Source: a virus
Lineage: Duplodnaviria > Caudoviricetes
DNA length: 64,000 bases
IMG/VR virus record: IMGVR_UViG_3300025120_010521
Reading direction: 5' to 3' (one strand)
Made by a program: the position numbers and the translations under genes. How positions within the stretch are numbered: the stretch's first letter is position 1; each line of letters opens with the position of its first letter. The notes beneath the pieces were generated by a model, which was given only the letters and a program-made list of their open reading frames with translations, ran no database searches and was not told the origin of the DNA. Shown in pieces: positions 1 through 64,000 of this stretch.

Positions 1-8
1 TACGTAAC

Positions 9-1037
9 TCATTCAACATACACCTGGCCAAATTTATTGCTAATAAAAGTTTGCCATTTAACATCTTCTTGTTTAACAAAACCCTCACCTGTAAGCTCAT
101 CCCTACAGTATGATACTATATTAGCACAAACTCCAGATGCTGTCGACCTCTGAATTGCACTCATACCATCTTTTCCAAAAATATTTTTCTGGTATGACTT
201 TTCTAATAGTTTTCCGTTCTTCATTCCAATTACTTTAATCAACATAACTACAACATCTTCTGTAGTATATGGAACTGTTTGATCAAATAAGTCACCTATT
301 TTATCTTTGTTACTTTTTAGGTTTAAATCCTGTAATAAGAAGTTCATTTTATCTCTATGACCAGGATATCTAATTGTTTTATAGCTTAATGTGTTTACTT
401 TTCCATCAAACGTTTCACACATTGTTGCTACGCCACCTGATGTGTTAAATGCTTCATATCTTCTGCCATCGATATAAATTCTTTCGACTCCATCTAACGG
501 TGGTATTTTTAATTTTTTGCCGTCTGCAATTACATCACATAAATTACAATACTCGTTTATCAACCCATTTGTTGACCAGGTTAAGTAATAGCTCATTTCG
601 TTTGAAGGATAACGTGGTAATGCACCAACCCTCATTTGTACATCATGTGCTTCATCAAAATCTTTAATTAAGTTACTTCCAATAATATTAACTGCACCAG
701 GAGCCAATCCACATTGGGGCATCATAAAAGTTTTAGTATCTAAATCTTTAATATAGTCAGTTACTTCAACGTCTTCTGTTAAATCAAAGTATGCTACACC
801 TAATTTTGAGGCCACATTAGCAATACCTTTATTTAAATAGTAAGGGGCCGCAGAACATACTACATCTTTATTTTTTAAAAAATGTTCTAATTGTGTTTCA
901 TTAGATGCATCTAACGAAACAACTCCATTACTTGCTATTGAATCTCCTATTACAACATTATAATTTTCTGATCGTAGTAAACTGGCGATAACTCGGCCAA
1001 TCTTTCCATTTCCTATAACTGCTACATTATTTTTCAT
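9..1037 (-). CDS. Saccharopine dehydrogenase / lysine 6-dehydrogenase family oxidoreductase
   Basis: N-terminal Rossmann VIGNGKIG; family motifs CGLAPG, YYLTWSTNGLINEY and KTIRYPGH. Confidence 0.8.
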   Translation of the reverse strand: MKNNVAVIGNGKIGRVIASLLRSENYNVVIGDSIASNGVVSLDASNETQLEHFLKNKDVVCSAAPYYLNKGIANVASKLGVAYFDLTEDVEVTDYIKDLDTKTFMMPQCGLAPGAVNIIGSNLIKDFDEAHDVQMRVGALPRYPSNEMSYYLTWSTNGLINEYCNLCDVIADGKKLKIPPLDGVERIYIDGRRYEAFNTSGGVATMCETFDGKVNTLSYKTIRYPGHRDKMNFLLQDLNLKSNKDKIGDLFDQTVPYTTEDVVVMLIKVIGMKNGKLLEKSYQKNIFGKDGMSAIQRSTASGVCANIVSYCRDELTGEGFVKQEDVKWQTFISNKFGQVYVE

Positions 1038-1040
1038 ATA

Positions 1041-1349
1041 CTATTTTTTCTTTTTAACCTTTTTAGTTTTCTTTCTTATACCATATGCTTCAGCTAACTT
1101 TAATGGTTCCATTCCATCTATAGAAATTACTTTATCAAAAGTAACATCTTCCCATTTTCCATCTACATTTGATCTTGAATGAAATGTTGTGCTACCATTA
1201 TTATTATCAATACTATGTATTGTGAAGTCACCAGTTTTATCTACTGTACCGCTTCCACCAAAAGCAACTGCTGAGTACCAAGCACTTATTTCTGTGTCTG
1301 CTTTAATTATATTTCGAGTAATTAACTCTCGTCCGAGTGCTTTATCCAT
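1041..1349 (-). CDS. Hypothetical protein, basic C-terminus
   Basis: Track ORF 1041..1442; more plausible start MDKALG at 1349. Confidence 0.6.
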   Translation of the reverse strand: MDKALGRELITRNIIKADTEISAWYSAVAFGGSGTVDKTGDFTIHSIDNNNGSTTFHSRSNVDGKWEDVTFDKVISIDGMEPLKLAEAYGIRKKTKKVKKKK

Positions 1350-1451
1350 ATTTTTCTCTTTCTTTTTTCTTGTTGTTTTGCTGTACTGTATCCAATTAAA
1401 AATGACACTGCTATTACAGTACAAATAGCGAATAAATGCCAAATAACAAAA

Positions 1452-2063
1452 TTACTCATTTACTATCTCCTTAAATTGATCTAACGTAACTGCTGATTCA
1501 ATTTTTATTATATGATGATTTAGTGCAAGTTTACATAACATTACATCATCGTGGTCAGTTAAATATAATACAGGATTACACCAATAAGTTCTCCATCTTT
1601 CTTTTTCTTTTAGTAGAGAATTTAATGACGATCCAAATCTATATCGTGATGGATCTTTTTCTGTAAAAAAATTAAGAAACCAATCAATTGATTTTTCCAT
1701 GTTAGTATGTGCACCAAATGTCATTTTATACGAATACCTATTCCAAAACAATCTGTTTCTTGTAATACAATCTTTGTTGTCCATTAAATATTCATAATGT
1801 TTTTTATTATAAGGCTCGTATACTTCTTTTACCCATTTACCATGATTATTAATAATATATTCTAAATCTTTACGTTTTTTAAAAAACATTTGTATTGTTC
1901 TTGCATGACGCATTTGATAATTTTCTTTGTTTTGTGTTTTTAACCACTCAATCATTTTTCGCATATCTTCATAATAAAAGTCCAGATCAAATCCTTCACT
2001 TACTAATACTGCTTTGTAAGGAAATTTACTATAAAATAATTTTGTTGTTGTTTCAAATTGCAT
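1452..2063 (-). CDS. Hypothetical protein
   Basis: 203 aa ORF abutting the clpA stop (TAATG coupling). Confidence 0.7.
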   Translation of the reverse strand: MQFETTTKLFYSKFPYKAVLVSEGFDLDFYYEDMRKMIEWLKTQNKENYQMRHARTIQMFFKKRKDLEYIINNHGKWVKEVYEPYNKKHYEYLMDNKDCITRNRLFWNRYSYKMTFGAHTNMEKSIDWFLNFFTEKDPSRYRFGSSLNSLLKEKERWRTYWCNPVLYLTDHDDVMLCKLALNHHIIKIESAVTLDQFKEIVNE

Positions 2064-4291
2064 TATTGTTTGTATTCAAGTTCTAGTTTATCGTTGACTG
2101 CTTTAACAATTACTGTACCACCATTAATTAACTTACCAAATAGTATTTCTTTTGATAATGGACGTTTGACATTTTGATCAAATATTCTTTGCATTGGTCT
2201 TGCACCCATTGACGGATCAAAACCTTTATCAGCAATCCATCGTGACGCTGTGTCATCAAGCACTACAATAACTTTTTTGTCTTTTAACATTTCGTTTGTT
2301 TCATCTTTAACTTTATTAACAATTTTTAAAATATTATCTTTTGATAACTTGTTAAATTGTATTGTTGCATCAAGTCTGTTTCTAAACTCAGGTGCAAAGA
2401 AGTCTTTTACGTAATCATCAGTTGCATTAACTGAATCAGGACGACCAATACCCATTGGTGGTTTTTCACTTGCTTGAGCACCTAAGTTAGAAGTTAAACA
2501 CAAAATGACTTTGTTAAACATCACCGTTTTACCTGTCGATGATGTTAGTTTACCGTCATCCATTACTTGTAACAATACTTGTAATACTTCTGGTGCTGAT
2601 TTTTCAACCTCATCAAGTAGTAGTACACAGTTTGGATTATCTTCAACGTCATTAATTAGCTGTCCTGAGCCAATTGATCCTTCTGCATATCCTACATAAC
2701 CTGGAGGAGCACCAATTAATTTTGATACTGAATGTCTTTCTTGATATTCTGACATATCATATTTTAATAGTTTAATTCCTAATGAGTCTGCTAGTTGTCT
2801 ACAAACTTCTGTTTTACCAACACCTGTTGGACCTACAAACAAGTATGATCCAATTGGTTTATTAAATGGTCTTAACCCTGCTTTTGCAATCATAATAGAA
2901 TCAACTATTTTTTCAATTGCTTCATTTTGTCCATATACTTTTGTTTTAACTTTACCTTCTAAACCAGCATAGTTATCAGTTTGTTTTTCATCAATAACAT
3001 CCATAGGAACGTTTGAAATTTTGCTTACTTGTTGTTGTATCATATGCTTTGTAACTGATGGTGCCTGTGCCAATTTTGCTTTTGCACCTGCGGCATCAAT
3101 AACGTCAATTGCTTTATCTGGTAAAAATTTATTGTGTATAAATCTATCTGCAAGATCAACTGCTAAATCAACACATCCATCATCATATTTTGCTTGATGA
3201 AACTTTTCATAGTATGTAAGAATACCATTTAAAATTAATTTTGCATCTGTTTTACTTGGTTCACCTAAGTCTAATCTTTGGAAACGTCTCATTAATGCAC
3301 GATCTTTTTCAAAGTTTTCTCTGTATTCTTCAATTGTTGTTGTACCAATACACAATAGTTTACCTTTTGCAAGTATTGGTTTTAATAATGTACCAAAATC
3401 CATGTTTGATTGTCCGGCACTACCTGCACCCATTATCATATGTACTTCGTCAATGAATAGTATTACATCTTTTTGTTTTTGTAATTTATCTAATACTACT
3501 TTTGCACGTTCTTCAAAGTCACCTCTAAATTTTGTGCCTGCCACTAATGAAGCAACGTCTAATGAGTAAACTATTTTATCTTTAATTGCATCAGGAACTT
3601 GTTTATCTACAATTTTTTTTGCGATACCTTCTGCAATTGCTGTTTTACCAACACCAGGTTCACCAACAACAATACAATTATTCTTTTTACGTCTTGCAAG
3701 AATATGCACAATGTCATCTAGTTCTGGTTCTCTACCAATTAGTGAATCAATTTTTCCATCTTTAGCTTCTTTGTTTAAGTCAGTACAGTAATCTTCAAAT
3801 CTAATTCCACCACCTGGCTCACCGCCCTGTTGTCTTTCTTGTAAACCAACGTCTTCACCGTATCTTTCTTTTGTTAATTGTTCGATGATTGCTTGTCTTG
3901 TAATATTGTTTTTCTTTAAAAAGTATAACGCATGACTATTCTTTTCACTTAATAAACTTACGAAGATGTCTTTAATAGTTAACTTTTTTCTTCCAGAGAA
4001 TATAACTTGGGTCACTGCTCTATTAAACACTCTTTCTAAAGCAGATGTTTTGCGTGGTGCATCTGATGATTCTACAACAATATCTTTTAATCTAGTATCA
4101 AGATATTCTGAACAGTCAACCATAACTTGTTCAATATCGCCTTTAACATCTACAATTAAAGACTGTATTTCTTTTTCATCGGATAATGCTAACAAAAGAT
4201 GCTCGAGCACCACATATTCGTGGTTACGTTCCGAGGCATACTCCATTGCTTTATCTAGTACGGATTCTATCGGATCGTATTCTTCAGCCAT
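2063..4291 (-). CDS. clpA: ATP-dependent Clp protease ATP-binding subunit ClpA
   Basis: Clp N-domain (LEHLLLAL), two AAA+ modules (GEPGVGKT/FIDEVH and GPTGVGKT/LLDEVEK), no M-domain, IGF-like MGIG loop. Confidence 0.92.
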   Translation of the reverse strand: MAEEYDPIESVLDKAMEYASERNHEYVVLEHLLLALSDEKEIQSLIVDVKGDIEQVMVDCSEYLDTRLKDIVVESSDAPRKTSALERVFNRAVTQVIFSGRKKLTIKDIFVSLLSEKNSHALYFLKKNNITRQAIIEQLTKERYGEDVGLQERQQGGEPGGGIRFEDYCTDLNKEAKDGKIDSLIGREPELDDIVHILARRKKNNCIVVGEPGVGKTAIAEGIAKKIVDKQVPDAIKDKIVYSLDVASLVAGTKFRGDFEERAKVVLDKLQKQKDVILFIDEVHMIMGAGSAGQSNMDFGTLLKPILAKGKLLCIGTTTIEEYRENFEKDRALMRRFQRLDLGEPSKTDAKLILNGILTYYEKFHQAKYDDGCVDLAVDLADRFIHNKFLPDKAIDVIDAAGAKAKLAQAPSVTKHMIQQQVSKISNVPMDVIDEKQTDNYAGLEGKVKTKVYGQNEAIEKIVDSIMIAKAGLRPFNKPIGSYLFVGPTGVGKTEVCRQLADSLGIKLLKYDMSEYQERHSVSKLIGAPPGYVGYAEGSIGSGQLINDVEDNPNCVLLLDEVEKSAPEVLQVLLQVMDDGKLTSSTGKTVMFNKVILCLTSNLGAQASEKPPMGIGRPDSVNATDDYVKDFFAPEFRNRLDATIQFNKLSKDNILKIVNKVKDETNEMLKDKKVIVVLDDTASRWIADKGFDPSMGARPMQRIFDQNVKRPLSKEILFGKLINGGTVIVKAVNDKLELEYKQ

Positions 4292-4772
4292 TTTGTTTTA
4301 ACCTTTTATTTCGTTTTTTCATTGCCATGCCAAGTTTAAGTTTAGAAACCAACGTATCAAATGTTACTCCATTTAAGTGATCAGTTTCATGTTGAAAGAC
4401 TCTACTCATCATTCCGTCGAGTTTTTCATTAACTTTCTCTCCATTAGTATTTACATATTCTACAACAACATTAAGTGGACGTAGAACTTTTAAAAATAAT
4501 CCTGGAAAACTTAAACATCCTTCTGTAATTAAACCTTGCTCACTACCTGTTTCAACAATCTTAGGGTTAGCTATTAGTTTATAACGTGTTTTATCTCCCA
4601 TGATGAAAAAACTTTTATCTAAACCAACTTGTGGTGCCGCTAGTCCTACCCCATTATTATTTGACATAATTGTATGCATTTGCTCTGCTAATTTTACTAC
4701 ATTATCCATGTCTTCGTCAACACTTATTGTAGGTTTCTTTAATATATCTGCTGGTGCATAAACGAGATCCAT
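4284..4772 (-). CDS. def: Peptide deformylase
   Basis: Motifs GVGLAAPQVG, EGCLS and QHETDH all intact. Confidence 0.95.
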   Translation of the reverse strand: MDLVYAPADILKKPTISVDEDMDNVVKLAEQMHTIMSNNNGVGLAAPQVGLDKSFFIMGDKTRYKLIANPKIVETGSEQGLITEGCLSFPGLFLKVLRPLNVVVEYVNTNGEKVNEKLDGMMSRVFQHETDHLNGVTFDTLVSKLKLGMAMKKRNKRLKQNG

Positions 4773-5656
4773 TAATTTTCTCCTTTAATTTTTTTAAGTA
4801 ATTCTTTTTGTTCATCTGTTAATGTTTTAGGTATTTTATAATTTAGCTTTATATATAAGTTTCCTGCTGTACCACTAGTTAATACCATTCCTTTACCTTT
4901 AACTCTAATCACATCTTCTGGTTGTGTTAATGGTGGAACAATAACTGATATGACTGTGTTGAAATGTTGCACATCTACTTTTGTTCCTAACAATGCATCA
5001 AATATATCAATATCTAAATTAGTATATAAATTATTTTCTTTTTTTGTAAAGTTTTTATGACCTGCAATACTCAATACAACATATAAATTGCCAGGACGTA
5101 GATCACTATATTGTTTAGAACCAAGACCACTAAATTTAATTTGTGTTCCTGTATCACAAGATTTTGGTATTTCTATTTTAACATTTTGGTTTGTTCCGTC
5201 TGGTGTTTTTACTACTACTTCTTTTGTATTACCATGATAAACATCTTCTAATGATACTGTTAAACTAATCCTAATGTCTTGATTACGTAATGGCTTATTT
5301 TGTCTTTGACTTTGCCTATATGATTGTTTTGGATTGCTACCAAAGAATTGATTAAACATAGATTGAAACCCACCAGGTCCTTCCATATCAATAATAATAT
5401 CATCAAATCCGCCACCACCAAAATTAAAAGAACCAGGACCTCCTTGGGCACCAAATCGTCTTTCCATGTCATATTGTTGACGTTGTTTTTGATCACTCAA
5501 AGTATTATTTGCTTCGTTAATTTTTTTAAAGTTAGTATCGTCGCCACCATTTATGTCAGGATGATATTGTTTAGCCAACTTTTTGTAGGCTCTTTTGATT
5601 TCATCTTGAGATGCTTGTTCTGATACACCTAGTGTTTTGTAATGATCCTGACTCAT
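4772..5656 (-). CDS. dnaJ: DnaJ/CbpA-type co-chaperone (class II, no Zn finger)
   Basis: J-domain with HPD, G/F-rich linker, C-terminal substrate-binding domain. Confidence 0.92.
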   Translation of the reverse strand: MSQDHYKTLGVSEQASQDEIKRAYKKLAKQYHPDINGGDDTNFKKINEANNTLSDQKQRQQYDMERRFGAQGGPGSFNFGGGGFDDIIIDMEGPGGFQSMFNQFFGSNPKQSYRQSQRQNKPLRNQDIRISLTVSLEDVYHGNTKEVVVKTPDGTNQNVKIEIPKSCDTGTQIKFSGLGSKQYSDLRPGNLYVVLSIAGHKNFTKKENNLYTNLDIDIFDALLGTKVDVQHFNTVISVIVPPLTQPEDVIRVKGKGMVLTSGTAGNLYIKLNYKIPKTLTDEQKELLKKIKGEN

Positions 5657-5662
5657 TGTTTA

Positions 5663-5690
5663 AGTATACAATAGATTAGTATAAAGTCAA
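5663..5690 (-). promoter_or_regulatory. Sigma70-like promoter of dnaJ-def-clpA
   Basis: TTGACT-N16-TATACT, ATG 6 nt after the -10. Confidence 0.65.
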
Positions 5691-5693
5691 GTA

Positions 5694-6173
5694 TTATTTA
5701 GACTTATTATCAACTTCTTCAGTTGATTCATATTCTTCGTAATACTTTTTATATTCTTCTAACAGTGTATTTGTTTCTTGAAGTTTTGCTCTAATCTGTG
5801 CGAAGTTTTTGGCCAAAAGTTCGTAATCCTTATCTGATAAACCAAACAATACAGGATCTAATCCTTGCTCTTTCATTTTAGCAAACACTTCATCTGCATT
5901 TTCACTGTGAATAATAATCCATTGTATTTGTTCAAGTTCTAATGGTGTTGGCAATGGATAATCTAACTGTTGTCTTGGTTCTTCAACTTGGAATATTTTT
6001 ATTTTCTTTTCTCCGCCAATTGAACAACCAGTTAATGCACAAATTATTAATACGAGAAACGCACCTTTAAGATAGGCTACCCACATCACGCCATAGTCAG
6101 ACATGTTAAATTTATTTTTAAACCATTCTATTTGTCTTTTGTGTAAATCAATAAGTTTATTCATATGGTACAT
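5694..6173 (-). CDS. Outer-membrane lipoprotein, o-spanin (Rz1-like)
   Basis: Hydrophobic stretch + lipobox LTGC, Pro-rich segment, C-terminal helix; overlaps the upstream i-spanin-like gene. Confidence 0.65.
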   Translation of the reverse strand: MYHMNKLIDLHKRQIEWFKNKFNMSDYGVMWVAYLKGAFLVLIICALTGCSIGGEKKIKIFQVEEPRQQLDYPLPTPLELEQIQWIIIHSENADEVFAKMKEQGLDPVLFGLSDKDYELLAKNFAQIRAKLQETNTLLEEYKKYYEEYESTEEVDNKSK

Positions 6174-6630
6174 AAGAAGGATTTGCTAGTGCCGGACATT
6201 CTGGATTAATTTCCGACTTTTTAGTTGCCTTCAACTCCTGTTCAGTGTGTGGTGCACCTGACGCCAATTCTATACATCTTATAGCATTGTCAGATCCTTT
6301 ATTGAATATTCTTTCAACTGGTGCTGTTTTTTCAATTGCAAGTTTGCCCACGTCTCTTTTGCCTTTGTTGAATCTTTTGTCTAATTCATCTAAGTCTTTT
6401 TTAAGTGTGCTAATTAACTTGTTTAATTGTTTATTTGATTCTAGTATATCTTTAAAATCTTCTTTTTGTTTTTGTAATAATTCTTTTTGTGATTCTACAC
6501 TACGTTCTAATTCAATTTGATTTGCTTTTAATATAGCATTATCACTACGTAATTTCATTACATACATGCCGGCCCCTGCTATAGCTGAAATAATTAGTAC
6601 TGTAAAAATAACTTTAATGTAGCCAAACAT
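6157..6630 (-). CDS. Inner-membrane i-spanin (Rz-like)
   Basis: Single N-terminal TM, long coiled coil, two C-terminal Cys. Confidence 0.65.
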   Translation of the reverse strand: MFGYIKVIFTVLIISAIAGAGMYVMKLRSDNAILKANQIELERSVESQKELLQKQKEDFKDILESNKQLNKLISTLKKDLDELDKRFNKGKRDVGKLAIEKTAPVERIFNKGSDNAIRCIELASGAPHTEQELKATKKSEINPECPALANPSYVPYE

Positions 6631-6632
6631 GT

Positions 6633-7442
6633 TTAATCCTTTTTATGAACTGTATCACAGTTGTCAATATATTTAGTGTAGTCGCCAATTGAGTGATCTA
6701 CAAAACCATCACCAACTGTTTTATTAAAAATACTTGCTACACCATCTTTAAACATTCTCCAAAACTTTACTGCACCAATTCTTAAATCATGATTACGATC
6801 AATATAGCAAAAGTTACCAACATGTGTATAGTTCATTATTACCCACGGTACTCTTGTAACTAAATCTCTTTGATTTCTAAATCTCCACACTGGACATTTG
6901 ATTGTTTTTGTAAATGTTCTATTGCCAACCCTAGGTGACCCGTAAGTAAAACATCCTCTAGCAAACGTACCTAACCGTGAAGCCGCAACTGTTGCCGCCG
7001 CCGCACCCAATGAATGTCCTGTAGTGTAAACTTTTTTAGTTTTATTTGTTTTTAAGTTAGTACCATGTTCAAAAAATATTCTTTTAATGTCATCCCAAAT
7101 TTCATCAACATAGTTTGAAAATCCAGTGTGTACTTTACCACCTTCCCATGCTGACCTTTTCCAAAACTTCATATCAGAAAATATATCTTTCATTTCTTTT
7201 GGTTGTGTTCCTCTAAAAGCAATTATAAAAGTATCATCATTCCAAAGTATGTATGCTTGAGAACCGTTTCTATCTAAAAATTGATAATGATAATCATCAA
7301 TTATATTTTCTTTACGTAAAAAATGTGTAAATGACTTTGGTGTATAATATGCCGCACTACTTAATTTAGAAAAAAATACTGCTGTGTCTTTGTTAAATTT
7401 ATCAACAATAATATTAAGCGGCCCAGACATGAGTTGCTCCAT
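6633..7442 (-). CDS. Lipase class 3 (alpha/beta hydrolase)
   Basis: AFRGT, VHTGF, GHSLG nucleophile, GSPRVGN, DLVTRVP, C-terminal DH. Confidence 0.88.
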   Translation of the reverse strand: MEQLMSGPLNIIVDKFNKDTAVFFSKLSSAAYYTPKSFTHFLRKENIIDDYHYQFLDRNGSQAYILWNDDTFIIAFRGTQPKEMKDIFSDMKFWKRSAWEGGKVHTGFSNYVDEIWDDIKRIFFEHGTNLKTNKTKKVYTTGHSLGAAAATVAASRLGTFARGCFTYGSPRVGNRTFTKTIKCPVWRFRNQRDLVTRVPWVIMNYTHVGNFCYIDRNHDLRIGAVKFWRMFKDGVASIFNKTVGDGFVDHSIGDYTKYIDNCDTVHKKD

Positions 7443-7905
7443 TTTGTTTACCTACTCTAGCAATATGATTCATTCTTTTAATTACATCATTATAGTAGCC
7501 TTCACGTTTACCGCCACCAATCATTGTTGCTCCGCCACCGGACTTATCAATTGTTGTTGGTTCTTCTGGTGATGGTTTACCAATTGCTTTTTGTAGCCAT
7601 TGTGTAGTTTTTGCTATAAACTCATCAATTGGAAAAGGTGATGCATCTTCTAAGTCTGTTGGATACCCAAGTTCATCCATTACTTGTCTCATATTTGTAT
7701 TTGCAAGACTGAGATCTAGTTCAGGTTTGTAATCTGGATTTGGTTTTGGCTCTGCATCATACGGATAATCTGCTTTGTAAACATCAGGATGATATCTATC
7801 GCCCGAATCAACAGATGATCTCCAATAATTATCTTTTGGATCTTTGGCACCTGCTGAAAAACTCATACTCTCTTGTATTTGCTGAACTAGTTCTCTAAAT
7901 CTCAT
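7414..7905 (-). CDS. Hypothetical protein with capsid-targeting-like N-terminus
   Basis: MRFRELVQQIQE start resembles T4 internal-protein CTS MKTYQEFIAE. Confidence 0.6.
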   Translation of the reverse strand: MRFRELVQQIQESMSFSAGAKDPKDNYWRSSVDSGDRYHPDVYKADYPYDAEPKPNPDYKPELDLSLANTNMRQVMDELGYPTDLEDASPFPIDEFIAKTTQWLQKAIGKPSPEEPTTIDKSGGGATMIGGGKREGYYNDVIKRMNHIARVGKQNGATHVWAA

Positions 7906-7907
7906 TA

Positions 7908-8066
7908 TTAGCCTCTTGTAAAAAATTGATATGCACCAAAGGCAATCGCGGCATAAGCCGCAATGTTAATCCAACTACCTAAGAATAAGATAATTAAACC
8001 AACTGCTACTAAACCTAGTCCACCATGTGACGCTTTTTCTTTAAGTCTATCTGTTAACCAATTCAT
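7908..8066 (-). CDS. Small 2-TM membrane protein (52 aa, not in ORF track), possible holin
   Basis: MNWLTDRLKEKASHGGLGLVAVGLIILFLGSWINIAAYAAIAFGAYQFFTRG; AAGGAG SD 6 nt upstream. Confidence 0.7.
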   Translation of the reverse strand: MNWLTDRLKEKASHGGLGLVAVGLIILFLGSWINIAAYAAIAFGAYQFFTRG

Positions 8067-8098
8067 GTTCATCTCCTTTTATTATATTATTATATGGC

Positions 8099-8341
8099 TT
8101 ATTTTTCTACCTTTGAAATCCTACTCTCAAGGTCAGCTAACTTTTTTGTTAAAGCTGGAAACTTCGCCATTCTTTTCTCCTCATCAGTGAGAAGTTTTAC
8201 GTTATACCTTTTTGCCGCCCAGTTGTATAGTGAATCTACCTTATTATAGAACCATACACCTAGCTTGGTATCTCGAAACCATGTTGCTGTTGCATTTCCA
8301 ATAATTGCTCCAGCCATTGCTTTTATAATCCAAAACCACAT
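8099..8341 (-). CDS. Hypothetical membrane-associated protein
   Basis: Hydrophobic N-terminus, C-terminal coiled coil. Confidence 0.6.
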   Translation of the reverse strand: MWFWIIKAMAGAIIGNATATWFRDTKLGVWFYNKVDSLYNWAAKRYNVKLLTDEEKRMAKFPALTKKLADLESRISKVEK

Positions 8342-8342
8342 A

Positions 8343-8561
8343 TCATTTATACCTATATACTATTCTTCCTTTTGTTAAATCATATTGTGAAACTTCAATG
8401 TCAACTTTATCATTTTCTAAAATTCGAATATGATTCTTTCTCATCTTTCCACTTAAATGACCTAACACTTCATGTTTATTTTCTAACGTTACTCGAAACA
8501 TTCCTCCAGGTAATACTGTTGATACTGTTCCGCTTAATTTTAAAATATCGTCTTTTGGCAT
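8343..8561 (-). CDS. infA: Translation initiation factor IF-1
   Basis: 72 aa; [37 protein letters not shown]. Confidence 0.95.
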
Positions 8562-8986
8562 TAATTCTTTAGTGCTTGAGTAATCATCTTTTCTGATAAC
8601 ATGTGTGTTTTACCACCATAAAAATTTAATTGCCATTCTCGAACTGTTGTTACACTCTTAATGTCGTTGAGTATTTCTACTACACGATTTAAAGTTTCTG
8701 CATCTTTTTTTATTTCTACAAAAACCATGTAGTTCCCATCTTCATCTGGTCCTGGTGATACTTCTGTATCTGCAACACCAATATAACCTCGTTCAATAAA
8801 TCTTGCTAAATCTTGAGCTGGTTCATCATCTTTTGAATACAAGCCCATTACTAAAATATCTTTTGAATCACCTGTTTTAGGTTCAAATTGATCAATACTA
8901 ACTTTGTTTAAAACTAGATGTTCTAAGTCACCTGGTCTTAAACCTTCTTCAAGGCGTTTACTCGTTACTAGTGATTGTAGTTTCAT
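8561..8986 (-). CDS. Hypothetical phage protein, CTS-like N-terminus
   Basis: [14 protein letters not shown] start; coupled to infA. Confidence 0.65.
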
Positions 8987-9443
8987 CTGTAATCCCCTCG
9001 TCTTTTGCTTGATTTTTTACTTCTGCATCTGCATCAGTTTCTAAATCAAAGTTATCTAATAATCGTTTTGGCATCTTAATAGATACCAACCATACTGGCA
9101 CTTCGTCTGCTTGTGGTTTTTTTGTTCCAGGTTTAAAATCACCTGGGGTTTTTACTCTACGTGGAGCCATGTAATAATCTTTTTTGTAATACACTTTACA
9201 GTCATATCCTAATAGACGTTGACCACCGGCTGGATCTGGCATCTGCTCTCTTGGGTACATTAATGTAATGTCTACCCAATATCTACCAACTTTAGGACCA
9301 TCTACAACTTCTCCTTCTAGCCAGTTTTTGTAAGTGTAAATGCCCATCTCGTCCATAGATTTTTCAAACTCTAACAATATGTCAAGTAAGCTAGTGTTTT
9401 GATGAACTGCGTAATGATTATCTAATATATCTTGTGTTTCCAT
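8958..9443 (-). CDS. Hypothetical phage protein
   Basis: 161 aa ORF; ATAAATA element 8 nt upstream. Confidence 0.65.
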   Translation of the reverse strand: METQDILDNHYAVHQNTSLLDILLEFEKSMDEMGIYTYKNWLEGEVVDGPKVGRYWVDITLMYPREQMPDPAGGQRLLGYDCKVYYKKDYYMAPRRVKTPGDFKPGTKKPQADEVPVWLVSIKMPKRLLDNFDLETDADAEVKNQAKDEGITDETTITSNE

Positions 9444-9454
9444 AACAATTGTAT

Positions 9455-9778
9455 TTATGCCTTATTCGTTGTTTTATACGTTTCCCACTTTGGTTGTCCA
9501 GTTAGAGAAGTATTATACCCTTTTTTGCCACATTCTCTATAACAGGTCTTTATAGCAAACGATTTGTTAAATTTATTCATAAAATTAGACGTTTCTACTT
9601 GATTTGGAGTGTTTTTTTCAATATTTAAATCGTTTATATCAGCATTATTCTTTATAGCCCACTCTTTAAGCTCGTCTTTTTGAACATATACGAAGCAACA
9701 AGGATAAAGATTACCATCAGCACTTAAAAAATGTGCCATATCTTTAAAGCATTTTGGATCTAAATCTTCTACTGCCAT
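9455..9778 (-). CDS. Stand-alone SPASM/twitch Fe-S domain
   Basis: C..HFLSADGNLYPCC...CYREC pattern typical of SPASM. Confidence 0.65.
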   Translation of the reverse strand: MAVEDLDPKCFKDMAHFLSADGNLYPCCFVYVQKDELKEWAIKNNADINDLNIEKNTPNQVETSNFMNKFNKSFAIKTCYRECGKKGYNTSLTGQPKWETYKTTNKA

Positions 9779-10401
9779 TGTATGTTACGTCTTTCTTGAT
9801 CATTTTCAAACCATTGTGTATTGTATTTTCTTAAACTTTTGTAAGTTTCAAACTGATCAAATCCAATATCTTTTGCTAGTGCTCTTGCTTCTTCCACTTG
9901 GTGCTCATTATAAGGAAAAACCAAATACTTCCATTTAAGGTGTGGTCTTCGATATTTAGGAACCGAGGTAATTGTATTAAGAGCCAGCATAATACTTTTC
10001 CAATCACTATTTTTTCTATATATATGATTAGTGTCTTCAAGTCCATCAATACTAAAAATAAATCTATGATAACGTGGATTCCAATTAAATGAAATAAACT
10101 CATTCCAAAATTTTTCATTTCGGTATGCACCATTTGTTTCAACTGAAAATCCTTTATTTTGAGAAATCATAAACTCCATTATTTGATTAAAGTTTGGGTG
10201 ATACAATGCATCTCCAAATGCTCCACAAAAGTTGTAACTCCAATAATTGCTATTTGATACAAATGATTTAAGGACATCAACTTTCATAAATCCAGTATTC
10301 CAGGTATTGTCTTTCCAATAAGTTCTTGGACAAGCTGGACATTTAATTGTACACTTTGTTGAAATTTCTACATCTATTGATATGTTTTTTAACTTGAACA
10401 T
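9769..10401 (-). CDS. Radical SAM protein (core domain only)
   Basis: CTIKCPAC (CX3CX2C), GAFGD, TNG, FSIDG motifs. Confidence 0.85.
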   Translation of the reverse strand: MFKLKNISIDVEISTKCTIKCPACPRTYWKDNTWNTGFMKVDVLKSFVSNSNYWSYNFCGAFGDALYHPNFNQIMEFMISQNKGFSVETNGAYRNEKFWNEFISFNWNPRYHRFIFSIDGLEDTNHIYRKNSDWKSIMLALNTITSVPKYRRPHLKWKYLVFPYNEHQVEEARALAKDIGFDQFETYKSLRKYNTQWFENDQERRNIQWQ

Positions 10402-10426
10402 ACAAGTATTTATTGGACATTATAGC

Positions 10427-10660
10427 TTAATTAAATGCAGATTCATCTAGTTTAACTAGCTTGTCATATCCACCAATACTCGATCCATCAATATAAATCT
10501 GAGGCATAGTTCTATGACCTTCACCAATTATAAACTCACGTGCTTCTGGTTGTTCTTCAATGTTAATTTCTTTAAATTCAACACCTTTATTTTTTAACCA
10601 ATTTTTTGCTTGTACACAATATCCACACATGTTTTTACTATATACTATTACTTCTTTCAT
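10427..10660 (-). CDS. Glutaredoxin (GrxC-like)
   Basis: CGYC active site, TMPQI, IGGYD. Confidence 0.92.
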   Translation of the reverse strand: MKEVIVYSKNMCGYCVQAKNWLKNKGVEFKEINIEEQPEAREFIIGEGHRTMPQIYIDGSSIGGYDKLVKLDESAFN

Positions 10661-10662
10661 TA

Positions 10663-11766
10663 TTATTTTCCTTCTTTAGCAAATTTAAATTCTTTTAGTT
10701 TCACATCAAAAGTTATAAACTTGCCATCTCTATAAACTTTAACTTTTAATGTATCGCCAATATCATTATACCATAATTGTTTAATAATGTCAAGTGATCC
10801 AATAACTTCTTCGCCACCTACTGAAACTATCACATCATCAGATTTTAATCCTGCTACAAAGGCCGCTCCGTCTTCTGGTGTTTTATCAACTTTAACAACT
10901 GAGCTTATTCCTTTATCTAATAATTCTTGTCTTTCTTCCAGTGTTTCAACTGCTTTCATATGTATGCCAATTGCTGGATATGTTACATATCCTTTTTCTA
11001 TAATTTGATCAACTGATCTTTTTGCTAAATCTGAAGGAACTGAAAATCCAACTCCTGAGAAAGATCCAGTTCTTGAAAATAATAATGTGTTTACTCCAAT
11101 AACTTCTCCACACATATTAAATAATGGACCTCCAGAGTTACCTTGATTAATAACTGTATCAGATTGATTATATGTAATCATAGGTTTTGTAGTATCTGGT
11201 CGTCTATCTTTATAACTTATAATTCCTTTTGTAACTGCCCACGGCATACTTAACCCGTGACCAATTGCGATAACATCTTCACCTATTTCTAATTTTTCAC
11301 TATCTCCCCATTTAACAAATTTTGTTGGACCTTCTGGATTAATTCTTATTACGGCAATATCAGCAATTTCATCTACACCTACTATTTCTGCTTCGCTATA
11401 TTCTAAAGGAGATTCCCAATAGTATATTCTTAGACTAGATGCATTTTTTACAACGTGTGCATTAGTAACAATGTATCCATTATCATTAATAAAAAAACCT
11501 GTTCCTACTCCTGCTGATGGTTGCGGAAGACTAGGCATTAATCCACCAAATTCGCTTTCTTCTCCAGTGTCTAAAGTTCTTTCCATATAAATGTATACAA
11601 CACTAGGAATAGTTTCTGCAACTATTTCAGGTGTTGTGTTATACATACAAGAGTTATATACAAATGTATTTGGATTATTGTCGTCATCATATGATGCTAG
11701 TGCATTAGTCGTAAATAATAATACCATTGCCATTAGTGCTGGTATTACATTAAAAATTTTATTCAT
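10663..11766 (-). CDS. degP: HtrA/DegP-family periplasmic serine protease, one PDZ
   Basis: Signal peptide, GTGF, TNAHV, DIAV, GNSGGPL, C-terminal PDZ. Confidence 0.9.
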   Translation of the reverse strand: MNKIFNVIPALMAMVLLFTTNALASYDDDNNPNTFVYNSCMYNTTPEIVAETIPSVVYIYMERTLDTGEESEFGGLMPSLPQPSAGVGTGFFINDNGYIVTNAHVVKNASSLRIYYWESPLEYSEAEIVGVDEIADIAVIRINPEGPTKFVKWGDSEKLEIGEDVIAIGHGLSMPWAVTKGIISYKDRRPDTTKPMITYNQSDTVINQGNSGGPLFNMCGEVIGVNTLLFSRTGSFSGVGFSVPSDLAKRSVDQIIEKGYVTYPAIGIHMKAVETLEERQELLDKGISSVVKVDKTPEDGAAFVAGLKSDDVIVSVGGEEVIGSLDIIKQLWYNDIGDTLKVKVYRDGKFITFDVKLKEFKFAKEGK

Positions 11767-11774
11767 GATATCTC

Positions 11775-11981
11775 CTAGAATGTTCCTGCGTCAACTGGCT
11801 GTCGATCATTTGATTCCACCGTTGGTACTTGAACAGTATTTTGCTCTTTTAATAGTAATTGGTTGAGCTCACACATTATCTCAATAGCTTCTTGCTGAGT
11901 CAACCGAATTTCTTTACTACCTGTTTTTTGTAAATGAATTATTCTGTTACAGAAATTCTTAATATTATCATACTGTGCCAT
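11775..11981 (-). CDS. Hypothetical protein
   Basis: ORF in co-directional array. Confidence 0.6.
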   Translation of the reverse strand: MAQYDNIKNFCNRIIHLQKTGSKEIRLTQQEAIEIMCELNQLLLKEQNTVQVPTVESNDRQPVDAGTF

Positions 11982-12483
11982 GTGTGTGCTTTCGTTCTCG
12001 CTTTTTATTATTTATGTTGATATTCATTTCCATTTCTGAGTGGAAAGGACCAACATACGAGATTGCACCTTCTAGCAAAGTGTTTAATTTAGGGTTAAAA
12101 GAGGGTACCCAGCCTTTTGAAAACTCAATACCATAATAGCCTGCACTGTATTTTACATTAGATTTAGGTGTTTTAGTGTATGTAGGAAGTAATTTATACT
12201 TTTCTACATTATAAGGTTGTACAGGAGTAGAATATCCATCAACATCAAAGTCACCTTGCACTGGTTGTTCTGCTAGTGATTTGCTATTAACTTTTAACGG
12301 ATCTTCTCCTAAAAATTCAATTACATTATTATAAGAGTCAAAATCTTTTCGATCTTTTTCTAACAATACTTGCCACATATTATTTGCATGTCTCATAGTG
12401 CCAATCTTTTGCTCATTGGCTTCTAAGATCCAAAACGAATCTTTAATTATTTGTTTGGCTTTCAACAATTTTGTATCCTGCAT
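11968..12483 (-). CDS. Hypothetical phage protein
   Basis: ORF overlapping the RNase H 3' end. Confidence 0.65.
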   Translation of the reverse strand: MQDTKLLKAKQIIKDSFWILEANEQKIGTMRHANNMWQVLLEKDRKDFDSYNNVIEFLGEDPLKVNSKSLAEQPVQGDFDVDGYSTPVQPYNVEKYKLLPTYTKTPKSNVKYSAGYYGIEFSKGWVPSFNPKLNTLLEGAISYVGPFHSEMEMNININNKKRERKHTHGTV

Positions 12484-13435
12484 TTAAGTATTGTGCATGA
12501 TCAGTTGGCTGTTCAGCTAATTTTGTTAAGCCATACTTTGCACAAAACTTCATAAAACGTATTCCAACTTGATCAATATGTTTTGGATTCTGTGCTTTTA
12601 ATATTTCTGCAAATACTTTAGTTCTAATTTCTTCTGGTTGTTTAGTTAAATCAATTAACTTCTTATTTCTTTCATAGCATTCTTTTACTCTATGTTCTAC
12701 ACCATTATGGTCTGTCCAACGTTGTAACATCATGTTATTCCAAACAAATCCCTGATTATCTCTATCAGCAAATGCTTCTTCAAGTTTAGTTTTACGTACT
12801 TTTGGATATGCTGAAAAAACATTGTCTGTTGAGTCACCTCTCATACATTTTTCAAACAATAACCACTCTGGATTAGGTGGTAACTTTGTTTCACCTGTTT
12901 TTTTATCTATAATAGGACGATCTTTTTCATCATAAAAACCATTTGCTGTAACAATTTGATTTGCTACTCCGTTATATAAAGAGATGTTTTGATTTATTAA
13001 CTGATAAAAATCTGAGTCTGATGATATAATAATGTGCTTATCATTTGGATGTGCTTGTGTCCATAACGCAATTAAATCGTCTGCTTCTGATGTTGGTTCA
13101 CGCAATACAGAACAGTTTGTATTTTCTTTTACAAATGTACAAAAATGATCAAATGCTTCCCACCAAAAATCATCTTCTTCTTTTTCACGTTCAGTTCTTT
13201 TGTCAAGTACAACTGCACGATTCTTTTTATATGGTTCGTAAAAATCTTTACGCCAACTACGTCCTTCTAAACAGAATACAACGTGTGATCCTGAAAACAT
13301 TGTGTTGGCTTTTTTAAGTGAATTAAAAAGAATGTGAAATGCCAAACTGATCTTTGTATCTAGGTCAGTTCCTCTACTAGAAACATGTCTAGCCCTAAAA
13401 AATGTGTTTGCTGTATCTACTAATATATATGTCAC
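12443..13435 (-). CDS. rnh: T4-type RNase H / 5'-3' exonuclease (FEN-like)
   Basis: LVDTAN, WRKDFYEPYK, EADDLIA, SSDSDFYQL, GDSTDNV. Confidence 0.88.
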   Translation of the reverse strand: MTYILVDTANTFFRARHVSSRGTDLDTKISLAFHILFNSLKKANTMFSGSHVVFCLEGRSWRKDFYEPYKKNRAVVLDKRTEREKEEDDFWWEAFDHFCTFVKENTNCSVLREPTSEADDLIALWTQAHPNDKHIIISSDSDFYQLINQNISLYNGVANQIVTANGFYDEKDRPIIDKKTGETKLPPNPEWLLFEKCMRGDSTDNVFSAYPKVRKTKLEEAFADRDNQGFVWNNMMLQRWTDHNGVEHRVKECYERNKKLIDLTKQPEEIRTKVFAEILKAQNPKHIDQVGIRFMKFCAKYGLTKLAEQPTDHAQYLNAGYKIVESQTNN

Positions 13436-13854
13436 GAATATTCTACTTTGCCATCTTTGAGTTCAGTTTTAGAAATTTTTTCTCTGTTTTCTTGTTGTGC
13501 TTTTAATTCTTCAAACACATCTTGGTCCATGGTTTCTAAAACAATGCCTCGGCAAAGATCATCAAACCATTTGTTAACAATTTCGTCATCTGTTACACCT
13601 GTGTAATTATTTTTAGATAACATATCAATAAATGATTGATTCCAGTCTAACTCAAAGTATCCTTTCTTTGGGTTCTCTGGATCAAAGTTCGTATTCAATA
13701 CAGTCACAAAAGGCTTGTTATCTATATCAGCAAGTTTCTTATCAAGTTCTGTACCTGATAATTCATGATGTGCTTTGGCACGTTCTTTGTCCTTGCCTTT
13801 TAGTAACCATCCTTTTGGATTTAAGTTAAATGGTATTTTATTTTTCTTTTTCAT
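13432..13854 (-). CDS. Hypothetical phage protein
   Basis: ORF coupled to rnh (ATGA overlap). Confidence 0.65.
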   Translation of the reverse strand: MKKKNKIPFNLNPKGWLLKGKDKERAKAHHELSGTELDKKLADIDNKPFVTVLNTNFDPENPKKGYFELDWNQSFIDMLSKNNYTGVTDDEIVNKWFDDLCRGIVLETMDQDVFEELKAQQENREKISKTELKDGKVEYS

Positions 13855-13906
13855 TTTTTATTGTCTTTTCTATGGGAAATATAATTACATTATCAAATTT
13901 AAGCAT
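13838..13906 (-). CDS. Micro-ORF (22 aa) MLKFDNVIIFPIEKTIKNEKEK
   Basis: GGAG SD upstream, directly below the promoter at 13941-13968. Confidence 0.4.
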   Translation of the reverse strand: MLKFDNVIIFPIEKTIKNEKEK

Positions 13907-13940
13907 TTCTATTCTCCATTTTAAGTATTCTATATAAGTC

Positions 13941-13968
13941 ATTATAACATATTTAGCGGTAATGTCAA
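13941..13968 (-). promoter_or_regulatory. Sigma70-like promoter
   Basis: TTGACA-N16-TATAAT with TGn extended -10. Confidence 0.7.
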
Positions 13969-14333
13969 GTGGTCTTTTGAAGAAATCTTTCACTTAAATC
14001 TCTTAATTCATCGTGTGTAAATGAACTTTTCCAAGTATTTGCTTTGTGTGTTAATAGTTGAATATTGTCTACTGTATATCCTTTTGTTGGATCTATCCTA
14101 TCAATTGTACACGATTGTGGGTTACACCATTTATTTTGCCATTTTCCTCCTCCACGTACAAATTCTAAATCATCTCCAGTTATAGCACATTTCCAATTTT
14201 GTTTTTGGCCAATATTATATACATCAATTTTAGTTATTTCACTTGACCAAGATTTTTGGCCTCTGTTCTTAGCACGACTGATATTCTGTTGGATAAATTT
14301 TAATTTAGTACTATCCATATTAGCAATGTGCAA
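13965..14333 (-). CDS. HNH/His-Me finger endonuclease-like protein
   Basis: KCAITG...TIDRIDPTKGYTVDNIQLLTHKANTWK. Confidence 0.7.
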   Translation of the reverse strand: MHIANMDSTKLKFIQQNISRAKNRGQKSWSSEITKIDVYNIGQKQNWKCAITGDDLEFVRGGGKWQNKWCNPQSCTIDRIDPTKGYTVDNIQLLTHKANTWKSSFTHDELRDLSERFLQKTT

Positions 14334-14940
14334 TAGGATCGTGTGTAAGATTAGACATCTGTTCTAATCTAGTTGTTGGATATTTGTCTCTGTTTTTAAG
14401 AAATTCTTCGTGATGTATCATTTTACCATTAACAAGGAATCCCCAATGATCACCTTCTGTTTTTTTACCCATAAAAAATATACTCCAACAAGGAATTTCA
14501 TTGCCATTTTCATCTTTGGCTAATTCTAAATAGTGTAAATCTTCTGCTTTTCTAAATCTTATACTGCCAGGACCCCTCCAAAATTTACCTTTAGGAGTAT
14601 GTTCCCAATATCCACCTTTTAATATTATAGCACCCCAATTCCAAGGATGACTATGTAGTATTGGTTCATCACCTAACATCACTTTGTGTAATGTAAAGTT
14701 AAAAGGAAAGTTTTTTCTATCTTTTAAAAACAAATAGTATCTCACAAGATACTCTCGTGTATTATCTCTGTTGTAAATAATTCTTTTTCTATCTTTAAAT
14801 AATGTTGATATCAATAACACTGCAAATACTCCCACACATGCAATAAACATAATTGTTGTTTTAAATACCTTGACAACTGTTTCTGCTACATCTACTTTTG
14901 AAACTATTTCTTCTGCTTTAAACCAAATATCTTTGATCAT
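14320..14940 (-). CDS. Cupin-like phage protein with N-terminal TM
   Basis: LHSHPW...GGYWEH...LHYLEL cupin-type His pattern. Confidence 0.55.
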   Translation of the reverse strand: MIKDIWFKAEEIVSKVDVAETVVKVFKTTIMFIACVGVFAVLLISTLFKDRKRIIYNRDNTREYLVRYYLFLKDRKNFPFNFTLHKVMLGDEPILHSHPWNWGAIILKGGYWEHTPKGKFWRGPGSIRFRKAEDLHYLELAKDENGNEIPCWSIFFMGKKTEGDHWGFLVNGKMIHHEEFLKNRDKYPTTRLEQMSNLTHDPIAHC

Positions 14941-15863
14941 GTTCCTATCGCATTACCAAAAAGATAAACGTGAACTCTCGCCGCGACATTGTAACCACGT
15001 TTGAAAGCCTTTTCGGCAACCTTTCCTGCACCTGCTGTTTGTTCTTCTTCTCTTGCACCTGTAGGCATAACCCATACTGGCCAATCAACACCTTGTGCTT
15101 TAAAAAGTTTAATTACTTCTTCCATTTCTTCCCACTCTCTATCATCAGGACCTACCACAAACTTTAATTGTCCTTTGCTAGAAAGTTTTCTATACTCTGC
15201 CACAATCTCAGGCTTGATTGCTTTTTCTCTTTTCTCACCGGATACTGTAAACAGTTTAGGACTACAACTAAAGAATATTTCTGTATCAATTCTGTTAACC
15301 CAATCAATAAATGGTTGTCTAAGTTTTTGTGTGCCATTAGTTTCAAATGTCATCGATCCAGGCAAGTTACCTTGTCTTTCAAGTTCTTCATATATGCCTA
15401 TGGTTGCTGTTTGTCCTGTAACCATTAATGGCTCTCCACCTGTGATACACAAATGTTGACTTTGTCCTGTTACTGGGTGTTTAAATAATCCTTGTGGATT
15501 ACTTTCATTCTTCATTATATCAACTATTTTGTTTGCCATCACAGTTGGTGTTTCTTGACCCATCAGCTCTTTAAACTTCTTAGCCCATGTGTAACTTGAA
15601 TCACAACCTTTGTCCCAAACAGGCAAGTCTTCAACTTTGTCTACACTAGATACATCAAAATTTTCAAATGGCAAATCATATGTGTCTGGGTTGGTTGGAT
15701 CTATTTGCCCAAACCCATTGCATTGCAAATTGCACAAGAAGAAACGTATCCATGCTGTTGGAACACCTGTGTAATGTCCTTCACCTTGAATACTGTGAAA
15801 TATTTCAGAATAATAGAACTTCTTTTCTACAGTTTTACCAAACTCATGTTGTGCTAATGCCAT
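14937..15863 (-). CDS. queE: 7-carboxy-7-deazaguanine synthase QueE-like radical SAM enzyme
   Basis: EIFHSIQGEG, IRFFLCNLQC...CDSSYTW, ITGGEPL, ETNGT, CSPK. Confidence 0.8.
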   Translation of the reverse strand: MALAQHEFGKTVEKKFYYSEIFHSIQGEGHYTGVPTAWIRFFLCNLQCNGFGQIDPTNPDTYDLPFENFDVSSVDKVEDLPVWDKGCDSSYTWAKKFKELMGQETPTVMANKIVDIMKNESNPQGLFKHPVTGQSQHLCITGGEPLMVTGQTATIGIYEELERQGNLPGSMTFETNGTQKLRQPFIDWVNRIDTEIFFSCSPKLFTVSGEKREKAIKPEIVAEYRKLSSKGQLKFVVGPDDREWEEMEEVIKLFKAQGVDWPVWVMPTGAREEEQTAGAGKVAEKAFKRGYNVAARVHVYLFGNAIGT

Positions 15864-15887
15864 ATTATATACTCCATTATACTACCT

Positions 15888-15915
15888 ATTATATAGTATT
15901 TAGGCAATATGTCAA
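15888..15915 (-). promoter_or_regulatory. Sigma70-like promoter upstream of queE
   Basis: TTGACA-N16-TATAAT. Confidence 0.65.
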
Positions 15916-16463
15916 CCGCTATGTTCTTCTAGATATTCTAACATTTTTTCAGGTGTTGACTCAATATATGGATCATCGTCCTCTCCGTCATTGTTGATTC
16001 CTGGTTCTTGCCACCATTTTTCAACAATACCATCGTTGATTACTGCCATATATCTCCAACTACGCATTCCAAACCCTAAATGGTTTTTACCAACTAGCAT
16101 ACCCATAAAACGTGTAAAGTTAGCAGATCCATCTGGAATAACTTTTACGTTATTAATATGTTGCTGTCTTGCCCATGCGTTCATTACAAATGAATCATTT
16201 ACACTCATACAGTAAATTTCGTCAATTCCTAATAATCGAATAGTATCATAATTTTCTTCAAACCCTGGAAGTTGTTTCGAAGAACAGGTAGGTGTAAATG
16301 CACCAGGTAAGCTGAATAGTACTACTCTCTTATTTTTAAAATAATGGTCTGTAGTTTTATCTACCCAAACTCCGCCAATAGCACAACCACTGCCTTGTGT
16401 TTCTTCTTCATCGCCTTCTCTAGTTCTAAATGTTACTTTTGGTATTTTCAAGCCTTGTCTCAT
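15912..16463 (-). CDS. Peroxiredoxin (Prx5/type II)
   Basis: SLPGAFTPTCS, SVNDSFVM, GMRSWRY; start revised to MRQGLK at 16463 (GGAG SD). Confidence 0.92.
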   Translation of the reverse strand: MRQGLKIPKVTFRTREGDEEETQGSGCAIGGVWVDKTTDHYFKNKRVVLFSLPGAFTPTCSSKQLPGFEENYDTIRLLGIDEIYCMSVNDSFVMNAWARQQHINNVKVIPDGSANFTRFMGMLVGKNHLGFGMRSWRYMAVINDGIVEKWWQEPGINNDGEDDDPYIESTPEKMLEYLEEHSG

Positions 16464-16489
16464 GCTCCTCTCCTTTATTGTTTGACTAT

Positions 16490-17002
16490 CTATATAGCCC
16501 ACCACTCTTCCCATGGATATACTATCCATTGAGGATGGTCGATTTTATTGATGAACTTTGATACATAATCAACATCACCAAATTTGCTTGGTTCATTTTC
16601 AACCAATACTGCAAATCTTATATTGTCTTCCCAATTAATTTCTGACTTGTTGTTTTTAATAATTTTACCACTGTTATTCCAATCTTGTTTAATCCAAGAT
16701 AATGTTTCACCGGTATCGTTAATGTCGTCAACGATTAAAATCTTTTTACCATCAAGGGCATCTTGGGCCATCCACTTATTTGATTCTGGTTGAACAGCAT
16801 GATCTCGTAATTTAATTTCTAATGTATGCATTGGCACTTCAAAGTAATGACTTATCATTGTTGCAGGAATTAATCCACCTCGTGTTAATCCTACTATGTA
16901 GTCTGGTTTAAATCCATCACCGTCAACTGCAATTTGTTGGATAACATCTGATGTCATATCTTCAATGTCTTGCCAACTATAATAAATTTTTTTATCTGCC
17001 AT
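16490..17002 (-). CDS. Purine phosphoribosyltransferase (Gpt/Hpt-like)
   Basis: GLTRGGLIPA, LIVDDINDTGET PRPP loop, WIVYPWE. Confidence 0.85.
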   Translation of the reverse strand: MADKKIYYSWQDIEDMTSDVIQQIAVDGDGFKPDYIVGLTRGGLIPATMISHYFEVPMHTLEIKLRDHAVQPESNKWMAQDALDGKKILIVDDINDTGETLSWIKQDWNNSGKIIKNNKSEINWEDNIRFAVLVENEPSKFGDVDYVSKFINKIDHPQWIVYPWEEWWAI

Positions 17003-17405
17003 CTGTTACCCTTTTCCTTAAATCTGTAGTGCTGAATCTGTGATCTCTTGTATTAAAATACAGTTCAATACCACGTTGGTTACAAGCATCTTTGCCTGTA
17101 AAATCTTTTTCTTTATATTCTTTACCTAATATTCTAACATCAATTGGTAAAGTTTGCAAGATATCAATTACATCTTTTTCTGTTTGATAAGGAACTACTT
17201 CGTCTATATATTCAACTGCTTTTAATTGTAGATACCTTTCAAACATTGTTTGAATTGGTTTATTTTTAGTATCTGGCCTATCAATTGTTGGATCGCTTTG
17301 TAGACCAACAATTAAATAATCACATTGACCTTTTGCTTCACGCAACATAGAAATATGACCTGCATGTAACAAGTCAAATGTACTAAATGTTATTCCTACT
17401 TTCAT
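16992..17405 (-). CDS. tagD: Glycerol-3-phosphate cytidylyltransferase-like (TagD family)
   Basis: FDLLHAGH, ER, G.EY, HRFSTT motifs. Confidence 0.85.
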   Translation of the reverse strand: MKVGITFSTFDLLHAGHISMLREAKGQCDYLIVGLQSDPTIDRPDTKNKPIQTMFERYLQLKAVEYIDEVVPYQTEKDVIDILQTLPIDVRILGKEYKEKDFTGKDACNQRGIELYFNTRDHRFSTTDLRKRVTDGR

Positions 17406-18180
17406 CTTTTACCTTATTATTTTTTACTGCTTGATTTAAATGAAGCCAAAAATTATTATATTCTACTGCTTCTTTTATCACAGACAATCCAACTTCATTG
17501 TTGTTTGCTGTTGTAACTAATGCATTTGTATCTTTTGGAAAACAATGTCCGCCAAAACCTCTTTCATCAGTTATGTAACTGTGGCTTTCACCTATTCGCA
17601 TATCATCTGCTACACATTCTCTCACTTTGTCAAAATTAAGATTAAGTTTTGAACACAGATCATACATTTGATTAAAGAAAGAAACTTTTGTTGCTAAGAA
17701 ACTATTTCTAAAATATTTTGATAGAATTAATTCTTCAGCACTTGCTAATTTAAATTTTAAATTTTTATTGTTGTTTGAAAAAAGTTTACTCCAAAATTCC
17801 CAGTTATCTACACTAAAATACATTGTTGTTTGTTTGTTAAAGTCTTCTATGGCTGTTTTTGCTCTCAAAAACTCTGGACTAAACGTTATGCCTTTGTTAG
17901 GATACTTTTGTTTAAGTTGTTGCCAACCTTCTAAACTAATTGTGCTTTTAATTAATATTGGCTTATCATTTGATTCATCAATGCAATCAAATACATTTTG
18001 CATATCACAAGCACCATCTTGTCTTTGTGGGGTTGATACACAAATTATTAATGCATCGTAATCTGCATCTTTAATAGTTTTATTATTGTATGCTGGATCA
18101 ACTATTGTTATTGAGTGCTCTGATAATGCTTGTTCAATTGCTTTACCAACGTACCCATATCCTGCTATAATTATTTTCAT
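17383..18180 (-). CDS. UDP-glucose/GDP-mannose dehydrogenase family, short form lacking the C-terminal domain
   Basis: GYGYVG, CVSTP, KST, PEFL, GFGGHCFPKD; start revised to MKIIIAG at 18180. Confidence 0.85.
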   Translation of the reverse strand: MKIIIAGYGYVGKAIEQALSEHSITIVDPAYNNKTIKDADYDALIICVSTPQRQDGACDMQNVFDCIDESNDKPILIKSTISLEGWQQLKQKYPNKGITFSPEFLRAKTAIEDFNKQTTMYFSVDNWEFWSKLFSNNNKNLKFKLASAEELILSKYFRNSFLATKVSFFNQMYDLCSKLNLNFDKVRECVADDMRIGESHSYITDERGFGGHCFPKDTNALVTTANNNEVGLSVIKEAVEYNNFWLHLNQAVKNNKVKDESRNNI

Positions 18181-18464
18181 CACAATATAAACAATTGTAC
18201 TAGTGCTATTGCATTCATTATTGTAAACCAACCACATAGTATTATAACAAATGCCGCTTTACGTATAACTGCACTAATTACTCCTAATGCTGATCCAACA
18301 AAATACATTGGTATAAACAATTTAGTTGCAGGATCTAAAATTGTAAATGTTAATATTGCACTTGCTGTAATTAACAAAATTGCTTCAACCATTTCACACC
18401 AAAATGCAAGTGGTGAAAAAGTATAACTATCTTTTATAAATTTTTTAACTTTTATCATATCCAT
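18180..18464 (-). CDS. Small multi-TM membrane protein
   Basis: Three hydrophobic segments. Confidence 0.65.
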   Translation of the reverse strand: MDMIKVKKFIKDSYTFSPLAFWCEMVEAILLITASAILTFTILDPATKLFIPMYFVGSALGVISAVIRKAAFVIILCGWFTIMNAIALVQLFIL

Positions 18465-18739
18465 GTCAACTTAAATAGTGTATCAATTTTCTTATCAAAT
18501 ATTTGTACAGTGATGTGTCCTGTAAGATCATCTGTTAAATCATTATGCGAATATTTCTTAAAACTGTATTTCTTTGCTGGCACACTATTATTTTTAAACC
18601 AATTAGTATACTTTTCTAATTTATTTGCTATTTGCATATCTTCCCAAACTTCATAATCAACACTATCAATAGGATGAAAAGTAAATAAGATGTGTTCACT
18701 ACGGTATGTTTTCCTTGCTGTATTAATCATTATACTCAA
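18455..18739 (-). CDS. Hypothetical protein
   Basis: ORF in array. Confidence 0.55.
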   Translation of the reverse strand: MSIMINTARKTYRSEHILFTFHPIDSVDYEVWEDMQIANKLEKYTNWFKNNSVPAKKYSFKKYSHNDLTDDLTGHITVQIFDKKIDTLFKLTWI

Positions 18740-18741
18740 CT

Positions 18742-19428
18742 CTACCTTGGAGCAAATTCTTGTTGTAATTTAATATTGTCCATAAACTCTTTTTTAGTTC
18801 CTTCAATATTTTTAAAATCACCTCTTAACACTGTGGTTTGTGTTAAACTACTGTGTGCTTTAATACCTCTGTTTTCACAGCAACCATGTGTTGCTTGTAC
18901 ATACACACCAACGTGTTCACTGCCTGTTTGCTTTTGAATTGCGTTAGCAATCATAACATTAAGTTCTTCTTGTAGTGTTCCACGTTTTGCACACCATTGT
19001 GCAATTCTTGTGTACTTGCTTAAACCTAATAGTTTAGGACCAGCAATGATACCAATGTATGCTACACCAGACACTGGCTGGTGATGATGTGAACAAACAC
19101 TTTTAAGTTCACTTCTTACAACAAGCATACCTTCATATCCATTTTCAATGTAGTTAGGAAATGCACTTGGATTAGGCATGTCTTCATATCTGCCACTCAT
19201 GATTTCGTTGATGTACATTTTTGCCATACGCCTTGCAGTATCTTTGCTGTTAGGATCTGTTTCAGTATCTATTAGTAAACTTTGTAGTACATTTTCAAAA
19301 GCAGGAACTGCCTCATCAATTAGTTGTTGTTTTTCACCTGGCTCAATATATTTAGAGATATTATCATTAGCCCAGTATCTTGTGTTGTTATCTTTTAGTC
19401 TCTGTAGAATTTTATCTTTTATTTTCAT
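18742..19428 (-). CDS. folE: GTP cyclohydrolase I
   Basis: SVCSHH, GLSKYTR, LQEE, HGCCENRG; start at second ATG (GGAG SD 7 nt upstream). Confidence 0.95.
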   Translation of the reverse strand: MKIKDKILQRLKDNNTRYWANDNISKYIEPGEKQQLIDEAVPAFENVLQSLLIDTETDPNSKDTARRMAKMYINEIMSGRYEDMPNPSAFPNYIENGYEGMLVVRSELKSVCSHHHQPVSGVAYIGIIAGPKLLGLSKYTRIAQWCAKRGTLQEELNVMIANAIQKQTGSEHVGVYVQATHGCCENRGIKAHSSLTQTTVLRGDFKNIEGTKKEFMDNIKLQQEFAPR

Positions 19429-19475
19429 TACCATTCTCCGATGTTAAGGCAGTGGATTGCCGTTAATATTTCTTA

Positions 19476-19503
19476 TTATAACAATTTTGTTTTGAAAATG
19501 CAA
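19476..19503 (-). promoter_or_regulatory. Sigma70-like promoter of folE
   Basis: TTGCAT-N16-TATAAT. Confidence 0.6.
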
Positions 19504-19511
19504 GTATTTTT

Positions 19512-19844
19512 TTAATGGTAAGAATAGTTAGCCATTGGATAGTAAATCCCATTATGATTCATTCCAAGTCTATCTTCATAGTCATCACTAATATCTGCTA
19601 TTTCAAAATATTGTCTTTTATGATGATATTCAGGTTCATGGCCAAATAATTCTAATATTTCTGCCATACTAACGTAACGTACACCTTTTTTTATTTTTTC
19701 TTTAAAGTATGTCGATAGAGAATCCATTACCTCTTGCTCTTGCCAATCAATTACGTCTGGTAATTTCATTCCGGAATCAATCTCAAACTGTAAGTGAGAT
19801 TTTCCTATTTTTTTCTTTGGTTTCTTTATTTTCTTGTTTGCCAT
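19512..19844 (-). CDS. Hypothetical protein
   Basis: ORF overlapping the glycosyltransferase 3' end. Confidence 0.55.
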   Translation of the reverse strand: MANKKIKKPKKKIGKSHLQFEIDSGMKLPDVIDWQEQEVMDSLSTYFKEKIKKGVRYVSMAEILELFGHEPEYHHKRQYFEIADISDDYEDRLGMNHNGIYYPMANYSYH

Positions 19845-20907
19845 AATTACTAATAGTATTTACTAAATTATTTGCAGAGAAATACGTATCAGTTAATTTT
19901 TGCTCTAAATCTTTTAATTTTGGCAACTTATTATCATAATTCTGCATATCATTTTTAATCATATCAACTAGCTTATATTTGTGTATTTCATAACTGGCAT
20001 AAGAACTAGTCCAAGTTGGATCATATTTCCAAATATCATCATACATTTCCGTATAACTTAATCTATCAGGAACTAATGGCATTGCACCAACTAGTATTCC
20101 TTCGTATGGTGATATACCTAATGTTTCTTGTGTATTTGCTGAGAACACCATTTTTGCTTCTCCAAGTAAAGTATGATATTCATCTTTAGTTAATTGTTCA
20201 TCTTGACACACAATAAATTCATACTGTGGTAAATGTTTTGCTAGGTCTCTAAATATTTGTGGTTGTTTTTCAGGAGCAATTCTATGTGGAAATAAAATTA
20301 AATCACGTTTTTTCATTCCATTATATTTTTTAAGAGTATCTTTCATATACTCCATTGGCCATCCACTTTGTATAATTTTATCATTTACACTACGGACTTT
20401 ATGTGATTTGCCAAATAATCTTACGTGAAATTCTGTTGCAAAATAGTTGTGGTCAAAACATTCAAACATTGATCTTTCTGCATGTCTTACCCATGGAGCA
20501 TCTCCAATCAATCTACCTAAAAAGTCTGCTGGATCATATGAGCCGGCATGCCATAGACCATGTGTGATAACTTTGATTCCAAGTAGTTCAGACATATACT
20601 TAACATTAATAATACCAGGATGCCAAGCATCAGTAAAAATAATATGGTCGCCATCTTTAACTTCGCCTTCAGTAAAGGCTCGTGATAGTTTTTCCATTTG
20701 TGTTGATTTATAAATATTTGTTCCACCAAAGTTTAAAAAAGCACCTGGTGTTGTTGCAGGTGGAATATCGTCAGCACCGTCAATAACTCTAACTAAAAAT
20801 CCTTCATCATTTAATAATTTAGGAACGTGTGTTTTCCACTGACAAGTATATCTTGTTTCTACTGATTCTAAATCTACTATCCAAACTTTTTGTATATCTA
20901 TTTTCAT
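19783..20907 (-). CDS. GT-B glycosyltransferase (GT4-like)
   Basis: FPHRIAPEKQP, QETLGIS..EG, PDRLSY donor-binding motifs. Confidence 0.75.
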   Translation of the reverse strand: MKIDIQKVWIVDLESVETRYTCQWKTHVPKLLNDEGFLVRVIDGADDIPPATTPGAFLNFGGTNIYKSTQMEKLSRAFTEGEVKDGDHIIFTDAWHPGIINVKYMSELLGIKVITHGLWHAGSYDPADFLGRLIGDAPWVRHAERSMFECFDHNYFATEFHVRLFGKSHKVRSVNDKIIQSGWPMEYMKDTLKKYNGMKKRDLILFPHRIAPEKQPQIFRDLAKHLPQYEFIVCQDEQLTKDEYHTLLGEAKMVFSANTQETLGISPYEGILVGAMPLVPDRLSYTEMYDDIWKYDPTWTSSYASYEIHKYKLVDMIKNDMQNYDNKLPKLKDLEQKLTDTYFSANNLVNTISNYGKQENKETKEKNRKISLTV

Positions 20908-20916
20908 TATTTGTTT

Positions 20917-20944
20917 ATTATATACGATTTATTAAAAATGTCAA
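20917..20944 (-). promoter_or_regulatory. Sigma70-like promoter
   Basis: TTGACA-N16-TATAAT. Confidence 0.65.
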
Positions 20945-21264
20945 TCTTTTTTAGGAGTAACATCTTTAACAACTTGCATGAATTGTTGGTATTGCTGTGG
21001 ATAATGTTTATTAACATGATCTAACATTCCTTGGACTGTTACATCATCACCGCCTGTACTATCTTTTAAAACTTTCCAGTTATCATAATCAATTATAACT
21101 GTTGATGAATCCCAATGCTTTGGTCTTAACTTATCAACAAAGTAAACATACTCTTGCACTCTCCATTTTCCTTCTGTGCCAAAGTTTTTCATTGATGTAT
21201 TAGCCCCTGGGGCCGGCATGTATGTGTGTTGGAATACTATAAAGTGACCTTTTTTAGTGCTCAT
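20941..21264 (-). CDS. Hypothetical protein
   Basis: Start revised to MSTKK at 21264, 5 nt after TAAATA. Confidence 0.6.
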   Translation of the reverse strand: MSTKKGHFIVFQHTYMPAPGANTSMKNFGTEGKWRVQEYVYFVDKLRPKHWDSSTVIIDYDNWKVLKDSTGGDDVTVQGMLDHVNKHYPQQYQQFMQVVKDVTPKKD

Positions 21265-21268
21265 ATAG

Positions 21269-22195
21269 TTATTTACCACGAATCATTTCTAGTTCTACCA
21301 TTGTAGCCGCTAGATTGATTTCTGGGTCAACAACCACTGCATGATTAACAATACCTTCACGTATTGCCAACAATGCTCTGTTTTGTTTTTCTTCTGTGTC
21401 ACCAAACCATTCAAGATTTTCATACATTTTACGATAAATTTTTTCATATGAATTAGAATCTGCATTTTCAACAATGTACTTTCTTGCTTTCTCAATGTCA
21501 CCGTTTTGGAACATAGCAACATAAGTAATCTCCATATTGCCTTCTGTAAGATCACCATCTTGTGGTTTTTCTAATTTATTAGTTTGTGAATTCATTTGGC
21601 AAGTGTTAATACACTTTCTTAAATCTGGATAGTTTGCTTTAACATAGATATCAAGTGTATCCATATCAAATTCAACTTTTTCATTTGTAAGTATTTCGCC
21701 AACTCTTACTGCAAACATAGTTTGATCTAAACTTTTAATATGAAATCCTTGACAACGTGAATGTATTGCTGGAATAACTCTACGTTCATAATTACAAGTT
21801 AATAAAAATCTACAAGTTGATGCAAACGACTCCATTAGTCCACGCAATATTGCTTGACCGTTTTGTGTAATATAATCTGCTTCATCTAATAAAACATATT
21901 TAAAATCACCAAACGGCATTGTTTGAGCGAAGTTTGTAATTTTTTCACGCATAACATCTACTGAGTTTTCATTAGATGCATTTATTTCTAATACATCACC
22001 TTTATCAACTTCTAATTCATGTAACAATAATTTTGCAAGTGTAGTCTTACCTGTACCCGGATCACCACTAAACAATAGATGCGGAATAGCTTTAGAGTCT
22101 ATCCAACTTTGAACTTGTCGTTCTTGTTGCTCGTCTCTAAATACGTATTCTTTTACTTTTTTAGGTCTGTATTGTTCTACCCAAAGTTGTTTCAT
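21269..22195 (-). CDS. Sliding-clamp loader AAA+ subunit (T4 gp44/RFC small-like)
   Basis: WVEQYRP, GDPGTGKT, NAS, LDEAD, AIHSRC, DLRKCIN. Confidence 0.9.
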   Translation of the reverse strand: MKQLWVEQYRPKKVKEYVFRDEQQERQVQSWIDSKAIPHLLFSGDPGTGKTTLAKLLLHELEVDKGDVLEINASNENSVDVMREKITNFAQTMPFGDFKYVLLDEADYITQNGQAILRGLMESFASTCRFLLTCNYERRVIPAIHSRCQGFHIKSLDQTMFAVRVGEILTNEKVEFDMDTLDIYVKANYPDLRKCINTCQMNSQTNKLEKPQDGDLTEGNMEITYVAMFQNGDIEKARKYIVENADSNSYEKIYRKMYENLEWFGDTEEKQNRALLAIREGIVNHAVVVDPEINLAATMVELEMIRGK

Positions 22196-22362
22196 TTTTT
22201 ATTCCCGCCAAATAAGTTTTTTACTGTTTCAATTGGTTTTTGCAGATGGTTATATACTGCCCATATTCTTTCAATATGCCCATCAAGTTTATTGTTGAGT
22301 TCATGAATTTGTTTCTTAATATCTGCAACATCTTTTTTTATTTTTTTTATATCATCTGACAT
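22192..22362 (-). CDS. Small coiled-coil protein (56 aa, not in ORF track)
   Basis: MSDDIKKIKKDVADIKKQIHELNNKLDGHIERIW...; ATGA overlap with the clamp loader; promoter at 22371-22399. Confidence 0.6.
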   Translation of the reverse strand: MSDDIKKIKKDVADIKKQIHELNNKLDGHIERIWAVYNHLQKPIETVKNLFGGNKK

Positions 22363-22370
22363 TATGCTTT

Positions 22371-22399
22371 ATTATAGTATAAATTGTATATTTTGTCAA
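22371..22399 (-). promoter_or_regulatory. Sigma70-like promoter
   Basis: TTGACA-N17-TATAAT perfect consensus. Confidence 0.75.
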
Positions 22400-22403
22400 A
22401 TGT

Positions 22404-22760
22404 TTAAAATGTAGCAACGCCGCCGTCCTGAAGATCATCTGGTTTGTCATTAGATTTACCAAGAATGCCTTTTGGGTCAGCAACACGAAGATCAAACTCT
22501 TCTCCATCATCTTCAACTTGCACGCCTTTTGTCCAACGACCATGTTCCATTAATACATAATCACCAGGTTGTACCCAATCAATTTCAGGACCAACAGCAT
22601 ATACTTCTGCCCAACGTGGTCTAATTCCATGTCCGCCATCTGAAATTTTATCTGCAGATGGAAGTATAATTCCACCTTTGGATTTCCGCATACCTTGATC
22701 AATACTTTTAACCAAGATTTTATTTCTCAAAGGACGTATTTTACCTTTTGTTACGTGCAT
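22404..22760 (-). CDS. groES: Co-chaperonin GroES (gp31-like)
   Basis: IRPLRNKILV, SKGGIILP mobile loop, VYAVGP, GDYV. Confidence 0.85.
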   Translation of the reverse strand: MHVTKGKIRPLRNKILVKSIDQGMRKSKGGIILPSADKISDGGHGIRPRWAEVYAVGPEIDWVQPGDYVLMEHGRWTKGVQVEDDGEEFDLRVADPKGILGKSNDKPDDLQDGGVATF

Positions 22761-22763
22761 ATT

Positions 22764-23135
22764 TTACTCTTCTGTTTCTTGTACTAATTCAATATCACCA
22801 TTTGGCAATTCAACTTCTTTCATTTTTGGTTGTTTTGCTTTTGGCTTTGCTGTCTTTTGTGTTTTTGGTTTTTCAGTTACAGGTTGTTCCATTGTTTTTG
22901 TTGCTGAAACATCAACTGCATCTTTAATACTTACAGTTTTTACAGCCGCTTTAGGATTATTTTGATAGTATGCTTGAGCTTGTTCAGTTTTTGTTTTTAC
23001 AACATTACCTTTAGTGTCTAATTGATCACCTCTAGCATTAACTTTCATGTTACCTACTGCTACTGCTTCTTCATTTGTTAATACAAGACTCGACATATCA
23101 ATTGCCTGTCCTCTATTTGATTTTTTAATTGACAT
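22764..23135 (-). CDS. Hypothetical phage protein
   Basis: ORF with GGAG SD. Confidence 0.65.
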   Translation of the reverse strand: MSIKKSNRGQAIDMSSLVLTNEEAVAVGNMKVNARGDQLDTKGNVVKTKTEQAQAYYQNNPKAAVKTVSIKDAVDVSATKTMEQPVTEKPKTQKTAKPKAKQPKMKEVELPNGDIELVQETEE

Positions 23136-23154
23136 AAGTTATACTCCTATATAA

Positions 23155-23694
23155 TTATTTATCTTTCAAAAAGTCAGTAATATTTAGACCATATTTGATA
23201 GAATTTACTTTGTGTACCCCTAATAGATACAATATGTATGATGATACAGATGATCCTCTACCTACTCCCCATACAATTTTATTTTCTCTCATTGTGTCGA
23301 TTAAATATACTAAAAATCTTAATACATCTAGTATAGCAAATTTTTTGTATAAAATCAATTCTTCTTCAACTCTTATTTTTTCATTTGTGTCTTTAGCTAA
23401 ATTTCTAACATGTTCTTCAATATCCATATTTTTATAATTACTTGGCATGTACCAATCTGATTGTAATGCACGATCATAATCTTCAACTGGAATATCTATA
23501 TCAGTTAATTTTTTGATAGCTGGCCACTCTAATGATAAATCTTCTATAATAGAATTATACTTTTCAACTCTATCATCATTAACTCTAACCTTATCAATAT
23601 CATAACCTTGATATACCAATTCAATTAAATCATTGCAATTTACGATTGGTTCACCATATTGATTTGTGTTTGTAATACGACCTACTTCTGACAT
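23155..23694 (-). CDS. DNA polymerase III alpha (DnaE) fragment-like protein
   Basis: RVEEEL...WGVGRGSSVSSYILYLLGVHKVNSIKYGL matches the DnaE GRGS region; ends before PDIDxD. Confidence 0.75.
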   Translation of the reverse strand: MSEVGRITNTNQYGEPIVNCNDLIELVYQGYDIDKVRVNDDRVEKYNSIIEDLSLEWPAIKKLTDIDIPVEDYDRALQSDWYMPSNYKNMDIEEHVRNLAKDTNEKIRVEEELILYKKFAILDVLRFLVYLIDTMRENKIVWGVGRGSSVSSYILYLLGVHKVNSIKYGLNITDFLKDK

Positions 23695-23700
23695 AGTTGT

Positions 23701-23729
23701 ATAATATATTAAAATGTATTGATTGTCAA
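23701..23729 (-). promoter_or_regulatory. Sigma70-like promoter, leaderless
   Basis: TTGACA-N17-TATTAT, ATG 6 nt downstream. Confidence 0.6.
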
Positions 23730-23735
23730 GATCTT

Positions 23736-24107
23736 TTAAGCTTCGCTAACTCGCTGATTCCACTTTTGTGTTAAGTTGCTTACCCAGTTTGTTTTAACTG
23801 CTTGTACACAGGCACCATATGTACATCCTGCTTTTTTGTATTTTTTGTACAATTTTTCTGCTTCTAGTATAATGCTTTGTTTTTCTAAATGTTTAGCATA
23901 TTGATCTTTAGACTTTTGATCTCTACGTCCGGCCAATTCTCTATAAAAGTTTTCATGTGCTGTCATGCTTCTAATTGTTTGCATATCAACAAATATAAAC
24001 TTACGTCTATCTCTTTTTATTGCATTTGTGATTTTTCGGCTTGGTCGTCCAGTCGTTCCACCATTGGAAGTTTTTTTTACTCCAGAACCTGAATTGCCTT
24101 TTGCCAT
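23736..24107 (-). CDS. Basic hypothetical protein
   Basis: K/R-rich; ATAAATA 6 nt upstream. Confidence 0.65.
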   Translation of the reverse strand: MAKGNSGSGVKKTSNGGTTGRPSRKITNAIKRDRRKFIFVDMQTIRSMTAHENFYRELAGRRDQKSKDQYAKHLEKQSIILEAEKLYKKYKKAGCTYGACVQAVKTNWVSNLTQKWNQRVSEA

Positions 24108-24132
24108 ATAATATATTTATGATATGTGTTAA

Positions 24133-24363
24133 TTAATCACCTATTGTGAAAGGTTTTTCGTCAAATCTTTCTAAATCTTGTTCTTTAGTTTGACGATCTC
24201 GCAATTCTTGTGTAAGAAATGCTAGTTGACGTTGCATCTGTTTGTGTGCTTCTGTATATCCACCACGTCTACCAACTTGATTAATTTTATTTTGAATTGA
24301 GTTAATCAACTTCATTAGTTGATCGTTATCTAAATCTGGTTGTTCAAAAACATTTTTAGGCAC
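24133..24363 (-). CDS. Hypothetical helical protein
   Basis: Probable GTG start at 24363 with GGGGAG SD 7 nt upstream, inside the iscA end. Confidence 0.55.
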   Translation of the reverse strand: MPKNVFEQPDLDNDQLMKLINSIQNKINQVGRRGGYTEAHKQMQRQLAFLTQELRDRQTKEQDLERFDEKPFTIGD

Positions 24364-24676
24364 CAAAACTCTCCCCACATCCGCATGATGATGTTGCATT
24401 TGGATTTACAACATTTAAATATGATCCACCTAATTCTTCAACATAGTCAATTGTACAACCAAGTATGTACATTTCAGCAACTTTATCTATTAATAATGCT
24501 TTGCCTTCATTTAGTTCAAATTTAATTGTATCTTCAGCTTCTTCATCTGCGAAGTTCCATTCATACTTAAAACCTGCACATCCACCGCCTTTAACAGAAA
24601 AACGCACATATGGTTTATCTTTGCTTAATGCTGTGTTAGTTAAATATGATTTTGCTGTATCTGTTATGTTAATCAT
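24356..24676 (-). CDS. iscA: A-type Fe-S carrier (IscA/SufA/ErpA, HesB family)
   Basis: GGGCAGFKY, IDY, NPNATSSCGCGESF. Confidence 0.93.
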   Translation of the reverse strand: MINITDTAKSYLTNTALSKDKPYVRFSVKGGGCAGFKYEWNFADEEAEDTIKFELNEGKALLIDKVAEMYILGCTIDYVEELGGSYLNVVNPNATSSCGCGESFGA

Positions 24677-25199
24677 TTGTAGTATTTATCTGTTTTTGCG
24701 ATCTAAGTCGTCTACGTTTTTTAGCTTGTTTTGATGTGCTTAACAGCCTATCATAGTTATCAAGTTGTCTTTGGTTTTCATTAAACCATGTTACATATTC
24801 AATTGCTCTTGTTTTTGCCGCTGGATTGTAAATTATATTTGTATAATAAGGATGATAAAGACTATCATTTTCATCTTGCATATATTTGATATAAATTTCA
24901 CCATCAATAACTGTAAAGTGTTTATCTTTTTTTATATAATAATCATTACCGCTTGGATAGTTGCGAACCTTAATGTGGTTTGGTGGTATTCTATCAATCC
25001 AATGCATTCGTGGAAACCAAGAACGTTTACCGTTCCAAGATACACACTCTGGTCTATCTTGTGTTACTTCCCATGCCATTACATAACAAGGATCGTTATC
25101 AATTTTACCTTGAGCTACAACTAGCTCGTCACCAAAGTTATTCTTGCGACCTGATCGCCACACAGTTTTTTCAATAGTGTAATTTTCAGGTCGCGACAT
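24669..25199 (-). CDS. Hypothetical protein
   Basis: 176 aa ORF, GGA SD. Confidence 0.6.
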   Translation of the reverse strand: MSRPENYTIEKTVWRSGRKNNFGDELVVAQGKIDNDPCYVMAWEVTQDRPECVSWNGKRSWFPRMHWIDRIPPNHIKVRNYPSGNDYYIKKDKHFTVIDGEIYIKYMQDENDSLYHPYYTNIIYNPAAKTRAIEYVTWFNENQRQLDNYDRLLSTSKQAKKRRRLRSQKQINTTND

Positions 25200-25208
25200 T
25201 TTGAATCC

Positions 25209-25400
25209 TTAGGCACTCGCAGTTTCGGTAGTTTTTGCTTCTTGTATTTCTTTTCTTCTTACTTTTGCAAGTTTTGTGATTTCAGATAAGGCTTTTCTAG
25301 CTCTTGTGCCTGCCGCCTTATTACCTTTTTCAGAAAACTTATCATTGTTGTCTTTGTATTCTTCAAACAATGTTAATAATTGTTGACTTGTAGTACTCAT
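25209..25400 (-). CDS. Histone H1-like Hc1-family small basic protein
   Basis: KGNKAAGTRARKALSEITKLAKVRRKEIQ; AAGGAG SD. Confidence 0.8.
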   Translation of the reverse strand: MSTTSQQLLTLFEEYKDNNDKFSEKGNKAAGTRARKALSEITKLAKVRRKEIQEAKTTETASA

Positions 25401-25423
25401 AATTATTTCTCCTTAACTTTGTT

Positions 25424-25452
25424 ATTTTAATATATTTTCTTGTCAAAGTCAA
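25424..25452 (-). promoter_or_regulatory. Sigma70-like promoter of the Hc1-like gene
   Basis: TTGACT-N17-TAAAAT. Confidence 0.55.
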
Positions 25453-25483
25453 TTAAATTCACTAAACCCCAATCAAGGTGGCC

Positions 25484-25671
25484 AAAAGTGAGCAAAAAAT
25501 TTGTCCCACTCAATTAGGGTTCCGTTATTATATTTCTACCAGATGGTAACGTATATACAACGCGATATAATTCATCCTCATTCAAGAGATCTTACCCCTC
25601 AAGATTCATGGTTTATACCAAACCCAAAAAACCAACGATAGCTTGAACCTCAAGTTTCTATGGTTTCTCAC
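25484..25671 (-). ncRNA. Candidate structured small RNA (~188 nt) directly downstream of hfq
   Basis: No credible ORF; ATAAATA at 25678-25684 with +1 geometry; several hairpins; terminal hairpin 25488-25509 plus U4. Confidence 0.5.
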
Positions 25672-25705
25672 TATATGTATTTATATATTAAAACTACTGA
25701 TAATA

Positions 25706-25912
25706 TTATAATGTAATTGGATCAATTGGCATTATTGTTGAAATTGCATTTTTATATACTAATTGAGTATGTTGCTCACGTTGTAGATACAATGTGCTCT
25801 CATCCATTGCCGTTATGACGCCACTCAATTTAATACCGTTAATTAAAAAAACAGTAACTTGAGATTTTGCATCTAATAATTTTTTTATAAATTTGTCTTC
25901 TTGTTCATGCAT
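25706..25912 (-). CDS. hfq: RNA chaperone Hfq homolog (divergent)
   Basis: Sm1 VFLINGIKLSGVI and Sm2 QLVYKNAISTIMP. Confidence 0.9.
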   Translation of the reverse strand: MHEQEDKFIKKLLDAKSQVTVFLINGIKLSGVITAMDESTLYLQREQHTQLVYKNAISTIMPIDPITL

Positions 25913-25945
25913 GATAATTAATAACCTTCATAAGTATTTATCCAG

Positions 25946-26158
25946 TTATTTATTATCTTTAGAGTTTTTAACCAATTTCATCATCATTAGGTATTGTTGA
26001 TACGATTCTTCGACTGCTGGGTATCTCCTACGCATATATTGTTCATGTTTTGCTCGTTGATCTAGTTTAAACTGTTTACGTTTTAATGTATACAGATCTT
26101 GTTCGAGTTGTTTTATTTTATGCGTTTGTAAGTACTCGTCAGGAGCCATTTGTGTCAA
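25946..26158 (-). CDS. Hypothetical coiled-coil protein
   Basis: ORF overlapping the pepA end. Confidence 0.6.
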   Translation of the reverse strand: MTQMAPDEYLQTHKIKQLEQDLYTLKRKQFKLDQRAKHEQYMRRRYPAVEESYQQYLMMMKLVKNSKDNK

Positions 26159-27635
26159 TCCACTTATTCAACAATTTAATACCCCATCCTGTAGCACCAC
26201 CACTTGCTGTCATTGACCCTTTATCATTCCAAGTAACTCCTGCTATATCAATGTGTGTCCAAGGAACATCATTTACAAACCTCTGTAAAAATTGTGCCGC
26301 TGTTGTTGAACTTGCTTCGCCGCCTTTACCAACATTATGCATGTCAGCAATTGTTGAATCAACGTATTTGTCGTATCTTTCTCCAATTGGATCGCATGGT
26401 AAACGCCATACTTTTTCATCTACTTTATGTCCTGCATCAATAAGTTGATTGCTTAAATCATCATTGTTTGAAAATATGCCAGCAAGTTGATCACCAAGTG
26501 CAATTGAAATTGCTCCGGTTAATGTTGCTAGATTAATCATTGTTTTTGGCTTATATGTTTTTTGTGTGTACCATAAACAGTCTGCTAGAACTACTCTACC
26601 CTCAGCATCTGTATTATCAATTTCAATAGTTTGCCCACTCATTGAGTTGATTACATCTCCAGGCTTATATGCATTACTAGACACCATATTTTCTACTAGC
26701 CCAATAACACCAACTGCGTTAATAGGTAGGTTACGTTTTGCAATACTGATCATTGTACCAACAACCACTGCTGAACCACCCATATCATATTTCATGTCTT
26801 TCAAGCCTCTAGATGGTTTAATTGAATATCCACCAGTATCAAATGTAACTCCTTTACCAACAAAGGCCCTAGGTGCATCACCTTTTTTGCCTTTCATCCA
26901 TTCCATTACAACCATTTTAGATTCTCTAGCACTACCTTGGCCAACTGCCAATAGTGCTTCAGCACCCATTTCTTTTAGTTCTTTTTCACCATATACTTTT
27001 ACTTTGAGTCCTAGTGCTTCTAATCCTTTAACACGTTCAGCATAAGATTCAGGATACAGTACATTTGAAGGCTCTGAAATTAAATCTTTTGCAAATGCTG
27101 TGCCTTCAATTACTGCGTCTTTGTGTGCATACTCTTCTTTTACTTTTTTTAAGTCAGCACCTTCTTGACATATATCAACTTCAAATAATGTTTCTTCTTT
27201 GTCTTTTTTAGTAAAGTATTTGTCAAACTTATATTCTTTTAACTGCATACCAAAAGCAACATTAGTAGATGATGGTAGTACTTCTTTGTCAACAAATGCA
27301 AGTACACGACCTTGTGTGCCACGTTCTTTTAATTTACTATAAATTGCTCCACCTACTTTTTCTAATTTAGCATCATCTAATTTAACAGGATCTCCTACAC
27401 TAACAAACAATGCATCATGGCAAGGCAAGTTGTTAGATGTAATAAAAAAACTATCTAAAAATTTACCTTTAAAATTATTGTGTGTAATTGTTTCGCTTAA
27501 TAATCCATCAGTGCCTTCATCTAGTATTGATGATGAATGAGATAATTGTACTGCATCGTCTTTTGTATAAAGTAAATGTACTTCGCAAGTACTTTCGCCA
27601 CTTGATTCTATATCGTTAATAAAATCTATTTTCAT
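26139..27635 (-). CDS. pepA: Leucyl aminopeptidase (M17)
   Basis: VGKGVTFDTGG, MKYDMGG, NTDAEGR, HIDIAG; LATLTG shows a D-to-N change at the usual DLATLTG. Confidence 0.93.
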   Translation of the reverse strand: MKIDFINDIESSGESTCEVHLLYTKDDAVQLSHSSSILDEGTDGLLSETITHNNFKGKFLDSFFITSNNLPCHDALFVSVGDPVKLDDAKLEKVGGAIYSKLKERGTQGRVLAFVDKEVLPSSTNVAFGMQLKEYKFDKYFTKKDKEETLFEVDICQEGADLKKVKEEYAHKDAVIEGTAFAKDLISEPSNVLYPESYAERVKGLEALGLKVKVYGEKELKEMGAEALLAVGQGSARESKMVVMEWMKGKKGDAPRAFVGKGVTFDTGGYSIKPSRGLKDMKYDMGGSAVVVGTMISIAKRNLPINAVGVIGLVENMVSSNAYKPGDVINSMSGQTIEIDNTDAEGRVVLADCLWYTQKTYKPKTMINLATLTGAISIALGDQLAGIFSNNDDLSNQLIDAGHKVDEKVWRLPCDPIGERYDKYVDSTIADMHNVGKGGEASSTTAAQFLQRFVNDVPWTHIDIAGVTWNDKGSMTASGGATGWGIKLLNKWIDTNGS

Positions 27636-27859
27636 TTGACCTCCATGTCTTTAGTAAGAACTAAAGGTTTTTCTGAAAACATTTCTGAATATACTTTTAG
27701 ATCTTCTTGTTCTTTTTGTTCTCGCTGATCAAATATTTCTATTTGAATTGCTTGTTTAATATCATATGCAAGTTGTGGCCATTTGACTACAAAGTTATGA
27801 ACAAACTCATCTCGTTGTTTTTGATTCATTCTTGCAATTTGTTCTACTACATCAGTCAT
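27632..27859 (-). CDS. Hypothetical protein
   Basis: ATGA-coupled ORF. Confidence 0.6.
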   Translation of the reverse strand: MTDVVEQIARMNQKQRDEFVHNFVVKWPQLAYDIKQAIQIEIFDQREQKEQEDLKVYSEMFSEKPLVLTKDMEVK

Positions 27860-28191
27860 GCAACATTTTCTTCCTTAGGCATTTCATACATTGGAAATTC
27901 TGCCTTACCACGTTTAGGTTCGTGCATACCTACTGCCCAACCATTTTCTAATTCAACCCAGTACTTTACGGTCTTTTCTGGACCAGGCCATCCATAATTA
28001 CCAGCATTACGATCTTTAATTTTTACGTCGCTAAACTGTCTGGCAGGAATATCTTTTTTCTTATATTTTGCCATCTTCCACCACCATTGAAAATCTAAAC
28101 CAAGTGTAGTTTCATTTTCAAGTTCTTTTGATATTCCATATTGTTCTGATGCATACAGTCCTAATGGATCGTTTTTGTCTATTTTAGGCAT
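27856..28191 (-). CDS. Hypothetical protein
   Basis: ATGA-coupled ORF. Confidence 0.6.
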   Translation of the reverse strand: MPKIDKNDPLGLYASEQYGISKELENETTLGLDFQWWWKMAKYKKKDIPARQFSDVKIKDRNAGNYGWPGPEKTVKYWVELENGWAVGMHEPKRGKAEFPMYEMPKEENVA

Positions 28192-28372
28192 TATATTCTC
28201 CTTTGTAGTTTATTTTTTGTTTAGTTTGTTTATTCCATATATAATGATATGGAAATGCTTTTGGCCTTTTGTCTTTTAAACTAGCCATGGCGTGTTGGGC
28301 ATCTACTTCTGTTTCAAATTTCCAACACAATACGTCATCATGTATTCTTGGTGTGTACCAAATTTCATACAT
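28184..28372 (-). CDS. Hypothetical protein
   Basis: ORF in array. Confidence 0.55.
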   Translation of the reverse strand: MYEIWYTPRIHDDVLCWKFETEVDAQHAMASLKDKRPKAFPYHYIWNKQTKQKINYKGEYNA

Positions 28373-28713
28373 TATTTTTTCTCTTCTTCTGTTAAGCTAC
28401 TTAAAAAGTCTGGCTTTGTTTCCAAGCAATAAACTTTTAATGTTTCTTCTTTAAGTATTCTTGTGGCTTTACAATCCTTGCCTGTGATTGACGAAACAAT
28501 GTGATCAGTTGTTGTTTTCTTTCCTTCAACTGCCAATGCTGTATCAACACCTGCTTTTACTATTGTAACCGTTTTGTATGTTTGGTAAGAACTTGATGCT
28601 GTTGCTGTTGCTCCGCCACCAACTAAAAAGCTAGGGGCCGCACATCCTTGTAATAATACAAGTATAGATATCCACAACAACATTAAAAATAGTACTGGTC
28701 TTGGACTCATCAT
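28372..28713 (-). CDS. Putative lipoprotein
   Basis: Signal peptide with lipobox LQGC. Confidence 0.7.
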   Translation of the reverse strand: MMSPRPVLFLMLLWISILVLLQGCAAPSFLVGGGATATASSSYQTYKTVTIVKAGVDTALAVEGKKTTTDHIVSSITGKDCKATRILKEETLKVYCLETKPDFLSSLTEEEKK

Positions 28714-29135
28714 ACTTTTCTACCTGCTGTTTTTAAATCTTCTTTTGCTACTACCATATATGGACCTTTATTATAAGCTGGAACAATAGAGTATTGTTTA
28801 CTAACTTCAAGTCTTTCTTTGGTTTCTTTCCAACTACGTGTACCACCTCTAGTAATTCTATTGCTCAACTTAGGTTGTGGTAATGTTTGCCTAGTCATTG
28901 GTTCTGTAGTAGTTGGGTTACCTAAACTCATTTTCTGTTGTGGTTGTTTTATAGGTTTCCATTTACCTTGAACATAATCAACATACTCTTCAAAAGTCAT
29001 TTTTGACAGTTTCATTTTTGCTAAGAACTTATTATGTTTGCGAAAGCCGTCCATATACGTATGTAACGGTTTTGGCTTTTTTTTGCGCCTTGTCGTATTT
29101 AGGGTAGTAAGCCCTTGTTCTAAGTGCATTGTCAT
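28710..29135 (-). CDS. Conserved-type basic phage hypothetical protein
   Basis: C-terminal IVPAYNKGPYMVV; leaderless promoter upstream. Confidence 0.65.
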   Translation of the reverse strand: MTMHLEQGLTTLNTTRRKKKPKPLHTYMDGFRKHNKFLAKMKLSKMTFEEYVDYVQGKWKPIKQPQQKMSLGNPTTTEPMTRQTLPQPKLSNRITRGGTRSWKETKERLEVSKQYSIVPAYNKGPYMVVAKEDLKTAGRKV

Positions 29136-29141
29136 AGTATT

Positions 29142-29169
29142 AATATAGCATCAATTAGCAGATTGTCAA
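29142..29169 (-). promoter_or_regulatory. Sigma70-like promoter, leaderless
   Basis: TTGACA-N16-TATATT, ATG 6 nt downstream. Confidence 0.6.
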
Positions 29170-29209
29170 GTAAAAGATTAGTCTTTTTTGAAACAATAAG
29201 TCATTGAAA

Positions 29210-30238
29210 TTATTGACTTTTTATTTTTTTATTTTTTTCTTCTATTTGTTGCTCTGCTACAATGAATGGAGGTTTGCGTAATTTAGAGCTATGATTTAAC
29301 AAAGATAACGTTCTAGTAAAGATTTTATCAAGTTCTTTTTCTAATGATTTTTTATTATCTTCTAAATGTTTTGCAATCATAATTACACCACCTACACCAG
29401 CAACATACTCAGGAATATAAAGTACTCGCTTACTATGTAAATTATAACCTGCTTTATTACTTGCTAGTTGTCCTTCAGATACTCCTACAATGTTTAAAGC
29501 GGACGTTTCGATAGTAACACTTTTATCTAAGTAATCTACTCCATTGCAAAGTACATAAACATCAGACGGAACTTTGTGTGCTTCAGATGTACTACATGTT
29601 CCAAAATATGCATTAGCATATAATTGATTAATGTTTTCTTTATTATCATCACATACTGTAAGATTAGCTTTGTTTTTATCAATTAGTTTGGAAACTTCTT
29701 TTCCAACACTATCTAATCCTTTAACAACAACATGCTTATGTTGTAGAGACTTACTACTACTGTGAAACTGCTGAAGTGCCCTAATAGAATAAAATACTCC
29801 TTTAGCCTGAGCTTTAGAGTATGCTTCATGCTCAACATCAACTAATTGAGGTAAACTTTCTTTTAAGTAATAGTAAAATTCATACTCTAGTTCTTGACCA
29901 ATATATAAATTAATTTCATCTTTATACTGATTTGAAACAAAGTCTACAAACTTATTAATAGCCGATACTTTATTTTTATATGATTCTGTATTAATTGTAA
30001 TTACTCCAGGAGAGTAATTAATGCCAGCATACTTAAACTTTTTATCTATAGATTTAGCATACTTTATTGTATTATCAAATTGTTGATTTTTTGATGTGAA
30101 TGACTCGAATTTAATTTCTACTAAAGGTTTTTTATCGTTATCATTAGAAATTGCAATTACTGACTCAAATCCGCATTCATCATCGCTAACGTGTGATACT
30201 GAGAATTTTTCGTATCCAATTGGATCGATTTTAATCAT
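29210..30238 (-). CDS. Degenerate Glu/Leu/Phe/Val dehydrogenase-fold protein
   Basis: Collinear with LeuDH (VIAISND, AQAKGV, VVVKGLDSVG, N..VGVSEGQL, YIPEYVAGVGGVI) but catalytic motifs eroded. Confidence 0.65.
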   Translation of the reverse strand: MIKIDPIGYEKFSVSHVSDDECGFESVIAISNDNDKKPLVEIKFESFTSKNQQFDNTIKYAKSIDKKFKYAGINYSPGVITINTESYKNKVSAINKFVDFVSNQYKDEINLYIGQELEYEFYYYLKESLPQLVDVEHEAYSKAQAKGVFYSIRALQQFHSSSKSLQHKHVVVKGLDSVGKEVSKLIDKNKANLTVCDDNKENINQLYANAYFGTCSTSEAHKVPSDVYVLCNGVDYLDKSVTIETSALNIVGVSEGQLASNKAGYNLHSKRVLYIPEYVAGVGGVIMIAKHLEDNKKSLEKELDKIFTRTLSLLNHSSKLRKPPFIVAEQQIEEKNKKIKSQ

Positions 30239-30253
30239 TTTATTTGTCTCCGC

Positions 30254-30970
30254 TTATTTCTTCTCGGGTTGACTAACTGTCTGCTGTGCTTTTGTTAATT
30301 CTTCAAATTCTTTGTCTGTTACTTTTTTAATAACAAATACTAAATTTTTTTCTTTGAATGTTTTATCATCTTCACCTTTTGGATTACCATTAATAAGTTC
30401 AATTGAAAAATCTGTTGCTACTTGAATTTGAAATTTATGTCTTAAAAACAATGACGCCCATTGTTTTGCTCCCATTACCGAATAATGATTAGCCATATAT
30501 TCAATAGGTCTAAAATTATCTGGTGCAGGCATTTCAATGTATGCTTTTCCACCAGTCTTTAATACTCTACGAAATTCACCAAGTGTAAAATATGGGAAAG
30601 GTGAATGTTCTAAGCAATGTCTAACAAAAAGGAAATCAAAAGATTCATCTGCAAAAGTCATAAAAGACTGATCCATATTTTCACATTCAAAGCCTCTGTC
30701 TTTAGTTGCTTTTACATCTTCATTACTCATTGTGATGCCTTTAATATTTGTAAACCCTGCTTCTTTAAATTTTTCCATAGCATAACCTTGACCACAACCA
30801 ATATCAAGTATCGCTTGGTCTTTGTTATCGCCTAGTTGATTTTTTTCTAAGTCAGGAACTATCTGATCAATCATTTTTGTGTGCATAGCACTATCTGGTT
30901 CTGAATATACTTCACTAGATACCTTGTTTAAAAAATTTGTTATTTTTTGTAATTTATCTGTTATTTCCAT
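30254..30970 (-). CDS. Class I SAM-dependent methyltransferase
   Basis: LDIGCGQG, FDFLFVRHCLEH, RRVLKTGG. Confidence 0.88.
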   Translation of the reverse strand: MEITDKLQKITNFLNKVSSEVYSEPDSAMHTKMIDQIVPDLEKNQLGDNKDQAILDIGCGQGYAMEKFKEAGFTNIKGITMSNEDVKATKDRGFECENMDQSFMTFADESFDFLFVRHCLEHSPFPYFTLGEFRRVLKTGGKAYIEMPAPDNFRPIEYMANHYSVMGAKQWASLFLRHKFQIQVATDFSIELINGNPKGEDDKTFKEKNLVFVIKKVTDKEFEELTKAQQTVSQPEKK

Positions 30971-30992
30971 TTTTATTCTTTCTTGTGTTATT

Positions 30993-31067
30993 TGGAGCGG
31001 GTAAAGGGGTTCGAACCCTTGACCTATTCGTTGGCAACGAATCGCTCTACCACTGAGCTACACCCGC
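30993..31067 (-). tRNA. tRNA-Gly(GCC)
   Basis: Cloverleaf GCGGGTG.../ATTCG-TTGCCAA-CGAAT/GGTTCGAACC, CCA encoded. Confidence 0.95.
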
Positions 31068-31083
31068 CTAACATCATAATAAT

Positions 31084-31112
31084 ATAATACTTGTTTTCAT
31101 TAATTATGTCAA
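31084..31112 (-). promoter_or_regulatory. Sigma70-like promoter of tRNA-Gly
   Basis: TTGACA-N17-TATTAT. Confidence 0.6.
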
Positions 31113-31121
31113 CACCTATTA

Positions 31122-31517
31122 TTAATTTGCTAAAGGATTTGTTGCTTTTAATCTTACTTCTTCAATTTTAGAATCTTGTAATTCATTTACTTTTGATTGA
31201 ATTTCAATATCTTTTTGTGCTTCGGCCATTTCTGTCCATAGCTCTTCTACATCTGCCCAAAGTTCATTAATACCTTCGTCTGATTCAGAACTCATTTTAT
31301 CTTCAATTATTTTGATTCTATCAATTACTTCGACTCTGATGTTAGCAATTTTATCATTTACAGATGTAAGATCTACTGTTTGATTTACAATAAAATCTTT
31401 ATTTTCAATTGCTGATAGTCTTGTATTAAATTCACCCCATGCGTAGAATCCACCACCAATTGCACCTATTACACCAATAAGCGATGCATAAGTTGTTAGT
31501 TTATCAATTATTTTCAT
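31122..31517 (-). CDS. N-terminal TM + coiled-coil protein
   Basis: LIGVIGAIGGGFYAWGEF followed by heptad-rich helix. Confidence 0.7.
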   Translation of the reverse strand: MKIIDKLTTYASLIGVIGAIGGGFYAWGEFNTRLSAIENKDFIVNQTVDLTSVNDKIANIRVEVIDRIKIIEDKMSSESDEGINELWADVEELWTEMAEAQKDIEIQSKVNELQDSKIEEVRLKATNPLAN

Positions 31518-33366
31518 TTCTAAGTACCTCTAATTCGGCTTGTAGCCTTGCTATATCGTTGTTTACTTTATTTACCTTTAGTTCGTGCTGTGCCACAGGA
31601 TCTGACTGTATATAAGAAGTTAATGTAACATCTTGGTATATTGACCTATTATATGCCATTAATATAGTATCTTCAGCATACCAATCTGGATTGTCTTGTA
31701 GTTTTCTTGTGTCATAAAACTGTTGGTTTGCGTATTCAGTTATGTCAGGTTGATCTTCAATCATACCTTGTAATGTTACAATTGATATAACTTTTAATTT
31801 CTGATCAAGTGTTTTTAATTTTGATTCTAATTTTTTAAGTACTTTTTCCACTTTGGCTTGAATTTCGCTAACTTCTGATTCTACACTATCGGTATCAACA
31901 CTTGCATCTGCACCATCTTGTTCATCAGTGGATGCTTCTTCGTTACCGTCTTCCACTGACTCTTCTTCATTACCAGTGGACTCTTCTTGTTCAGTTGTTT
32001 CAGCTTCTTCTGATTCCGTAGACTCAGTTTCACTCTCTGTGCTTTCAGCTTCCGTTTCTGACGGTTCAGACTCTGTCGATGTTTCAGTACTAGGTTCACT
32101 TTCAGTTGTTTCCGTTTCTGTAGTTGGTTCTGATTCTGTTTCAACTGTTTCTTCACTAGTATTTACTGTTTCAGATTCTGTTGTAGGTTCTTCTTCTACT
32201 ACTGGACTTTCTTCAATTGGTGCTTCTTCTTCAACTGTTGGTTCTTCCACAGTAGGTTCTTCTTCTGTAGGTGTTGCAAATTCTTCTGTGACCATTTCTG
32301 TTACTGCTTCAAAAAACTGTTCTTCTGTAATGCCTTCTTCAACCAATGCTTCTTCAAACGTTTCTGTTAATCCTTCTTCTTCAAGTATCGCTGTAAAGTT
32401 CTCTTCAAATGATTCCTGGAATGCCTGTTGTTCGATCTCTACTGTTGGTTCTTCAATTGTAGGTTCCGCTACTTCAACTGTAGGTTCTTCAACAGCAATT
32501 TCTTCAACACCTTCCACTATTTCTTCAATAGGAATGTTTTCAATGATGTTTTCTACTTCTTCAATGGCTTCATTTGCTTCTTCAATCTCTTCTTCTTGTT
32601 CTACAGTTAATGGTGTGTAATCAATATCAGCTATTGTCATTTCTAATGCCGCACCTATTAAATTTGGTCCTTGTAGGCCACTGGTGTTACTTGAATTATT
32701 GCCATCTGTACCTGTCCATTGCCAGTCAAAGTTTCTAGAACCTTCTCCTGTGTATGTTACTGAATCTTGGTGTATAGCTGTATTACTATTGTAACCAGCG
32801 TCTGTGTTCCTTGTTTGCTCTACTGTGGCCAATACATTGCCACTGGCATCTTTGATTTCTACTTTAACTGTAAATGAGTCTTGGGCACCTGCAGATGATC
32901 CACATTTGTAACTTGAACTTTGCCATTCACAGTTCTGCTGTTCTGTGGTTGACTTTAGTGTAACACCACCATCTAGCATCTGTGCATCTGTTGTAGTTGT
33001 GCCACCGTTTTGTTTGTCTACTGTGATGTTCTCTAATGATCCTGATGTGCCTATTGTTATGTTACCATTTGATTCTATATCTTTGGTTCCAGCAGTTCCC
33101 CATTCTTTACCTGTACCTGATCTTACATCAAACCCTTGATTGGTCGTATCACCTTGTTGGTATGCTGGTTGATTACTGCCTGAACAACCTATACCTGCAG
33201 GTCCATTACCACTTGCTCTGTTGTTCGTACAGGCTTGGTTGCCTGTGTTAGGCAGTAAGTTTCCTGATGTGGCCGTTTCCGCATAAACGTCTGTGTTCTG
33301 CACAAAGGCTTGAATAGCCATCAGTGCTAGTATAAAGAAAAGCGACTGTTTCCAACGTTTAATCAT
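31504..33366 (-). CDS. Exported protein with a long acidic E/T/S-rich repeat stalk
   Basis: Signal peptide, Cys-containing N-terminal beta domain, ~250 aa E/T/S/P-rich region, C-terminal coiled coil. Confidence 0.8.
   Translation of the reverse strand: MIKRWKQSLFFILALMAIQAFVQNTDVYAETATSGNLLPNTGNQACTNNRASGNGPAGIGCSGSNQPAYQQGDTTNQGFDVRSGTGKEWGTAGTKDIESNGNITIGTSGSLENITVDKQNGGTTTTDAQMLDGGVTLKSTTEQQNCEWQSSSYKCGSSAGAQDSFTVKVEIKDASGNVLATVEQTRNTDAGYNSNTAIHQDSVTYTGEGSRNFDWQWTGTDGNNSSNTSGLQGPNLIGAALEMTIADIDYTPLTVEQEEEIEEANEAIEEVENIIENIPIEEIVEGVEEIAVEEPTVEVAEPTIEEPTVEIEQQAFQESFEENFTAILEEEGLTETFEEALVEEGITEEQFFEAVTEMVTEEFATPTEEEPTVEEPTVEEEAPIEESPVVEEEPTTESETVNTSEETVETESEPTTETETTESEPSTETSTESEPSETEAESTESETESTESEEAETTEQEESTGNEEESVEDGNEEASTDEQDGADASVDTDSVESEVSEIQAKVEKVLKKLESKLKTLDQKLKVISIVTLQGMIEDQPDITEYANQQFYDTRKLQDNPDWYAEDTILMAYNRSIYQDVTLTSYIQSDPVAQHELKVNKVNNDIARLQAELEVLRNENN
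31900..32600 (-). repeat. Degenerate EEPTVE/ETES coding repeats
   Basis: Repeated gtaggttcttc/gttggttcttc units on the + strand. Confidence 0.7.
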
Positions 33367-33425
33367 TTATAGTGCAACTCCAAAAAGAACTAATCCTATA
33401 ACCACCATTAATGGTTTAATTAAAT

Positions 33426-34313
33426 TTAATCCTTTTTTTTAGCGTCTACTTCATTTATTATAGAATCAGTATGCGGTGCAATTGGCTCTATTATAACCTT
33501 ATCAGTTGTAATAGTTGTTTCTGCTTTTGGCATAAGTGCTTCTGCTTCTTTGGCATTAGCTTCCGCTTGTTCTAATAACTCTGCTTGTAACTTTTGTAAC
33601 TCTTTAATTTGCTTCTCTAAATTTTTGTTGTCTTTTGCAATTTGTTTTATGTTTACTTTTAAAGTTTCATTTTCTTCAAGTACGCCTTCGTCTTTCATAA
33701 TACGTTCATCAATTTCTAAACGTGTATCCATTTTTTCAACATACTTATCGTAATCTGGTCTTTCAATATCGTATTTGTCCCATTGTGCTTTTGCATCTTT
33801 ACCAATCTTACCTTCAAAAGGACATGGCGTACCTGCTTGTTCCATTGATTCAAACACACGTGGATCTTGGCAGAGTATAGCAACTGCGGCAACCTTCATA
33901 CCATAATCGTTCAATAATTTTGACAGTTTCATACGTTCACAATTCATATCTCTTGCAGTTGAACCACCTGATAAACCAACACCTGGTAATTGTAAACCAC
34001 CTGATCTACCAACTGCACAAACATCTTGTGAATAAGCACTCATACTTGGTGCACCTGCACTTGGAACTGGTATAGTGTTTTTGTTATTTGTTGTATTAGT
34101 AGTATCGTTGTTGGTAGTAGAATTGCTAGAAGATCCTGACTGATATGTTGTTGTAGTTTCAGCCGCATAACCACCTGATATAGTAGTGTTTGACCCTGAT
34201 GTGTTTGTTTGTGAATTTGTAGTTGCACCTGAGTTTGTAACATCTGCATAAGCAGATAATGATACAAAACCAAAAAGTGTGGCGATCGCAATTGTTCTTA
34301 TAAAATTGTACAT
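33426..34313 (-). CDS. Exported Cys-rich protein with T/N-rich N-terminus; -1 frame extension to 33367 adds a TM anchor
   Basis: Signal peptide, CAVG..CER..LC..PCP, coiled coil; A8GG at 33431-33440. Confidence 0.8.
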   Translation of the reverse strand: MYNFIRTIAIATLFGFVSLSAYADVTNSGATTNSQTNTSGSNTTISGGYAAETTTTYQSGSSSNSTTNNDTTNTTNNKNTIPVPSAGAPSMSAYSQDVCAVGRSGGLQLPGVGLSGGSTARDMNCERMKLSKLLNDYGMKVAAVAILCQDPRVFESMEQAGTPCPFEGKIGKDAKAQWDKYDIERPDYDKYVEKMDTRLEIDERIMKDEGVLEENETLKVNIKQIAKDNKNLEKQIKELQKLQAELLEQAEANAKEAEALMPKAETTITTDKVIIEPIAPHTDSIINEVDAKKKD

Positions 34314-34415
34314 ATGAATTTTTTCTCTCTACTGTTAAACTCATATGTATTTAATTATAACGTACTTTAAGTTAAGTACTGTTTTATTGCATAAATTAGT
34401 ATAAAGGTGTTTATT

Positions 34416-34610
34416 TTAGTGTTTTTCGCAAAAATCTTTTGATGCTGATAAACCACCTTCTTTACCATAGACCCATACGTAACTTGATACTGTACTGCCA
34501 TCTTCGTTGACGTTACATTTTTTACCAAATGACATTCTTGGATCTTTAGGTACTATTGAACAACCTGTAAATAATATTACTGTTGCTAATATTAGTAGTG
34601 TTTTTCCCAT
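34416..34610 (-). CDS. Small lipoprotein
   Basis: Lipobox FTGC, two further Cys. Confidence 0.75.
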   Translation of the reverse strand: MGKTLLILATVILFTGCSIVPKDPRMSFGKKCNVNEDGSTVSSYVWVYGKEGGLSASKDFCEKH

Positions 34611-34619
34611 GTTTTCTCC

Positions 34620-35825
34620 TTAGTTAAATTTTTTATATATTTCTTTTAGACAGTCTATAAAGTAATCAACTTCTTGTTTAGTACTATATACTCCTGTAGA
34701 TATTCTACATGATCCTGACCAACCTATTTGCTTATGTAACATTTGTGTACAATGATGTCCTGGTCGTGTAGCAATACCATATGTATCTAAAAACATTGCC
34801 ATATCTTGGTGATGTATATTGCCAATATTAAAAGATATCACTGCACTACGTTTATCTGTACCAATAAATTTCATGTCTGGTAATTCAGACATTCTTTGAT
34901 AAGCATAATTTATTACTTCCTCTTCATGCTTGACCATTTCATTAAAACCTGTTTCTACATAAAAATCTAATGCTTCATTTAGCCCTACTATTTCTGTAAC
35001 TGCTAAAGTTCCTGCTTCCCATTTTTTAGAACCTGTAGCAAAATTAACATCATCATGTGTTACTGACTCTATCATTCCGCCGCCACCAAGTGCTGGATCT
35101 AACTCATCAATCCATTTACGTTTTGCATACATGACTCCAATTCCGCTTGGGCCATACATCTTGTGTCCACTCATTGCATAAAAATCACAATCCAAATCTT
35201 GCATATCAATTTTAATATGTGGTGCACCTTGTGTACCATCGACTGCAACTGCAATATTATGTTTATGTGCAATATCACAAACACGTTTTATATCTACTGT
35301 TTGTCCTGTTGTATTTGACACATGAGTAATTGCAATAATTTTTGTTTTGTCTGATATAAGTGATTCTAATTGATCAATATCTACTTGATGTTGGTCATTT
35401 ACTTTTAAGAACTTAATCACTGACTTGTTAAATTTTCTTTGCAGATGCCATGGTATATAATTAGAATGATGCTCTACTTCCGTTGTAATTATTTCATCAC
35501 CTGGTTGCATTGTTCTACCAAATGCTGTCGAAACCACATTAATTGCTTCTGTGGCTGATTTGGTGAAAACAATTTCTTCTTTATCTTTTGCATTTATAAA
35601 ATCTGCGACTGACTGTCTACTTTTTTCTACTAATGCTGTTGCATGATTTGATAATTCGTGTATGCTTCTTCCAACACTTGAATATTCTTCAGTCATGAAT
35701 CTACTCATTCTATCAATCACACGTTGTGGTTTTTGTGAAGAATTGGCACTGTCAAAATACACTAATGGCTTGCCACTAGGTAACTTCTTATTCAATATTG
35801 GAAATTGTGATCTAATATGTTCCAT
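34620..35825 (-). CDS. sufS: Cysteine desulfurase, SufS type
   Basis: YFDSANSSQKP, EHHSN, AMSGHKMYGP (PLP Lys), RPGHHCTQ (catalytic Cys). Confidence 0.93.
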   Translation of the reverse strand: MEHIRSQFPILNKKLPSGKPLVYFDSANSSQKPQRVIDRMSRFMTEEYSSVGRSIHELSNHATALVEKSRQSVADFINAKDKEEIVFTKSATEAINVVSTAFGRTMQPGDEIITTEVEHHSNYIPWHLQRKFNKSVIKFLKVNDQHQVDIDQLESLISDKTKIIAITHVSNTTGQTVDIKRVCDIAHKHNIAVAVDGTQGAPHIKIDMQDLDCDFYAMSGHKMYGPSGIGVMYAKRKWIDELDPALGGGGMIESVTHDDVNFATGSKKWEAGTLAVTEIVGLNEALDFYVETGFNEMVKHEEEVINYAYQRMSELPDMKFIGTDKRSAVISFNIGNIHHQDMAMFLDTYGIATRPGHHCTQMLHKQIGWSGSCRISTGVYSTKQEVDYFIDCLKEIYKKFN

Positions 35826-35836
35826 AAAAATCTTTC

Positions 35837-35912
35837 TGGTGGAGGATACAGGGATCGAACCTGCTACCTCCTGAATGCAAATCAGGCGCTCTCCCAGATG
35901 AGCTAATCCCCC
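35837..35912 (-). tRNA. tRNA-Ala(TGC)
   Basis: G3:U70 acceptor pair, CCTGA-TTTGCAT-TCAGG, CCA encoded. Confidence 0.95.
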
Positions 35913-35932
35913 AGGTTGTAAACAGTATATAT

Positions 35933-36157
35933 TTATTTTGTTTCATTGTCAAGTTTTTCAAGCTCTTTTGTAATTTCTTTTTGTTGTTTTATACTTTCTT
36001 CTTCTTTAATCTTTTCACATTCTTGTGGAGCAAACATACATCCTAATACTCTAGATATAGATCCATCAAATATAGAAGCAGAAGGAGGTGCTGATTGTAC
36101 TGTAGGTTGTTTAGCCGTACAAGAGGCAAGTATCAACAATAATAGTATATACTTCAT
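35933..36157 (-). CDS. Small lipoprotein
   Basis: Lipobox LASC. Confidence 0.7.
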   Translation of the reverse strand: MKYILLLLILASCTAKQPTVQSAPPSASIFDGSISRVLGCMFAPQECEKIKEEESIKQQKEITKELEKLDNETK

Positions 36158-36160
36158 AAA

Positions 36161-36364
36161 CTACGCCGAGTGTTTTGGCATTTTTTTTTCTACAAACCAA
36201 ACATGTTTTTTAATTACAGGATCATATTTTCGTTGTCTTATTTTCATTGTTCTTTTTTCACCTTTGGTAGGTTTACGAACATAGTATCTTGTTCCTGTAT
36301 CTGGTTTGTTTTCTTCTGGTACTAGCATTTTTAATTCAAATGTTTTCTTACTACTTTTTGCCAT
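36161..36364 (-). CDS. rpmG: 50S ribosomal protein bL33 (Cys-free form)
   Basis: TGTRYYVRK...RKYDPVIKKHVWFVEKK. Confidence 0.88.
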   Translation of the reverse strand: MAKSSKKTFELKMLVPEENKPDTGTRYYVRKPTKGEKRTMKIRQRKYDPVIKKHVWFVEKKMPKHSA

Positions 36365-36575
36365 CGAAATCTTCTTCTAACTTTTTAAGTTTTTTATCAA
36401 TTTTTTTATTTAATTTATCAACTTGTTTATTTAATTGGTCCAAATTTTGCATATATTCATTAAACTTACCTAAGGGTAAAATATTATCTAAGGTTTTGAA
36501 CTCTTTTTGGTCCATTACTTTTTTAATATATAACGGGTGCCTTTTTAAATCAATTATGTTACTCTTTTTGATCAT
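36351..36575 (-). CDS. Hypothetical coiled-coil protein
   Basis: ORF in array. Confidence 0.55.
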   Translation of the reverse strand: MIKKSNIIDLKRHPLYIKKVMDQKEFKTLDNILPLGKFNEYMQNLDQLNKQVDKLNKKIDKKLKKLEEDFDGKK

Positions 36576-37491
36576 GTACTCTTTTTACTACTTTTCCTAT
36601 GTTTATTCTATTGTATAACTGATCTCTATGAAATTGATCCCATTGTCTGTCACCTAATGCAATATGTAAACAATTGCTTGGAGTCAATCCATATGTTGCA
36701 CAAACCTTACCTTGTGCTTTACTGTATTTAGTCCACTGATAATCAGGTGAAAAATTCTTCATTAATTCTAAGCTAATTCTATTGTTTAAATGACAACTGT
36801 GTGACCAATCTGCCTGTAATGCTAATCTATCTTTTCTTTTAATTGACTCATACTCTATTCCACCATGTCTTGAAAAACGTATACCAGATCTGTAGTCACC
36901 TGTGCATAAACCTTTAGTAGTTGAAAAAGCAACTTCTTGTATTGCTGGATGTGACAAATCTATATCAATACCTTTACAAGTACCAAACCAAGCCATATCA
37001 ACAAATACTGGAACTTTAAGATCATATGCTTCATCTAACGTTTTAGACATTTGAGAATGTATAGACCCAGTTCCACTAAAAGGACAACTTATAATAATTG
37101 CATCACCTTTAGCTAAAGGTTTATCATCTATAAAATCATCATAAGACCACACATGAACATCTCTATTATAAGGATATTCGCCTCTAAACATTCTAAGTCT
37201 AAGACCATTTTCTAAAATAAAATAATGAAACTCATCTAACGATTGAGTTACTCCAATTGACGGGAAACGATAATTAAAACTATCTAACCCTGTTATACTA
37301 TTAAGTTCACTGGAATCTATCCATCTTGTATATTCTTCAACATAATCCTGTTCACATCTTACGCCTTTTTTTAATGAACTATTAATAATATCGTTATCAA
37401 TTAGATATGATAAAAACTCTCCATTATAAATTGAATTACCGTTGCGTTTAAACTCTGTGTTTGATTCTGTATATTGTGACTTTTCTGTCAT
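36559..37491 (-). CDS. PLP-dependent fold-type I enzyme-like protein
   Basis: SCPFSGTG, VFVDMAW, AFSTTKG...RSGIRF pattern. Confidence 0.6.
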   Translation of the reverse strand: MTEKSQYTESNTEFKRNGNSIYNGEFLSYLIDNDIINSSLKKGVRCEQDYVEEYTRWIDSSELNSITGLDSFNYRFPSIGVTQSLDEFHYFILENGLRLRMFRGEYPYNRDVHVWSYDDFIDDKPLAKGDAIIISCPFSGTGSIHSQMSKTLDEAYDLKVPVFVDMAWFGTCKGIDIDLSHPAIQEVAFSTTKGLCTGDYRSGIRFSRHGGIEYESIKRKDRLALQADWSHSCHLNNRISLELMKNFSPDYQWTKYSKAQGKVCATYGLTPSNCLHIALGDRQWDQFHRDQLYNRINIGKVVKRVHDQKE

Positions 37492-38525
37492 TATAAATTT
37501 ACTACTTGCTTTTTATTATTGATTCTATTATAAAAATCTATACTAGCAAGATTTTTTGCTTTAGATTCACACATAATATCAAAGTCATCTGTAAATGTCC
37601 ATGCCCATTCATTAACGGCATCATTCCAATAGTAATCAGAGTGTGCTCTTAGTTTTGCTTTTTTATAACCTGATTCCAATAACTTTTTATAGTTTGGCTT
37701 AATACTGGCTGTATGACCTGTAAGAAGATCTTCACGGCTAATACTATAATGCATAGCAGGCCTAACCCCACGCCAACTATCAATGACACGTTTAATACGA
37801 TCATCGCTTGGTTGTATATATTCTCCGGCGCTATGAACCCAGTGGTGATGTATGTCGACGACAAGTGCTAAATCCTTTTCTAATTCTAATGAAGCATCTA
37901 AGCCCCATGAGTTTTCATCATTTTCAATTGTAATACAATTTCTTGCTTCTGGAGTAAGCCTTGGTAATACATCTTTAATACCTTGCGGACCACGTCTACC
38001 AGATATGTGTACGTTACATTTAAAATCTTGAAACTTTTTGCCATACCCCATCCAACGTGCAACATCAATATGGTATTCAAATTCTTCAATTGATCTTTCT
38101 ACAATACTATCTGTTTCTGATGCTAGTACTGTAAATTGACCAGGATGCATACTAACACGTACATCTAAATTTCTTGCAAGATCTCCTGCTTTAGCAAATT
38201 CACGTTCACAGTAAGCAATAACATCAGACTTTTTCCAAAAATATCCCCAAGTTGGTTCTGTATATACCGGCAATACATCACTGCCAAGTCTTACCATTCT
38301 AAAGTGTGGTTCTAAATTTCCTACATACGAAATAATATTTCTAAATGATTGAATGTTATGAACCATAATATCCCAAAGCCTTTGTTCAGCGACTTCACGT
38401 GTTTGTCTATTAAGCCAAGCAACAGTTGTTGATTTGCAATTGTATGGTCTTTGAATTTCTTCTAATAGTTTTTTCTTTTGTGTTTGATCTTCATGCATGT
38501 ACTTACAAGCAAAACCTAATCTCAT
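37491..38525 (-). CDS. uvsE: UV-damage endonuclease UvsE/UVDE
   Basis: MRLGFAC, RLGSD, SMHPGQF, IENDE, VDIHHH, HYS, HSDY, EAKxK-like ESKAK. Confidence 0.92.
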   Translation of the reverse strand: MRLGFACKYMHEDQTQKKKLLEEIQRPYNCKSTTVAWLNRQTREVAEQRLWDIMVHNIQSFRNIISYVGNLEPHFRMVRLGSDVLPVYTEPTWGYFWKKSDVIAYCEREFAKAGDLARNLDVRVSMHPGQFTVLASETDSIVERSIEEFEYHIDVARWMGYGKKFQDFKCNVHISGRRGPQGIKDVLPRLTPEARNCITIENDENSWGLDASLELEKDLALVVDIHHHWVHSAGEYIQPSDDRIKRVIDSWRGVRPAMHYSISREDLLTGHTASIKPNYKKLLESGYKKAKLRAHSDYYWNDAVNEWAWTFTDDFDIMCESKAKNLASIDFYNRINNKKQVVNL

Positions 38526-38986
38526 AATTTTCCTAACTTTTTAACTCTACGTTGATGTCTGCCACCTTCAAAGTCTGTTGTAAAAAATGTTTTTACAATT
38601 TTCTTTGCTTGACTTGTTGTTGTAAAATCTGCACCTAAGCATAACACATTTGCATTGTTGTGTCTACGAGCCATTTCAGCTTCTTTTGGTGTTCTACATA
38701 CTACAGCTCTTATATCTTTAAATCTATTTGCGGCAATACTAACTCCGTAACCTGACCCACATATTAGTATTCCGTGTGTGTATATGTCAAAATTTTTGCC
38801 AAACTCTTTTATTACATCAGGGTAATCAACTGACTTACCAGGTTCATGTGGTTTTAAATTATGTATTACTGCTACATTAAATCTAGTTCCACCATCTATA
38901 TCATCAGGTGCAATAAAATCTAACAGTTTATTTTTAAGGTCTAGGCCTCTATGATCTGAGCCCATAATAAGATCAATTGTTTTCAT
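38522..38986 (-). CDS. rpiB: Ribose-5-phosphate isomerase B
   Basis: GSDHRG, DYPD, ICGSGYG, ANR, HNNANVL, GGRHQRRV; start revised to MKTI at 38986. Confidence 0.93.
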   Translation of the reverse strand: MKTIDLIMGSDHRGLDLKNKLLDFIAPDDIDGGTRFNVAVIHNLKPHEPGKSVDYPDVIKEFGKNFDIYTHGILICGSGYGVSIAANRFKDIRAVVCRTPKEAEMARRHNNANVLCLGADFTTTSQAKKIVKTFFTTDFEGGRHQRRVKKLGKL

Positions 38987-38992
38987 ATTATT

Positions 38993-39020
38993 ATTATATA
39001 GCATTTTATATAAAAGTCAA
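38993..39020 (-). promoter_or_regulatory. Sigma70-like promoter, leaderless (rpiB)
   Basis: TTGACT-N16-TATAAT, ATG 6 nt downstream. Confidence 0.65.
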
Positions 39021-39022
39021 GA

Positions 39023-39050
39023 GGAAACGCCAGTTATTACTGACGTCCCC
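39023..39050 (-). terminator. Hairpin terminator after the porin gene
   Basis: GGGGACGTCAGT-AATA-ACTGGCGTTTCC followed by a T-rich tract. Confidence 0.65.
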
Positions 39051-39085
39051 AATTGATCAAAATTATGTTCTAATTTTGGCCTAAA

Positions 39086-40009
39086 TTAAAATGTAAATTT
39101 AAGACCAGTTGAATAACTGTCAGTATCTACTGTAGATCCTGTATTATCTGAATGTTGATATTCAACATACGTTGATAATGATTCAGTTACTCCGTAAGAT
39201 AATCCAGCAGTGTAGTATGCAGTTGAATCTTCAACTTTGCCATAACCACCAGTTAGTTTTGCACTACCTGTGGTATATGAAGCAACTACTTCATTGCCAG
39301 TTACATCTGTTGCGGCATCTTTTTCAGTATATGTGTAACCAAGTGTTACAGGCATACCTAAAGATGAAGCATCTGCGGTTATACCAACACCATAGTAATA
39401 TATGTCATTTACTTCATCACTTGACATACCTCCTGATGCTGTTATTACGCCGGCGTCATATGTTACTGTACCTTCCGATACATCAACACCATCTTTACCA
39501 GTTGAGCCATCTATTTTGACTAACCCATCAAATGTAAGTGCACCTATATTATTACTATAGGCAATTGTGTTTGTATCACGTGTGAACAAATTTTGATCAG
39601 CACTTGAACCATACACTTCAAATACATCTGTATGACCACTTACATTGTCTGTAAATGGAGATGATTGACGACCCGCTGACAACGATCCTACAGGACCAAA
39701 ATTTAAACCAACAAGGGCCAATCTTGAATCCAACGGATTATTATTCGAATCATCAGCATCAATACCAAATTCAACTTTAGCAAAGCCTGTTATGCCTTCG
39801 CCAATGCCTTCTTCAGCATCAATACCAATAAACGATGAGTTATTTTCAGCTTTCATATATGAATTACCGCTTGAATTTTCATCGTTGCTAACTTTATAGT
39901 TAATTGAACCGTAGATATTAACTTCGGCTTCAGCTTCACTACAAGCTGTCAATGAGAACGCCATTGCTATTCCAAATATAAATGCTATGCTTATATATTT
40001 TCTCATCAT
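39086..40009 (-). CDS. Gram-negative general-diffusion porin
   Basis: Signal peptide, EVNIYG, SSFIG..A.E, SAGRQ, amphipathic strands, terminal GLKFTF (BAM signal). Confidence 0.88.
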   Translation of the reverse strand: MMRKYISIAFIFGIAMAFSLTACSEAEAEVNIYGSINYKVSNDENSSGNSYMKAENNSSFIGIDAEEGIGEGITGFAKVEFGIDADDSNNNPLDSRLALVGLNFGPVGSLSAGRQSSPFTDNVSGHTDVFEVYGSSADQNLFTRDTNTIAYSNNIGALTFDGLVKIDGSTGKDGVDVSEGTVTYDAGVITASGGMSSDEVNDIYYYGVGITADASSLGMPVTLGYTYTEKDAATDVTGNEVVASYTTGSAKLTGGYGKVEDSTAYYTAGLSYGVTESLSTYVEYQHSDNTGSTVDTDSYSTGLKFTF

Positions 40010-40072
40010 TTCCTCCTTTTCTAATTCCTCTATGGAATTAATTTGCCACGACTCTTCGCCATGGACCTCACA

Positions 40073-40101
40073 ACTATATACTAATAGTTGTATTCTGTCA
40101 A
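40073..40101 (-). promoter_or_regulatory. Sigma70-like promoter of the porin
   Basis: TTGACA-N17-TATAGT; leader has two 7-bp hairpins and an AAGGAGG SD. Confidence 0.7.
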
Positions 40102-40114
40102 CACATATTGTGGA

Positions 40115-40384
40115 TTATTTTTTATTTTCTACTATATCTTGTGAGCTTCTAATGAAATTTTCGTCTTGGTCTTCTTTTGCTTTAGTAGGTGATATTATTT
40201 CTTCTAATATATCTTTTGGATCAACTTCGTTGCTTTGTAGTGCCAACATGCATTCTTTAACTGTTGGTCTTAAACCCATTCTATGCATTTTTGAAGCAAT
40301 CAATACTAATTCAAATTTTGATAAATCCGGGTTAGTTCTAAGAACGTCATCTGCTAATACTAATTTTTTTTCTTGTACTGTCAT
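40115..40384 (-). CDS. rpoZ: RNA polymerase omega-subunit-like protein
   Basis: SKFELVLIAS resembles N[RK]FELVL.AA; EVDPKDILEEII resembles the alphaproteobacterial omega C-terminal helix. Confidence 0.55.
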   Translation of the reverse strand: MTVQEKKLVLADDVLRTNPDLSKFELVLIASKMHRMGLRPTVKECMLALQSNEVDPKDILEEIISPTKAKEDQDENFIRSSQDIVENKK

Positions 40385-40396
40385 ATAAACCTTTTC

Positions 40397-40472
40397 TGGT
40401 GCCGGCAGAGAGATTCGAACTCCCGACCTGACGATTACAAATCGCCTGCTCTACCAACTGAGCTACGCCGGC
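40397..40472 (-). tRNA. tRNA-Thr(TGT)
   Basis: GCCGGCG acceptor, GGCGA-TTTGTAA-TCGTC, CCA encoded. Confidence 0.95.
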
Positions 40473-40490
40473 ACATTGCATTTATTTATA

Positions 40491-40518
40491 TAGAGGAGCA
40501 AAGTTAAATGCTCCTCTA
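40491..40518 (-). terminator. 10-bp inverted repeat, probable terminator/processing hairpin
   Basis: TAGAGGAGCA-N8-TGCTCCTCTA; weak U-tract. Confidence 0.5.
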
Positions 40519-40554
40519 CTCGATATAGTTATTGTTGTTATTTGTAACGAGAGA

Positions 40555-40779
40555 TTACTTCTTGCCTCTATTAGCAAGCCAATAAATAACACCAATAGCA
40601 ATTAATCCTACTACACCGGCATCACCAAGTGATCCAACTAGTGCAACAAGATTGCCGACAACGTCTGCTGGAAAGAATGGTACTGAACCAAACACAACCT
40701 GCAATACAATGCCAAGTAGTAAAAATGTTAATGCCACTTCTGTAAGACTTGACAGTAACCCTTTAATTTTATCAATCAT
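40555..40779 (-). CDS. Small hydrophobic membrane protein (paralog of 52576..52800)
   Basis: LTEV..T...G.VLQV.FG...DVV.N..A.V...G..G.VGL.A...YW. Confidence 0.75.
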   Translation of the reverse strand: MIDKIKGLLSSLTEVALTFLLLGIVLQVVFGSVPFFPADVVGNLVALVGSLGDAGVVGLIAIGVIYWLANRGKK

Positions 40780-40894
40780 AATGTTTCCTCCTTATTCATG
40801 ATTCGAACATTTCTTGATCATTTATTATAATACTACTAAAAATTGATAATGTCAACTAGAAAAGTTAACAATTGTGGCCAGTGTTATCCACAAA

Positions 40895-42334
40895 TTAAAT
40901 ATTATGTTTTGTTTGGCTTTGTTTTACCCAATTGTTAAACATAGTTTGTGGGTCTGTTTGTTCTTTTAAGCCTTTTCTTACCATACCCATTACACTTGGT
41001 TTAGTAATGATTTTTGATAATTTCATTACAACATCAATTACATCATCTTTGTAACTGATTGGTAAGTCTTTGCCGTTTGCAAGTGTACGCATAGCAGTTT
41101 TAAATCTTGATACTTTGTTTTTTGGTACCATGCCTTGTCTTGCTAACATATCAAGTTTTGATAAATCTTGTTGCGAAAGTGATTCTGCCAATGCTCTTGA
41201 AAGTAAATTTGCTTTGCCTGGATTATTAAGTGCTTTTGCAACTTTTAAAAGCAAAGGTTGTAGTGCTTGTTGTCTTGTTGGATCAATATTATTACCTGAT
41301 GCTAATTTTTTAATTGCAACCATAGTTGTCGCATTTGCATTTGGGTCTGTTTTTTTAAGTAAATCTAATTTTACTTTAATATCTTTAGCATCTTCCGGTG
41401 ATGCATCTGGTGTTGCTTTTGTACGTGATTGTTTTGCCGCCATTGCTTGTTTAATTCCTGGAGTAATAGCATCTTGATCAACATTTGCATTTGCATCTGG
41501 TTCAACATCCATACCATGATTTGTTTTAAACCAACCTTTGACCTGTGCCGCATCTGGGTCACTTTGTTTAAATTGTAAATAACTTTTCCAAACATCATTA
41601 GCAACTTGACCAATGTTTGCTTCAGCATCTGCTTTAGTTTTCATATCCCCTAAACCAGGAACTTTGCCTACAACTTTTTTTGCTTTGTTAACTGCTTTTT
41701 TAATAGCACCAAATGGTGCCTCATCAACTGATTCATCTTTGATTAATTCTTCTTGATGCCTTGCAAGTTCTTCTATCGAATCAAAAACACCTGTCATCTT
41801 ACCATTTTTATATGAATAAAATTTTCCTTTATGATTTCTAGCTGACAGTCCATATTTGTTCATACTTGTTTGCGATGACCCATCTTCAAGTAAACCTAAA
41901 TCATCAATCCTATCTGCAATCCAAACATCTGGATCTCCTTCTCTGGCTTTCATAATACCATATGGCATTTCGCCTGAATTCATATAGTAACCAAATAATT
42001 CATCATACACTTCAGATCCATATTCAATATCATCTGTGCTTTTAATATTGTGTTTGATTAATATTGCTTTGATTGTGTTATATTCAGTTGATTCATTTAA
42101 ATCTTTTTTCATTTGTTCTTTTGATTTGCTGTATTTCTTTTGAAACTCTTGATCTGATAATGTTTTAATATCAGCATCTATGTCTGACATTCTACCTTCA
42201 TTTTTGTTAGGCTTGCCATGTTTGTTGTGTTGAGCCCATGCAATGGCGTATGGTGCACCTGGATCGTCAAACTTCTTTTTTAGTTTTTTAACTTGTTTTT
42301 CTCTTCCTGGTGGTGCTATTTCGCTAAATTTCAT
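40895..42334 (-). CDS. Modular putative internal head protein
   Basis: MKFSE start, PYAIAW module, hydrophobic-X-E linkers; ATAAATA at 42352-42358. Confidence 0.65.
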   Translation of the reverse strand: MKFSEIAPPGREKQVKKLKKKFDDPGAPYAIAWAQHNKHGKPNKNEGRMSDIDADIKTLSDQEFQKKYSKSKEQMKKDLNESTEYNTIKAILIKHNIKSTDDIEYGSEVYDELFGYYMNSGEMPYGIMKAREGDPDVWIADRIDDLGLLEDGSSQTSMNKYGLSARNHKGKFYSYKNGKMTGVFDSIEELARHQEELIKDESVDEAPFGAIKKAVNKAKKVVGKVPGLGDMKTKADAEANIGQVANDVWKSYLQFKQSDPDAAQVKGWFKTNHGMDVEPDANANVDQDAITPGIKQAMAAKQSRTKATPDASPEDAKDIKVKLDLLKKTDPNANATTMVAIKKLASGNNIDPTRQQALQPLLLKVAKALNNPGKANLLSRALAESLSQQDLSKLDMLARQGMVPKNKVSRFKTAMRTLANGKDLPISYKDDVIDVVMKLSKIITKPSVMGMVRKGLKEQTDPQTMFNNWVKQSQTKHNI

Positions 42335-42354
42335 TGTGTACTCCTACTTTATAT

Positions 42355-42606
42355 TTATCGCTTTAACATAGGATATATGTCTTTTACTTTGGTTCTATAT
42401 GCTAGTGTATCTGCACTATACCCCATTTGTGCTATATTTTTGTGTTTTTTACGTGCATTTTTAAAAATTTTACCAAATGGATCAACTGCTTTACGGGCCT
42501 GTGCTTTTGTAGTACCTGGTGTTATTGGAAATGCAATTGTGGCTATATTACCACTTGCTGTTGAACCTGCAGTTGCATCTTCTGTTATAATGTCATTTAT
42601 ACGCAT
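42355..42606 (-). CDS. Putative internal head protein
   Basis: MRINDIITE CTS-like start; ATAAATA 5 nt upstream. Confidence 0.65.
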   Translation of the reverse strand: MRINDIITEDATAGSTASGNIATIAFPITPGTTKAQARKAVDPFGKIFKNARKKHKNIAQMGYSADTLAYRTKVKDIYPMLKR

Positions 42607-42620
42607 AAAGATATTTATCT

Positions 42621-42845
42621 TTAACTTAACTTTTTCTTAATCCATAATACAAGTGCGTACACAGTAATTGCGTACACTGTAGCAACACCAATATCTAATA
42701 AGTGTTCACGCATATGATATATAAATTCAATACCTGCTTGTACATCGCCCATATTACCAGTTGATGTCGTTTGCATTATTTCAACATTACCGGCACCGTC
42801 ACCGATATTAATTTCTTTTCCACTGTATGGATTATCTTCTGACAT
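42621..42845 (-). CDS. Small protein with C-terminal TM
   Basis: Hydrophobic C-terminus. Confidence 0.6.
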   Translation of the reverse strand: MSEDNPYSGKEINIGDGAGNVEIMQTTSTGNMGDVQAGIEFIYHMREHLLDIGVATVYAITVYALVLWIKKKLS

Positions 42846-43042
42846 TATTTTTTTCTCCCTGACTTCATGTTAGCACACCAGTGATACATTTTTGCTTTTT
42901 CTCCTGATGCTTTTTTAGCCTTTGCTCTTAGACTAGTAACTGATCCTTTGCAACTTGCTCCTGAACGTTTTACTCTACCAGGACGTGATTTACCTTTTTT
43001 CTTGCCATCAGCAAAATTTTCTGTTAGTTCTATGTATCTCAT
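42845..43042 (-). CDS. Small basic protein, CTS-like start
   Basis: MRYIELTE then K/R-rich with C..HWC. Confidence 0.7.
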   Translation of the reverse strand: MRYIELTENFADGKKKGKSRPGRVKRSGASCKGSVTSLRAKAKKASGEKAKMYHWCANMKSGRKK

Positions 43043-43440
43043 TTTTTGTACTTGTTACTAACGTTTTTTGCTTTGCCTTTTCTATCTGGATTTGAATCTT
43101 TTCTGCGTTTTCTATTTACTGCTTGAGCTATTGCTTTCTTACCGCCTTTGGATCTTAACGAAGACGCTCTTGCTTTTGATAAACATTTTGGCTTGCCTTC
43201 ACCTGATTTCGAATCACCACATTTGCCAATTCTTTCGCCTTTGGTGTTGTAACGATCCCAGCCACCGCCACCTGCGCCACCTTTTTTGCCTTTGCCAAAC
43301 CAAGCACGTAGATCTTCTTCTACGTTTTCTTGTGCTTCTTTTTTTACACAGTTAGGAACACGTTTTCCAAATAACATTTTTGTGCCTTTTTTCTGGTAAC
43401 CCTTCCAGCACTTCTCATCTAATAACTCAATTAGCTTCAT
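43039..43440 (-). CDS. Basic protein, CTS-like start
   Basis: MKLIELLDE, CWKGY...VPNCVK, LRAWF, KPKCL. Confidence 0.7.
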   Translation of the reverse strand: MKLIELLDEKCWKGYQKKGTKMLFGKRVPNCVKKEAQENVEEDLRAWFGKGKKGGAGGGGWDRYNTKGERIGKCGDSKSGEGKPKCLSKARASSLRSKGGKKAIAQAVNRKRRKDSNPDRKGKAKNVSNKYKK

Positions 43441-43631
43441 TACTTTTTACTCTTATTTCCCCAATTCTTAGCACCAACTTTTCTGCATTTTACTAGAGCA
43501 CCGCTGGCGTAAGCTGACGGCCACACTTTATAACGTGATTTAACTTTATGATAACAAGCATCTTTCTTTTCAGCAAGTGTATCAAACTCATCTTCTGTAA
43601 GTGCTTTTAATTTAATTTCATTTATTCTCAT
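43440..43631 (-). CDS. Small basic protein, CTS-like start
   Basis: MRINEIKLKALTE, DACYHKVK.RY.VWPSAYASG...CRK. Confidence 0.7.
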   Translation of the reverse strand: MRINEIKLKALTEDEFDTLAEKKDACYHKVKSRYKVWPSAYASGALVKCRKVGAKNWGNKSKK

Positions 43632-43645
43632 AATGTCTCCTAATA

Positions 43646-44356
43646 CTAATATTTACCAAATGCCCAATATTTTTCTTCACACCACCAACATGTTTCACAA
43701 GGTGTAACATAGCCGTTAGTTTCTTGTGATTCACCTTCACAAGACCATGTTAACGGCAATAACGTATTAATTAACCCGTGTTGCTTATACATATCTGCAA
43801 CAAATTTCTTATCTGTATTAAAAAATGGTCGCATACCCATACCATCATCTTGTATAACTACGTGATTAAGGTCTGGATTTCGTCTATCTACTTGATCAGT
43901 GTCATGCGACATTGTTGTATGTGGTGGGTTAGATGTTATACCATCATACAATACATCCCATGTTCTAATTTCAAAATTATTTTTATCTCTATCTGTAAAT
44001 TCTTTTAATTCAGTTTGATGGGCATCATTTAAATCTGGATAATAAATTACATGATCTTTCATGTTCTTAAAATTTAAAAGTTCAATAACTTTGTTTATAA
44101 CTTGAGATGCTTTTACAGGATTCCATGGGCGTTGTCGTCTGACTGACATTGGTTGCACTTTAATATTTAAGTTTTTATCTTGTACTTGTTTACAAAGTAA
44201 ATATAGTAACAAACTAGAATCTGCTCCACCAGAACACCATATACCCAATGTGTTTACTTCGCGAGTGTTGTTTGTAAATTTAGGAATTACTATATCAATT
44301 GATTCAGACTTATTTGTATTATAATACGTTTGTCTTGTTAATTCTTGCCATTTCAT
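43646..44356 (-). CDS. QueC-like PP-loop ATPase (divergent)
   Basis: SGGADS PP-loop; TWSC...CETCWWC Zn motif; start revised to MKWQEL at 44356. Confidence 0.65.
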   Translation of the reverse strand: MKWQELTRQTYYNTNKSESIDIVIPKFTNNTREVNTLGIWCSGGADSSLLLYLLCKQVQDKNLNIKVQPMSVRRQRPWNPVKASQVINKVIELLNFKNMKDHVIYYPDLNDAHQTELKEFTDRDKNNFEIRTWDVLYDGITSNPPHTTMSHDTDQVDRRNPDLNHVVIQDDGMGMRPFFNTDKKFVADMYKQHGLINTLLPLTWSCEGESQETNGYVTPCETCWWCEEKYWAFGKY

Positions 44357-44997
44357 CTTCCCATCCTTAGGTTGATTTGATTCCAATCAATAATAGTCAT
44401 TATACTTTTAATGTATTTTGCTTTTGCATCTTTGGCAGGAATATAATCCGTAAATGAATGTTCCCACATATCAATTGGCATTAGTATGTCTGACTTGTAA
44501 GATTGATTTGGTGTTGTTTTAAGTTCGCCTGACTTACTTAAATATACCCAACCACTACCTTGTATGGTCATTGCTGTAGCAATCATTTCTTCTGTAAATG
44601 AATTAAGATCGCCAAATCTGTGTTCAATTAATTCTTTAATGGCACCATCTGGTTTTGATCCATCTGCTTTTTGCAGTTGTTCCCAGAATAGGTTGTGTAG
44701 CATTGCACCACCATAGTTAAAATCTGGATCACCTTCTTTGTTATTATATCTTGTTACGTATCCGTTTGATAATATGTTGTAGTGATATTCTACATTGTCT
44801 TTAGATAGCACTGGTGCTAAATCTTTTGTTTCATAAGCCAACTTTTTTAGTTCTAGTTTTTGTGGTTTTGACTCGTTCATAGATAGTTTCATCCTTTCAT
44901 GATGTCTTCGTGCAAACTCTTTGCGAGGATTTGGCATTTGTATAAAATGCGGATTCTCGCCAATGCCTGCTAGTTGTTTTAATCTTGCTATATCCAT
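44353..44997 (-). CDS. Fe/Mn superoxide dismutase with N-terminal extension
   Basis: EYHY, GGAMLHN, QGSGWVYL, DMWEH metal ligands. Confidence 0.88.
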   Translation of the reverse strand: MDIARLKQLAGIGENPHFIQMPNPRKEFARRHHERMKLSMNESKPQKLELKKLAYETKDLAPVLSKDNVEYHYNILSNGYVTRYNNKEGDPDFNYGGAMLHNLFWEQLQKADGSKPDGAIKELIEHRFGDLNSFTEEMIATAMTIQGSGWVYLSKSGELKTTPNQSYKSDILMPIDMWEHSFTDYIPAKDAKAKYIKSIMTIIDWNQINLRMGR

Positions 44998-44998
44998 A

Positions 44999-47830
44999 TT
45001 ATTTTATAGCAACTTGGTAAGCCATACCACGTTGCTTTTGTCCTCTTACATAAGTATCGCCAATTGTTACAAATTGCATTAATGCTTCTGTTGGTTCATC
45101 AATTGATATTGTTTGTACTCCATCACTTGATAATCTAACTAATAACATAGAATGTAATCCTTGTTTAACTTTATAACTTTGGAAAGCAATTTTTCCAAGT
45201 TGTAAAGGAGAAACATTTGGATAGTTTACAACTGCACTGTCAATTAACCCATCGTCAGCACTTTGATATGCTGTCTTTAATACTAATTTAAAAATTTGTT
45301 TTTGTTGTTCTGATGTTAACGGATTATTTGGATCCTTAGCATATTGCGGATCACTTAATACTTGAGCTAAATGTGGTTGTTTAACTCTTGTTGTTTTTCC
45401 TGGTAGTGTCCTAACACCAGCAGGAACTAATTCTTTATTTAATAAACTATCTGGTCTATTTAAATATGTTTCTAAAGGAGTATCATCATATGCTGTCCAT
45501 CTGCCTCCGCCGCCTGAACTAGTAGATGCTTTAGCTTTAACTTCAATTAATTTACCGCCCCATTTTAAATCGTAACCAGCATCTGGTGACGTTCCAACTG
45601 TAATTTTTCTGTGGAAAGCCGCTAGTGCAACTTCGCCTGGACCAGCTTCACCGGCAAATTTTCCTTGCAATTGAGGATCGTTAATCATTTTTTGGAACAT
45701 TACTGAAGCAATGCCTGATCCTGTCCACCAATCGTCCATAGATTTAACATCACCACTGCCATCAAATAAAATTTCTGGTTTAATATAATTTTGTCTGCCA
45801 AATTCTTTTAGAAATTGAATTTTGGTTGGTATTGGAACTTCCATATCAACTATTATTTGCGATAATCTATTAATAAATTGTTTAGCGTCACTATCCTTAC
45901 CAAAAGCAAATTTTACAATGTTTCCAATATTTCCTGAACGTAAGATACTTGCAACTTTATTTAAAAGTTTTGGATTATCAGTTTTTTGTATTCTTGTTAT
46001 TATTTGTTTTTTTAAAGTATCTGGATCAACTTCGTCTTCTTTTATCATGCCATGTTTAATTAAAAGTTTTTCTAACTGTTCTTTGACCGGTAGCATGTAA
46101 TGATTCTTTCTGCCTTTGGTCAAGTATGAAAGTGTACGCCAAGTTTTAAACCAATCTTCTGTGCCTGGTTTTGATGTTGCTTTCATTTTTTGATGCATTT
46201 CTGTACCTGGATGTGTTAACAAGCTCATTTCGCCGCCATCATTTTGATATGGAACCTCAGCTGGATTTGATATTGTTTTTTTAGCTTCTTTTACTAGATG
46301 ATTAATACTTTTTTTAATTCCTTGCAAATCCATTTGTTGTTGTAGTGTTAAGTCTTTGTTTGAGCCATTAATTTTAATTAATGCTTCTTGCATACGTTTT
46401 ACACGTCTTAAATTTTTTGGTGTCATTATTGGTGGTACTCCATCTTTAGTTACTTTAAATCCAAATTTAGCTGACTGCTTTTTGATTGCATCAACACCAA
46501 CATCATGTGTAGTGTTTATGCCCTTAACAACTCTGCCACCATGTTCTGTTAAATTATTTTTTTCTTTGAAGTCTTTTATACTGTTTTGTACTTTTGACAA
46601 TGGATCTTCATCTGCTTGATACTTAACACCATAACCTCCACGTTGTAGCCAACCTTGTATATTTCTTCCTCTATCATCAATTAGTATATTTTGTGTTCCA
46701 TCTGATTGTACAGCATATGAATCTTTTCTTCCAACAACAATAATTTCATCTGGTTGTATAGCAAGTTCTCTTTTAATCCATTTAATCTTTTGTACTTTTG
46801 AATTTTCATGGTCACCTCTCAACGGAGATGATAATATTTTGTAACTACCAAATTCTTTTACAATCATTTGTATTAATTTGTCTGTAGTTGGAAATTTTGG
46901 TAATCTATTAAAAAAATCTGTACCAATCATTTTATCTAATGTTGGATCTGTTTTAGCAGGTGGAATATCTTTGTAATTTCCTGTAGTTACTCCTGCAAGT
47001 TTGGCATACTCGGCAAAAAAGTTTGCAAGTACTCCATCCATATCAACATAAGCGATTGGTTTACTTTCTGGTGCTTCTAGTTTTGCACTTTCATTAATAT
47101 CATATGATTTGCTTTTGTGTTTTGTATAACCTCTTTTGTCTAGTGCTTTTTTATCTTTGTGTGATCCTGCCGCACCGCTTTTTCTAATGGCTTCCATGTC
47201 TTTCCAATTTGGATCACGTGATTTGATATCTGGTTTCTTTGGCATCTTTGGTTTATTTGCCATTTCCATAATTCCCATACCTTGTCTTACTTTTGTGTAC
47301 AATTGTTGTTTTAATTTTTCGCCACCATCAATAGTTTGTGAAAATGTGTTAAAGTCTCCTGCTTTTGCAAGTGCTCTTGCCTTAGATGCTGACACACCAG
47401 ATACATCAGTAGCATCTGCATCTCTTTCGCCTGAACTTACTATTGAAAATTTCTCAATACCAAAATCTTTAAGATATGGTCTCATTTGTGATTCAAAGTC
47501 TTGTTTACGATCAGAACCAACTACCATAATAACTTCGTTATATTGTTTACCTAATTCTTCTAATGCTTCCCACGGTGTACGAATTGCTGGATCGTCCATA
47601 ATATTCATATGTGGAAACATTGCTCTTAAGAATGTAATTTTATCTTTGTACTGTAATGGATTTTTTTTTGGATCATTAGTTTTACCTGTAAACACATAAT
47701 GGTCTGCACCGCTAGATGCATTTTTTACAACATCCATTAATCGTGCATGTCCTTTAGTTGGAGGATTAAATCTACCAAATGTAAACACTGCCTTTTTTGC
47801 GTTTGGTTCTAATAATTCATTTATGTCCAT
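44999..47830 (-). CDS. Multidomain protein: HIGH-family nucleotidyltransferase + HAD 5'-nucleotidase + PD-(D/E)XK-like domain
   Basis: FGRFNPPTKGH and VSASKAR; YVDMDGVLANF, LSSP, ILIDD; GEVAL...YDLK...IEVKA. Confidence 0.75.
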   Translation of the reverse strand: MDINELLEPNAKKAVFTFGRFNPPTKGHARLMDVVKNASSGADHYVFTGKTNDPKKNPLQYKDKITFLRAMFPHMNIMDDPAIRTPWEALEELGKQYNEVIMVVGSDRKQDFESQMRPYLKDFGIEKFSIVSSGERDADATDVSGVSASKARALAKAGDFNTFSQTIDGGEKLKQQLYTKVRQGMGIMEMANKPKMPKKPDIKSRDPNWKDMEAIRKSGAAGSHKDKKALDKRGYTKHKSKSYDINESAKLEAPESKPIAYVDMDGVLANFFAEYAKLAGVTTGNYKDIPPAKTDPTLDKMIGTDFFNRLPKFPTTDKLIQMIVKEFGSYKILSSPLRGDHENSKVQKIKWIKRELAIQPDEIIVVGRKDSYAVQSDGTQNILIDDRGRNIQGWLQRGGYGVKYQADEDPLSKVQNSIKDFKEKNNLTEHGGRVVKGINTTHDVGVDAIKKQSAKFGFKVTKDGVPPIMTPKNLRRVKRMQEALIKINGSNKDLTLQQQMDLQGIKKSINHLVKEAKKTISNPAEVPYQNDGGEMSLLTHPGTEMHQKMKATSKPGTEDWFKTWRTLSYLTKGRKNHYMLPVKEQLEKLLIKHGMIKEDEVDPDTLKKQIITRIQKTDNPKLLNKVASILRSGNIGNIVKFAFGKDSDAKQFINRLSQIIVDMEVPIPTKIQFLKEFGRQNYIKPEILFDGSGDVKSMDDWWTGSGIASVMFQKMINDPQLQGKFAGEAGPGEVALAAFHRKITVGTSPDAGYDLKWGGKLIEVKAKASTSSGGGGRWTAYDDTPLETYLNRPDSLLNKELVPAGVRTLPGKTTRVKQPHLAQVLSDPQYAKDPNNPLTSEQQKQIFKLVLKTAYQSADDGLIDSAVVNYPNVSPLQLGKIAFQSYKVKQGLHSMLLVRLSSDGVQTISIDEPTEALMQFVTIGDTYVRGQKQRGMAYQVAIK

Positions 47831-47977
47831 TTATCTTCTTTTGCCTTGTCCGTTATATTGTTTATAAGAACGTCTTTTGGATTTATTCATCGATGACATT
47901 TTTAATCTGCCACGACCAATTGTTGTTCTTTTTGCTACATGGTTGATTGTAGACTCTTGTCCCATCATCTTTGCCAT
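47831..47977 (-). CDS. Small very basic protein (48 aa, not in ORF track)
   Basis: MAKMMGQESTINHVAKRTTIGRGRLKMSSMNKSKRRSYKQYNGQGKRR. Confidence 0.65.
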   Translation of the reverse strand: MAKMMGQESTINHVAKRTTIGRGRLKMSSMNKSKRRSYKQYNGQGKRR

Positions 47978-47978
47978 A

Positions 47979-48350
47979 TTATGCTCCTATTTTTAAATTT
48001 ACTTCACTGTACTCATTATCATCCATCTTTTGTAATTCATCATCAGCAATTGATTTAGCCGCTAAATTTCTCACAAGTCCTGGAAACTTAACTCTTGCCA
48101 TTGGACCTGCTTCTTTTTTAGCTACGTTATCAATTAAGTAACGCCATAATTTAATTGCTAGATTATGATCGTAAACACCTTTAGCACGTTTACGCATAAG
48201 ATTTTTAATAATTGGCATATATTGACTTCTATAAAGATCTCCATCATTTGTTGCTAATAATTCTAACTCATCAGCAAGATCTTGAACTTTAGTAGGGTCA
48301 ACAGTACCTTCTTGTACTTCTAGTAAATAATCTTTAAATTGTCTAGTCAT
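47979..48350 (-). CDS. Hypothetical protein, CTS-like start
   Basis: MTRQFKDYLLE; TATAAATA inside the upstream promoter. Confidence 0.65.
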   Translation of the reverse strand: MTRQFKDYLLEVQEGTVDPTKVQDLADELELLATNDGDLYRSQYMPIIKNLMRKRAKGVYDHNLAIKLWRYLIDNVAKKEAGPMARVKFPGLVRNLAAKSIADDELQKMDDNEYSEVNLKIGA

Positions 48351-48369
48351 AACTAATTCCTAATAGTAT

Positions 48370-48398
48370 TGTATATACTAGTGTATTTATACTGTCAA
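48370..48398 (-). promoter_or_regulatory. Composite promoter (sigma70-like with nested TATAAATA)
   Basis: TTGACA-GTATAAATACACTAGTA-TATACA. Confidence 0.55.
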
Positions 48399-48412
48399 GA
48401 AAAATTAGAAAC

Positions 48413-48979
48413 TTAATTAAATGTGATATATTCGTCTTTATTAGGCTTTACATCATCATCATTAGTTGAATTTCCAGGTTCTGTTCCTGGAGTCTCTATT
48501 TCTTGCTGTAATATTGGATTCCAAAACGTTCCCATATTTGGACCTGCATATCCTACACCAATAGCTAAATTAATATCATCACCATGATAGCATCCACAAA
48601 ATCCTATATCAAGTCCATAATTTACTGCTGATGTAACTGTAAACATTGCCGCCAAGCCAATTTCCATTAATGAATTGCTGTTTGCTCCTTCATCACCACT
48701 ATCTCTATATGAAAAAGTAAACAAGTACGGAGCCATTACTTGAGGATTGCGTCTATCTTCCGGAGAATCAACATCACACCAAGTATTTTTAAATATTTGA
48801 TTTCGTTTTTCTGGATTTGACCAATCTAAAACTTCAATTTTGTATGGAACTGCGTTTTGCTTACTTGGACAATTATTGTGTACTTCATCTAATATTTGAT
48901 TAATAATGTTACGATCAGGAACTTTGTTAGACCAACTAAACGTTTGCTTTTTGTTTTTAAGTATATCTTGCCAATCCAT
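48413..48979 (-). CDS. Nitroreductase-like protein
   Basis: PSKQN, EIG.AA.F...A...GLDIGFCGC. Confidence 0.7.
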   Translation of the reverse strand: MDWQDILKNKKQTFSWSNKVPDRNIINQILDEVHNNCPSKQNAVPYKIEVLDWSNPEKRNQIFKNTWCDVDSPEDRRNPQVMAPYLFTFSYRDSGDEGANSNSLMEIGLAAMFTVTSAVNYGLDIGFCGCYHGDDINLAIGVGYAGPNMGTFWNPILQQEIETPGTEPGNSTNDDDVKPNKDEYITFN

Positions 48980-49017
48980 ATCTATATAAATCCCTATATA
49001 GTATATTTATAATTGGA

Positions 49018-49611
49018 TTATCCCCATGGCTTCTTATCAAGGTCAACTGTGATACCTTGTGCTTTTAACCCTTTTATTACGTTTTGTACACCAACTACCT
49101 GTCTAAATGTGTCATGTAGTGCATGGTGCTTGTCTGCTTGTGGCATTTGTGCTTGGATTCCAAAGCCAAACAATGTTCTAGTATCTCTTATGTCGTAATA
49201 ACTCCATGGAACTCCAACTTCCATTTTACGCATAATATTGTCAACAATCATTAAATCAAAGCATGATCCATGGCTCCAAGGACGTTTTACACCAAATGAA
49301 AACTTACGCAACTCTTTCATTGCGTCTTGTATTGTGATCCTATCACCGTTGTCACCAAATGCTTCATCTTGTGCTTCTTTTGATTGTGTTGACCACCAAT
49401 TGATTGTTTCTTCGTTGACTTTACACCCAAGTGCTGTGCATGAATCTAAATCAATTCTTCTGTACATAACTTGATGTGGTGGAAGATCTGAAACTTTAAT
49501 TTTGCTATAATCTGCGTGTGGATCAAATCTAATTGCGGCCATAGTAACAATTGCCGCATCGTTAGATGTAGCTAGAGTTTCTAAATCAATCATTAAATCT
49601 GTGTTTGCCAT
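49018..49611 (-). CDS. DEDD-family 3'-5' exonuclease
   Basis: MIDLETL, HGSCFD, DTRT, HHALHD. Confidence 0.85.
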   Translation of the reverse strand: MANTDLMIDLETLATSNDAAIVTMAAIRFDPHADYSKIKVSDLPPHQVMYRRIDLDSCTALGCKVNEETINWWSTQSKEAQDEAFGDNGDRITIQDAMKELRKFSFGVKRPWSHGSCFDLMIVDNIMRKMEVGVPWSYYDIRDTRTLFGFGIQAQMPQADKHHALHDTFRQVVGVQNVIKGLKAQGITVDLDKKPWG

Positions 49612-49617
49612 ATTTTT

Positions 49618-49645
49618 ATTATAGCATCAATTAGTTATTTGTAAA
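49618..49645 (-). promoter_or_regulatory. Sigma70-like promoter, leaderless
   Basis: TTTACA-N16-TATAAT, ATG 6 nt downstream. Confidence 0.6.
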
Positions 49646-49650
49646 GAGGT

Positions 49651-50292
49651 TTATTCTTCTGATTTGTCTTTATATTGCCATTCGTCAGTGTGTCCAACTG
49701 ACCATTTAGGTTCATTTTCAACTGTATAATTTTGTGTACAAACTTTAAAGTCTGGCATTTTACGATCAGGATGTACTAGACTTTGGTCTGTAAATATAGT
49801 TCTATTGTTTGGCTGTGCCGCAAACTGTCCATTGTCTAGTTTAATAAAATTAAATGACTTATGCTCTGGATCATGTTCTGAAAAATTTGTATTAAGTGTA
49901 TTATTGTCTCTATGACAAGTATCAAGTGTAAAAATGTATTCGCCTTTGTGCATATTTTTGTCTTTACCAAAAAATTGACAATCAGCTAACATTGGCTTTT
50001 TAATTACTGTAATATCGTAATCAAAACAATCCCATATTTGTAATGTATCTAAAGGAAGTTGGTTATCTTTGTCGTAGTCTATTTTCCAGACGAATGCTGA
50101 AATTGGAAGTTTATCATATAATGCACCATATTCTGTTAGTAGTGTTTCTATGTATAATGCTTTACCCATTATACTTCTAATTGATATCCAAACTCCAGGT
50201 GTTAGTTCACCATGACCTTTTTGTAGATCATAAAGATATTCTTTTTTTACATATACTTCAATTGGTGGAAGATTGTGTACTAGGAAGCTCAT
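49651..50292 (-). CDS. Conserved-type hypothetical protein
   Basis: 213 aa globular ORF with GGAGG SD. Confidence 0.7.
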   Translation of the reverse strand: MSFLVHNLPPIEVYVKKEYLYDLQKGHGELTPGVWISIRSIMGKALYIETLLTEYGALYDKLPISAFVWKIDYDKDNQLPLDTLQIWDCFDYDITVIKKPMLADCQFFGKDKNMHKGEYIFTLDTCHRDNNTLNTNFSEHDPEHKSFNFIKLDNGQFAAQPNNRTIFTDQSLVHPDRKMPDFKVCTQNYTVENEPKWSVGHTDEWQYKDKSEE

Positions 50293-50304
50293 CCGATGCC
50301 TCCG

Positions 50305-51417
50305 TTACCATGCTCTGCAACTCCAGTAACGAGCTTTCGTTCTTGGACCTGGATTTGAGCAATTATGTCTTGCACGGAATGATTTTCTACGTGCTGGGTT
50401 TGATTTTTTAATACGCATTGTTTTTGAATCTTTGTTCTTGCCGCCACCTTGGTGACCAAAGCGTACCATTTTTACGTTTCCTGTTTTAGGATCTTTTACA
50501 TAAACTTTAAATTTACCTGGCTCATCTGTGCCAGTTCTGATTGGCTTACTTAACTTAACTGTTTTGCCTTTGTACTTGGCTTCAAATGCTTGACCAAAAG
50601 TTCGTGTATTTTCAGCAACACCAAAACCTACAATATCTTCACCTAAGATCTTTGCCGCTTCTGTACAGTTGTCTTCATCAATTTCTGATACACCCATAAC
50701 TTTCATAAATTCTTGGTGCATAGATTTAGTAATTGGCATCATAGCATAAAAAGGTTCTAATCCTTTTTCAGTAACAGCATCTTGACCGTACTTTGATGTA
50801 ACGTTATTGTATTCGTTAATTTCAGCACCATCTGAAAGTATACCAGTGTCTATATAACCTTTTAACATTCCTGCTGGTAATTCGTCTCCGTTGCTTCCTT
50901 CATAATTTTTGTACTTGTTGTACCAAGCCTCTAATGCTGACTTATCAACTGCTTCATTAACATCTTGTTCGTTGTTATCAAAACCTGCTTGTACCATTTC
51001 ATATTCTAAATAATCTTTTACCACTTTTAAGTAATCTGATGCTTTGGTTAGTTTTGATGCTACCCAACCTTCGATACCTTGACGTTCAGAAACCTTTTGC
51101 AACATATCATGAACTGCTTTTGCGTTTTTCATTGCATGGTACATTTGTGATTTGCCCATGTTGACTTCATGGTCTTGTTCTTGTGATTCTTGCTCTTGTG
51201 GTTCTTGTTCCATTTCGCAACCACATGCTTCTTCTAAATCTGAAATAAATTTTAATGCTTTGTCATCTGCTATTACAGTAACAGAGTTTTCATCAATTTT
51301 TTCAATCACTGTTGAAATTAATGCTGTGCTTTCGCCAAACTCAAGATCAATTGCATCACCAACTTGTGGTTTTAGCTGTTCTGATACAATATCAATGTAT
51401 TTTCTTATATCTTGCAT
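50305..51417 (-). CDS. Modular putative internal head protein with basic C-terminal domain
   Basis: MQDIRKYIDIVSE; GWVASKLTKASDYL module; RRKSFRARHNC...ARYWSC C-terminus. Confidence 0.7.
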   Translation of the reverse strand: MQDIRKYIDIVSEQLKPQVGDAIDLEFGESTALISTVIEKIDENSVTVIADDKALKFISDLEEACGCEMEQEPQEQESQEQDHEVNMGKSQMYHAMKNAKAVHDMLQKVSERQGIEGWVASKLTKASDYLKVVKDYLEYEMVQAGFDNNEQDVNEAVDKSALEAWYNKYKNYEGSNGDELPAGMLKGYIDTGILSDGAEINEYNNVTSKYGQDAVTEKGLEPFYAMMPITKSMHQEFMKVMGVSEIDEDNCTEAAKILGEDIVGFGVAENTRTFGQAFEAKYKGKTVKLSKPIRTGTDEPGKFKVYVKDPKTGNVKMVRFGHQGGGKNKDSKTMRIKKSNPARRKSFRARHNCSNPGPRTKARYWSCRAW

Positions 51418-51421
51418 AATT

Positions 51422-51793
51422 TTATTTATCTCCTACTGCTTGTTTGTAAGCATCTAAGCCCATTTCCATAGCATCACGTTCTGTATCAGTAAAATTTCCT
51501 ACTACAGGGGTTGTTGATTCTACATCAAAGTCAATTGTCATTACATAATCTAATGCATCAAACAATAATTCTGTTTCGTCTGGGGTTAAGTCTCTAGTAG
51601 TAGGCATGTCATAAGCATGACGTCCATCTTTAATATGATAGAATACATCAGTATTTGATTTACCTGGTTGACTTATGGTTCTTAGTATACCTTCCGGTAC
51701 AATTAATTCAATTGTTTTATATATAATTTGTAGAACTTCATTTGAAAGTTCTTCATCTACGTATACTCTTATATGATGTTGATATGATCTCAT
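51422..51793 (-). CDS. Hypothetical protein
   Basis: ORF in array. Confidence 0.6.
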   Translation of the reverse strand: MRSYQHHIRVYVDEELSNEVLQIIYKTIELIVPEGILRTISQPGKSNTDVFYHIKDGRHAYDMPTTRDLTPDETELLFDALDYVMTIDFDVESTTPVVGNFTDTERDAMEMGLDAYKQAVGDK

Positions 51794-52230
51794 TACTTAC
51801 TAGCCTTCATTTTATTTATTGCTTCTCGGTTTTTAGAAATTTGTTCATCTTGAACTTTATCAATAAGTGTTTTAACTCTTTCTGCTTTTTCTAATTCTGT
51901 ATCTATATGTAAATCTTTCTTAATAACTTTCTCAAGTTTTAAAAAAGGTATTCTTTCATTTGGTACATATCTCCAAGTGTACCCACGTTCTGAATATACT
52001 CCAAACACTGTTTGTCTTGCACCAATTTTAACAATCATTGCTAACTCACCGTCTAGTAAACATTCATCACCTTCATTAAATGCCGGATCAAATTTAAATC
52101 TAAGACCTTTTGCTAAACCTATAGCAAAATCTTTAAACCAAATAGCTACTACCAAAGATAGTAATACTGCAATCCATGGTAATAGCATACCTGTTAAATC
52201 CATTGATAATGTATTAAGATCCGGAGACAT
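51793..52230 (-). CDS. Minimal MscS-like membrane protein
   Basis: TM helix, FNEGDECLLDGELAMIVKIG..T...YVPN beta domain. Confidence 0.55.
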   Translation of the reverse strand: MSPDLNTLSMDLTGMLLPWIAVLLSLVVAIWFKDFAIGLAKGLRFKFDPAFNEGDECLLDGELAMIVKIGARQTVFGVYSERGYTWRYVPNERIPFLKLEKVIKKDLHIDTELEKAERVKTLIDKVQDEQISKNREAINKMKASK

Positions 52231-52493
52231 TAACTTACCTTGCTTCCTTTGGTAGTTGTTTCAATTTTCATTTTTTTACCTGTGCCTGAATTTACATATA
52301 AACCAAACCAAGCCGCGCCTGCACCAACTATTACTGATACAAAACCTGCCTGTGCATTATTTGGGTTTTCTAACAACATAAACCAATTCATTGTTTGGTA
52401 AAAAACAACTGCGTATAAAAAGATTAGTAATCTTGGAATGACTCTCCAGTTATCTAATGTTTCAGGTATCTCATATTTTATGATATTCCACAT
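52230..52493 (-). CDS. 2-TM holin-like membrane protein
   Basis: WRVIPRLL..TM1..NPNNAQ..TM2, basic C-tail. Confidence 0.5.
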   Translation of the reverse strand: MWNIIKYEIPETLDNWRVIPRLLIFLYAVVFYQTMNWFMLLENPNNAQAGFVSVIVGAGAAWFGLYVNSGTGKKMKIETTTKGSKVS

Positions 52494-52542
52494 AAATTTA
52501 CTCCTATTGGTATAATTTAATAGTATTTATGTAAATGAAAGA

Positions 52543-52565
52543 GGTGCCCTAAGAATTAGGGCACC
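52543..52565 (-). terminator. Rho-independent terminator
   Basis: GGTGCCCTAA-TTC-TTAGGGCACC then TCTTTCATTT. Confidence 0.8.
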
Positions 52566-52575
52566 CTAAATAAGT

Positions 52576-52800
52576 CTATTTTTTAGTAAAAATCCAGTAT
52601 AAGATCCATAGTGCTACTAACCCTACAAGACCTTGACTACCGATTTGATTTACAATGGCAATAATATTTGCAACAACATCTAAATCATAAAAGCCAATTA
52701 GTTTGTCACCAAATAATACTTGCAATACAACACCAAATGAAATTAACGTGATTCCTACTTCTGTTAATTTTCTGACGCCGTCAATTATTCTATCCCACAT
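52576..52800 (-). CDS. Small hydrophobic membrane protein (paralog of 40555..40779)
   Basis: Start revised to MWDRIID at 52800 (AAGGAG SD). Confidence 0.75.
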   Translation of the reverse strand: MWDRIIDGVRKLTEVGITLISFGVVLQVLFGDKLIGFYDLDVVANIIAIVNQIGSQGLVGLVALWILYWIFTKK

Positions 52801-53037
52801 AAGTAATCTCCTTATCGTTGATATGTGTATCAACTGTGCTTTATTTAATATAGAGTTAATTGACTATTAAAAACTATGTTTATGTAGGTAGTGTTTGTGA
52901 TAAATGCACACCTATCAAGCACTGTAGAGCCCTTAAAATAGGATTAAGACACCAATATAGTGGTATTTTAGTATTATATATTGTTGGTTTTAAACAATAA
53001 TAATATGAATATTTTGGCCAAAGTTGACCTAGTTGAA

Positions 53038-55023
53038 TTATGTTAGATCTTCGTAATCTATTGTGATTGTGTCTGCATCTGTGATCGCACCATAATCATG
53101 ATTACTAATTGCTGTTGTAGATATCGCACTATAATCAGTTACTTCATTAGTTGGAAGTACTGATCCAAGTATTACCCAACTTGCACCATTGTAACCTTCA
53201 AATCTATCTGTAGTTGAATTAAATCTAAACATGCCAACCACTGGAGTAGCAGGTCTTTGTGCTGTTGTTCCAACTGGTAGTATTAATGCACCAGTGCTGG
53301 TAATCTTTGCATTACCTGTTCCGTTTGGTTCTATTTCAACGTCACCGTTTGATGTTGATACAATTTTATTTCCGTTAACATCTAAATCTCCACCAAGTTG
53401 TGGTGTTGTATCTTCAACAACTTCATTTATAGAAACTGCTTGTACTCTAGCAGTTGTGTGATATAAATTACTTCCTTCTGTAATATGATCTGTTGTGCTC
53501 GGTACTGTTAATACACCAGTGCTATTATTGTATGCTGGTGTTCCTGAACCTAAACTTATACCTGCTCTCGAACGTGCATCTGTATAGTATAAATTACTCG
53601 AGCCTTCTGTTAGATTGTCTGTTGTTTTGGTTGCCAATCTATTATCAAAATCTGTGTTTGTGTAACCTGAGTTATCAATCCAAGCATAATCAGAACCATT
53701 CCAACTTAATACATATCCCGAAGTTGGATTTGATTGATTTAAATGTGCATCAACACTAGCATTTGTATATGCCGCAGGTACATCACTTGTTAATGCAACT
53801 GTACCAGTTGCATCTGGTAACGTGATTGTTCTGTCTGCTGTTGGATCTGTTGCTGTTATAGTTGTTTCATATGCATCTGCTGTTGCACCTTCTAAAATAA
53901 TATCTCCACCAGTACCAATATAAAAATCTGTACCGTTTAATAATTGGAATTGGTCACTTCTAAATCTACCTGATATATTTTGTGATCCACCTTTGATAAA
54001 AGCATACTCCAACATACCATCTTCTGAACCATCTGAAGCATCTAATATTTTACCAGTTATTTTAGCATAGGTAATCTCTTGATCTGCATCATTTTCACCT
54101 TTGAATTTAACTTGTCCAATGTAATCAGCATCTGCCGGACTGGCACTATTTCGTTTTAATGCAATAACTGGTCCTGCTGTGCTTGAATCTTCTGTTGTTG
54201 TAATTAACAAACTGTCATCAGTTGTTGTGTTTGCAATTGCAAGTGATCCTGATGCTGTTCCTGAAAAAGTCGGACTTGCTAATGTTTTGTTTGATAATGT
54301 GTCTGTGGTATCTTGTAATACAATTGTGCCTGTAGCATTTGGAATTGTAACTGTTCTGTCTGCTGTTGGATCCGCAACTATCAATGTAGTTTCATGATCG
54401 TCTGCTGTAGCACCTTCAAATGTAAATGAATTTGTTACTGCTATTGTAGATGAATCAATTGTTGTTGTTGAACCTTGTACTGTTAAATCACCTGTTACTG
54501 TTAGGTTTGTCATTGATGACGTGCCAGTTACTGATATTGGATCAGCGAACGTAATTGGATTTGCATTTGAAGAACTAATAGATTTAGTTGCATTTACTAT
54601 AACATCACCATCAAAGTTAACTTGTCCTGCTGATGTAGTAAATGTAATATCACCTGTGCTTGATGTAGTAAAATTCAAACCTGCCGCACTTTGCATTGTA
54701 GTTTGACCTGTACCGTGTGTTTTTATGTGTAAACTTTGATCAACTGATGTTGATAGTGTAATTGATCCTGAATCATCTTCAAGAACTTTTTTACCATTTA
54801 TATATAATGATCCTGGACCTACATATACATCACGCCACATTAGAGTTGATGTACCTAAATCGTATGTAACGTTTGCTGATGGAACTAAATGTCCAGTAAT
54901 TGAAGCAACTGACCCACTAGCACTGGTGGCATTTATGGCCCCTACTTTTAATGTGCCGTTAGCTGATTTGCCAACTTGAAAATCGGAATTACTAGTTCCT
55001 TTTAAGTTATATGTTACTGCCAT
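53038..55023 (-). CDS. Virion structural protein, tail fibre/baseplate-like
   Basis: T/S/G-rich; duplicated EGATAD.ETT....DPTADRT.T.P.ATGT and T.....EGS.NLY.T.AR repeats; G..RFN....FEGY motif. Confidence 0.75.
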   Translation of the reverse strand: MAVTYNLKGTSNSDFQVGKSANGTLKVGAINATSASGSVASITGHLVPSANVTYDLGTSTLMWRDVYVGPGSLYINGKKVLEDDSGSITLSTSVDQSLHIKTHGTGQTTMQSAAGLNFTTSSTGDITFTTSAGQVNFDGDVIVNATKSISSSNANPITFADPISVTGTSSMTNLTVTGDLTVQGSTTTIDSSTIAVTNSFTFEGATADDHETTLIVADPTADRTVTIPNATGTIVLQDTTDTLSNKTLASPTFSGTASGSLAIANTTTDDSLLITTTEDSSTAGPVIALKRNSASPADADYIGQVKFKGENDADQEITYAKITGKILDASDGSEDGMLEYAFIKGGSQNISGRFRSDQFQLLNGTDFYIGTGGDIILEGATADAYETTITATDPTADRTITLPDATGTVALTSDVPAAYTNASVDAHLNQSNPTSGYVLSWNGSDYAWIDNSGYTNTDFDNRLATKTTDNLTEGSSNLYYTDARSRAGISLGSGTPAYNNSTGVLTVPSTTDHITEGSNLYHTTARVQAVSINEVVEDTTPQLGGDLDVNGNKIVSTSNGDVEIEPNGTGNAKITSTGALILPVGTTAQRPATPVVGMFRFNSTTDRFEGYNGASWVILGSVLPTNEVTDYSAISTTAISNHDYGAITDADTITIDYEDLT

Positions 55024-55137
55024 CTCATCTCCATGTCAGCCCTTCTTTTCCACTAATGGACTGTCCGGGCATAAGCCCAAGTCATAGATTATATATGTAC
55101 TTTAATTTATTTATCTATATAGTTAATTTTAATGATG

Positions 55138-55374
55138 TTACAAGTTAAGATGATATCTAAGTTGCCAACGTTCTAACATTAATTTGTCCATTTTTTCTTG
55201 ATTCTCATAACTAAAAATGTGTACCAATTCTTGTATTTCAGCTTCTACTTGTATTAATCTTTGACGCTTAGGATTCTTTGTTTTGTTTCGTGGTGGTTGT
55301 TGGTCATAATGTTTTACATTATTAGGTTTCGCTTCAGCATTGCGTTTTTTAGTATTTTTACGTCTATATATCAT
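55138..55374 (-). CDS. Basic hypothetical protein
   Basis: ATG 6 nt after the tRNA-Asn CCA. Confidence 0.55.
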   Translation of the reverse strand: MIYRRKNTKKRNAEAKPNNVKHYDQQPPRNKTKNPKRQRLIQVEAEIQELVHIFSYENQEKMDKLMLERWQLRYHLNL

Positions 55375-55380
55375 AATTTG

Positions 55381-55456
55381 TGGCTCCGCAGGCAGGACTC
55401 GAACCTGCGACCAATTGATTAACAGTCAACTGCTCTACCAACTGAGCTACTGCGGA
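55381..55456 (-). tRNA. tRNA-Asn(GTT)
   Basis: TCCGCAG acceptor, GTTGA-CTGTTAA-TCAAT, CCA encoded. Confidence 0.95.
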
Positions 55457-55698
55457 ATGATGTGAGCTTGAACTGTATATGTTTCTTCATCGTACAACAC
55501 GTCAATTAATCTTCCTGTTTTACGACTTACAATAAATGGCATCATTTTGTGTTGACTATGTTCATAAACAACATCAACATCACAATAGTACATCTTGTCT
55601 ATTCCTTGCTTTGCAAGTTCATCCTCGACACATTCTCGACAACGTCTTTGACGAATTAACAGTGTAATATCTATTATATCTAAATTTTGTTCTGCCAT
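55447..55698 (-). CDS. Hypothetical protein; stop codon lies inside tRNA-Asn
   Basis: Ends ATT CCG CAG TAG within tRNA positions 1-10. Confidence 0.5.
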   Translation of the reverse strand: MAEQNLDIIDITLLIRQRRCRECVEDELAKQGIDKMYYCDVDVVYEHSQHKMMPFIVSRKTGRLIDVLYDEETYTVQAHIIPQ

Positions 55699-55739
55699 AA
55701 TACTTGTACAATGATTGCAAAAGTATTTAGCAAAAAAAA

Positions 55740-56675
55740 TTAAGAAAATAAAGTGCTTACTGACTCTTCGTTACTTACACGTCTTATTGCTTCTCCAATA
55801 AGTTTATCTACTGACACTTGTCTTATTTTAGAAATATCTTCTTCACAGTGATATTCAATAGAATCTGTAATAACAACTTCTTCTAATTTACTATCTTGTA
55901 TTTTTCTACAAGACTTTCCTGTTAAGACTCCATGTGTAATATATGCACGAACACTTAACGCACCTTTAGATAAAAGTATATCTGCCGCATTACAAAGTGT
56001 TCCACCTGAATCAACCATATCATCAACTAGTATTGCATGTTTGTCTTTAACATTACCAATAACGTGCATGGCTTCGCTAACTCCAGGTCTTGATCTTCTT
56101 TTATCAACAATAGCAATCATTCCATTAAATGAGTCAGCAAATTTTCTTGCTCTTACAACTCCACCAGCATCAGGTGAAACAAAAACTGTTTTAGATGATT
56201 CTGATCTTAGTTTTTTCTTTATGTCTTTAGTAAATAAAATTCTCGATGTTAAGTCATCAACAGGTATATCAAAAAATCCTTGTATTTGACCTGCATGTAG
56301 ATCCATTGTTAATATTCTATCAGCACCTGCTTTAGTAATTAAGTTAGCAACTAACTTGGCACTAATTGGTGTACGTGATGCACTTTTTCTATCTTGTCTT
56401 GCATATCCAAAATATGGCATAACTGCTGTAATTCTTTTTGCTGATGATCTTTTTAATGTATCAATTATAATTAATAATTCCATTAAACTGTCATTTACTG
56501 GCGAACTGGTTGATTGAATTATAAAACAATCTTCTCCACGAACATTCTCTAATAACTCAACTGAGCATTCACCATCTGCAAATCTTCCTATCTTTGCTGG
56601 AACAACTTTAGTAAAACAATGCTCTGCAATAGACTCTGCCAAATTTAAATTTGACTGCCCTGCAATAATTTTCAT
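55740..56675 (-). CDS. prs: Ribose-phosphate pyrophosphokinase
   Basis: [43 protein letters not shown]. Confidence 0.96.
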
Positions 56676-56685
56676 ATAGTACCTC

Positions 56686-57738
56686 CTATTTTACTGTATA
56701 ACTTTCATAAACTTTGTTTATGTTGTTATACGTGGTTACAAAACTTGCACATTTTGGCATATCTTTTAATCTTCTAGCACCAATATATGTACAAGCACTT
56801 CTTACCCCGCCGAGAATATCTTCTACTGTGTGTTGAACTGGACCACGATATGGTAGTTTGATAAGTCTACCTTCGTTACCTCTATATCCATCTTTTCTTT
56901 TACCGTGTACTTGTCTTGCACGGTCTGAACTCATTCCATAAAATTCAACATGCCCATCAACAACTTTCTGTTCTGATTCATCATGACCTGCTAACATGCC
57001 ACCAATCATTACCATATGAGCTCCGGCACCAAACGCCTTAGCAATATCACCAGGGTGTACACATCCGCCATCAGCAAGTATGTGTCCATCTACTCCATTG
57101 GCCGCATCTGCACAATCTAATATTGCTGAAAATTGCGGAACACCTACACCAGTCATTGTTCTTGTTGTACATACTGATCCAGGACCAATACCAATTTTAA
57201 CAACATCAGCACCATTTATAATAAGTTCTTCTGTCATTTCAGGTGTAACAACATTACCAGCAATAATTACTTTATCTGGAAATTCATCTCTTACACGTTT
57301 AATAAAATCTACAAAATTTTCATGATATGCATTTGCAACATCAACTGTAATAAATTTAATGTCTGGAAATGACTTTAACACTTGTTGCATATTACGATAA
57401 TCTTCTGCTTCTGGATCCCACATTTTATTTGTGCCTGTACATACAGAAACACTTTGTAATCTTACACCATTACCTACTGCTTGTCGCCACTGTTCAACAG
57501 TAGTTGATTTTGTAATTACAGTCATCATTTTATGCTCTTGTAATACTTTAGCCATACTAAATGTTCCTACGCCATCCATGTTTGAAGCAAAGATAGGTAA
57601 AAAGTTTACAACTTTACCAGAGTTTCTAAATGTAAACTTTCTTGTCATGTCAACATCTTTACGACTTGATAATGTAGAACGCTTTGGTTCTAATAATACA
57701 TCATCAAAATTAAGTTTAGGTTGTGTGTTAATACGCAT
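56686..57738 (-). CDS. guaC: GMP reductase (GuaC type 1)
   Basis: [46 protein letters not shown]. Confidence 0.93.
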
Positions 57739-57742
57739 GATA

Positions 57743-58717
57743 TTATCCTTTTAGTTTTTTTTTGACCTGTGGTCCTAATAATTCTTTTGTGAACGTTGAA
57801 TACACATCTGGTTTGAAATGAATTTTATCTGAATGCATTTCATTAAATGCTGTTTTACTACCTGCTTTTTGTTTAGCCCAATTAATAAAAGACCAATCCA
57901 TTTTTTCATTTAACCAATACTCCGGCTTATCTAAAACATTTTTATATGTATCTGTAAATACATGATTTTCATCATATTGTTTATCGCAGTGTGTAAACAA
58001 TAAAAATTTAACATCTAATGATTTTAAGGTATTAATAATATTCATCATATTTGAAAGATAATTAGAAATGTCTGTATCGCTCATATCCATAAACACAGAA
58101 TAAAAATAACAATAAATTAACATATTTTTAAATTGTTCATCATTATTACCTAATGCTTTATATAGCTCATCAAATTTTCTTTTTACATTGTCTCTTTCAT
58201 GCTCACTTAAACTTGCACTTCTATAAAAACCTTCTACTGTCCAAGTTGTTTTACCTTTAAAAAAATCACGTACAGATGCTTTTGTATCAGCACCATGATA
58301 AAAATCAACACATTCTTGTTTTGAAAGACTTTTTCTATTTGGCCATCCATACTGTTGTCCTTTAGACCAATCTTTAGTTAGCACTCGTTGTCTTGAATAG
58401 ATGGGATGATAATCTTTTTCTTTATTAATATATGTTCCAGTGATATGACTAGAAATTTCTACATCTACTTTATCAGTGTCGGGTACTTCTATAACAAACA
58501 TATCTGGTTTATACTCGTTATAAAAATTTAATATTTTTGTTGGATAAAAGAAAGACGAAAAAGAACTTTCGCCGCCATTGTATATATAATTCTCTATTCC
58601 ATTTTGTTCTAAATATGTACTTAAATGTCCAGGCCATCCACTTTTAAAAGGATAAGGAATTCCGTTTCCTCCGCCAAATGTATGACTAGTGCCTAAGCAA
58701 ACAATTTTCTGCATCAT
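57743..58717 (-). CDS. SGNH/GDSL hydrolase-like protein
   Basis: CLGTSHT block I; SDKIH DxxH block V. Confidence 0.55.
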   Translation of the reverse strand: MMQKIVCLGTSHTFGGGNGIPYPFKSGWPGHLSTYLEQNGIENYIYNGGESSFSSFFYPTKILNFYNEYKPDMFVIEVPDTDKVDVEISSHITGTYINKEKDYHPIYSRQRVLTKDWSKGQQYGWPNRKSLSKQECVDFYHGADTKASVRDFFKGKTTWTVEGFYRSASLSEHERDNVKRKFDELYKALGNNDEQFKNMLIYCYFYSVFMDMSDTDISNYLSNMMNIINTLKSLDVKFLLFTHCDKQYDENHVFTDTYKNVLDKPEYWLNEKMDWSFINWAKQKAGSKTAFNEMHSDKIHFKPDVYSTFTKELLGPQVKKKLKG

Positions 58718-58754
58718 GTTTTAATACTACTATCTTTAAGATAAAAAATCAACA

Positions 58755-59030
58755 TTATTCATTCCATAATTGCCAATTTTTATCTTTTGGTTTCCAATTT
58801 ACAGGAATAGGAAAAATCCAATCTTTTTCTTCCATTTCTACCCAGGCTTTTTCAAACATGTCATCTAACTTATTTTCTAAAGGATTTTCTTCTCCTTCTT
58901 CTTTAGTCATTTTTTCTACACGTTCTAAAAATTCTTTTATTTCTTCGTACATTTTTTCTTTATTGTACACTCGTAATCGTTGATGATCGTAATACTCTTT
59001 TAGATGATTATACTCTTCTTTGCTAATCAT
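58755..59030 (-). CDS. Hypothetical protein
   Basis: ORF in array. Confidence 0.6.
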   Translation of the reverse strand: MISKEEYNHLKEYYDHQRLRVYNKEKMYEEIKEFLERVEKMTKEEGEENPLENKLDDMFEKAWVEMEEKDWIFPIPVNWKPKDKNWQLWNE

Positions 59031-59099
59031 ACTTTCTTACATATACTAATATGCCTAATATAACTACTGTTACTATCATACCTAAAAAAAATAGGCCTA

Positions 59100-59330
59100 T
59101 CATTCTACAATCTCAACTTTTGCTTCAGTTTCTATAACAACTCTAGCACCGCAACTAAGGATAGGCTTATCATTGCCGCCATAACGCACAACACTATCGC
59201 CCAATATTTTAACTGCATGACAATAGTCATTCCTATTTCCACGTTTAACAGTGATAACCGGTTCATCAGTTCCATTCTTTTTGTTGCTCCTAATTTTATG
59301 TTGATTAACGTGTATATATGTTTTTACCAT
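59100..59330 (-). CDS. Conserved-type phage hypothetical protein
   Basis: IHVNQHKIR...CGARVVIET. Confidence 0.7.
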   Translation of the reverse strand: MVKTYIHVNQHKIRSNKKNGTDEPVITVKRGNRNDYCHAVKILGDSVVRYGGNDKPILSCGARVVIETEAKVEIVE

Positions 59331-59587
59331 TTAACCTCTTTTTTAAATTTGTCAATTGCTTTGTAAAAAGGATTTTCAAGTCCATAATGTTTAGAAACAG
59401 CCGCATGTATAAATTTAAAAGCCAATGCAAGATCAGTTTGAAACTCTGCATCATCAATTGGAAAATTATGTGCATGTAATGAATGCAACAATGCCGCAAC
59501 ACCATCTCGTGTAATTACTTCTGCTGAACCAACATCTCTCATTTTTTTCTTTCTTCTAAACTTTTTTATATCAATTACATCATTCAT
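59324..59587 (-). CDS. Hypothetical protein
   Basis: Start revised to MNDVIDIKKFRRKK. Confidence 0.55.
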   Translation of the reverse strand: MNDVIDIKKFRRKKKMRDVGSAEVITRDGVAALLHSLHAHNFPIDDAEFQTDLALAFKFIHAAVSKHYGLENPFYKAIDKFKKEVKW

Positions 59588-59753
59588 TTGGTTTCCATCC
59601 TGATACAACTTGAATTGAATGATCAAGTTCACGTATCTGTTCTTCTAACTTTTCTATTGTAGTATCACTAAATGCATATTGCAATTGTGATTCAAGTTCT
59701 TTCTTTTCTTCTTTTAGTAGACTTAACTTATCGTTAATGTATCCAACGTTCAT
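59580..59753 (-). CDS. Small coiled-coil protein
   Basis: Start revised to MNVGYIND (GGAG SD). Confidence 0.55.
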   Translation of the reverse strand: MNVGYINDKLSLLKEEKKELESQLQYAFSDTTIEKLEEQIRELDHSIQVVSGWKPNE

Positions 59754-59855
59754 TATATTCCTCCTGCATGATTTAATGACAATACTATCCCAAATACAAA
59801 CATTAGGATTATCCAAATCATAGGTAAATTATCCAGTATTGCCCATTTAATTTTA

Positions 59856-59984
59856 TTAAGCATAACTTACCCACACTATCCAAGAAATAATTGCAATAAA
59901 TCCTGCAATCAAAACATGGTTGCCTAAATTCCAAGCACTTGTTCCTACTGTATTTGGATTTTTAGGATCAATTATTTTATTCAT
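59856..59984 (-). CDS. Small membrane protein (42 aa, not in ORF track)
   Basis: MNKKIDPKNPNTVGTSAWNLGNHVLIAGFIAIISWIVWVSYA; AAGGAG SD. Confidence 0.6.
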   Translation of the reverse strand: MNKIIDPKNPNTVGTSAWNLGNHVLIAGFIAIISWIVWVSYA

Positions 59985-60150
59985 GTTCTTCTCCTTTTAT
60001 TTTATGAAAAATTTTTCCTTTTTCAATAATATGTAGTTCTTTATCAATTTTTTTAATTTCTTGTTGCAAGTGATTTATGTTTTCCATAAATCCAAGTTTC
60101 TTTCCTAACAAAGACATTACTTCTGAATGATCTGCTATATTAGTTTTCAT
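59977..60150 (-). CDS. Small coiled-coil protein (57 aa, not in ORF track)
   Basis: MKTNIADHSEVMSLLGKKLGF...; ATGA overlap, GGAG SD. Confidence 0.55.
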   Translation of the reverse strand: MKTNIADHSEVMSLLGKKLGFMENINHLQQEIKKIDKELHIIEKGKIFHKIKGEEHE

Positions 60151-60518
60151 TCGTGTTCTCCTCCTGGATCATCTTTTGGCAAATCAACTCTAAAAGGATT
60201 GCCAAATTTATCCCTATATATCACATACTCACGTCCTCGACCATAACTGTGATATCCCCAATTGTATTTGTTTTTTTTAACATTATGAAATTGTTTGAAT
60301 GTAAAATACATTGCAAATAAAATTGCTATGTGTCCTACTACTAATCCTGTCCATACATCAGCATATAATTGACCCCAAAAGAATAAAGTAAATGCTGTTG
60401 ACCAAACAAAACTCAACACACTTAATAACTGAAGCCTTACTGTCTTTGGTAAAGCACGAAGATCATTTTTTGAATCATCAAAAAGTATAGTCGCCGCAGA
60501 TATCATCCATTGTTTCAT
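60147..60518 (-). CDS. 2-TM membrane protein
   Basis: Two hydrophobic helices, DDPGGEHE C-terminus. Confidence 0.65.
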   Translation of the reverse strand: MKQWMISAATILFDDSKNDLRALPKTVRLQLLSVLSFVWSTAFTLFFWGQLYADVWTGLVVGHIAILFAMYFTFKQFHNVKKNKYNWGYHSYGRGREYVIYRDKFGNPFRVDLPKDDPGGEHE

Positions 60519-61834
60519 TATATTTTTTCTCCCTGTTCAAAACCTCTAAATCTTAAAAATCTAGGAAATCTTAAACTCCATTCATTTTCTGCGTCTTGGT
60601 TTTTAGTAATAGCATCAGCTCTAACTTCTACTATCTGACCAACTAGTTTTTCTTTACCAGCCCAAAACTCGTCTCTGTTATCATCAGTTAGTCCACTACC
60701 AACGTTAACTTTGATAAACTTATCATCATCAGTACCTTCACAAATAAGAGCACCTAGTTTACCTTCGTTTCTACCTGTGCCTTCTTCTGTTGCTACTACT
60801 TCTAATGAAACTTCAATAAAAGGTTTTGCTTTTAACATATAATGACTTCGCTTACACTCATATGGTGCATTTCTATCTTTGATCATTATACCTTCAAAAC
60901 CTTTTTCAATAGCCATTGTGTTGTAATCTTTAAAAATCTTTTGTCCTTGTTCAGTATCAAAATTACATTCTACTTTTTCTACTGGAAAAATGTTACTGTA
61001 CAGTGGATTTAGATCTAAAAATAATGCTTCAAGTTGTTTGTGTCTATCCCAACATCCTAGTTCTGACGTTCCTGCTTTGAATTCTTTTAATGTTAGCACA
61101 TCAAATACGGCAAACTTGGCGTCTGTTGCTTCTACATTGTCTTTTCTATGCACTTGTTTCATCAATGCTTGAAAAGAACTTGATACCATTTCGCCATCTA
61201 ATACCATTGACTCTGTAAATTTATCTGAAAATGCATCTACTATTTCTGTTTCAATATGACTAAAATTAATAAACTGCTTACCATTACGTGAATACATAGT
61301 AACTGACTTTGATTCAACATCATATATAGCAAGTACTCTCACACCATCTAATTTGTAATCTAATAGTTTTTCACCTACTAGTTTCTTTTCATGATTGGCA
61401 CTATCATGTGCCAGCATACATTTAAAAACAGGTATAGTGTAATCTTTGTTTACTTTTTTAACCACATTGTTGATTGTCTTTTCACTTACACCACAACGTA
61501 GGTCTTTAATAAGAATACGTCTATACCAACTGTTCCAATTAGATTCAGTTGATTGATCCATTGCTTCAGCAACAGCATCTCTGGCCGCATGACCTGTAAG
61601 TTCACGTTTCATTAATTGATCAGCAAGATCACAAAATTGATTCCAACTAAATCCATTACCATTGGAATTTGTTTTTTCAGGAACTTGTTTAACACCAAAT
61701 GAAACTAATGGATCAAGTGCAAGTTGACAGCCTTGAAAAAACTCAATGTTGTTTGCTTTTGCTTCTCGTTTAATTACATCTTCTTTAAACAATCTTGAAT
61801 TATTAGATTCTAATTCTTGTATTATGCTGTACAT
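60518..61834 (-). CDS. lig: ATP-dependent DNA ligase
   Basis: Motif I KLDGVR, LDGE, FDVL, EGIMIK, K.K, LRFPRF. Confidence 0.95.
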   Translation of the reverse strand: MYSIIQELESNNSRLFKEDVIKREAKANNIEFFQGCQLALDPLVSFGVKQVPEKTNSNGNGFSWNQFCDLADQLMKRELTGHAARDAVAEAMDQSTESNWNSWYRRILIKDLRCGVSEKTINNVVKKVNKDYTIPVFKCMLAHDSANHEKKLVGEKLLDYKLDGVRVLAIYDVESKSVTMYSRNGKQFINFSHIETEIVDAFSDKFTESMVLDGEMVSSSFQALMKQVHRKDNVEATDAKFAVFDVLTLKEFKAGTSELGCWDRHKQLEALFLDLNPLYSNIFPVEKVECNFDTEQGQKIFKDYNTMAIEKGFEGIMIKDRNAPYECKRSHYMLKAKPFIEVSLEVVATEEGTGRNEGKLGALICEGTDDDKFIKVNVGSGLTDDNRDEFWAGKEKLVGQIVEVRADAITKNQDAENEWSLRFPRFLRFRGFEQGEKI

Positions 61835-62040
61835 ATTTTTTCTGCTACCTCTCTGCTGTGTTTACATTTACCGTGGTGTGCAAATCCTATGCACGAACAC
61901 ACAAACCCTTGCTCAGTCATTTCAACACCGTATTTTTTTCCTGTCGATCCAATAACTGGCCACTCAACACCAACCATATGATTGTTTTTAAAATTAATTT
62001 CTTCTGGTGCGTAATATCTTAATTTAAATTTTCTCATCAT
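61822..62040 (-). CDS. SWIM Zn-finger protein
   Basis: CSC.GF....CKH. Confidence 0.75.
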   Translation of the reverse strand: MMRKFKLRYYAPEEINFKNNHMVGVEWPVIGSTGKKYGVEMTEQGFVCSCIGFAHHGKCKHSREVAEKICTA

Positions 62041-62281
62041 CTCTCAGTGGTGTCATAAAATTTGGACACCCATCATCTGTGCAATATTCTGGATTTGGTT
62101 CACACATTGCATCAGTGTGAAATTGTACTCCAGGTAAAGTTACGTTTATAGAATTAAATTTGTTTTCTTCTATTACACATTCTTCCATTGTATCATATGA
62201 CGTAGTAAAAGAAAACTCTTTTGGCTCCATCGAATCAGTTGGAATAATTGTAAACCAAATTGTTAATAACCATTCTCCCAT
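62024..62281 (-). CDS. Hypothetical protein
   Basis: ORF in array, Cys-containing. Confidence 0.55.
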   Translation of the reverse strand: MGEWLLTIWFTIIPTDSMEPKEFSFTTSYDTMEECVIEENKFNSINVTLPGVQFHTDAMCEPNPEYCTDDGCPNFMTPLRDDEKI

Positions 62282-62529
62282 TATAGTTTATCTCCTGTAA
62301 TATCAAATGCCCATTGATCCCATGGTTCAGTTTCAGTTGCTTTTAAGCAAGACTTAACAACTTTATAACCTGTGAATGTTTGTAATGATTCTACAATTGT
62401 TTGTGCTGTAATTTGATTAACATAGTCACACCACATAGTACCGTTTGAAAACCAAGGGTCAATTTTTTCTTGATGTTCGACTGCAACTTCATACTTTACG
62501 TGATCCATTGCCATTTTTTCAAAAGCCAT
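62281..62529 (-). CDS. Hypothetical protein
   Basis: ORF in array. Confidence 0.55.
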   Translation of the reverse strand: MAFEKMAMDHVKYEVAVEHQEKIDPWFSNGTMWCDYVNQITAQTIVESLQTFTGYKVVKSCLKATETEPWDQWAFDITGDKL

Positions 62530-63245
62530 TATTTGTCTCCTATTCTTAAAACTTTAATTCTGTTAACAATAGTTTCTTTACCACCATTGTATTTGTTAAT
62601 TTGATGATCTTTAACATACGCACTAATTTGTAAATTAGCACCAACAACAATTCCATCATCCTCTGGATTTGACGGTGTAAAATGTTTTAGAATGTTACTA
62701 CCTTTCATAAAACTTACAATGTATAATCCTTTATGAGGTAACGGTTTTACCATTTCAACTACAACATCAAATATATTACGTTTTTTAACATCGCCTACAA
62801 AAGAACTTTTAGAAGCTAATTGTTCTTCTTTTAACTTTCTAGCTTCTTTGTCAAGAGTTGTTGTATAAGTATGTGGTAATGAAGCTAGTATTCCTATATC
62901 TCTTGCTTTAATAGTATCATGTGCAACACATGAAAGAACTGCTTCTTGGAAATTATTTTGCTGATCACCTAATCTAAAAAGAAGTAACCCTTGGTAGTGT
63001 TCAATTATATCATTAGCAACTGTTAAATCTTTTTTAGTGTATTTTGGAGAAGGTTTTGCAAGTTCTTCAAGAACAAGAGATTTATTAGATTTACGTTCAT
63101 TATATCCAGACTCAATAGTCTTAACATAACCTTTTTTACGATAGATCGAGTTAGAAACTGCTAGTGCTATCTTTGTATCAAATCTAGATTCAACCTTACT
63201 CATTAATAATCTCCCATGTAACTCTTTTTGATCCCAAATTAGCAA
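62529..63245 (-). CDS. Hypothetical phage protein, possible C-terminal OB fold
   Basis: FVG...R...YVKDH....ETIVNRIK; start may be MSKVES at 63203. Confidence 0.6.
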   Translation of the reverse strand: MLIWDQKELHGRLLMSKVESRFDTKIALAVSNSIYRKKGYVKTIESGYNERKSNKSLVLEELAKPSPKYTKKDLTVANDIIEHYQGLLLFRLGDQQNNFQEAVLSCVAHDTIKARDIGILASLPHTYTTTLDKEARKLKEEQLASKSSFVGDVKKRNIFDVVVEMVKPLPHKGLYIVSFMKGSNILKHFTPSNPEDDGIVVGANLQISAYVKDHQINKYNGGKETIVNRIKVLRIGDK

Positions 63246-63381
63246 GTATTGGTTTAAGATCTTCTACTGTATAAAGATCACTAAATGATTCTGGGTCTAG
63301 TATATTAACTAGCTTAACTGCTTTGTATAGCTTTGTGCTTTTTTGTGCTGACACATTTTTAAATATTACTTTTGACGACAT
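63196..63381 (-). CDS. Hypothetical protein
   Basis: AAGGAG SD, promoter at 63413-63440. Confidence 0.6.
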   Translation of the reverse strand: MSSKVIFKNVSAQKSTKLYKAVKLVNILDPESFSDLYTVEDLKPILANLGSKRVTWEIINE

Positions 63382-63412
63382 TTGCGTACTCCTTGTTTCT
63401 GTTATTATATTA

Positions 63413-63440
63413 AATATAACATAGAATACTGATCTGTCAA
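63413..63440 (-). promoter_or_regulatory. Sigma70-like promoter
   Basis: TTGACA-N16-TATATT with TGn. Confidence 0.6.
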
Positions 63441-63554
63441 CCAGAAAAATAGATAAAAAAATGTAGTAAAATCAATGGTTTAGGAGGGCGTTAAGAACTA
63501 AATCTGCCTTTTTCTGCTACTATTATTTAAATGAGTAGTTAATAATATAAAGTA

Positions 63555-63998
63555 CTAGGTTAATATACTATTAACTAGTTTTTTTAACGTACTATGATTA
63601 TCCTTATATGGTTCAAAATACTTAACTTTTTCATATAATTCGTTATTTTGTATTTCATAGCTATTTGTTATCCATCCAGTTACTATATCTTTTTCTGGAA
63701 TTTCTGGGTGATAGTACGATCTATTATTTCTTACTTGATCACCAATATCTGTATAACTGTTAATGCATTCGGAAAAGAACTTATCTTTTGCAAAAGATTC
63801 TTGCATTTGATCTATTTTATCAAGATTAATCATAAAGCATTGCCTTGCTAGTTCTTTTCCATTATTTGACCACCCACTAATAATACTATTTGTTTGTAAA
63901 TCTTTAATATAGTTTGATATGTTTTGATTATGCCATACAAATCCTCCAAAAAATACTAGGCACTTCTTAAATCCTTTTTGTTTTAGATTATTTAAAAA
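63555..63998 (-). CDS. Hypothetical protein, 5'-truncated by the window edge
   Basis: Track ORF 63555..63833 stays open upstream to the edge (FLNNLKQKGFKKCLVFFGG...). Confidence 0.65.
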   Translation of the reverse strand, partial: FLNNLKQKGFKKCLVFFGGFVWHNQNISNYIKDLQTNSIISGWSNNGKELARQCFMINLDKIDQMQESFAKDKFFSECINSYTDIGDQVRNNRSYYHPEIPEKDIVTGWITNSYEIQNNELYEKVKYFEPYKDNHSTLKKLVNSILT

Positions 63999-64000
63999 TT

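What the first reader, a model, noticed from the sequence alone, without database searches (positions are those of the whole stretch)
40895..51417. Late-expressed block of proteins sharing T4-like capsid-targeting N-termini: a candidate head-packaged cargo system
Seen: nine of the ORFs here start with a short M-[K/R/D]-hydrophobic...hydrophobic-X-E leader: MKFSE, MRINDIITE, MRYIELTE, MKLIELLDE, MRINEIKLKALTE, MDIARLKQLAGIGE, MDINELLE, MTRQFKDYLLE, MQDIRKYIDIVSE. Several have TAAATA late-type elements just upstream (42352, 42612, about 43650, 48385, 51423), whereas the metabolic genes mostly use sigma70-like promoters. Known: T4 IPII/IPIII carry a 10-aa CTS (MKTYQEFIAE) removed by prohead protease gp21 after (I/L)-X-E, and they are ejected with the DNA. 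Inference: this phage packages a much larger cargo than T4, including enzymes (SOD, nucleotidyltransferase/nucleotidase/nuclease) and basic DNA-binding peptides, delivered before any transcription.
Basis: partly seen in the sequence, partly recalled or inferred. Interest (0 to 1): 0.85.

Follow-up and report, generated by a model that had tools for sequence, protein, structure and literature searches.

The report
Capsid-targeting leaders on phage cargo genes
A very large T4-related marine phage has a run of unrelated genes that all begin with the same short leader peptide, most likely a tag that loads these proteins (small basic proteins and several enzymes) into the phage head for injection with the DNA, as in T4 but with far more cargo.

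Summary
A strict core, M-[RKD]-h-x-[ED]-h, starts 6 of 15 ORFs in the block, 1 of 91 elsewhere in the window and 0 of 475 internal Met sites.

The same leaders recur in the same block of at least six related metagenomic contigs. They sit on non-homologous proteins and swap freely. Stand-alone homologues of three domains of the 943-aa ORF (nucleotidyltransferase, NT5C nucleotidase, PD-(D/E)xK-like C-terminal domain) nearly all carry either this leader or a T4 IP-type leader.

The leaders resemble the propeptides of T4 gp24 (MAKINELLRE) and Alt (MELITELFDE). Cyanophage homologues of two window proteins were found in purified S-SM1 virions by mass spectrometry.

A T4-type head module (portal, S77 protease, scaffold, gp23) from an apparently close relative has the same leaders on the genes in the gp67/gp68 position.

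Verdict: probably a T4-style capsid-targeting and propeptide system, much expanded. Cleavage and packaging are inferred, not shown.

Two of the nine leaders are doubtful. SOD carries a different leader that copies the scaffold's C-terminus.

First-stage notes flagged similar blocks elsewhere in this genome.

The parts
42355..42606 (-). 83-aa basic ORF, leader MRINDIITE|DATAGSTASGNIATIAF
   Evidence: Class-1 leader. Orthologues keep the post-Glu segment while the leader changes: L005 MLIREIFNRKVDE|TATAGATSAG, L029 MKISDIIKE|QATVGATSSG. The junction resembles the major capsid protein propeptide junction YLAE|AASTGATGAGNVAAL in L116 (pairwise BLASTP E = 0.006). ATAAATA lies 5 nt upstream.
42845..43042 (-). 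65-aa very basic ORF (pI 10.6), leader MRYIELTE|NFADGKKKGKSRPG
   Evidence: Orthologues have 8-11-aa leaders of different sequence before a conserved NFADGKKKG (L005 MRFAEIESVYE|, L012 MRIFEVVE|). In L003 the same leader MRYIELTE heads a different 266-aa body. pI.
43039..43440 (-). 133-aa basic ORF, leader MKLIELLDE|KCWKGY
   Evidence: phrog_727 modules. In cyanophage S-RIM8 gp114 the same module is fused behind the 63-aa module, with a leader-like linker ISFQQFQE|KCWKGY in between.
43440..43631 (-). 63-aa basic ORF, leader MRINEIKLKALTE|DEFD
   Evidence: 77-82% identical to an internal module of cyanophage proteins (S-RIM8 gp114; S-SM1 SSM1_115 = T4-GC119). T4-GC119 was detected in S-SM1 virions with 13 counts. 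The LTE|[DE][EQ]FD junction is kept even where it is internal.
44353..44997 (-). Fe/Mn superoxide dismutase with a 48-aa N-terminal extension, leader MDIARLKQLAGIGE
   Evidence: Pfam Sod_Fe_C 3e-19 and Sod_Fe_N 2e-9. PDB SODs reach 5e-20, and the alignment retains LHNLFW and DMWEH. The LAGI motif is unique in the six-frame translation of the window and matches the scaffold C-terminus DIVELKKLAGLGVK of L116.
44999..47830 (-). 943-aa fusion: leader MDINELLE, then nucleotidyltransferase, NT5C nucleotidase and a PD-(D/E)xK-like C-terminal domain
   Evidence: Pfam CTP_transf_like and NT5C; PHROG cytidyltransferase 2e-44. Of the 76 distinct N-termini preceding the first beta-strand (beta1) among homologues of the first domain, 70 carry a leader. 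The NT5C domain is a separate gene with its own leader in L029. Of 32 distinct N-termini of stand-alone C-terminal-domain homologues, 26 are class 1. The C-terminal model has pLDDT 88, and its best fold matches are restriction endonucleases at Z 3.7-4.6. The homologue T4-GC190 was found in S-SM1 virions with 25 counts.
47979..48350 (-). 123-aa ORF, T4 IP-type leader MTRQFKDYLLE|V, behind an exact TATAAATA (48384-48391)
   Evidence: Nearly the same leader (MTNKTFKDYLAE|V) heads a different protein in L005.
50305..51417 (-). 370-aa ORF, MQDIRKYIDIVSE (doubtful leader), with a C-terminal basic ...ARYWSCRAW module
   Evidence: phrog_7595. The module is widespread in marine phages. The L003 orthologue reads MQDIRKYIDILSATPQ with no Glu. 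Homologues of the C-terminal module in L005 and C48C1 carry IP-type leaders.
40895..42334 (-). 479-aa basic ORF, MKFSE|IAPPG (short, doubtful leader), behind ATAAATA (42352-42358)
   Evidence: The L005 homologue has the longer MKLSDITEEFEGLNE|APPGG. It contains the DPGAPYAIAWAQ module also present in S-RIM8 gp114.
7414..7905 (-). 163-aa ORF outside the flagged block with a class-1 leader, MRFRELVQQIQE|SMSF
   Evidence: The only strict-pattern match outside the block. Its homologue in L029 (MRFNEIKQIYE|SMSF) sits inside the cargo block next to NT5C.
42621..42845 (-). 74-aa leaderless ORF with a hydrophobic C-terminus, not part of the leader set
   Evidence: pI 4.8.
43646..44356 (-). 236-aa PP-loop (SGGADSS) ATPase-like ORF, QueC-like, leaderless
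   Evidence: phrog_1550 4e-6; weak TilS N-terminal match.
47831..47977 (-). 48-aa very basic peptide (pI 11.9), no leader
48413..50292 (-). Three leaderless acidic ORFs: 188 aa, a 197-aa Rv2179c-like 3'-5' exoribonuclease, and 213 aa
   Evidence: Pfam PF16473 1e-30. A sigma70-like TTTACA-16-TATAAT (11 of 12 matches) lies at 49645-49618, before the exoribonuclease. An exact TATAAATA at 49004-49011 precedes the 188-aa ORF.

Best explanation
Most of the nine N-termini are capsid-targeting propeptides of the T4 kind.

Proposed mechanism:
- A short amphipathic leader (consensus M-R/K-h-x-E/D-h ... h-x-E, 8-13 residues) gives the newly made protein affinity for the scaffolding core of the growing prohead.
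- A gp21-type (Peptidase_S77) prohead protease cuts after the terminal Glu when the head matures.
- The mature protein stays inside the head with the DNA and enters the host with it.

The cargo is larger and more enzymatic than in T4:
- several small, very basic proteins, probably DNA-associated;
- a nucleotidyltransferase / NT5C nucleotidase / PD-(D/E)xK-like fusion that looks like several leader-bearing genes joined, with leader-derived linkers as possible internal cut sites;
- probably a superoxide dismutase.

Shown here: the leaders exist, they cluster, they are conserved at peptide level rather than DNA level, and they are interchangeable between unrelated proteins.

Shown by others: homologues of two cargo families are present in cyanophage virions.

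Inferred: targeting, cleavage after Glu, packaging and injection in this phage, and that this genome encodes the protease.
For: 1. Clustering. The strict leader starts 6/15 ORFs in the block, 1/91 outside and 0/475 internal Met. It clusters in the same way in related contigs G001 and G002 and appears in L008, L012 and L029.

2. Modularity.
- The same leader heads different bodies: MRYIELTE in the window against L003; MTRQFKDYLLE against L005 MTNKTFKDYLAE.
- Different leaders of 8-13 aa head the same body, always ending in Glu just before the conserved part (NFADGKKKG, ATAG.T..G.IAT, VFTFGRFNP).

3. Scale.
- Of 76 distinct N-termini preceding the first beta-strand (beta1) among 119 homologues of the nucleotidyltransferase domain, 58 are class 1 (MRLFELAQPLTE and similar), 8 are T4 IP-type (MIKGFNEYITE, MKSFSQFISE), 4 are other and 6 have none. 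The two leader kinds therefore substitute for each other on one enzyme.
- Stand-alone homologues of the C-terminal domain are class 1 in 26 of 32 distinct N-termini.
- NT5C is a separate gene with its own leader, MNLSELEH|SKPILYVDMDG, in L029. The window has the internal linker YDINESAKLEAPE|SKPIAYVDMDG at that point.

4. Likeness to known gp21 substrates, read from the T4 record: gp24 MAKINELLRE, Alt MELITELFDE, gp22 MLKEQLIAE, gp21 MNEPQLLIE. ipII and ipIII read MKTYQEFIAE. The CTS rule (targeting residues 4 and 7, processing residues 8 and 10) and the cleavage of gp24 and Alt are described in PMC9026906.

5. Protease. L116 holds portal PF07230 (2e-106), S77 protease PF03420 (7e-26), a scaffold, and gp23 PF07068 (5e-98). 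Between portal and protease, where T4 has the core proteins gp67 and gp68, it has two ORFs starting MKIYEIS...IEE|G and MRYIELKE|N. Relative C48C1 (Kyanoviridae) has PF03420 and a syntenic block of IP-type leaders.

6. Virion mass spectrometry in relatives. S-SM1: T4-GC190 cytidylyltransferase 25 counts (it starts MKKFSAFLNE), T4-GC119 13 counts, and neighbours GC1453/1454/1455 12, 10 and 7 counts (PMC3037559). S-CREM2: cytidylyltransferase plus two neighbours (PMC10665884).

7. Leader-bearing ORFs are mostly basic (pI 9.3-11), while the leaderless ORFs of the block are acidic, apart from the 48-aa basic peptide.

8. Late-type ATAAATA or TATAAATA lies upstream of the first gene of the leader-bearing runs.
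Against: - There are no proteomic or N-terminal data for this phage or its close relatives.
- The protease and scaffold are not in the window. No whole genome is held. Related fragments G001-G004 lack PF03420.
- The link between L116 and this genome rests on three peptide strings quoted in first-stage notes that match L116 exactly. Three walking steps along the source contig did not reach it.
- The Glu of the 370-aa ORF's leader is not conserved at 84% identity.
- MKFSE is shorter than any known CTS.
- The LTE of the 63-aa ORF is part of a module that is conserved even inside larger proteins, so it could simply belong to the fold.
- The T4-related pelagiphage HTVC008M shows few such leaders.
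- The basic modules also occur in podophages, which are not known to use a gp21-type protease (established knowledge, not tested here).
Confidence: 0.65

Rival explanations
1. The shared N-termini are a gene-start cassette: a favourable AT-rich translation start and/or a short homology patch that lets accessory genes be shuffled. This would resemble the conserved promoter-terminator cassettes (PeSLs) described for hyperplastic regions of T4-like phages. On this reading the leader has no role in protein targeting.
For: - The block is plastic: gene content, fusions and order differ between relatives.
- In T4 itself the ipII and ipIII leaders are identical over 30 of 30 nucleotides, which fits recombination.
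- The codons used (AGA, ATA, AAT, GAA) are the AT-rich ones expected at starts in a 32% GC genome.
- PeSL-type shuffling is documented for T4-like phages (PMC4122927, listed).
Against: - Conservation is at peptide level, not DNA level: Arg is CGT in one leader and AGA in another, lengths differ, and no two leaders share a long identical DNA stretch.
- The Glu is held immediately before the conserved body across distant homologues.
- Leader-like peptides persist as internal linkers in fused proteins, where no translation start is needed.
- Homologues are in virions.
- Shuffling and targeting are not mutually exclusive; in T4 both hold.
Confidence: 0.12
2. The leaders are N-terminal recognition or degradation tags for the phage's own Clp machinery (ClpX, ClpP, ClpS, ClpB-like). 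They would time the turnover or unfolding of a set of proteins rather than load them into heads.
For: - The window encodes a ClpB-like AAA+ protein (2063-4291).
- A metagenomic contig that carries window genes also encodes ClpX, ClpP and ClpS (L139, L145).
- Met-basic-hydrophobic N-termini loosely recall the N-terminal ClpX recognition motifs described for E. coli. This point rests on established knowledge and was not tested here.
Against: - The same leaders occur on genes in the prohead-core position, next to the S77 protease, in L116.
- T4 IP-type leaders substitute for them on the same enzyme.
- The S-SM1 homologue, which starts MKKFSAFLNE, is in virions.
- A conserved terminal Glu and a capsid-protein-like junction are features of protease substrates, not of degrons.
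Confidence: 0.06
3. The likeness is compositional chance. In an AT-rich genome many N-termini are rich in K, I, N and E, and h-x-E is common.
For: The loose motif occurs after 18% of internal Met and at 16 of 91 other ORF starts.
Against: The strict core occurs at 0 of 475 internal Met and 1 of 91 other starts. It replicates in independent contigs and in hundreds of metagenomic homologues.
Confidence: 0.02

Closest known systems
T4 internal proteins IPI, IPII, IPIII and their capsid targeting sequence (CTS)
   Same: A short N-terminal propeptide ending in h-x-E sits on otherwise unrelated, mostly basic, non-essential-looking proteins that are clustered in plastic regions. Leaders are interchangeable. 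This is a T4-related phage with an S77 protease in the lineage. In the T-even phages, ip genes are recognised by this leader alone (PMC12373910, PMC3012670, PMC9026906).
   Different: The dominant leader has a different consensus (MR-h-x-E-h...h-x-E rather than MKTYQEFIAE) and variable length. There are many more candidates per genome. The cargo includes whole enzymes and multi-domain fusions. There is no sequence homology to the T4 IP bodies. Nothing has been verified experimentally.
T4 gp24 and Alt propeptides (gp21 substrates)
   Same: MAKINELLRE (gp24) and MELITELFDE (Alt) are the closest matches to MDINELLE, MKLIELLDE and MRYIELTE. Alt is an enzyme packaged in the head and injected.
   Different: gp24 is a shell protein. 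Alt is the only enzyme cargo of this kind in T4, whereas here several enzymes carry the leader.
Head proteins of phiKZ-like giant phages (phiKZ, 201phi2-1, SPN3US) processed after Glu
   Same: Dozens of head-internal or ejection proteins are cut C-terminal to Glu by a distant gp21 relative. The cargo mass is large (PMC9026906, PMC5694885, PMC7411985).
   Different: Those propeptides are long, with the motif S/A/G-x-E, and the phages are not T4-like in replication or head gene order. Here the head module is canonically T4-type.
Virion-associated cytidylyltransferase of T4-like cyanophages (T4-GC190) and neighbours
   Same: It is homologous to the first domain of the 943-aa ORF (44% identity). 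It was detected in purified S-SM1 and S-CREM2 virions. It starts with a CTS-like MKKFSAFLNE.
   Different: Here the domain is fused to a nucleotidase and a nuclease-like domain.
Polyvalent proteins of phages and conjugative elements (Iyer et al. 2017, PMC5512222)
   Same: Multi-domain fusions of small enzymatic and binding modules, predicted to be delivered with the DNA. The modules also occur as separate genes.
   Different: In this lineage the modules carry T4-type leaders and leader-derived linkers, which suggests processing into separate proteins.
Encapsulin cargo-loading peptides and scaffold C-terminal coat-binding helices
   Same: A short terminal peptide shared between a scaffold-like protein and cargo. 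Here D-I-x-x-L-K-x-L-A-G-[LI]-G sits at the scaffold C-terminus and at the N-terminus of SOD.
   Different: The resemblance is of principle only. There is no sequence relation, and binding here rests on one weak co-fold result.

Membership tests
T4-type CTS-bearing head-internal proteins | N-terminal propeptide of about 10-19 residues with hydrophobic positions and a terminal (L/I)-x-E | tested here: met
   Seven of the nine ORFs have 8-14-residue leaders ending in h-x-E. MKFSE (5 aa) and MQDIRKYIDIVSE (Glu not conserved) are doubtful.
T4-type CTS-bearing head-internal proteins | The leader is a portable module shared by otherwise unrelated proteins | tested here: met
   The same leader heads different bodies, and different leaders head the same body. 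Class-1 and IP-type leaders alternate on one enzyme family. Stand-alone homologues of the fused domains carry leaders.
T4-type CTS-bearing head-internal proteins | The phage encodes a gp21-type (Peptidase_S77) prohead protease and a gp22-type scaffolding core | tested here: inconclusive
   Neither is in the window and no genome is held. Both are present in L116, together with identical leader types, and in relative C48C1. The link from L116 to this genome runs only through first-stage notes whose quoted strings match L116.
T4-type CTS-bearing head-internal proteins | The protein is present in purified virions | not testable with these tools
   Homologues only: T4-GC190 and T4-GC119 in S-SM1 and cytidylyltransferase in S-CREM2.
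T4-type CTS-bearing head-internal proteins | The propeptide is removed after Glu during head maturation | not testable with these tools
   Indirect evidence only. The conserved body starts right after the Glu. The junction of the 83-aa ORF resembles the capsid protein's propeptide junction.
T4-type CTS-bearing head-internal proteins | Late transcription | tested here: inconclusive
   A strand-specific, start-proximal ATAAATA/TATAAATA lies upstream of 42334, 42606, 48350 and 51417, and TAAATA upstream of 43631. No expression data were examined.
Fe/Mn superoxide dismutase (PF00081 + PF02777) | Both domains present and metal ligands retained | tested here: met
   Pfam 3e-19 and 2e-9, both above the curated cut-offs. 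The alignment to 4br6 keeps the His of LHNLFW and the Asp and His of DMWEH. The first His is read directly from VEYHYN. The N-terminal hairpin is shortened (profile positions 3-41 of 82).
PD-(D/E)xK nuclease (C-terminal domain of the 943-aa ORF) | Restriction-endonuclease-like fold with a D...(D/E)-x-K catalytic motif | tested here: inconclusive
   D115, E124 and K126 are invariant in 30 homologues. The model has pLDDT 88. The best matches are HhaI (Z 4.6, rmsd 4.4, 142 aligned), HinP1I (Z 3.9), NhoI and MspI, with Foldseek HinP1I at E = 0.028. All of these are below the level that counts as clear.
Cytidylyltransferase-like nucleotidyltransferase (PF01467) | Rossmann beta1 followed by the (H/T)xGH motif | tested here: met
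   Pfam 6e-7, above the cut-off. The motif VFTFGRFNPPTKGH is read directly. The substrate is unknown: NCBIfam NMNAT and CoaD equivalogs score far below their cut-offs.

The most novel reading that the evidence does not exclude
This lineage has two separate routes for loading cargo into the head, and it uses polyproteins.

(a) Class-1 and IP-type leaders dock on the scaffolding core, as in T4.

(b) A second leader, D-I-x-x-L-K-x-L-A-G-[IL]-G, copies the scaffold's own C-terminal peptide. It would dock SOD and a family of 66-76-aa proteins directly on the capsid protein, much as encapsulin cargo peptides do.

(c) Large fusions such as the 943-aa ORF, and cyanophage gp114-type proteins, are cut at leader-derived linkers into several mature cargo proteins.

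Evidence for (b). The motif occurs once in each of the seven sequences searched in all six frames. In cargo it always starts 5-6 residues after the N-terminal Met of an ATG-started ORF (in G001 at the equivalent place behind a probable GTG start), and in the scaffold it ends 3 residues before the C-terminus.

A co-fold of SOD residues 1-48 with the L116 capsid protein gave weak support: score 0.49, best of 3 controls 0.00.
- The mark was reached by 51 of 78 solved complexes and 2 of 108 mismatched pairs in the tool's calibration.
- Scores of 0.60 or under were seen in only 5 of those 78 solved complexes, and in all 4 mismatches that passed.
- The three runs share at least 43% of their contacts, and the partner's pLDDT is at least 53.
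Probability: 0.3. Interest if true: 0.75.

Novelty: new variant of a known kind. Interest (0 to 1): 0.6.

Why it matters
If the leaders work as in T4, a simple sequence rule would predict the injected proteome of a whole group of abundant, mostly uncultured marine T4-related phages. That includes very large ones with genomes of about 350 kb by CheckV's estimate.

It would also show that these phages deliver ready-made proteins ahead of any gene expression. The candidates are a nucleotidyltransferase, a deoxynucleotidase, a nuclease-like domain, perhaps a superoxide dismutase, and a set of small basic proteins.

That bears on how marine phages overcome host defences and nucleotide or redox stress at the moment of entry. 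It would explain why a 'cytidylyltransferase' is a core virion-associated protein of cyanomyoviruses.

It would also supply natural, portable packaging tags for engineering capsid cargo outside the E. coli/T4 system.

Tried and rejected
- Megablast of the block against 50,697 phage records: no match. No whole genome is held.
- PF03420 search of related fragments G001-G004: none. These are 16-33% complete, so absence means little.
- PF07068 search of G001-G005 rang nowhere, controls included, so it is uninformative.
- A scan of IMG/VR with the C48C1 protease returned only C48C1-like phages, not the window's lineage.
- Three walking steps from the window end along ena k141_66811 reached about +38 kb. 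They found SufBD, ClpX/P/S, IF3, S21 and L11, but no head genes and no record shared with the head-module contigs.
- tblastn of L116 proteins against the window-lineage contigs found only paralogue-level hits for the 116-aa basic protein.
- The search of earlier findings by sequence gave no link.
- BLASTP of the 943-aa ORF against S-SM1 SSM1_188, and of the 479-aa ORF against SSM1_191, showed no similarity.
- HTVC008M, a complete T4-related pelagiphage, has the syntenic cytidyltransferase/nucleotidase block but few clear leaders.
- A single-sequence AF2 model of the C-terminal domain failed (pLDDT 35). It was redone with an alignment.
- PDB sequence search of residues 431-943 found nothing.
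- NCBIfam gave no specific assignment for any unknown ORF.
- Literature searches found no paper in the held library that links a capsid-targeting sequence to cyanophages or pelagiphages. The library is incomplete, so this is not proof of novelty.

Full report
**What is there**

The window is 32% GC, and nearly every gene lies on the minus strand. It carries T4-type replication genes:
- a gp44-like clamp loader and a DNA ligase;
- a T4-like DNA polymerase in relatives.

It also carries many cellular-type genes: a ClpB-like AAA+ protein, DnaJ, an M17 aminopeptidase, IMPDH and porin-like proteins. It has no near DNA match among deposited phages. Related IMG/VR fragments are rated 16-33% complete at 58-117 kb, so this is a very large T4-related marine phage.

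**Checking the observation**

All nine N-termini are exactly as quoted. The five promoter-like elements sit at the stated coordinates.

| Pattern | In block | Elsewhere in window | Internal Met | Fisher p |
|---|---|---|---|---|
| loose [ILVMF]-x-E within 14 residues | 9/15 | 16/91 | 18% | 0.0012 |
| strict core M-[RKD]-h-x-[ED]-h | 6/15 | 1/91 | 0/475 | 2e-5 |

I defined the strict core after seeing the data. The real test is therefore replication:
- In the 84%-identical contig G001 and the 35-43%-identical G002, the same expression picks out the homologous block, plus a second cluster in G002.
- It also appears in L008, L012 and L029.

The element ATAAATA behaves like a real signal:
- It occurs 19 times on the gene strand and 2 times on the other.
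- 15 of the 19 lie within 60 nt of a start, and the total is below the Markov expectation of 30.
- Seven of those 15 lie in 42.3-52.5 kb and eight elsewhere, so the element is enriched here but not exclusive.

The exoribonuclease gene inside the block has an 11/12 sigma70-type promoter instead.

**The leaders are portable modules**

- The 65-aa basic ORF reads MRYIELTE|NFADGKKKG. Its orthologues read MRFAEIESVYE|NFADGKKKG and MRIFEVVE|NFADGKKKG. In L003 the identical MRYIELTE heads a different 266-aa protein.
- The 83-aa ORF reads MRINDIITE|DATAGSTASGNIAT. Orthologues read MLIREIFNRKVDE|TATAGATSAGAIAT and MKISDIIKE|QATVGATSSGNIAT.
- MTRQFKDYLLE|V of the 123-aa ORF reappears as MTNKTFKDYLAE|V on an unrelated L005 protein.
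- At DNA level the leaders differ in Arg codons and in length. Selection therefore acts on the peptide.

**The same holds at scale**

I searched 5.8 billion proteins with the first 200 residues of the 943-aa ORF. That returned 119 homologues with 76 distinct N-termini before the first beta-strand (VFTFGRFNP):
- 58 are class 1 (MRLFELAQPLTE, MRLHEIEHNTAE, MKILEITE);
- 8 are T4 IP-type (MIKGFNEYITE, MKSFSQFISE, MKHFKEYLKE);
- 4 are other;
- 6 have no leader.

The two leader kinds therefore replace each other on one enzyme. This ties the window's leader class to the experimentally defined T4 CTS.

The C-terminal 304 residues of the same ORF have stand-alone homologues of about 350-377 aa. Of their 32 distinct N-termini, 26 are class 1 (MRYKELKE, MRYQDFKLVE, MRFREIKE).

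The NT5C domain is a separate gene in L029, starting MNLSELEH|SKPILYVDMDG. The window has the internal linker YDINESAKLEAPE|SKPIAYVDMDG at that point.

The 943-aa ORF is thus a fusion of at least three leader-bearing genes whose leaders survive as linkers. The same is seen in cyanophage S-RIM8 gp114. There, the window's adjacent 63-aa and 133-aa genes are one polypeptide, joined by ISFQQFQE|KCWKGY.

**Likeness to known substrates**

From the T4 record itself:
- gp24 MAKINELLRE
- Alt MELITELFDE
- gp22 MLKEQLIAE
- gp21 MNEPQLLIE
- ipII and ipIII MKTYQEFIAE

MDINELLE shares INELL with the gp24 propeptide. MKLIELLDE is close to the Alt propeptide.

In T4, the first ten residues of IPIII suffice for encapsidation. 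Residues 4 and 7 target, and residues 8 and 10 direct processing. gp24 and Alt are cut by gp21 (PMC9026906). The T-even internal proteins share only this leader, and ip genes are found by it (PMC3012670; PMC12373910).

**The protease**

It is not in the window. A first-stage note on another part of this genome quoted a scaffold C-terminus, DIVELKKLAGL. I back-translated that string and scanned IMG/VR, which returned nine contigs.

The longest is L116. Its gene order is:
- portal (PF07230, 2e-106);
- a 116-aa ORF starting MKIYEIS...IEE|G;
- a 66-aa ORF starting MRYIELKE|N;
- an acidic 316-aa protein;
- protease (PF03420, 7e-26);
- a 367-aa scaffold ending DIVELKKLAGLGVK;
- the major capsid protein (PF07068, 5e-98).

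The two leader-bearing ORFs occupy the place of the T4 core proteins gp67 and gp68. Their starts are the very strings the notes quote for this genome. I therefore take L116 as a close relative's head module, but I could not confirm the link independently.

The capsid protein's propeptide junction, YLAE|AASTGATGAGNVAAL, resembles the 83-aa ORF's ITE|DATAGSTASGNIATI (BLASTP E = 0.006). That fits a shared protease.

Relative C48C1 (Kyanoviridae) has PF03420 and a syntenic block full of IP-type leaders. Among them is MKTFQEFMKQFEE. Its cytidyltransferase really starts at an upstream GTG, which gives MIKNFSQYLLEEE.

**Experimental support from relatives**

Purified S-SM1 virions (Sullivan et al. 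2010, Table S8) contained:
- the cytidylyltransferase T4-GC190, 25 counts; its gene starts MKKFSAFLNE;
- T4-GC119, 13 counts; it holds a module 82% identical to the window's 63-aa ORF;
- the cytidylyltransferase's neighbours GC1453, GC1454 and GC1455;
- gp21.

S-CREM2 virions also contained the cytidylyltransferase and two adjacent hypothetical proteins. The authors suggested encapsidation.

**Cargo identity**

- Leader-bearing ORFs are mostly basic (pI 9.3-11). The leaderless ORFs of the block are acidic, apart from the 48-aa basic peptide.
- The SOD keeps its metal ligands.
- The first domain of the 943-aa ORF is a (H/T)xGH nucleotidyltransferase of unknown substrate.
- The C-terminal domain models well with an alignment (pLDDT 88). 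It has invariant D115, E124 and K126.
- Its best structural matches are type II restriction endonucleases: HhaI at Z 4.6, rmsd 4.4 and 142 aligned residues, then HinP1I, NhoI and MspI. All scores are too low to be conclusive.

**Weak points**

- The Glu of MQDIRKYIDIVSE is missing in L003.
- MKFSE is only 5 residues long.
- The LTE before the 63-aa module is conserved even when internal, so it may be either a cut site or part of the fold.
- HTVC008M shows few leaders.
- Nothing about expression, cleavage or packaging has been measured for this phage.

**A second leader**

SOD starts MDIARLKQLAGIGE. The motif [LIV][KRQ]xLAG[IL] occurs exactly once in the six-frame translation of each of the window, G001, G002, L008, L012 and L029.
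- In the five sequences with an ATG-started ORF it starts 5-6 residues after the N-terminal Met.
- In G001 the SOD reads ...KVDIARLKQLAGIGE, with the motif at the equivalent place behind a probable GTG start.
- It also occurs once in L116, ending 3 residues before the scaffold's C-terminus.

A co-fold of SOD residues 1-48 with the L116 capsid protein gave only weak support: score 0.49, best control 0.00.
- The mark was reached by 51 of 78 solved complexes and 2 of 108 mismatches.
- Scores of 0.60 or under were seen in only 5 of those 78 solved complexes, and in all 4 mismatches that passed.
- The runs share at least 43% of contacts, and the partner's pLDDT is at least 53.

This suggests, but does not show, a second docking route that imitates the scaffold.

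**Verdict**

This is a real, conserved and widespread set of N-terminal leaders. It is best read as an expanded T4-style capsid-targeting and propeptide system with enzyme and polyprotein cargo.

It is a new variant of a known kind. The principle is textbook T4 and was already proposed to generalise. Three things appear undescribed in the literature I could search:
- the leader consensus;
- its breadth across abundant marine phages;
- the fused, leader-linked cargo and the scaffold-mimicking leader.

Noticed in passing
window 44956-44997 (SOD N-terminus); L116:11478-11522: The SOD leader MDIARLKQLAGIGE matches the C-terminal peptide DIVELKKLAGLGVK of the T4-type scaffold in L116. The motif occurs once per sequence in six-frame translations of seven related sequences, always at a protein terminus.
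   Followed up: partly
window 7414-7905: A 163-aa ORF outside the flagged block starts MRFRELVQQIQE|SMSF. Its homologue sits inside the cargo block of relative L029, so the cargo set is wider than the flagged coordinates.
   Followed up: partly
window 44999-47830, about residues 240-260 and 600-615: The internal linkers YDINESAKLEAPE|SKP and HGMIKEDE|VDP line up with the N-terminal leaders of stand-alone homologues of the following domains. The 943-aa ORF looks like a polyprotein made from leader-bearing genes.
   Followed up: partly
L002:3756-5531 (S-RIM8 gp114); L020:3537-5024 (S-SM1 SSM1_115): Cyanophage proteins lying just after the small terminase gene are mosaics of the same small basic modules that are separate genes in the window. 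The S-SM1 protein was detected in virions. The gene that follows in S-RIM8 starts MKSYNEFISE, nearly the T4 CTS.
   Followed up: partly
window, whole; for example 9443, 10401, 24107, 24676, 42606, 51417: ATAAATA is strongly strand-specific (19 against 2). It often ends only 5-8 nt before the ATG, leaving no room for a Shine-Dalgarno sequence, which suggests leaderless or near-leaderless late mRNAs.
   Followed up: no
L139, L145, L151 (contig ena k141_66811, which also carries window genes): Up to about 38 kb beyond the window end, this contig encodes SufB/D, NifU-like, ClpX, ClpP, ClpS, IF3, ribosomal proteins S21 and L11, NAD synthase, HSP20, a MotA/ExbB-like protein and radical SAM/SPASM enzymes. 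That is an unusually cell-like gene set for a phage.
   Followed up: no
window 33426-34313 and 39086-40009: Two ORFs have signal-peptide-like starts and a beta-rich, porin-like composition. HTVC008M also annotates a phage-encoded outer membrane porin.
   Followed up: no
L028:17960-18307: A 115-aa ORF has a Pfam Gp23 hit (it resembles the conserved N-terminal part of the T4 capsid protein). It lies among replication genes, far from any head module.
   Followed up: no
window 30993-31067, 35837-35912, 40397-40472, 55381-55456: Four tRNA genes (Gly-GCC, Ala-TGC, Thr-TGT, Asn-GTT) on the gene strand.
   Followed up: no
window 50305-50600 (C-terminal module of the 370-aa ORF): The ...FRARHNCSNPGPRTKARYWSCRAW module also occurs in pelagiphage and roseophage podoviruses, in Flavobacterium phages and in a Nitrosopumilaceae spindle-shaped virus. 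It therefore moves far beyond T4-like phages.
   Followed up: no
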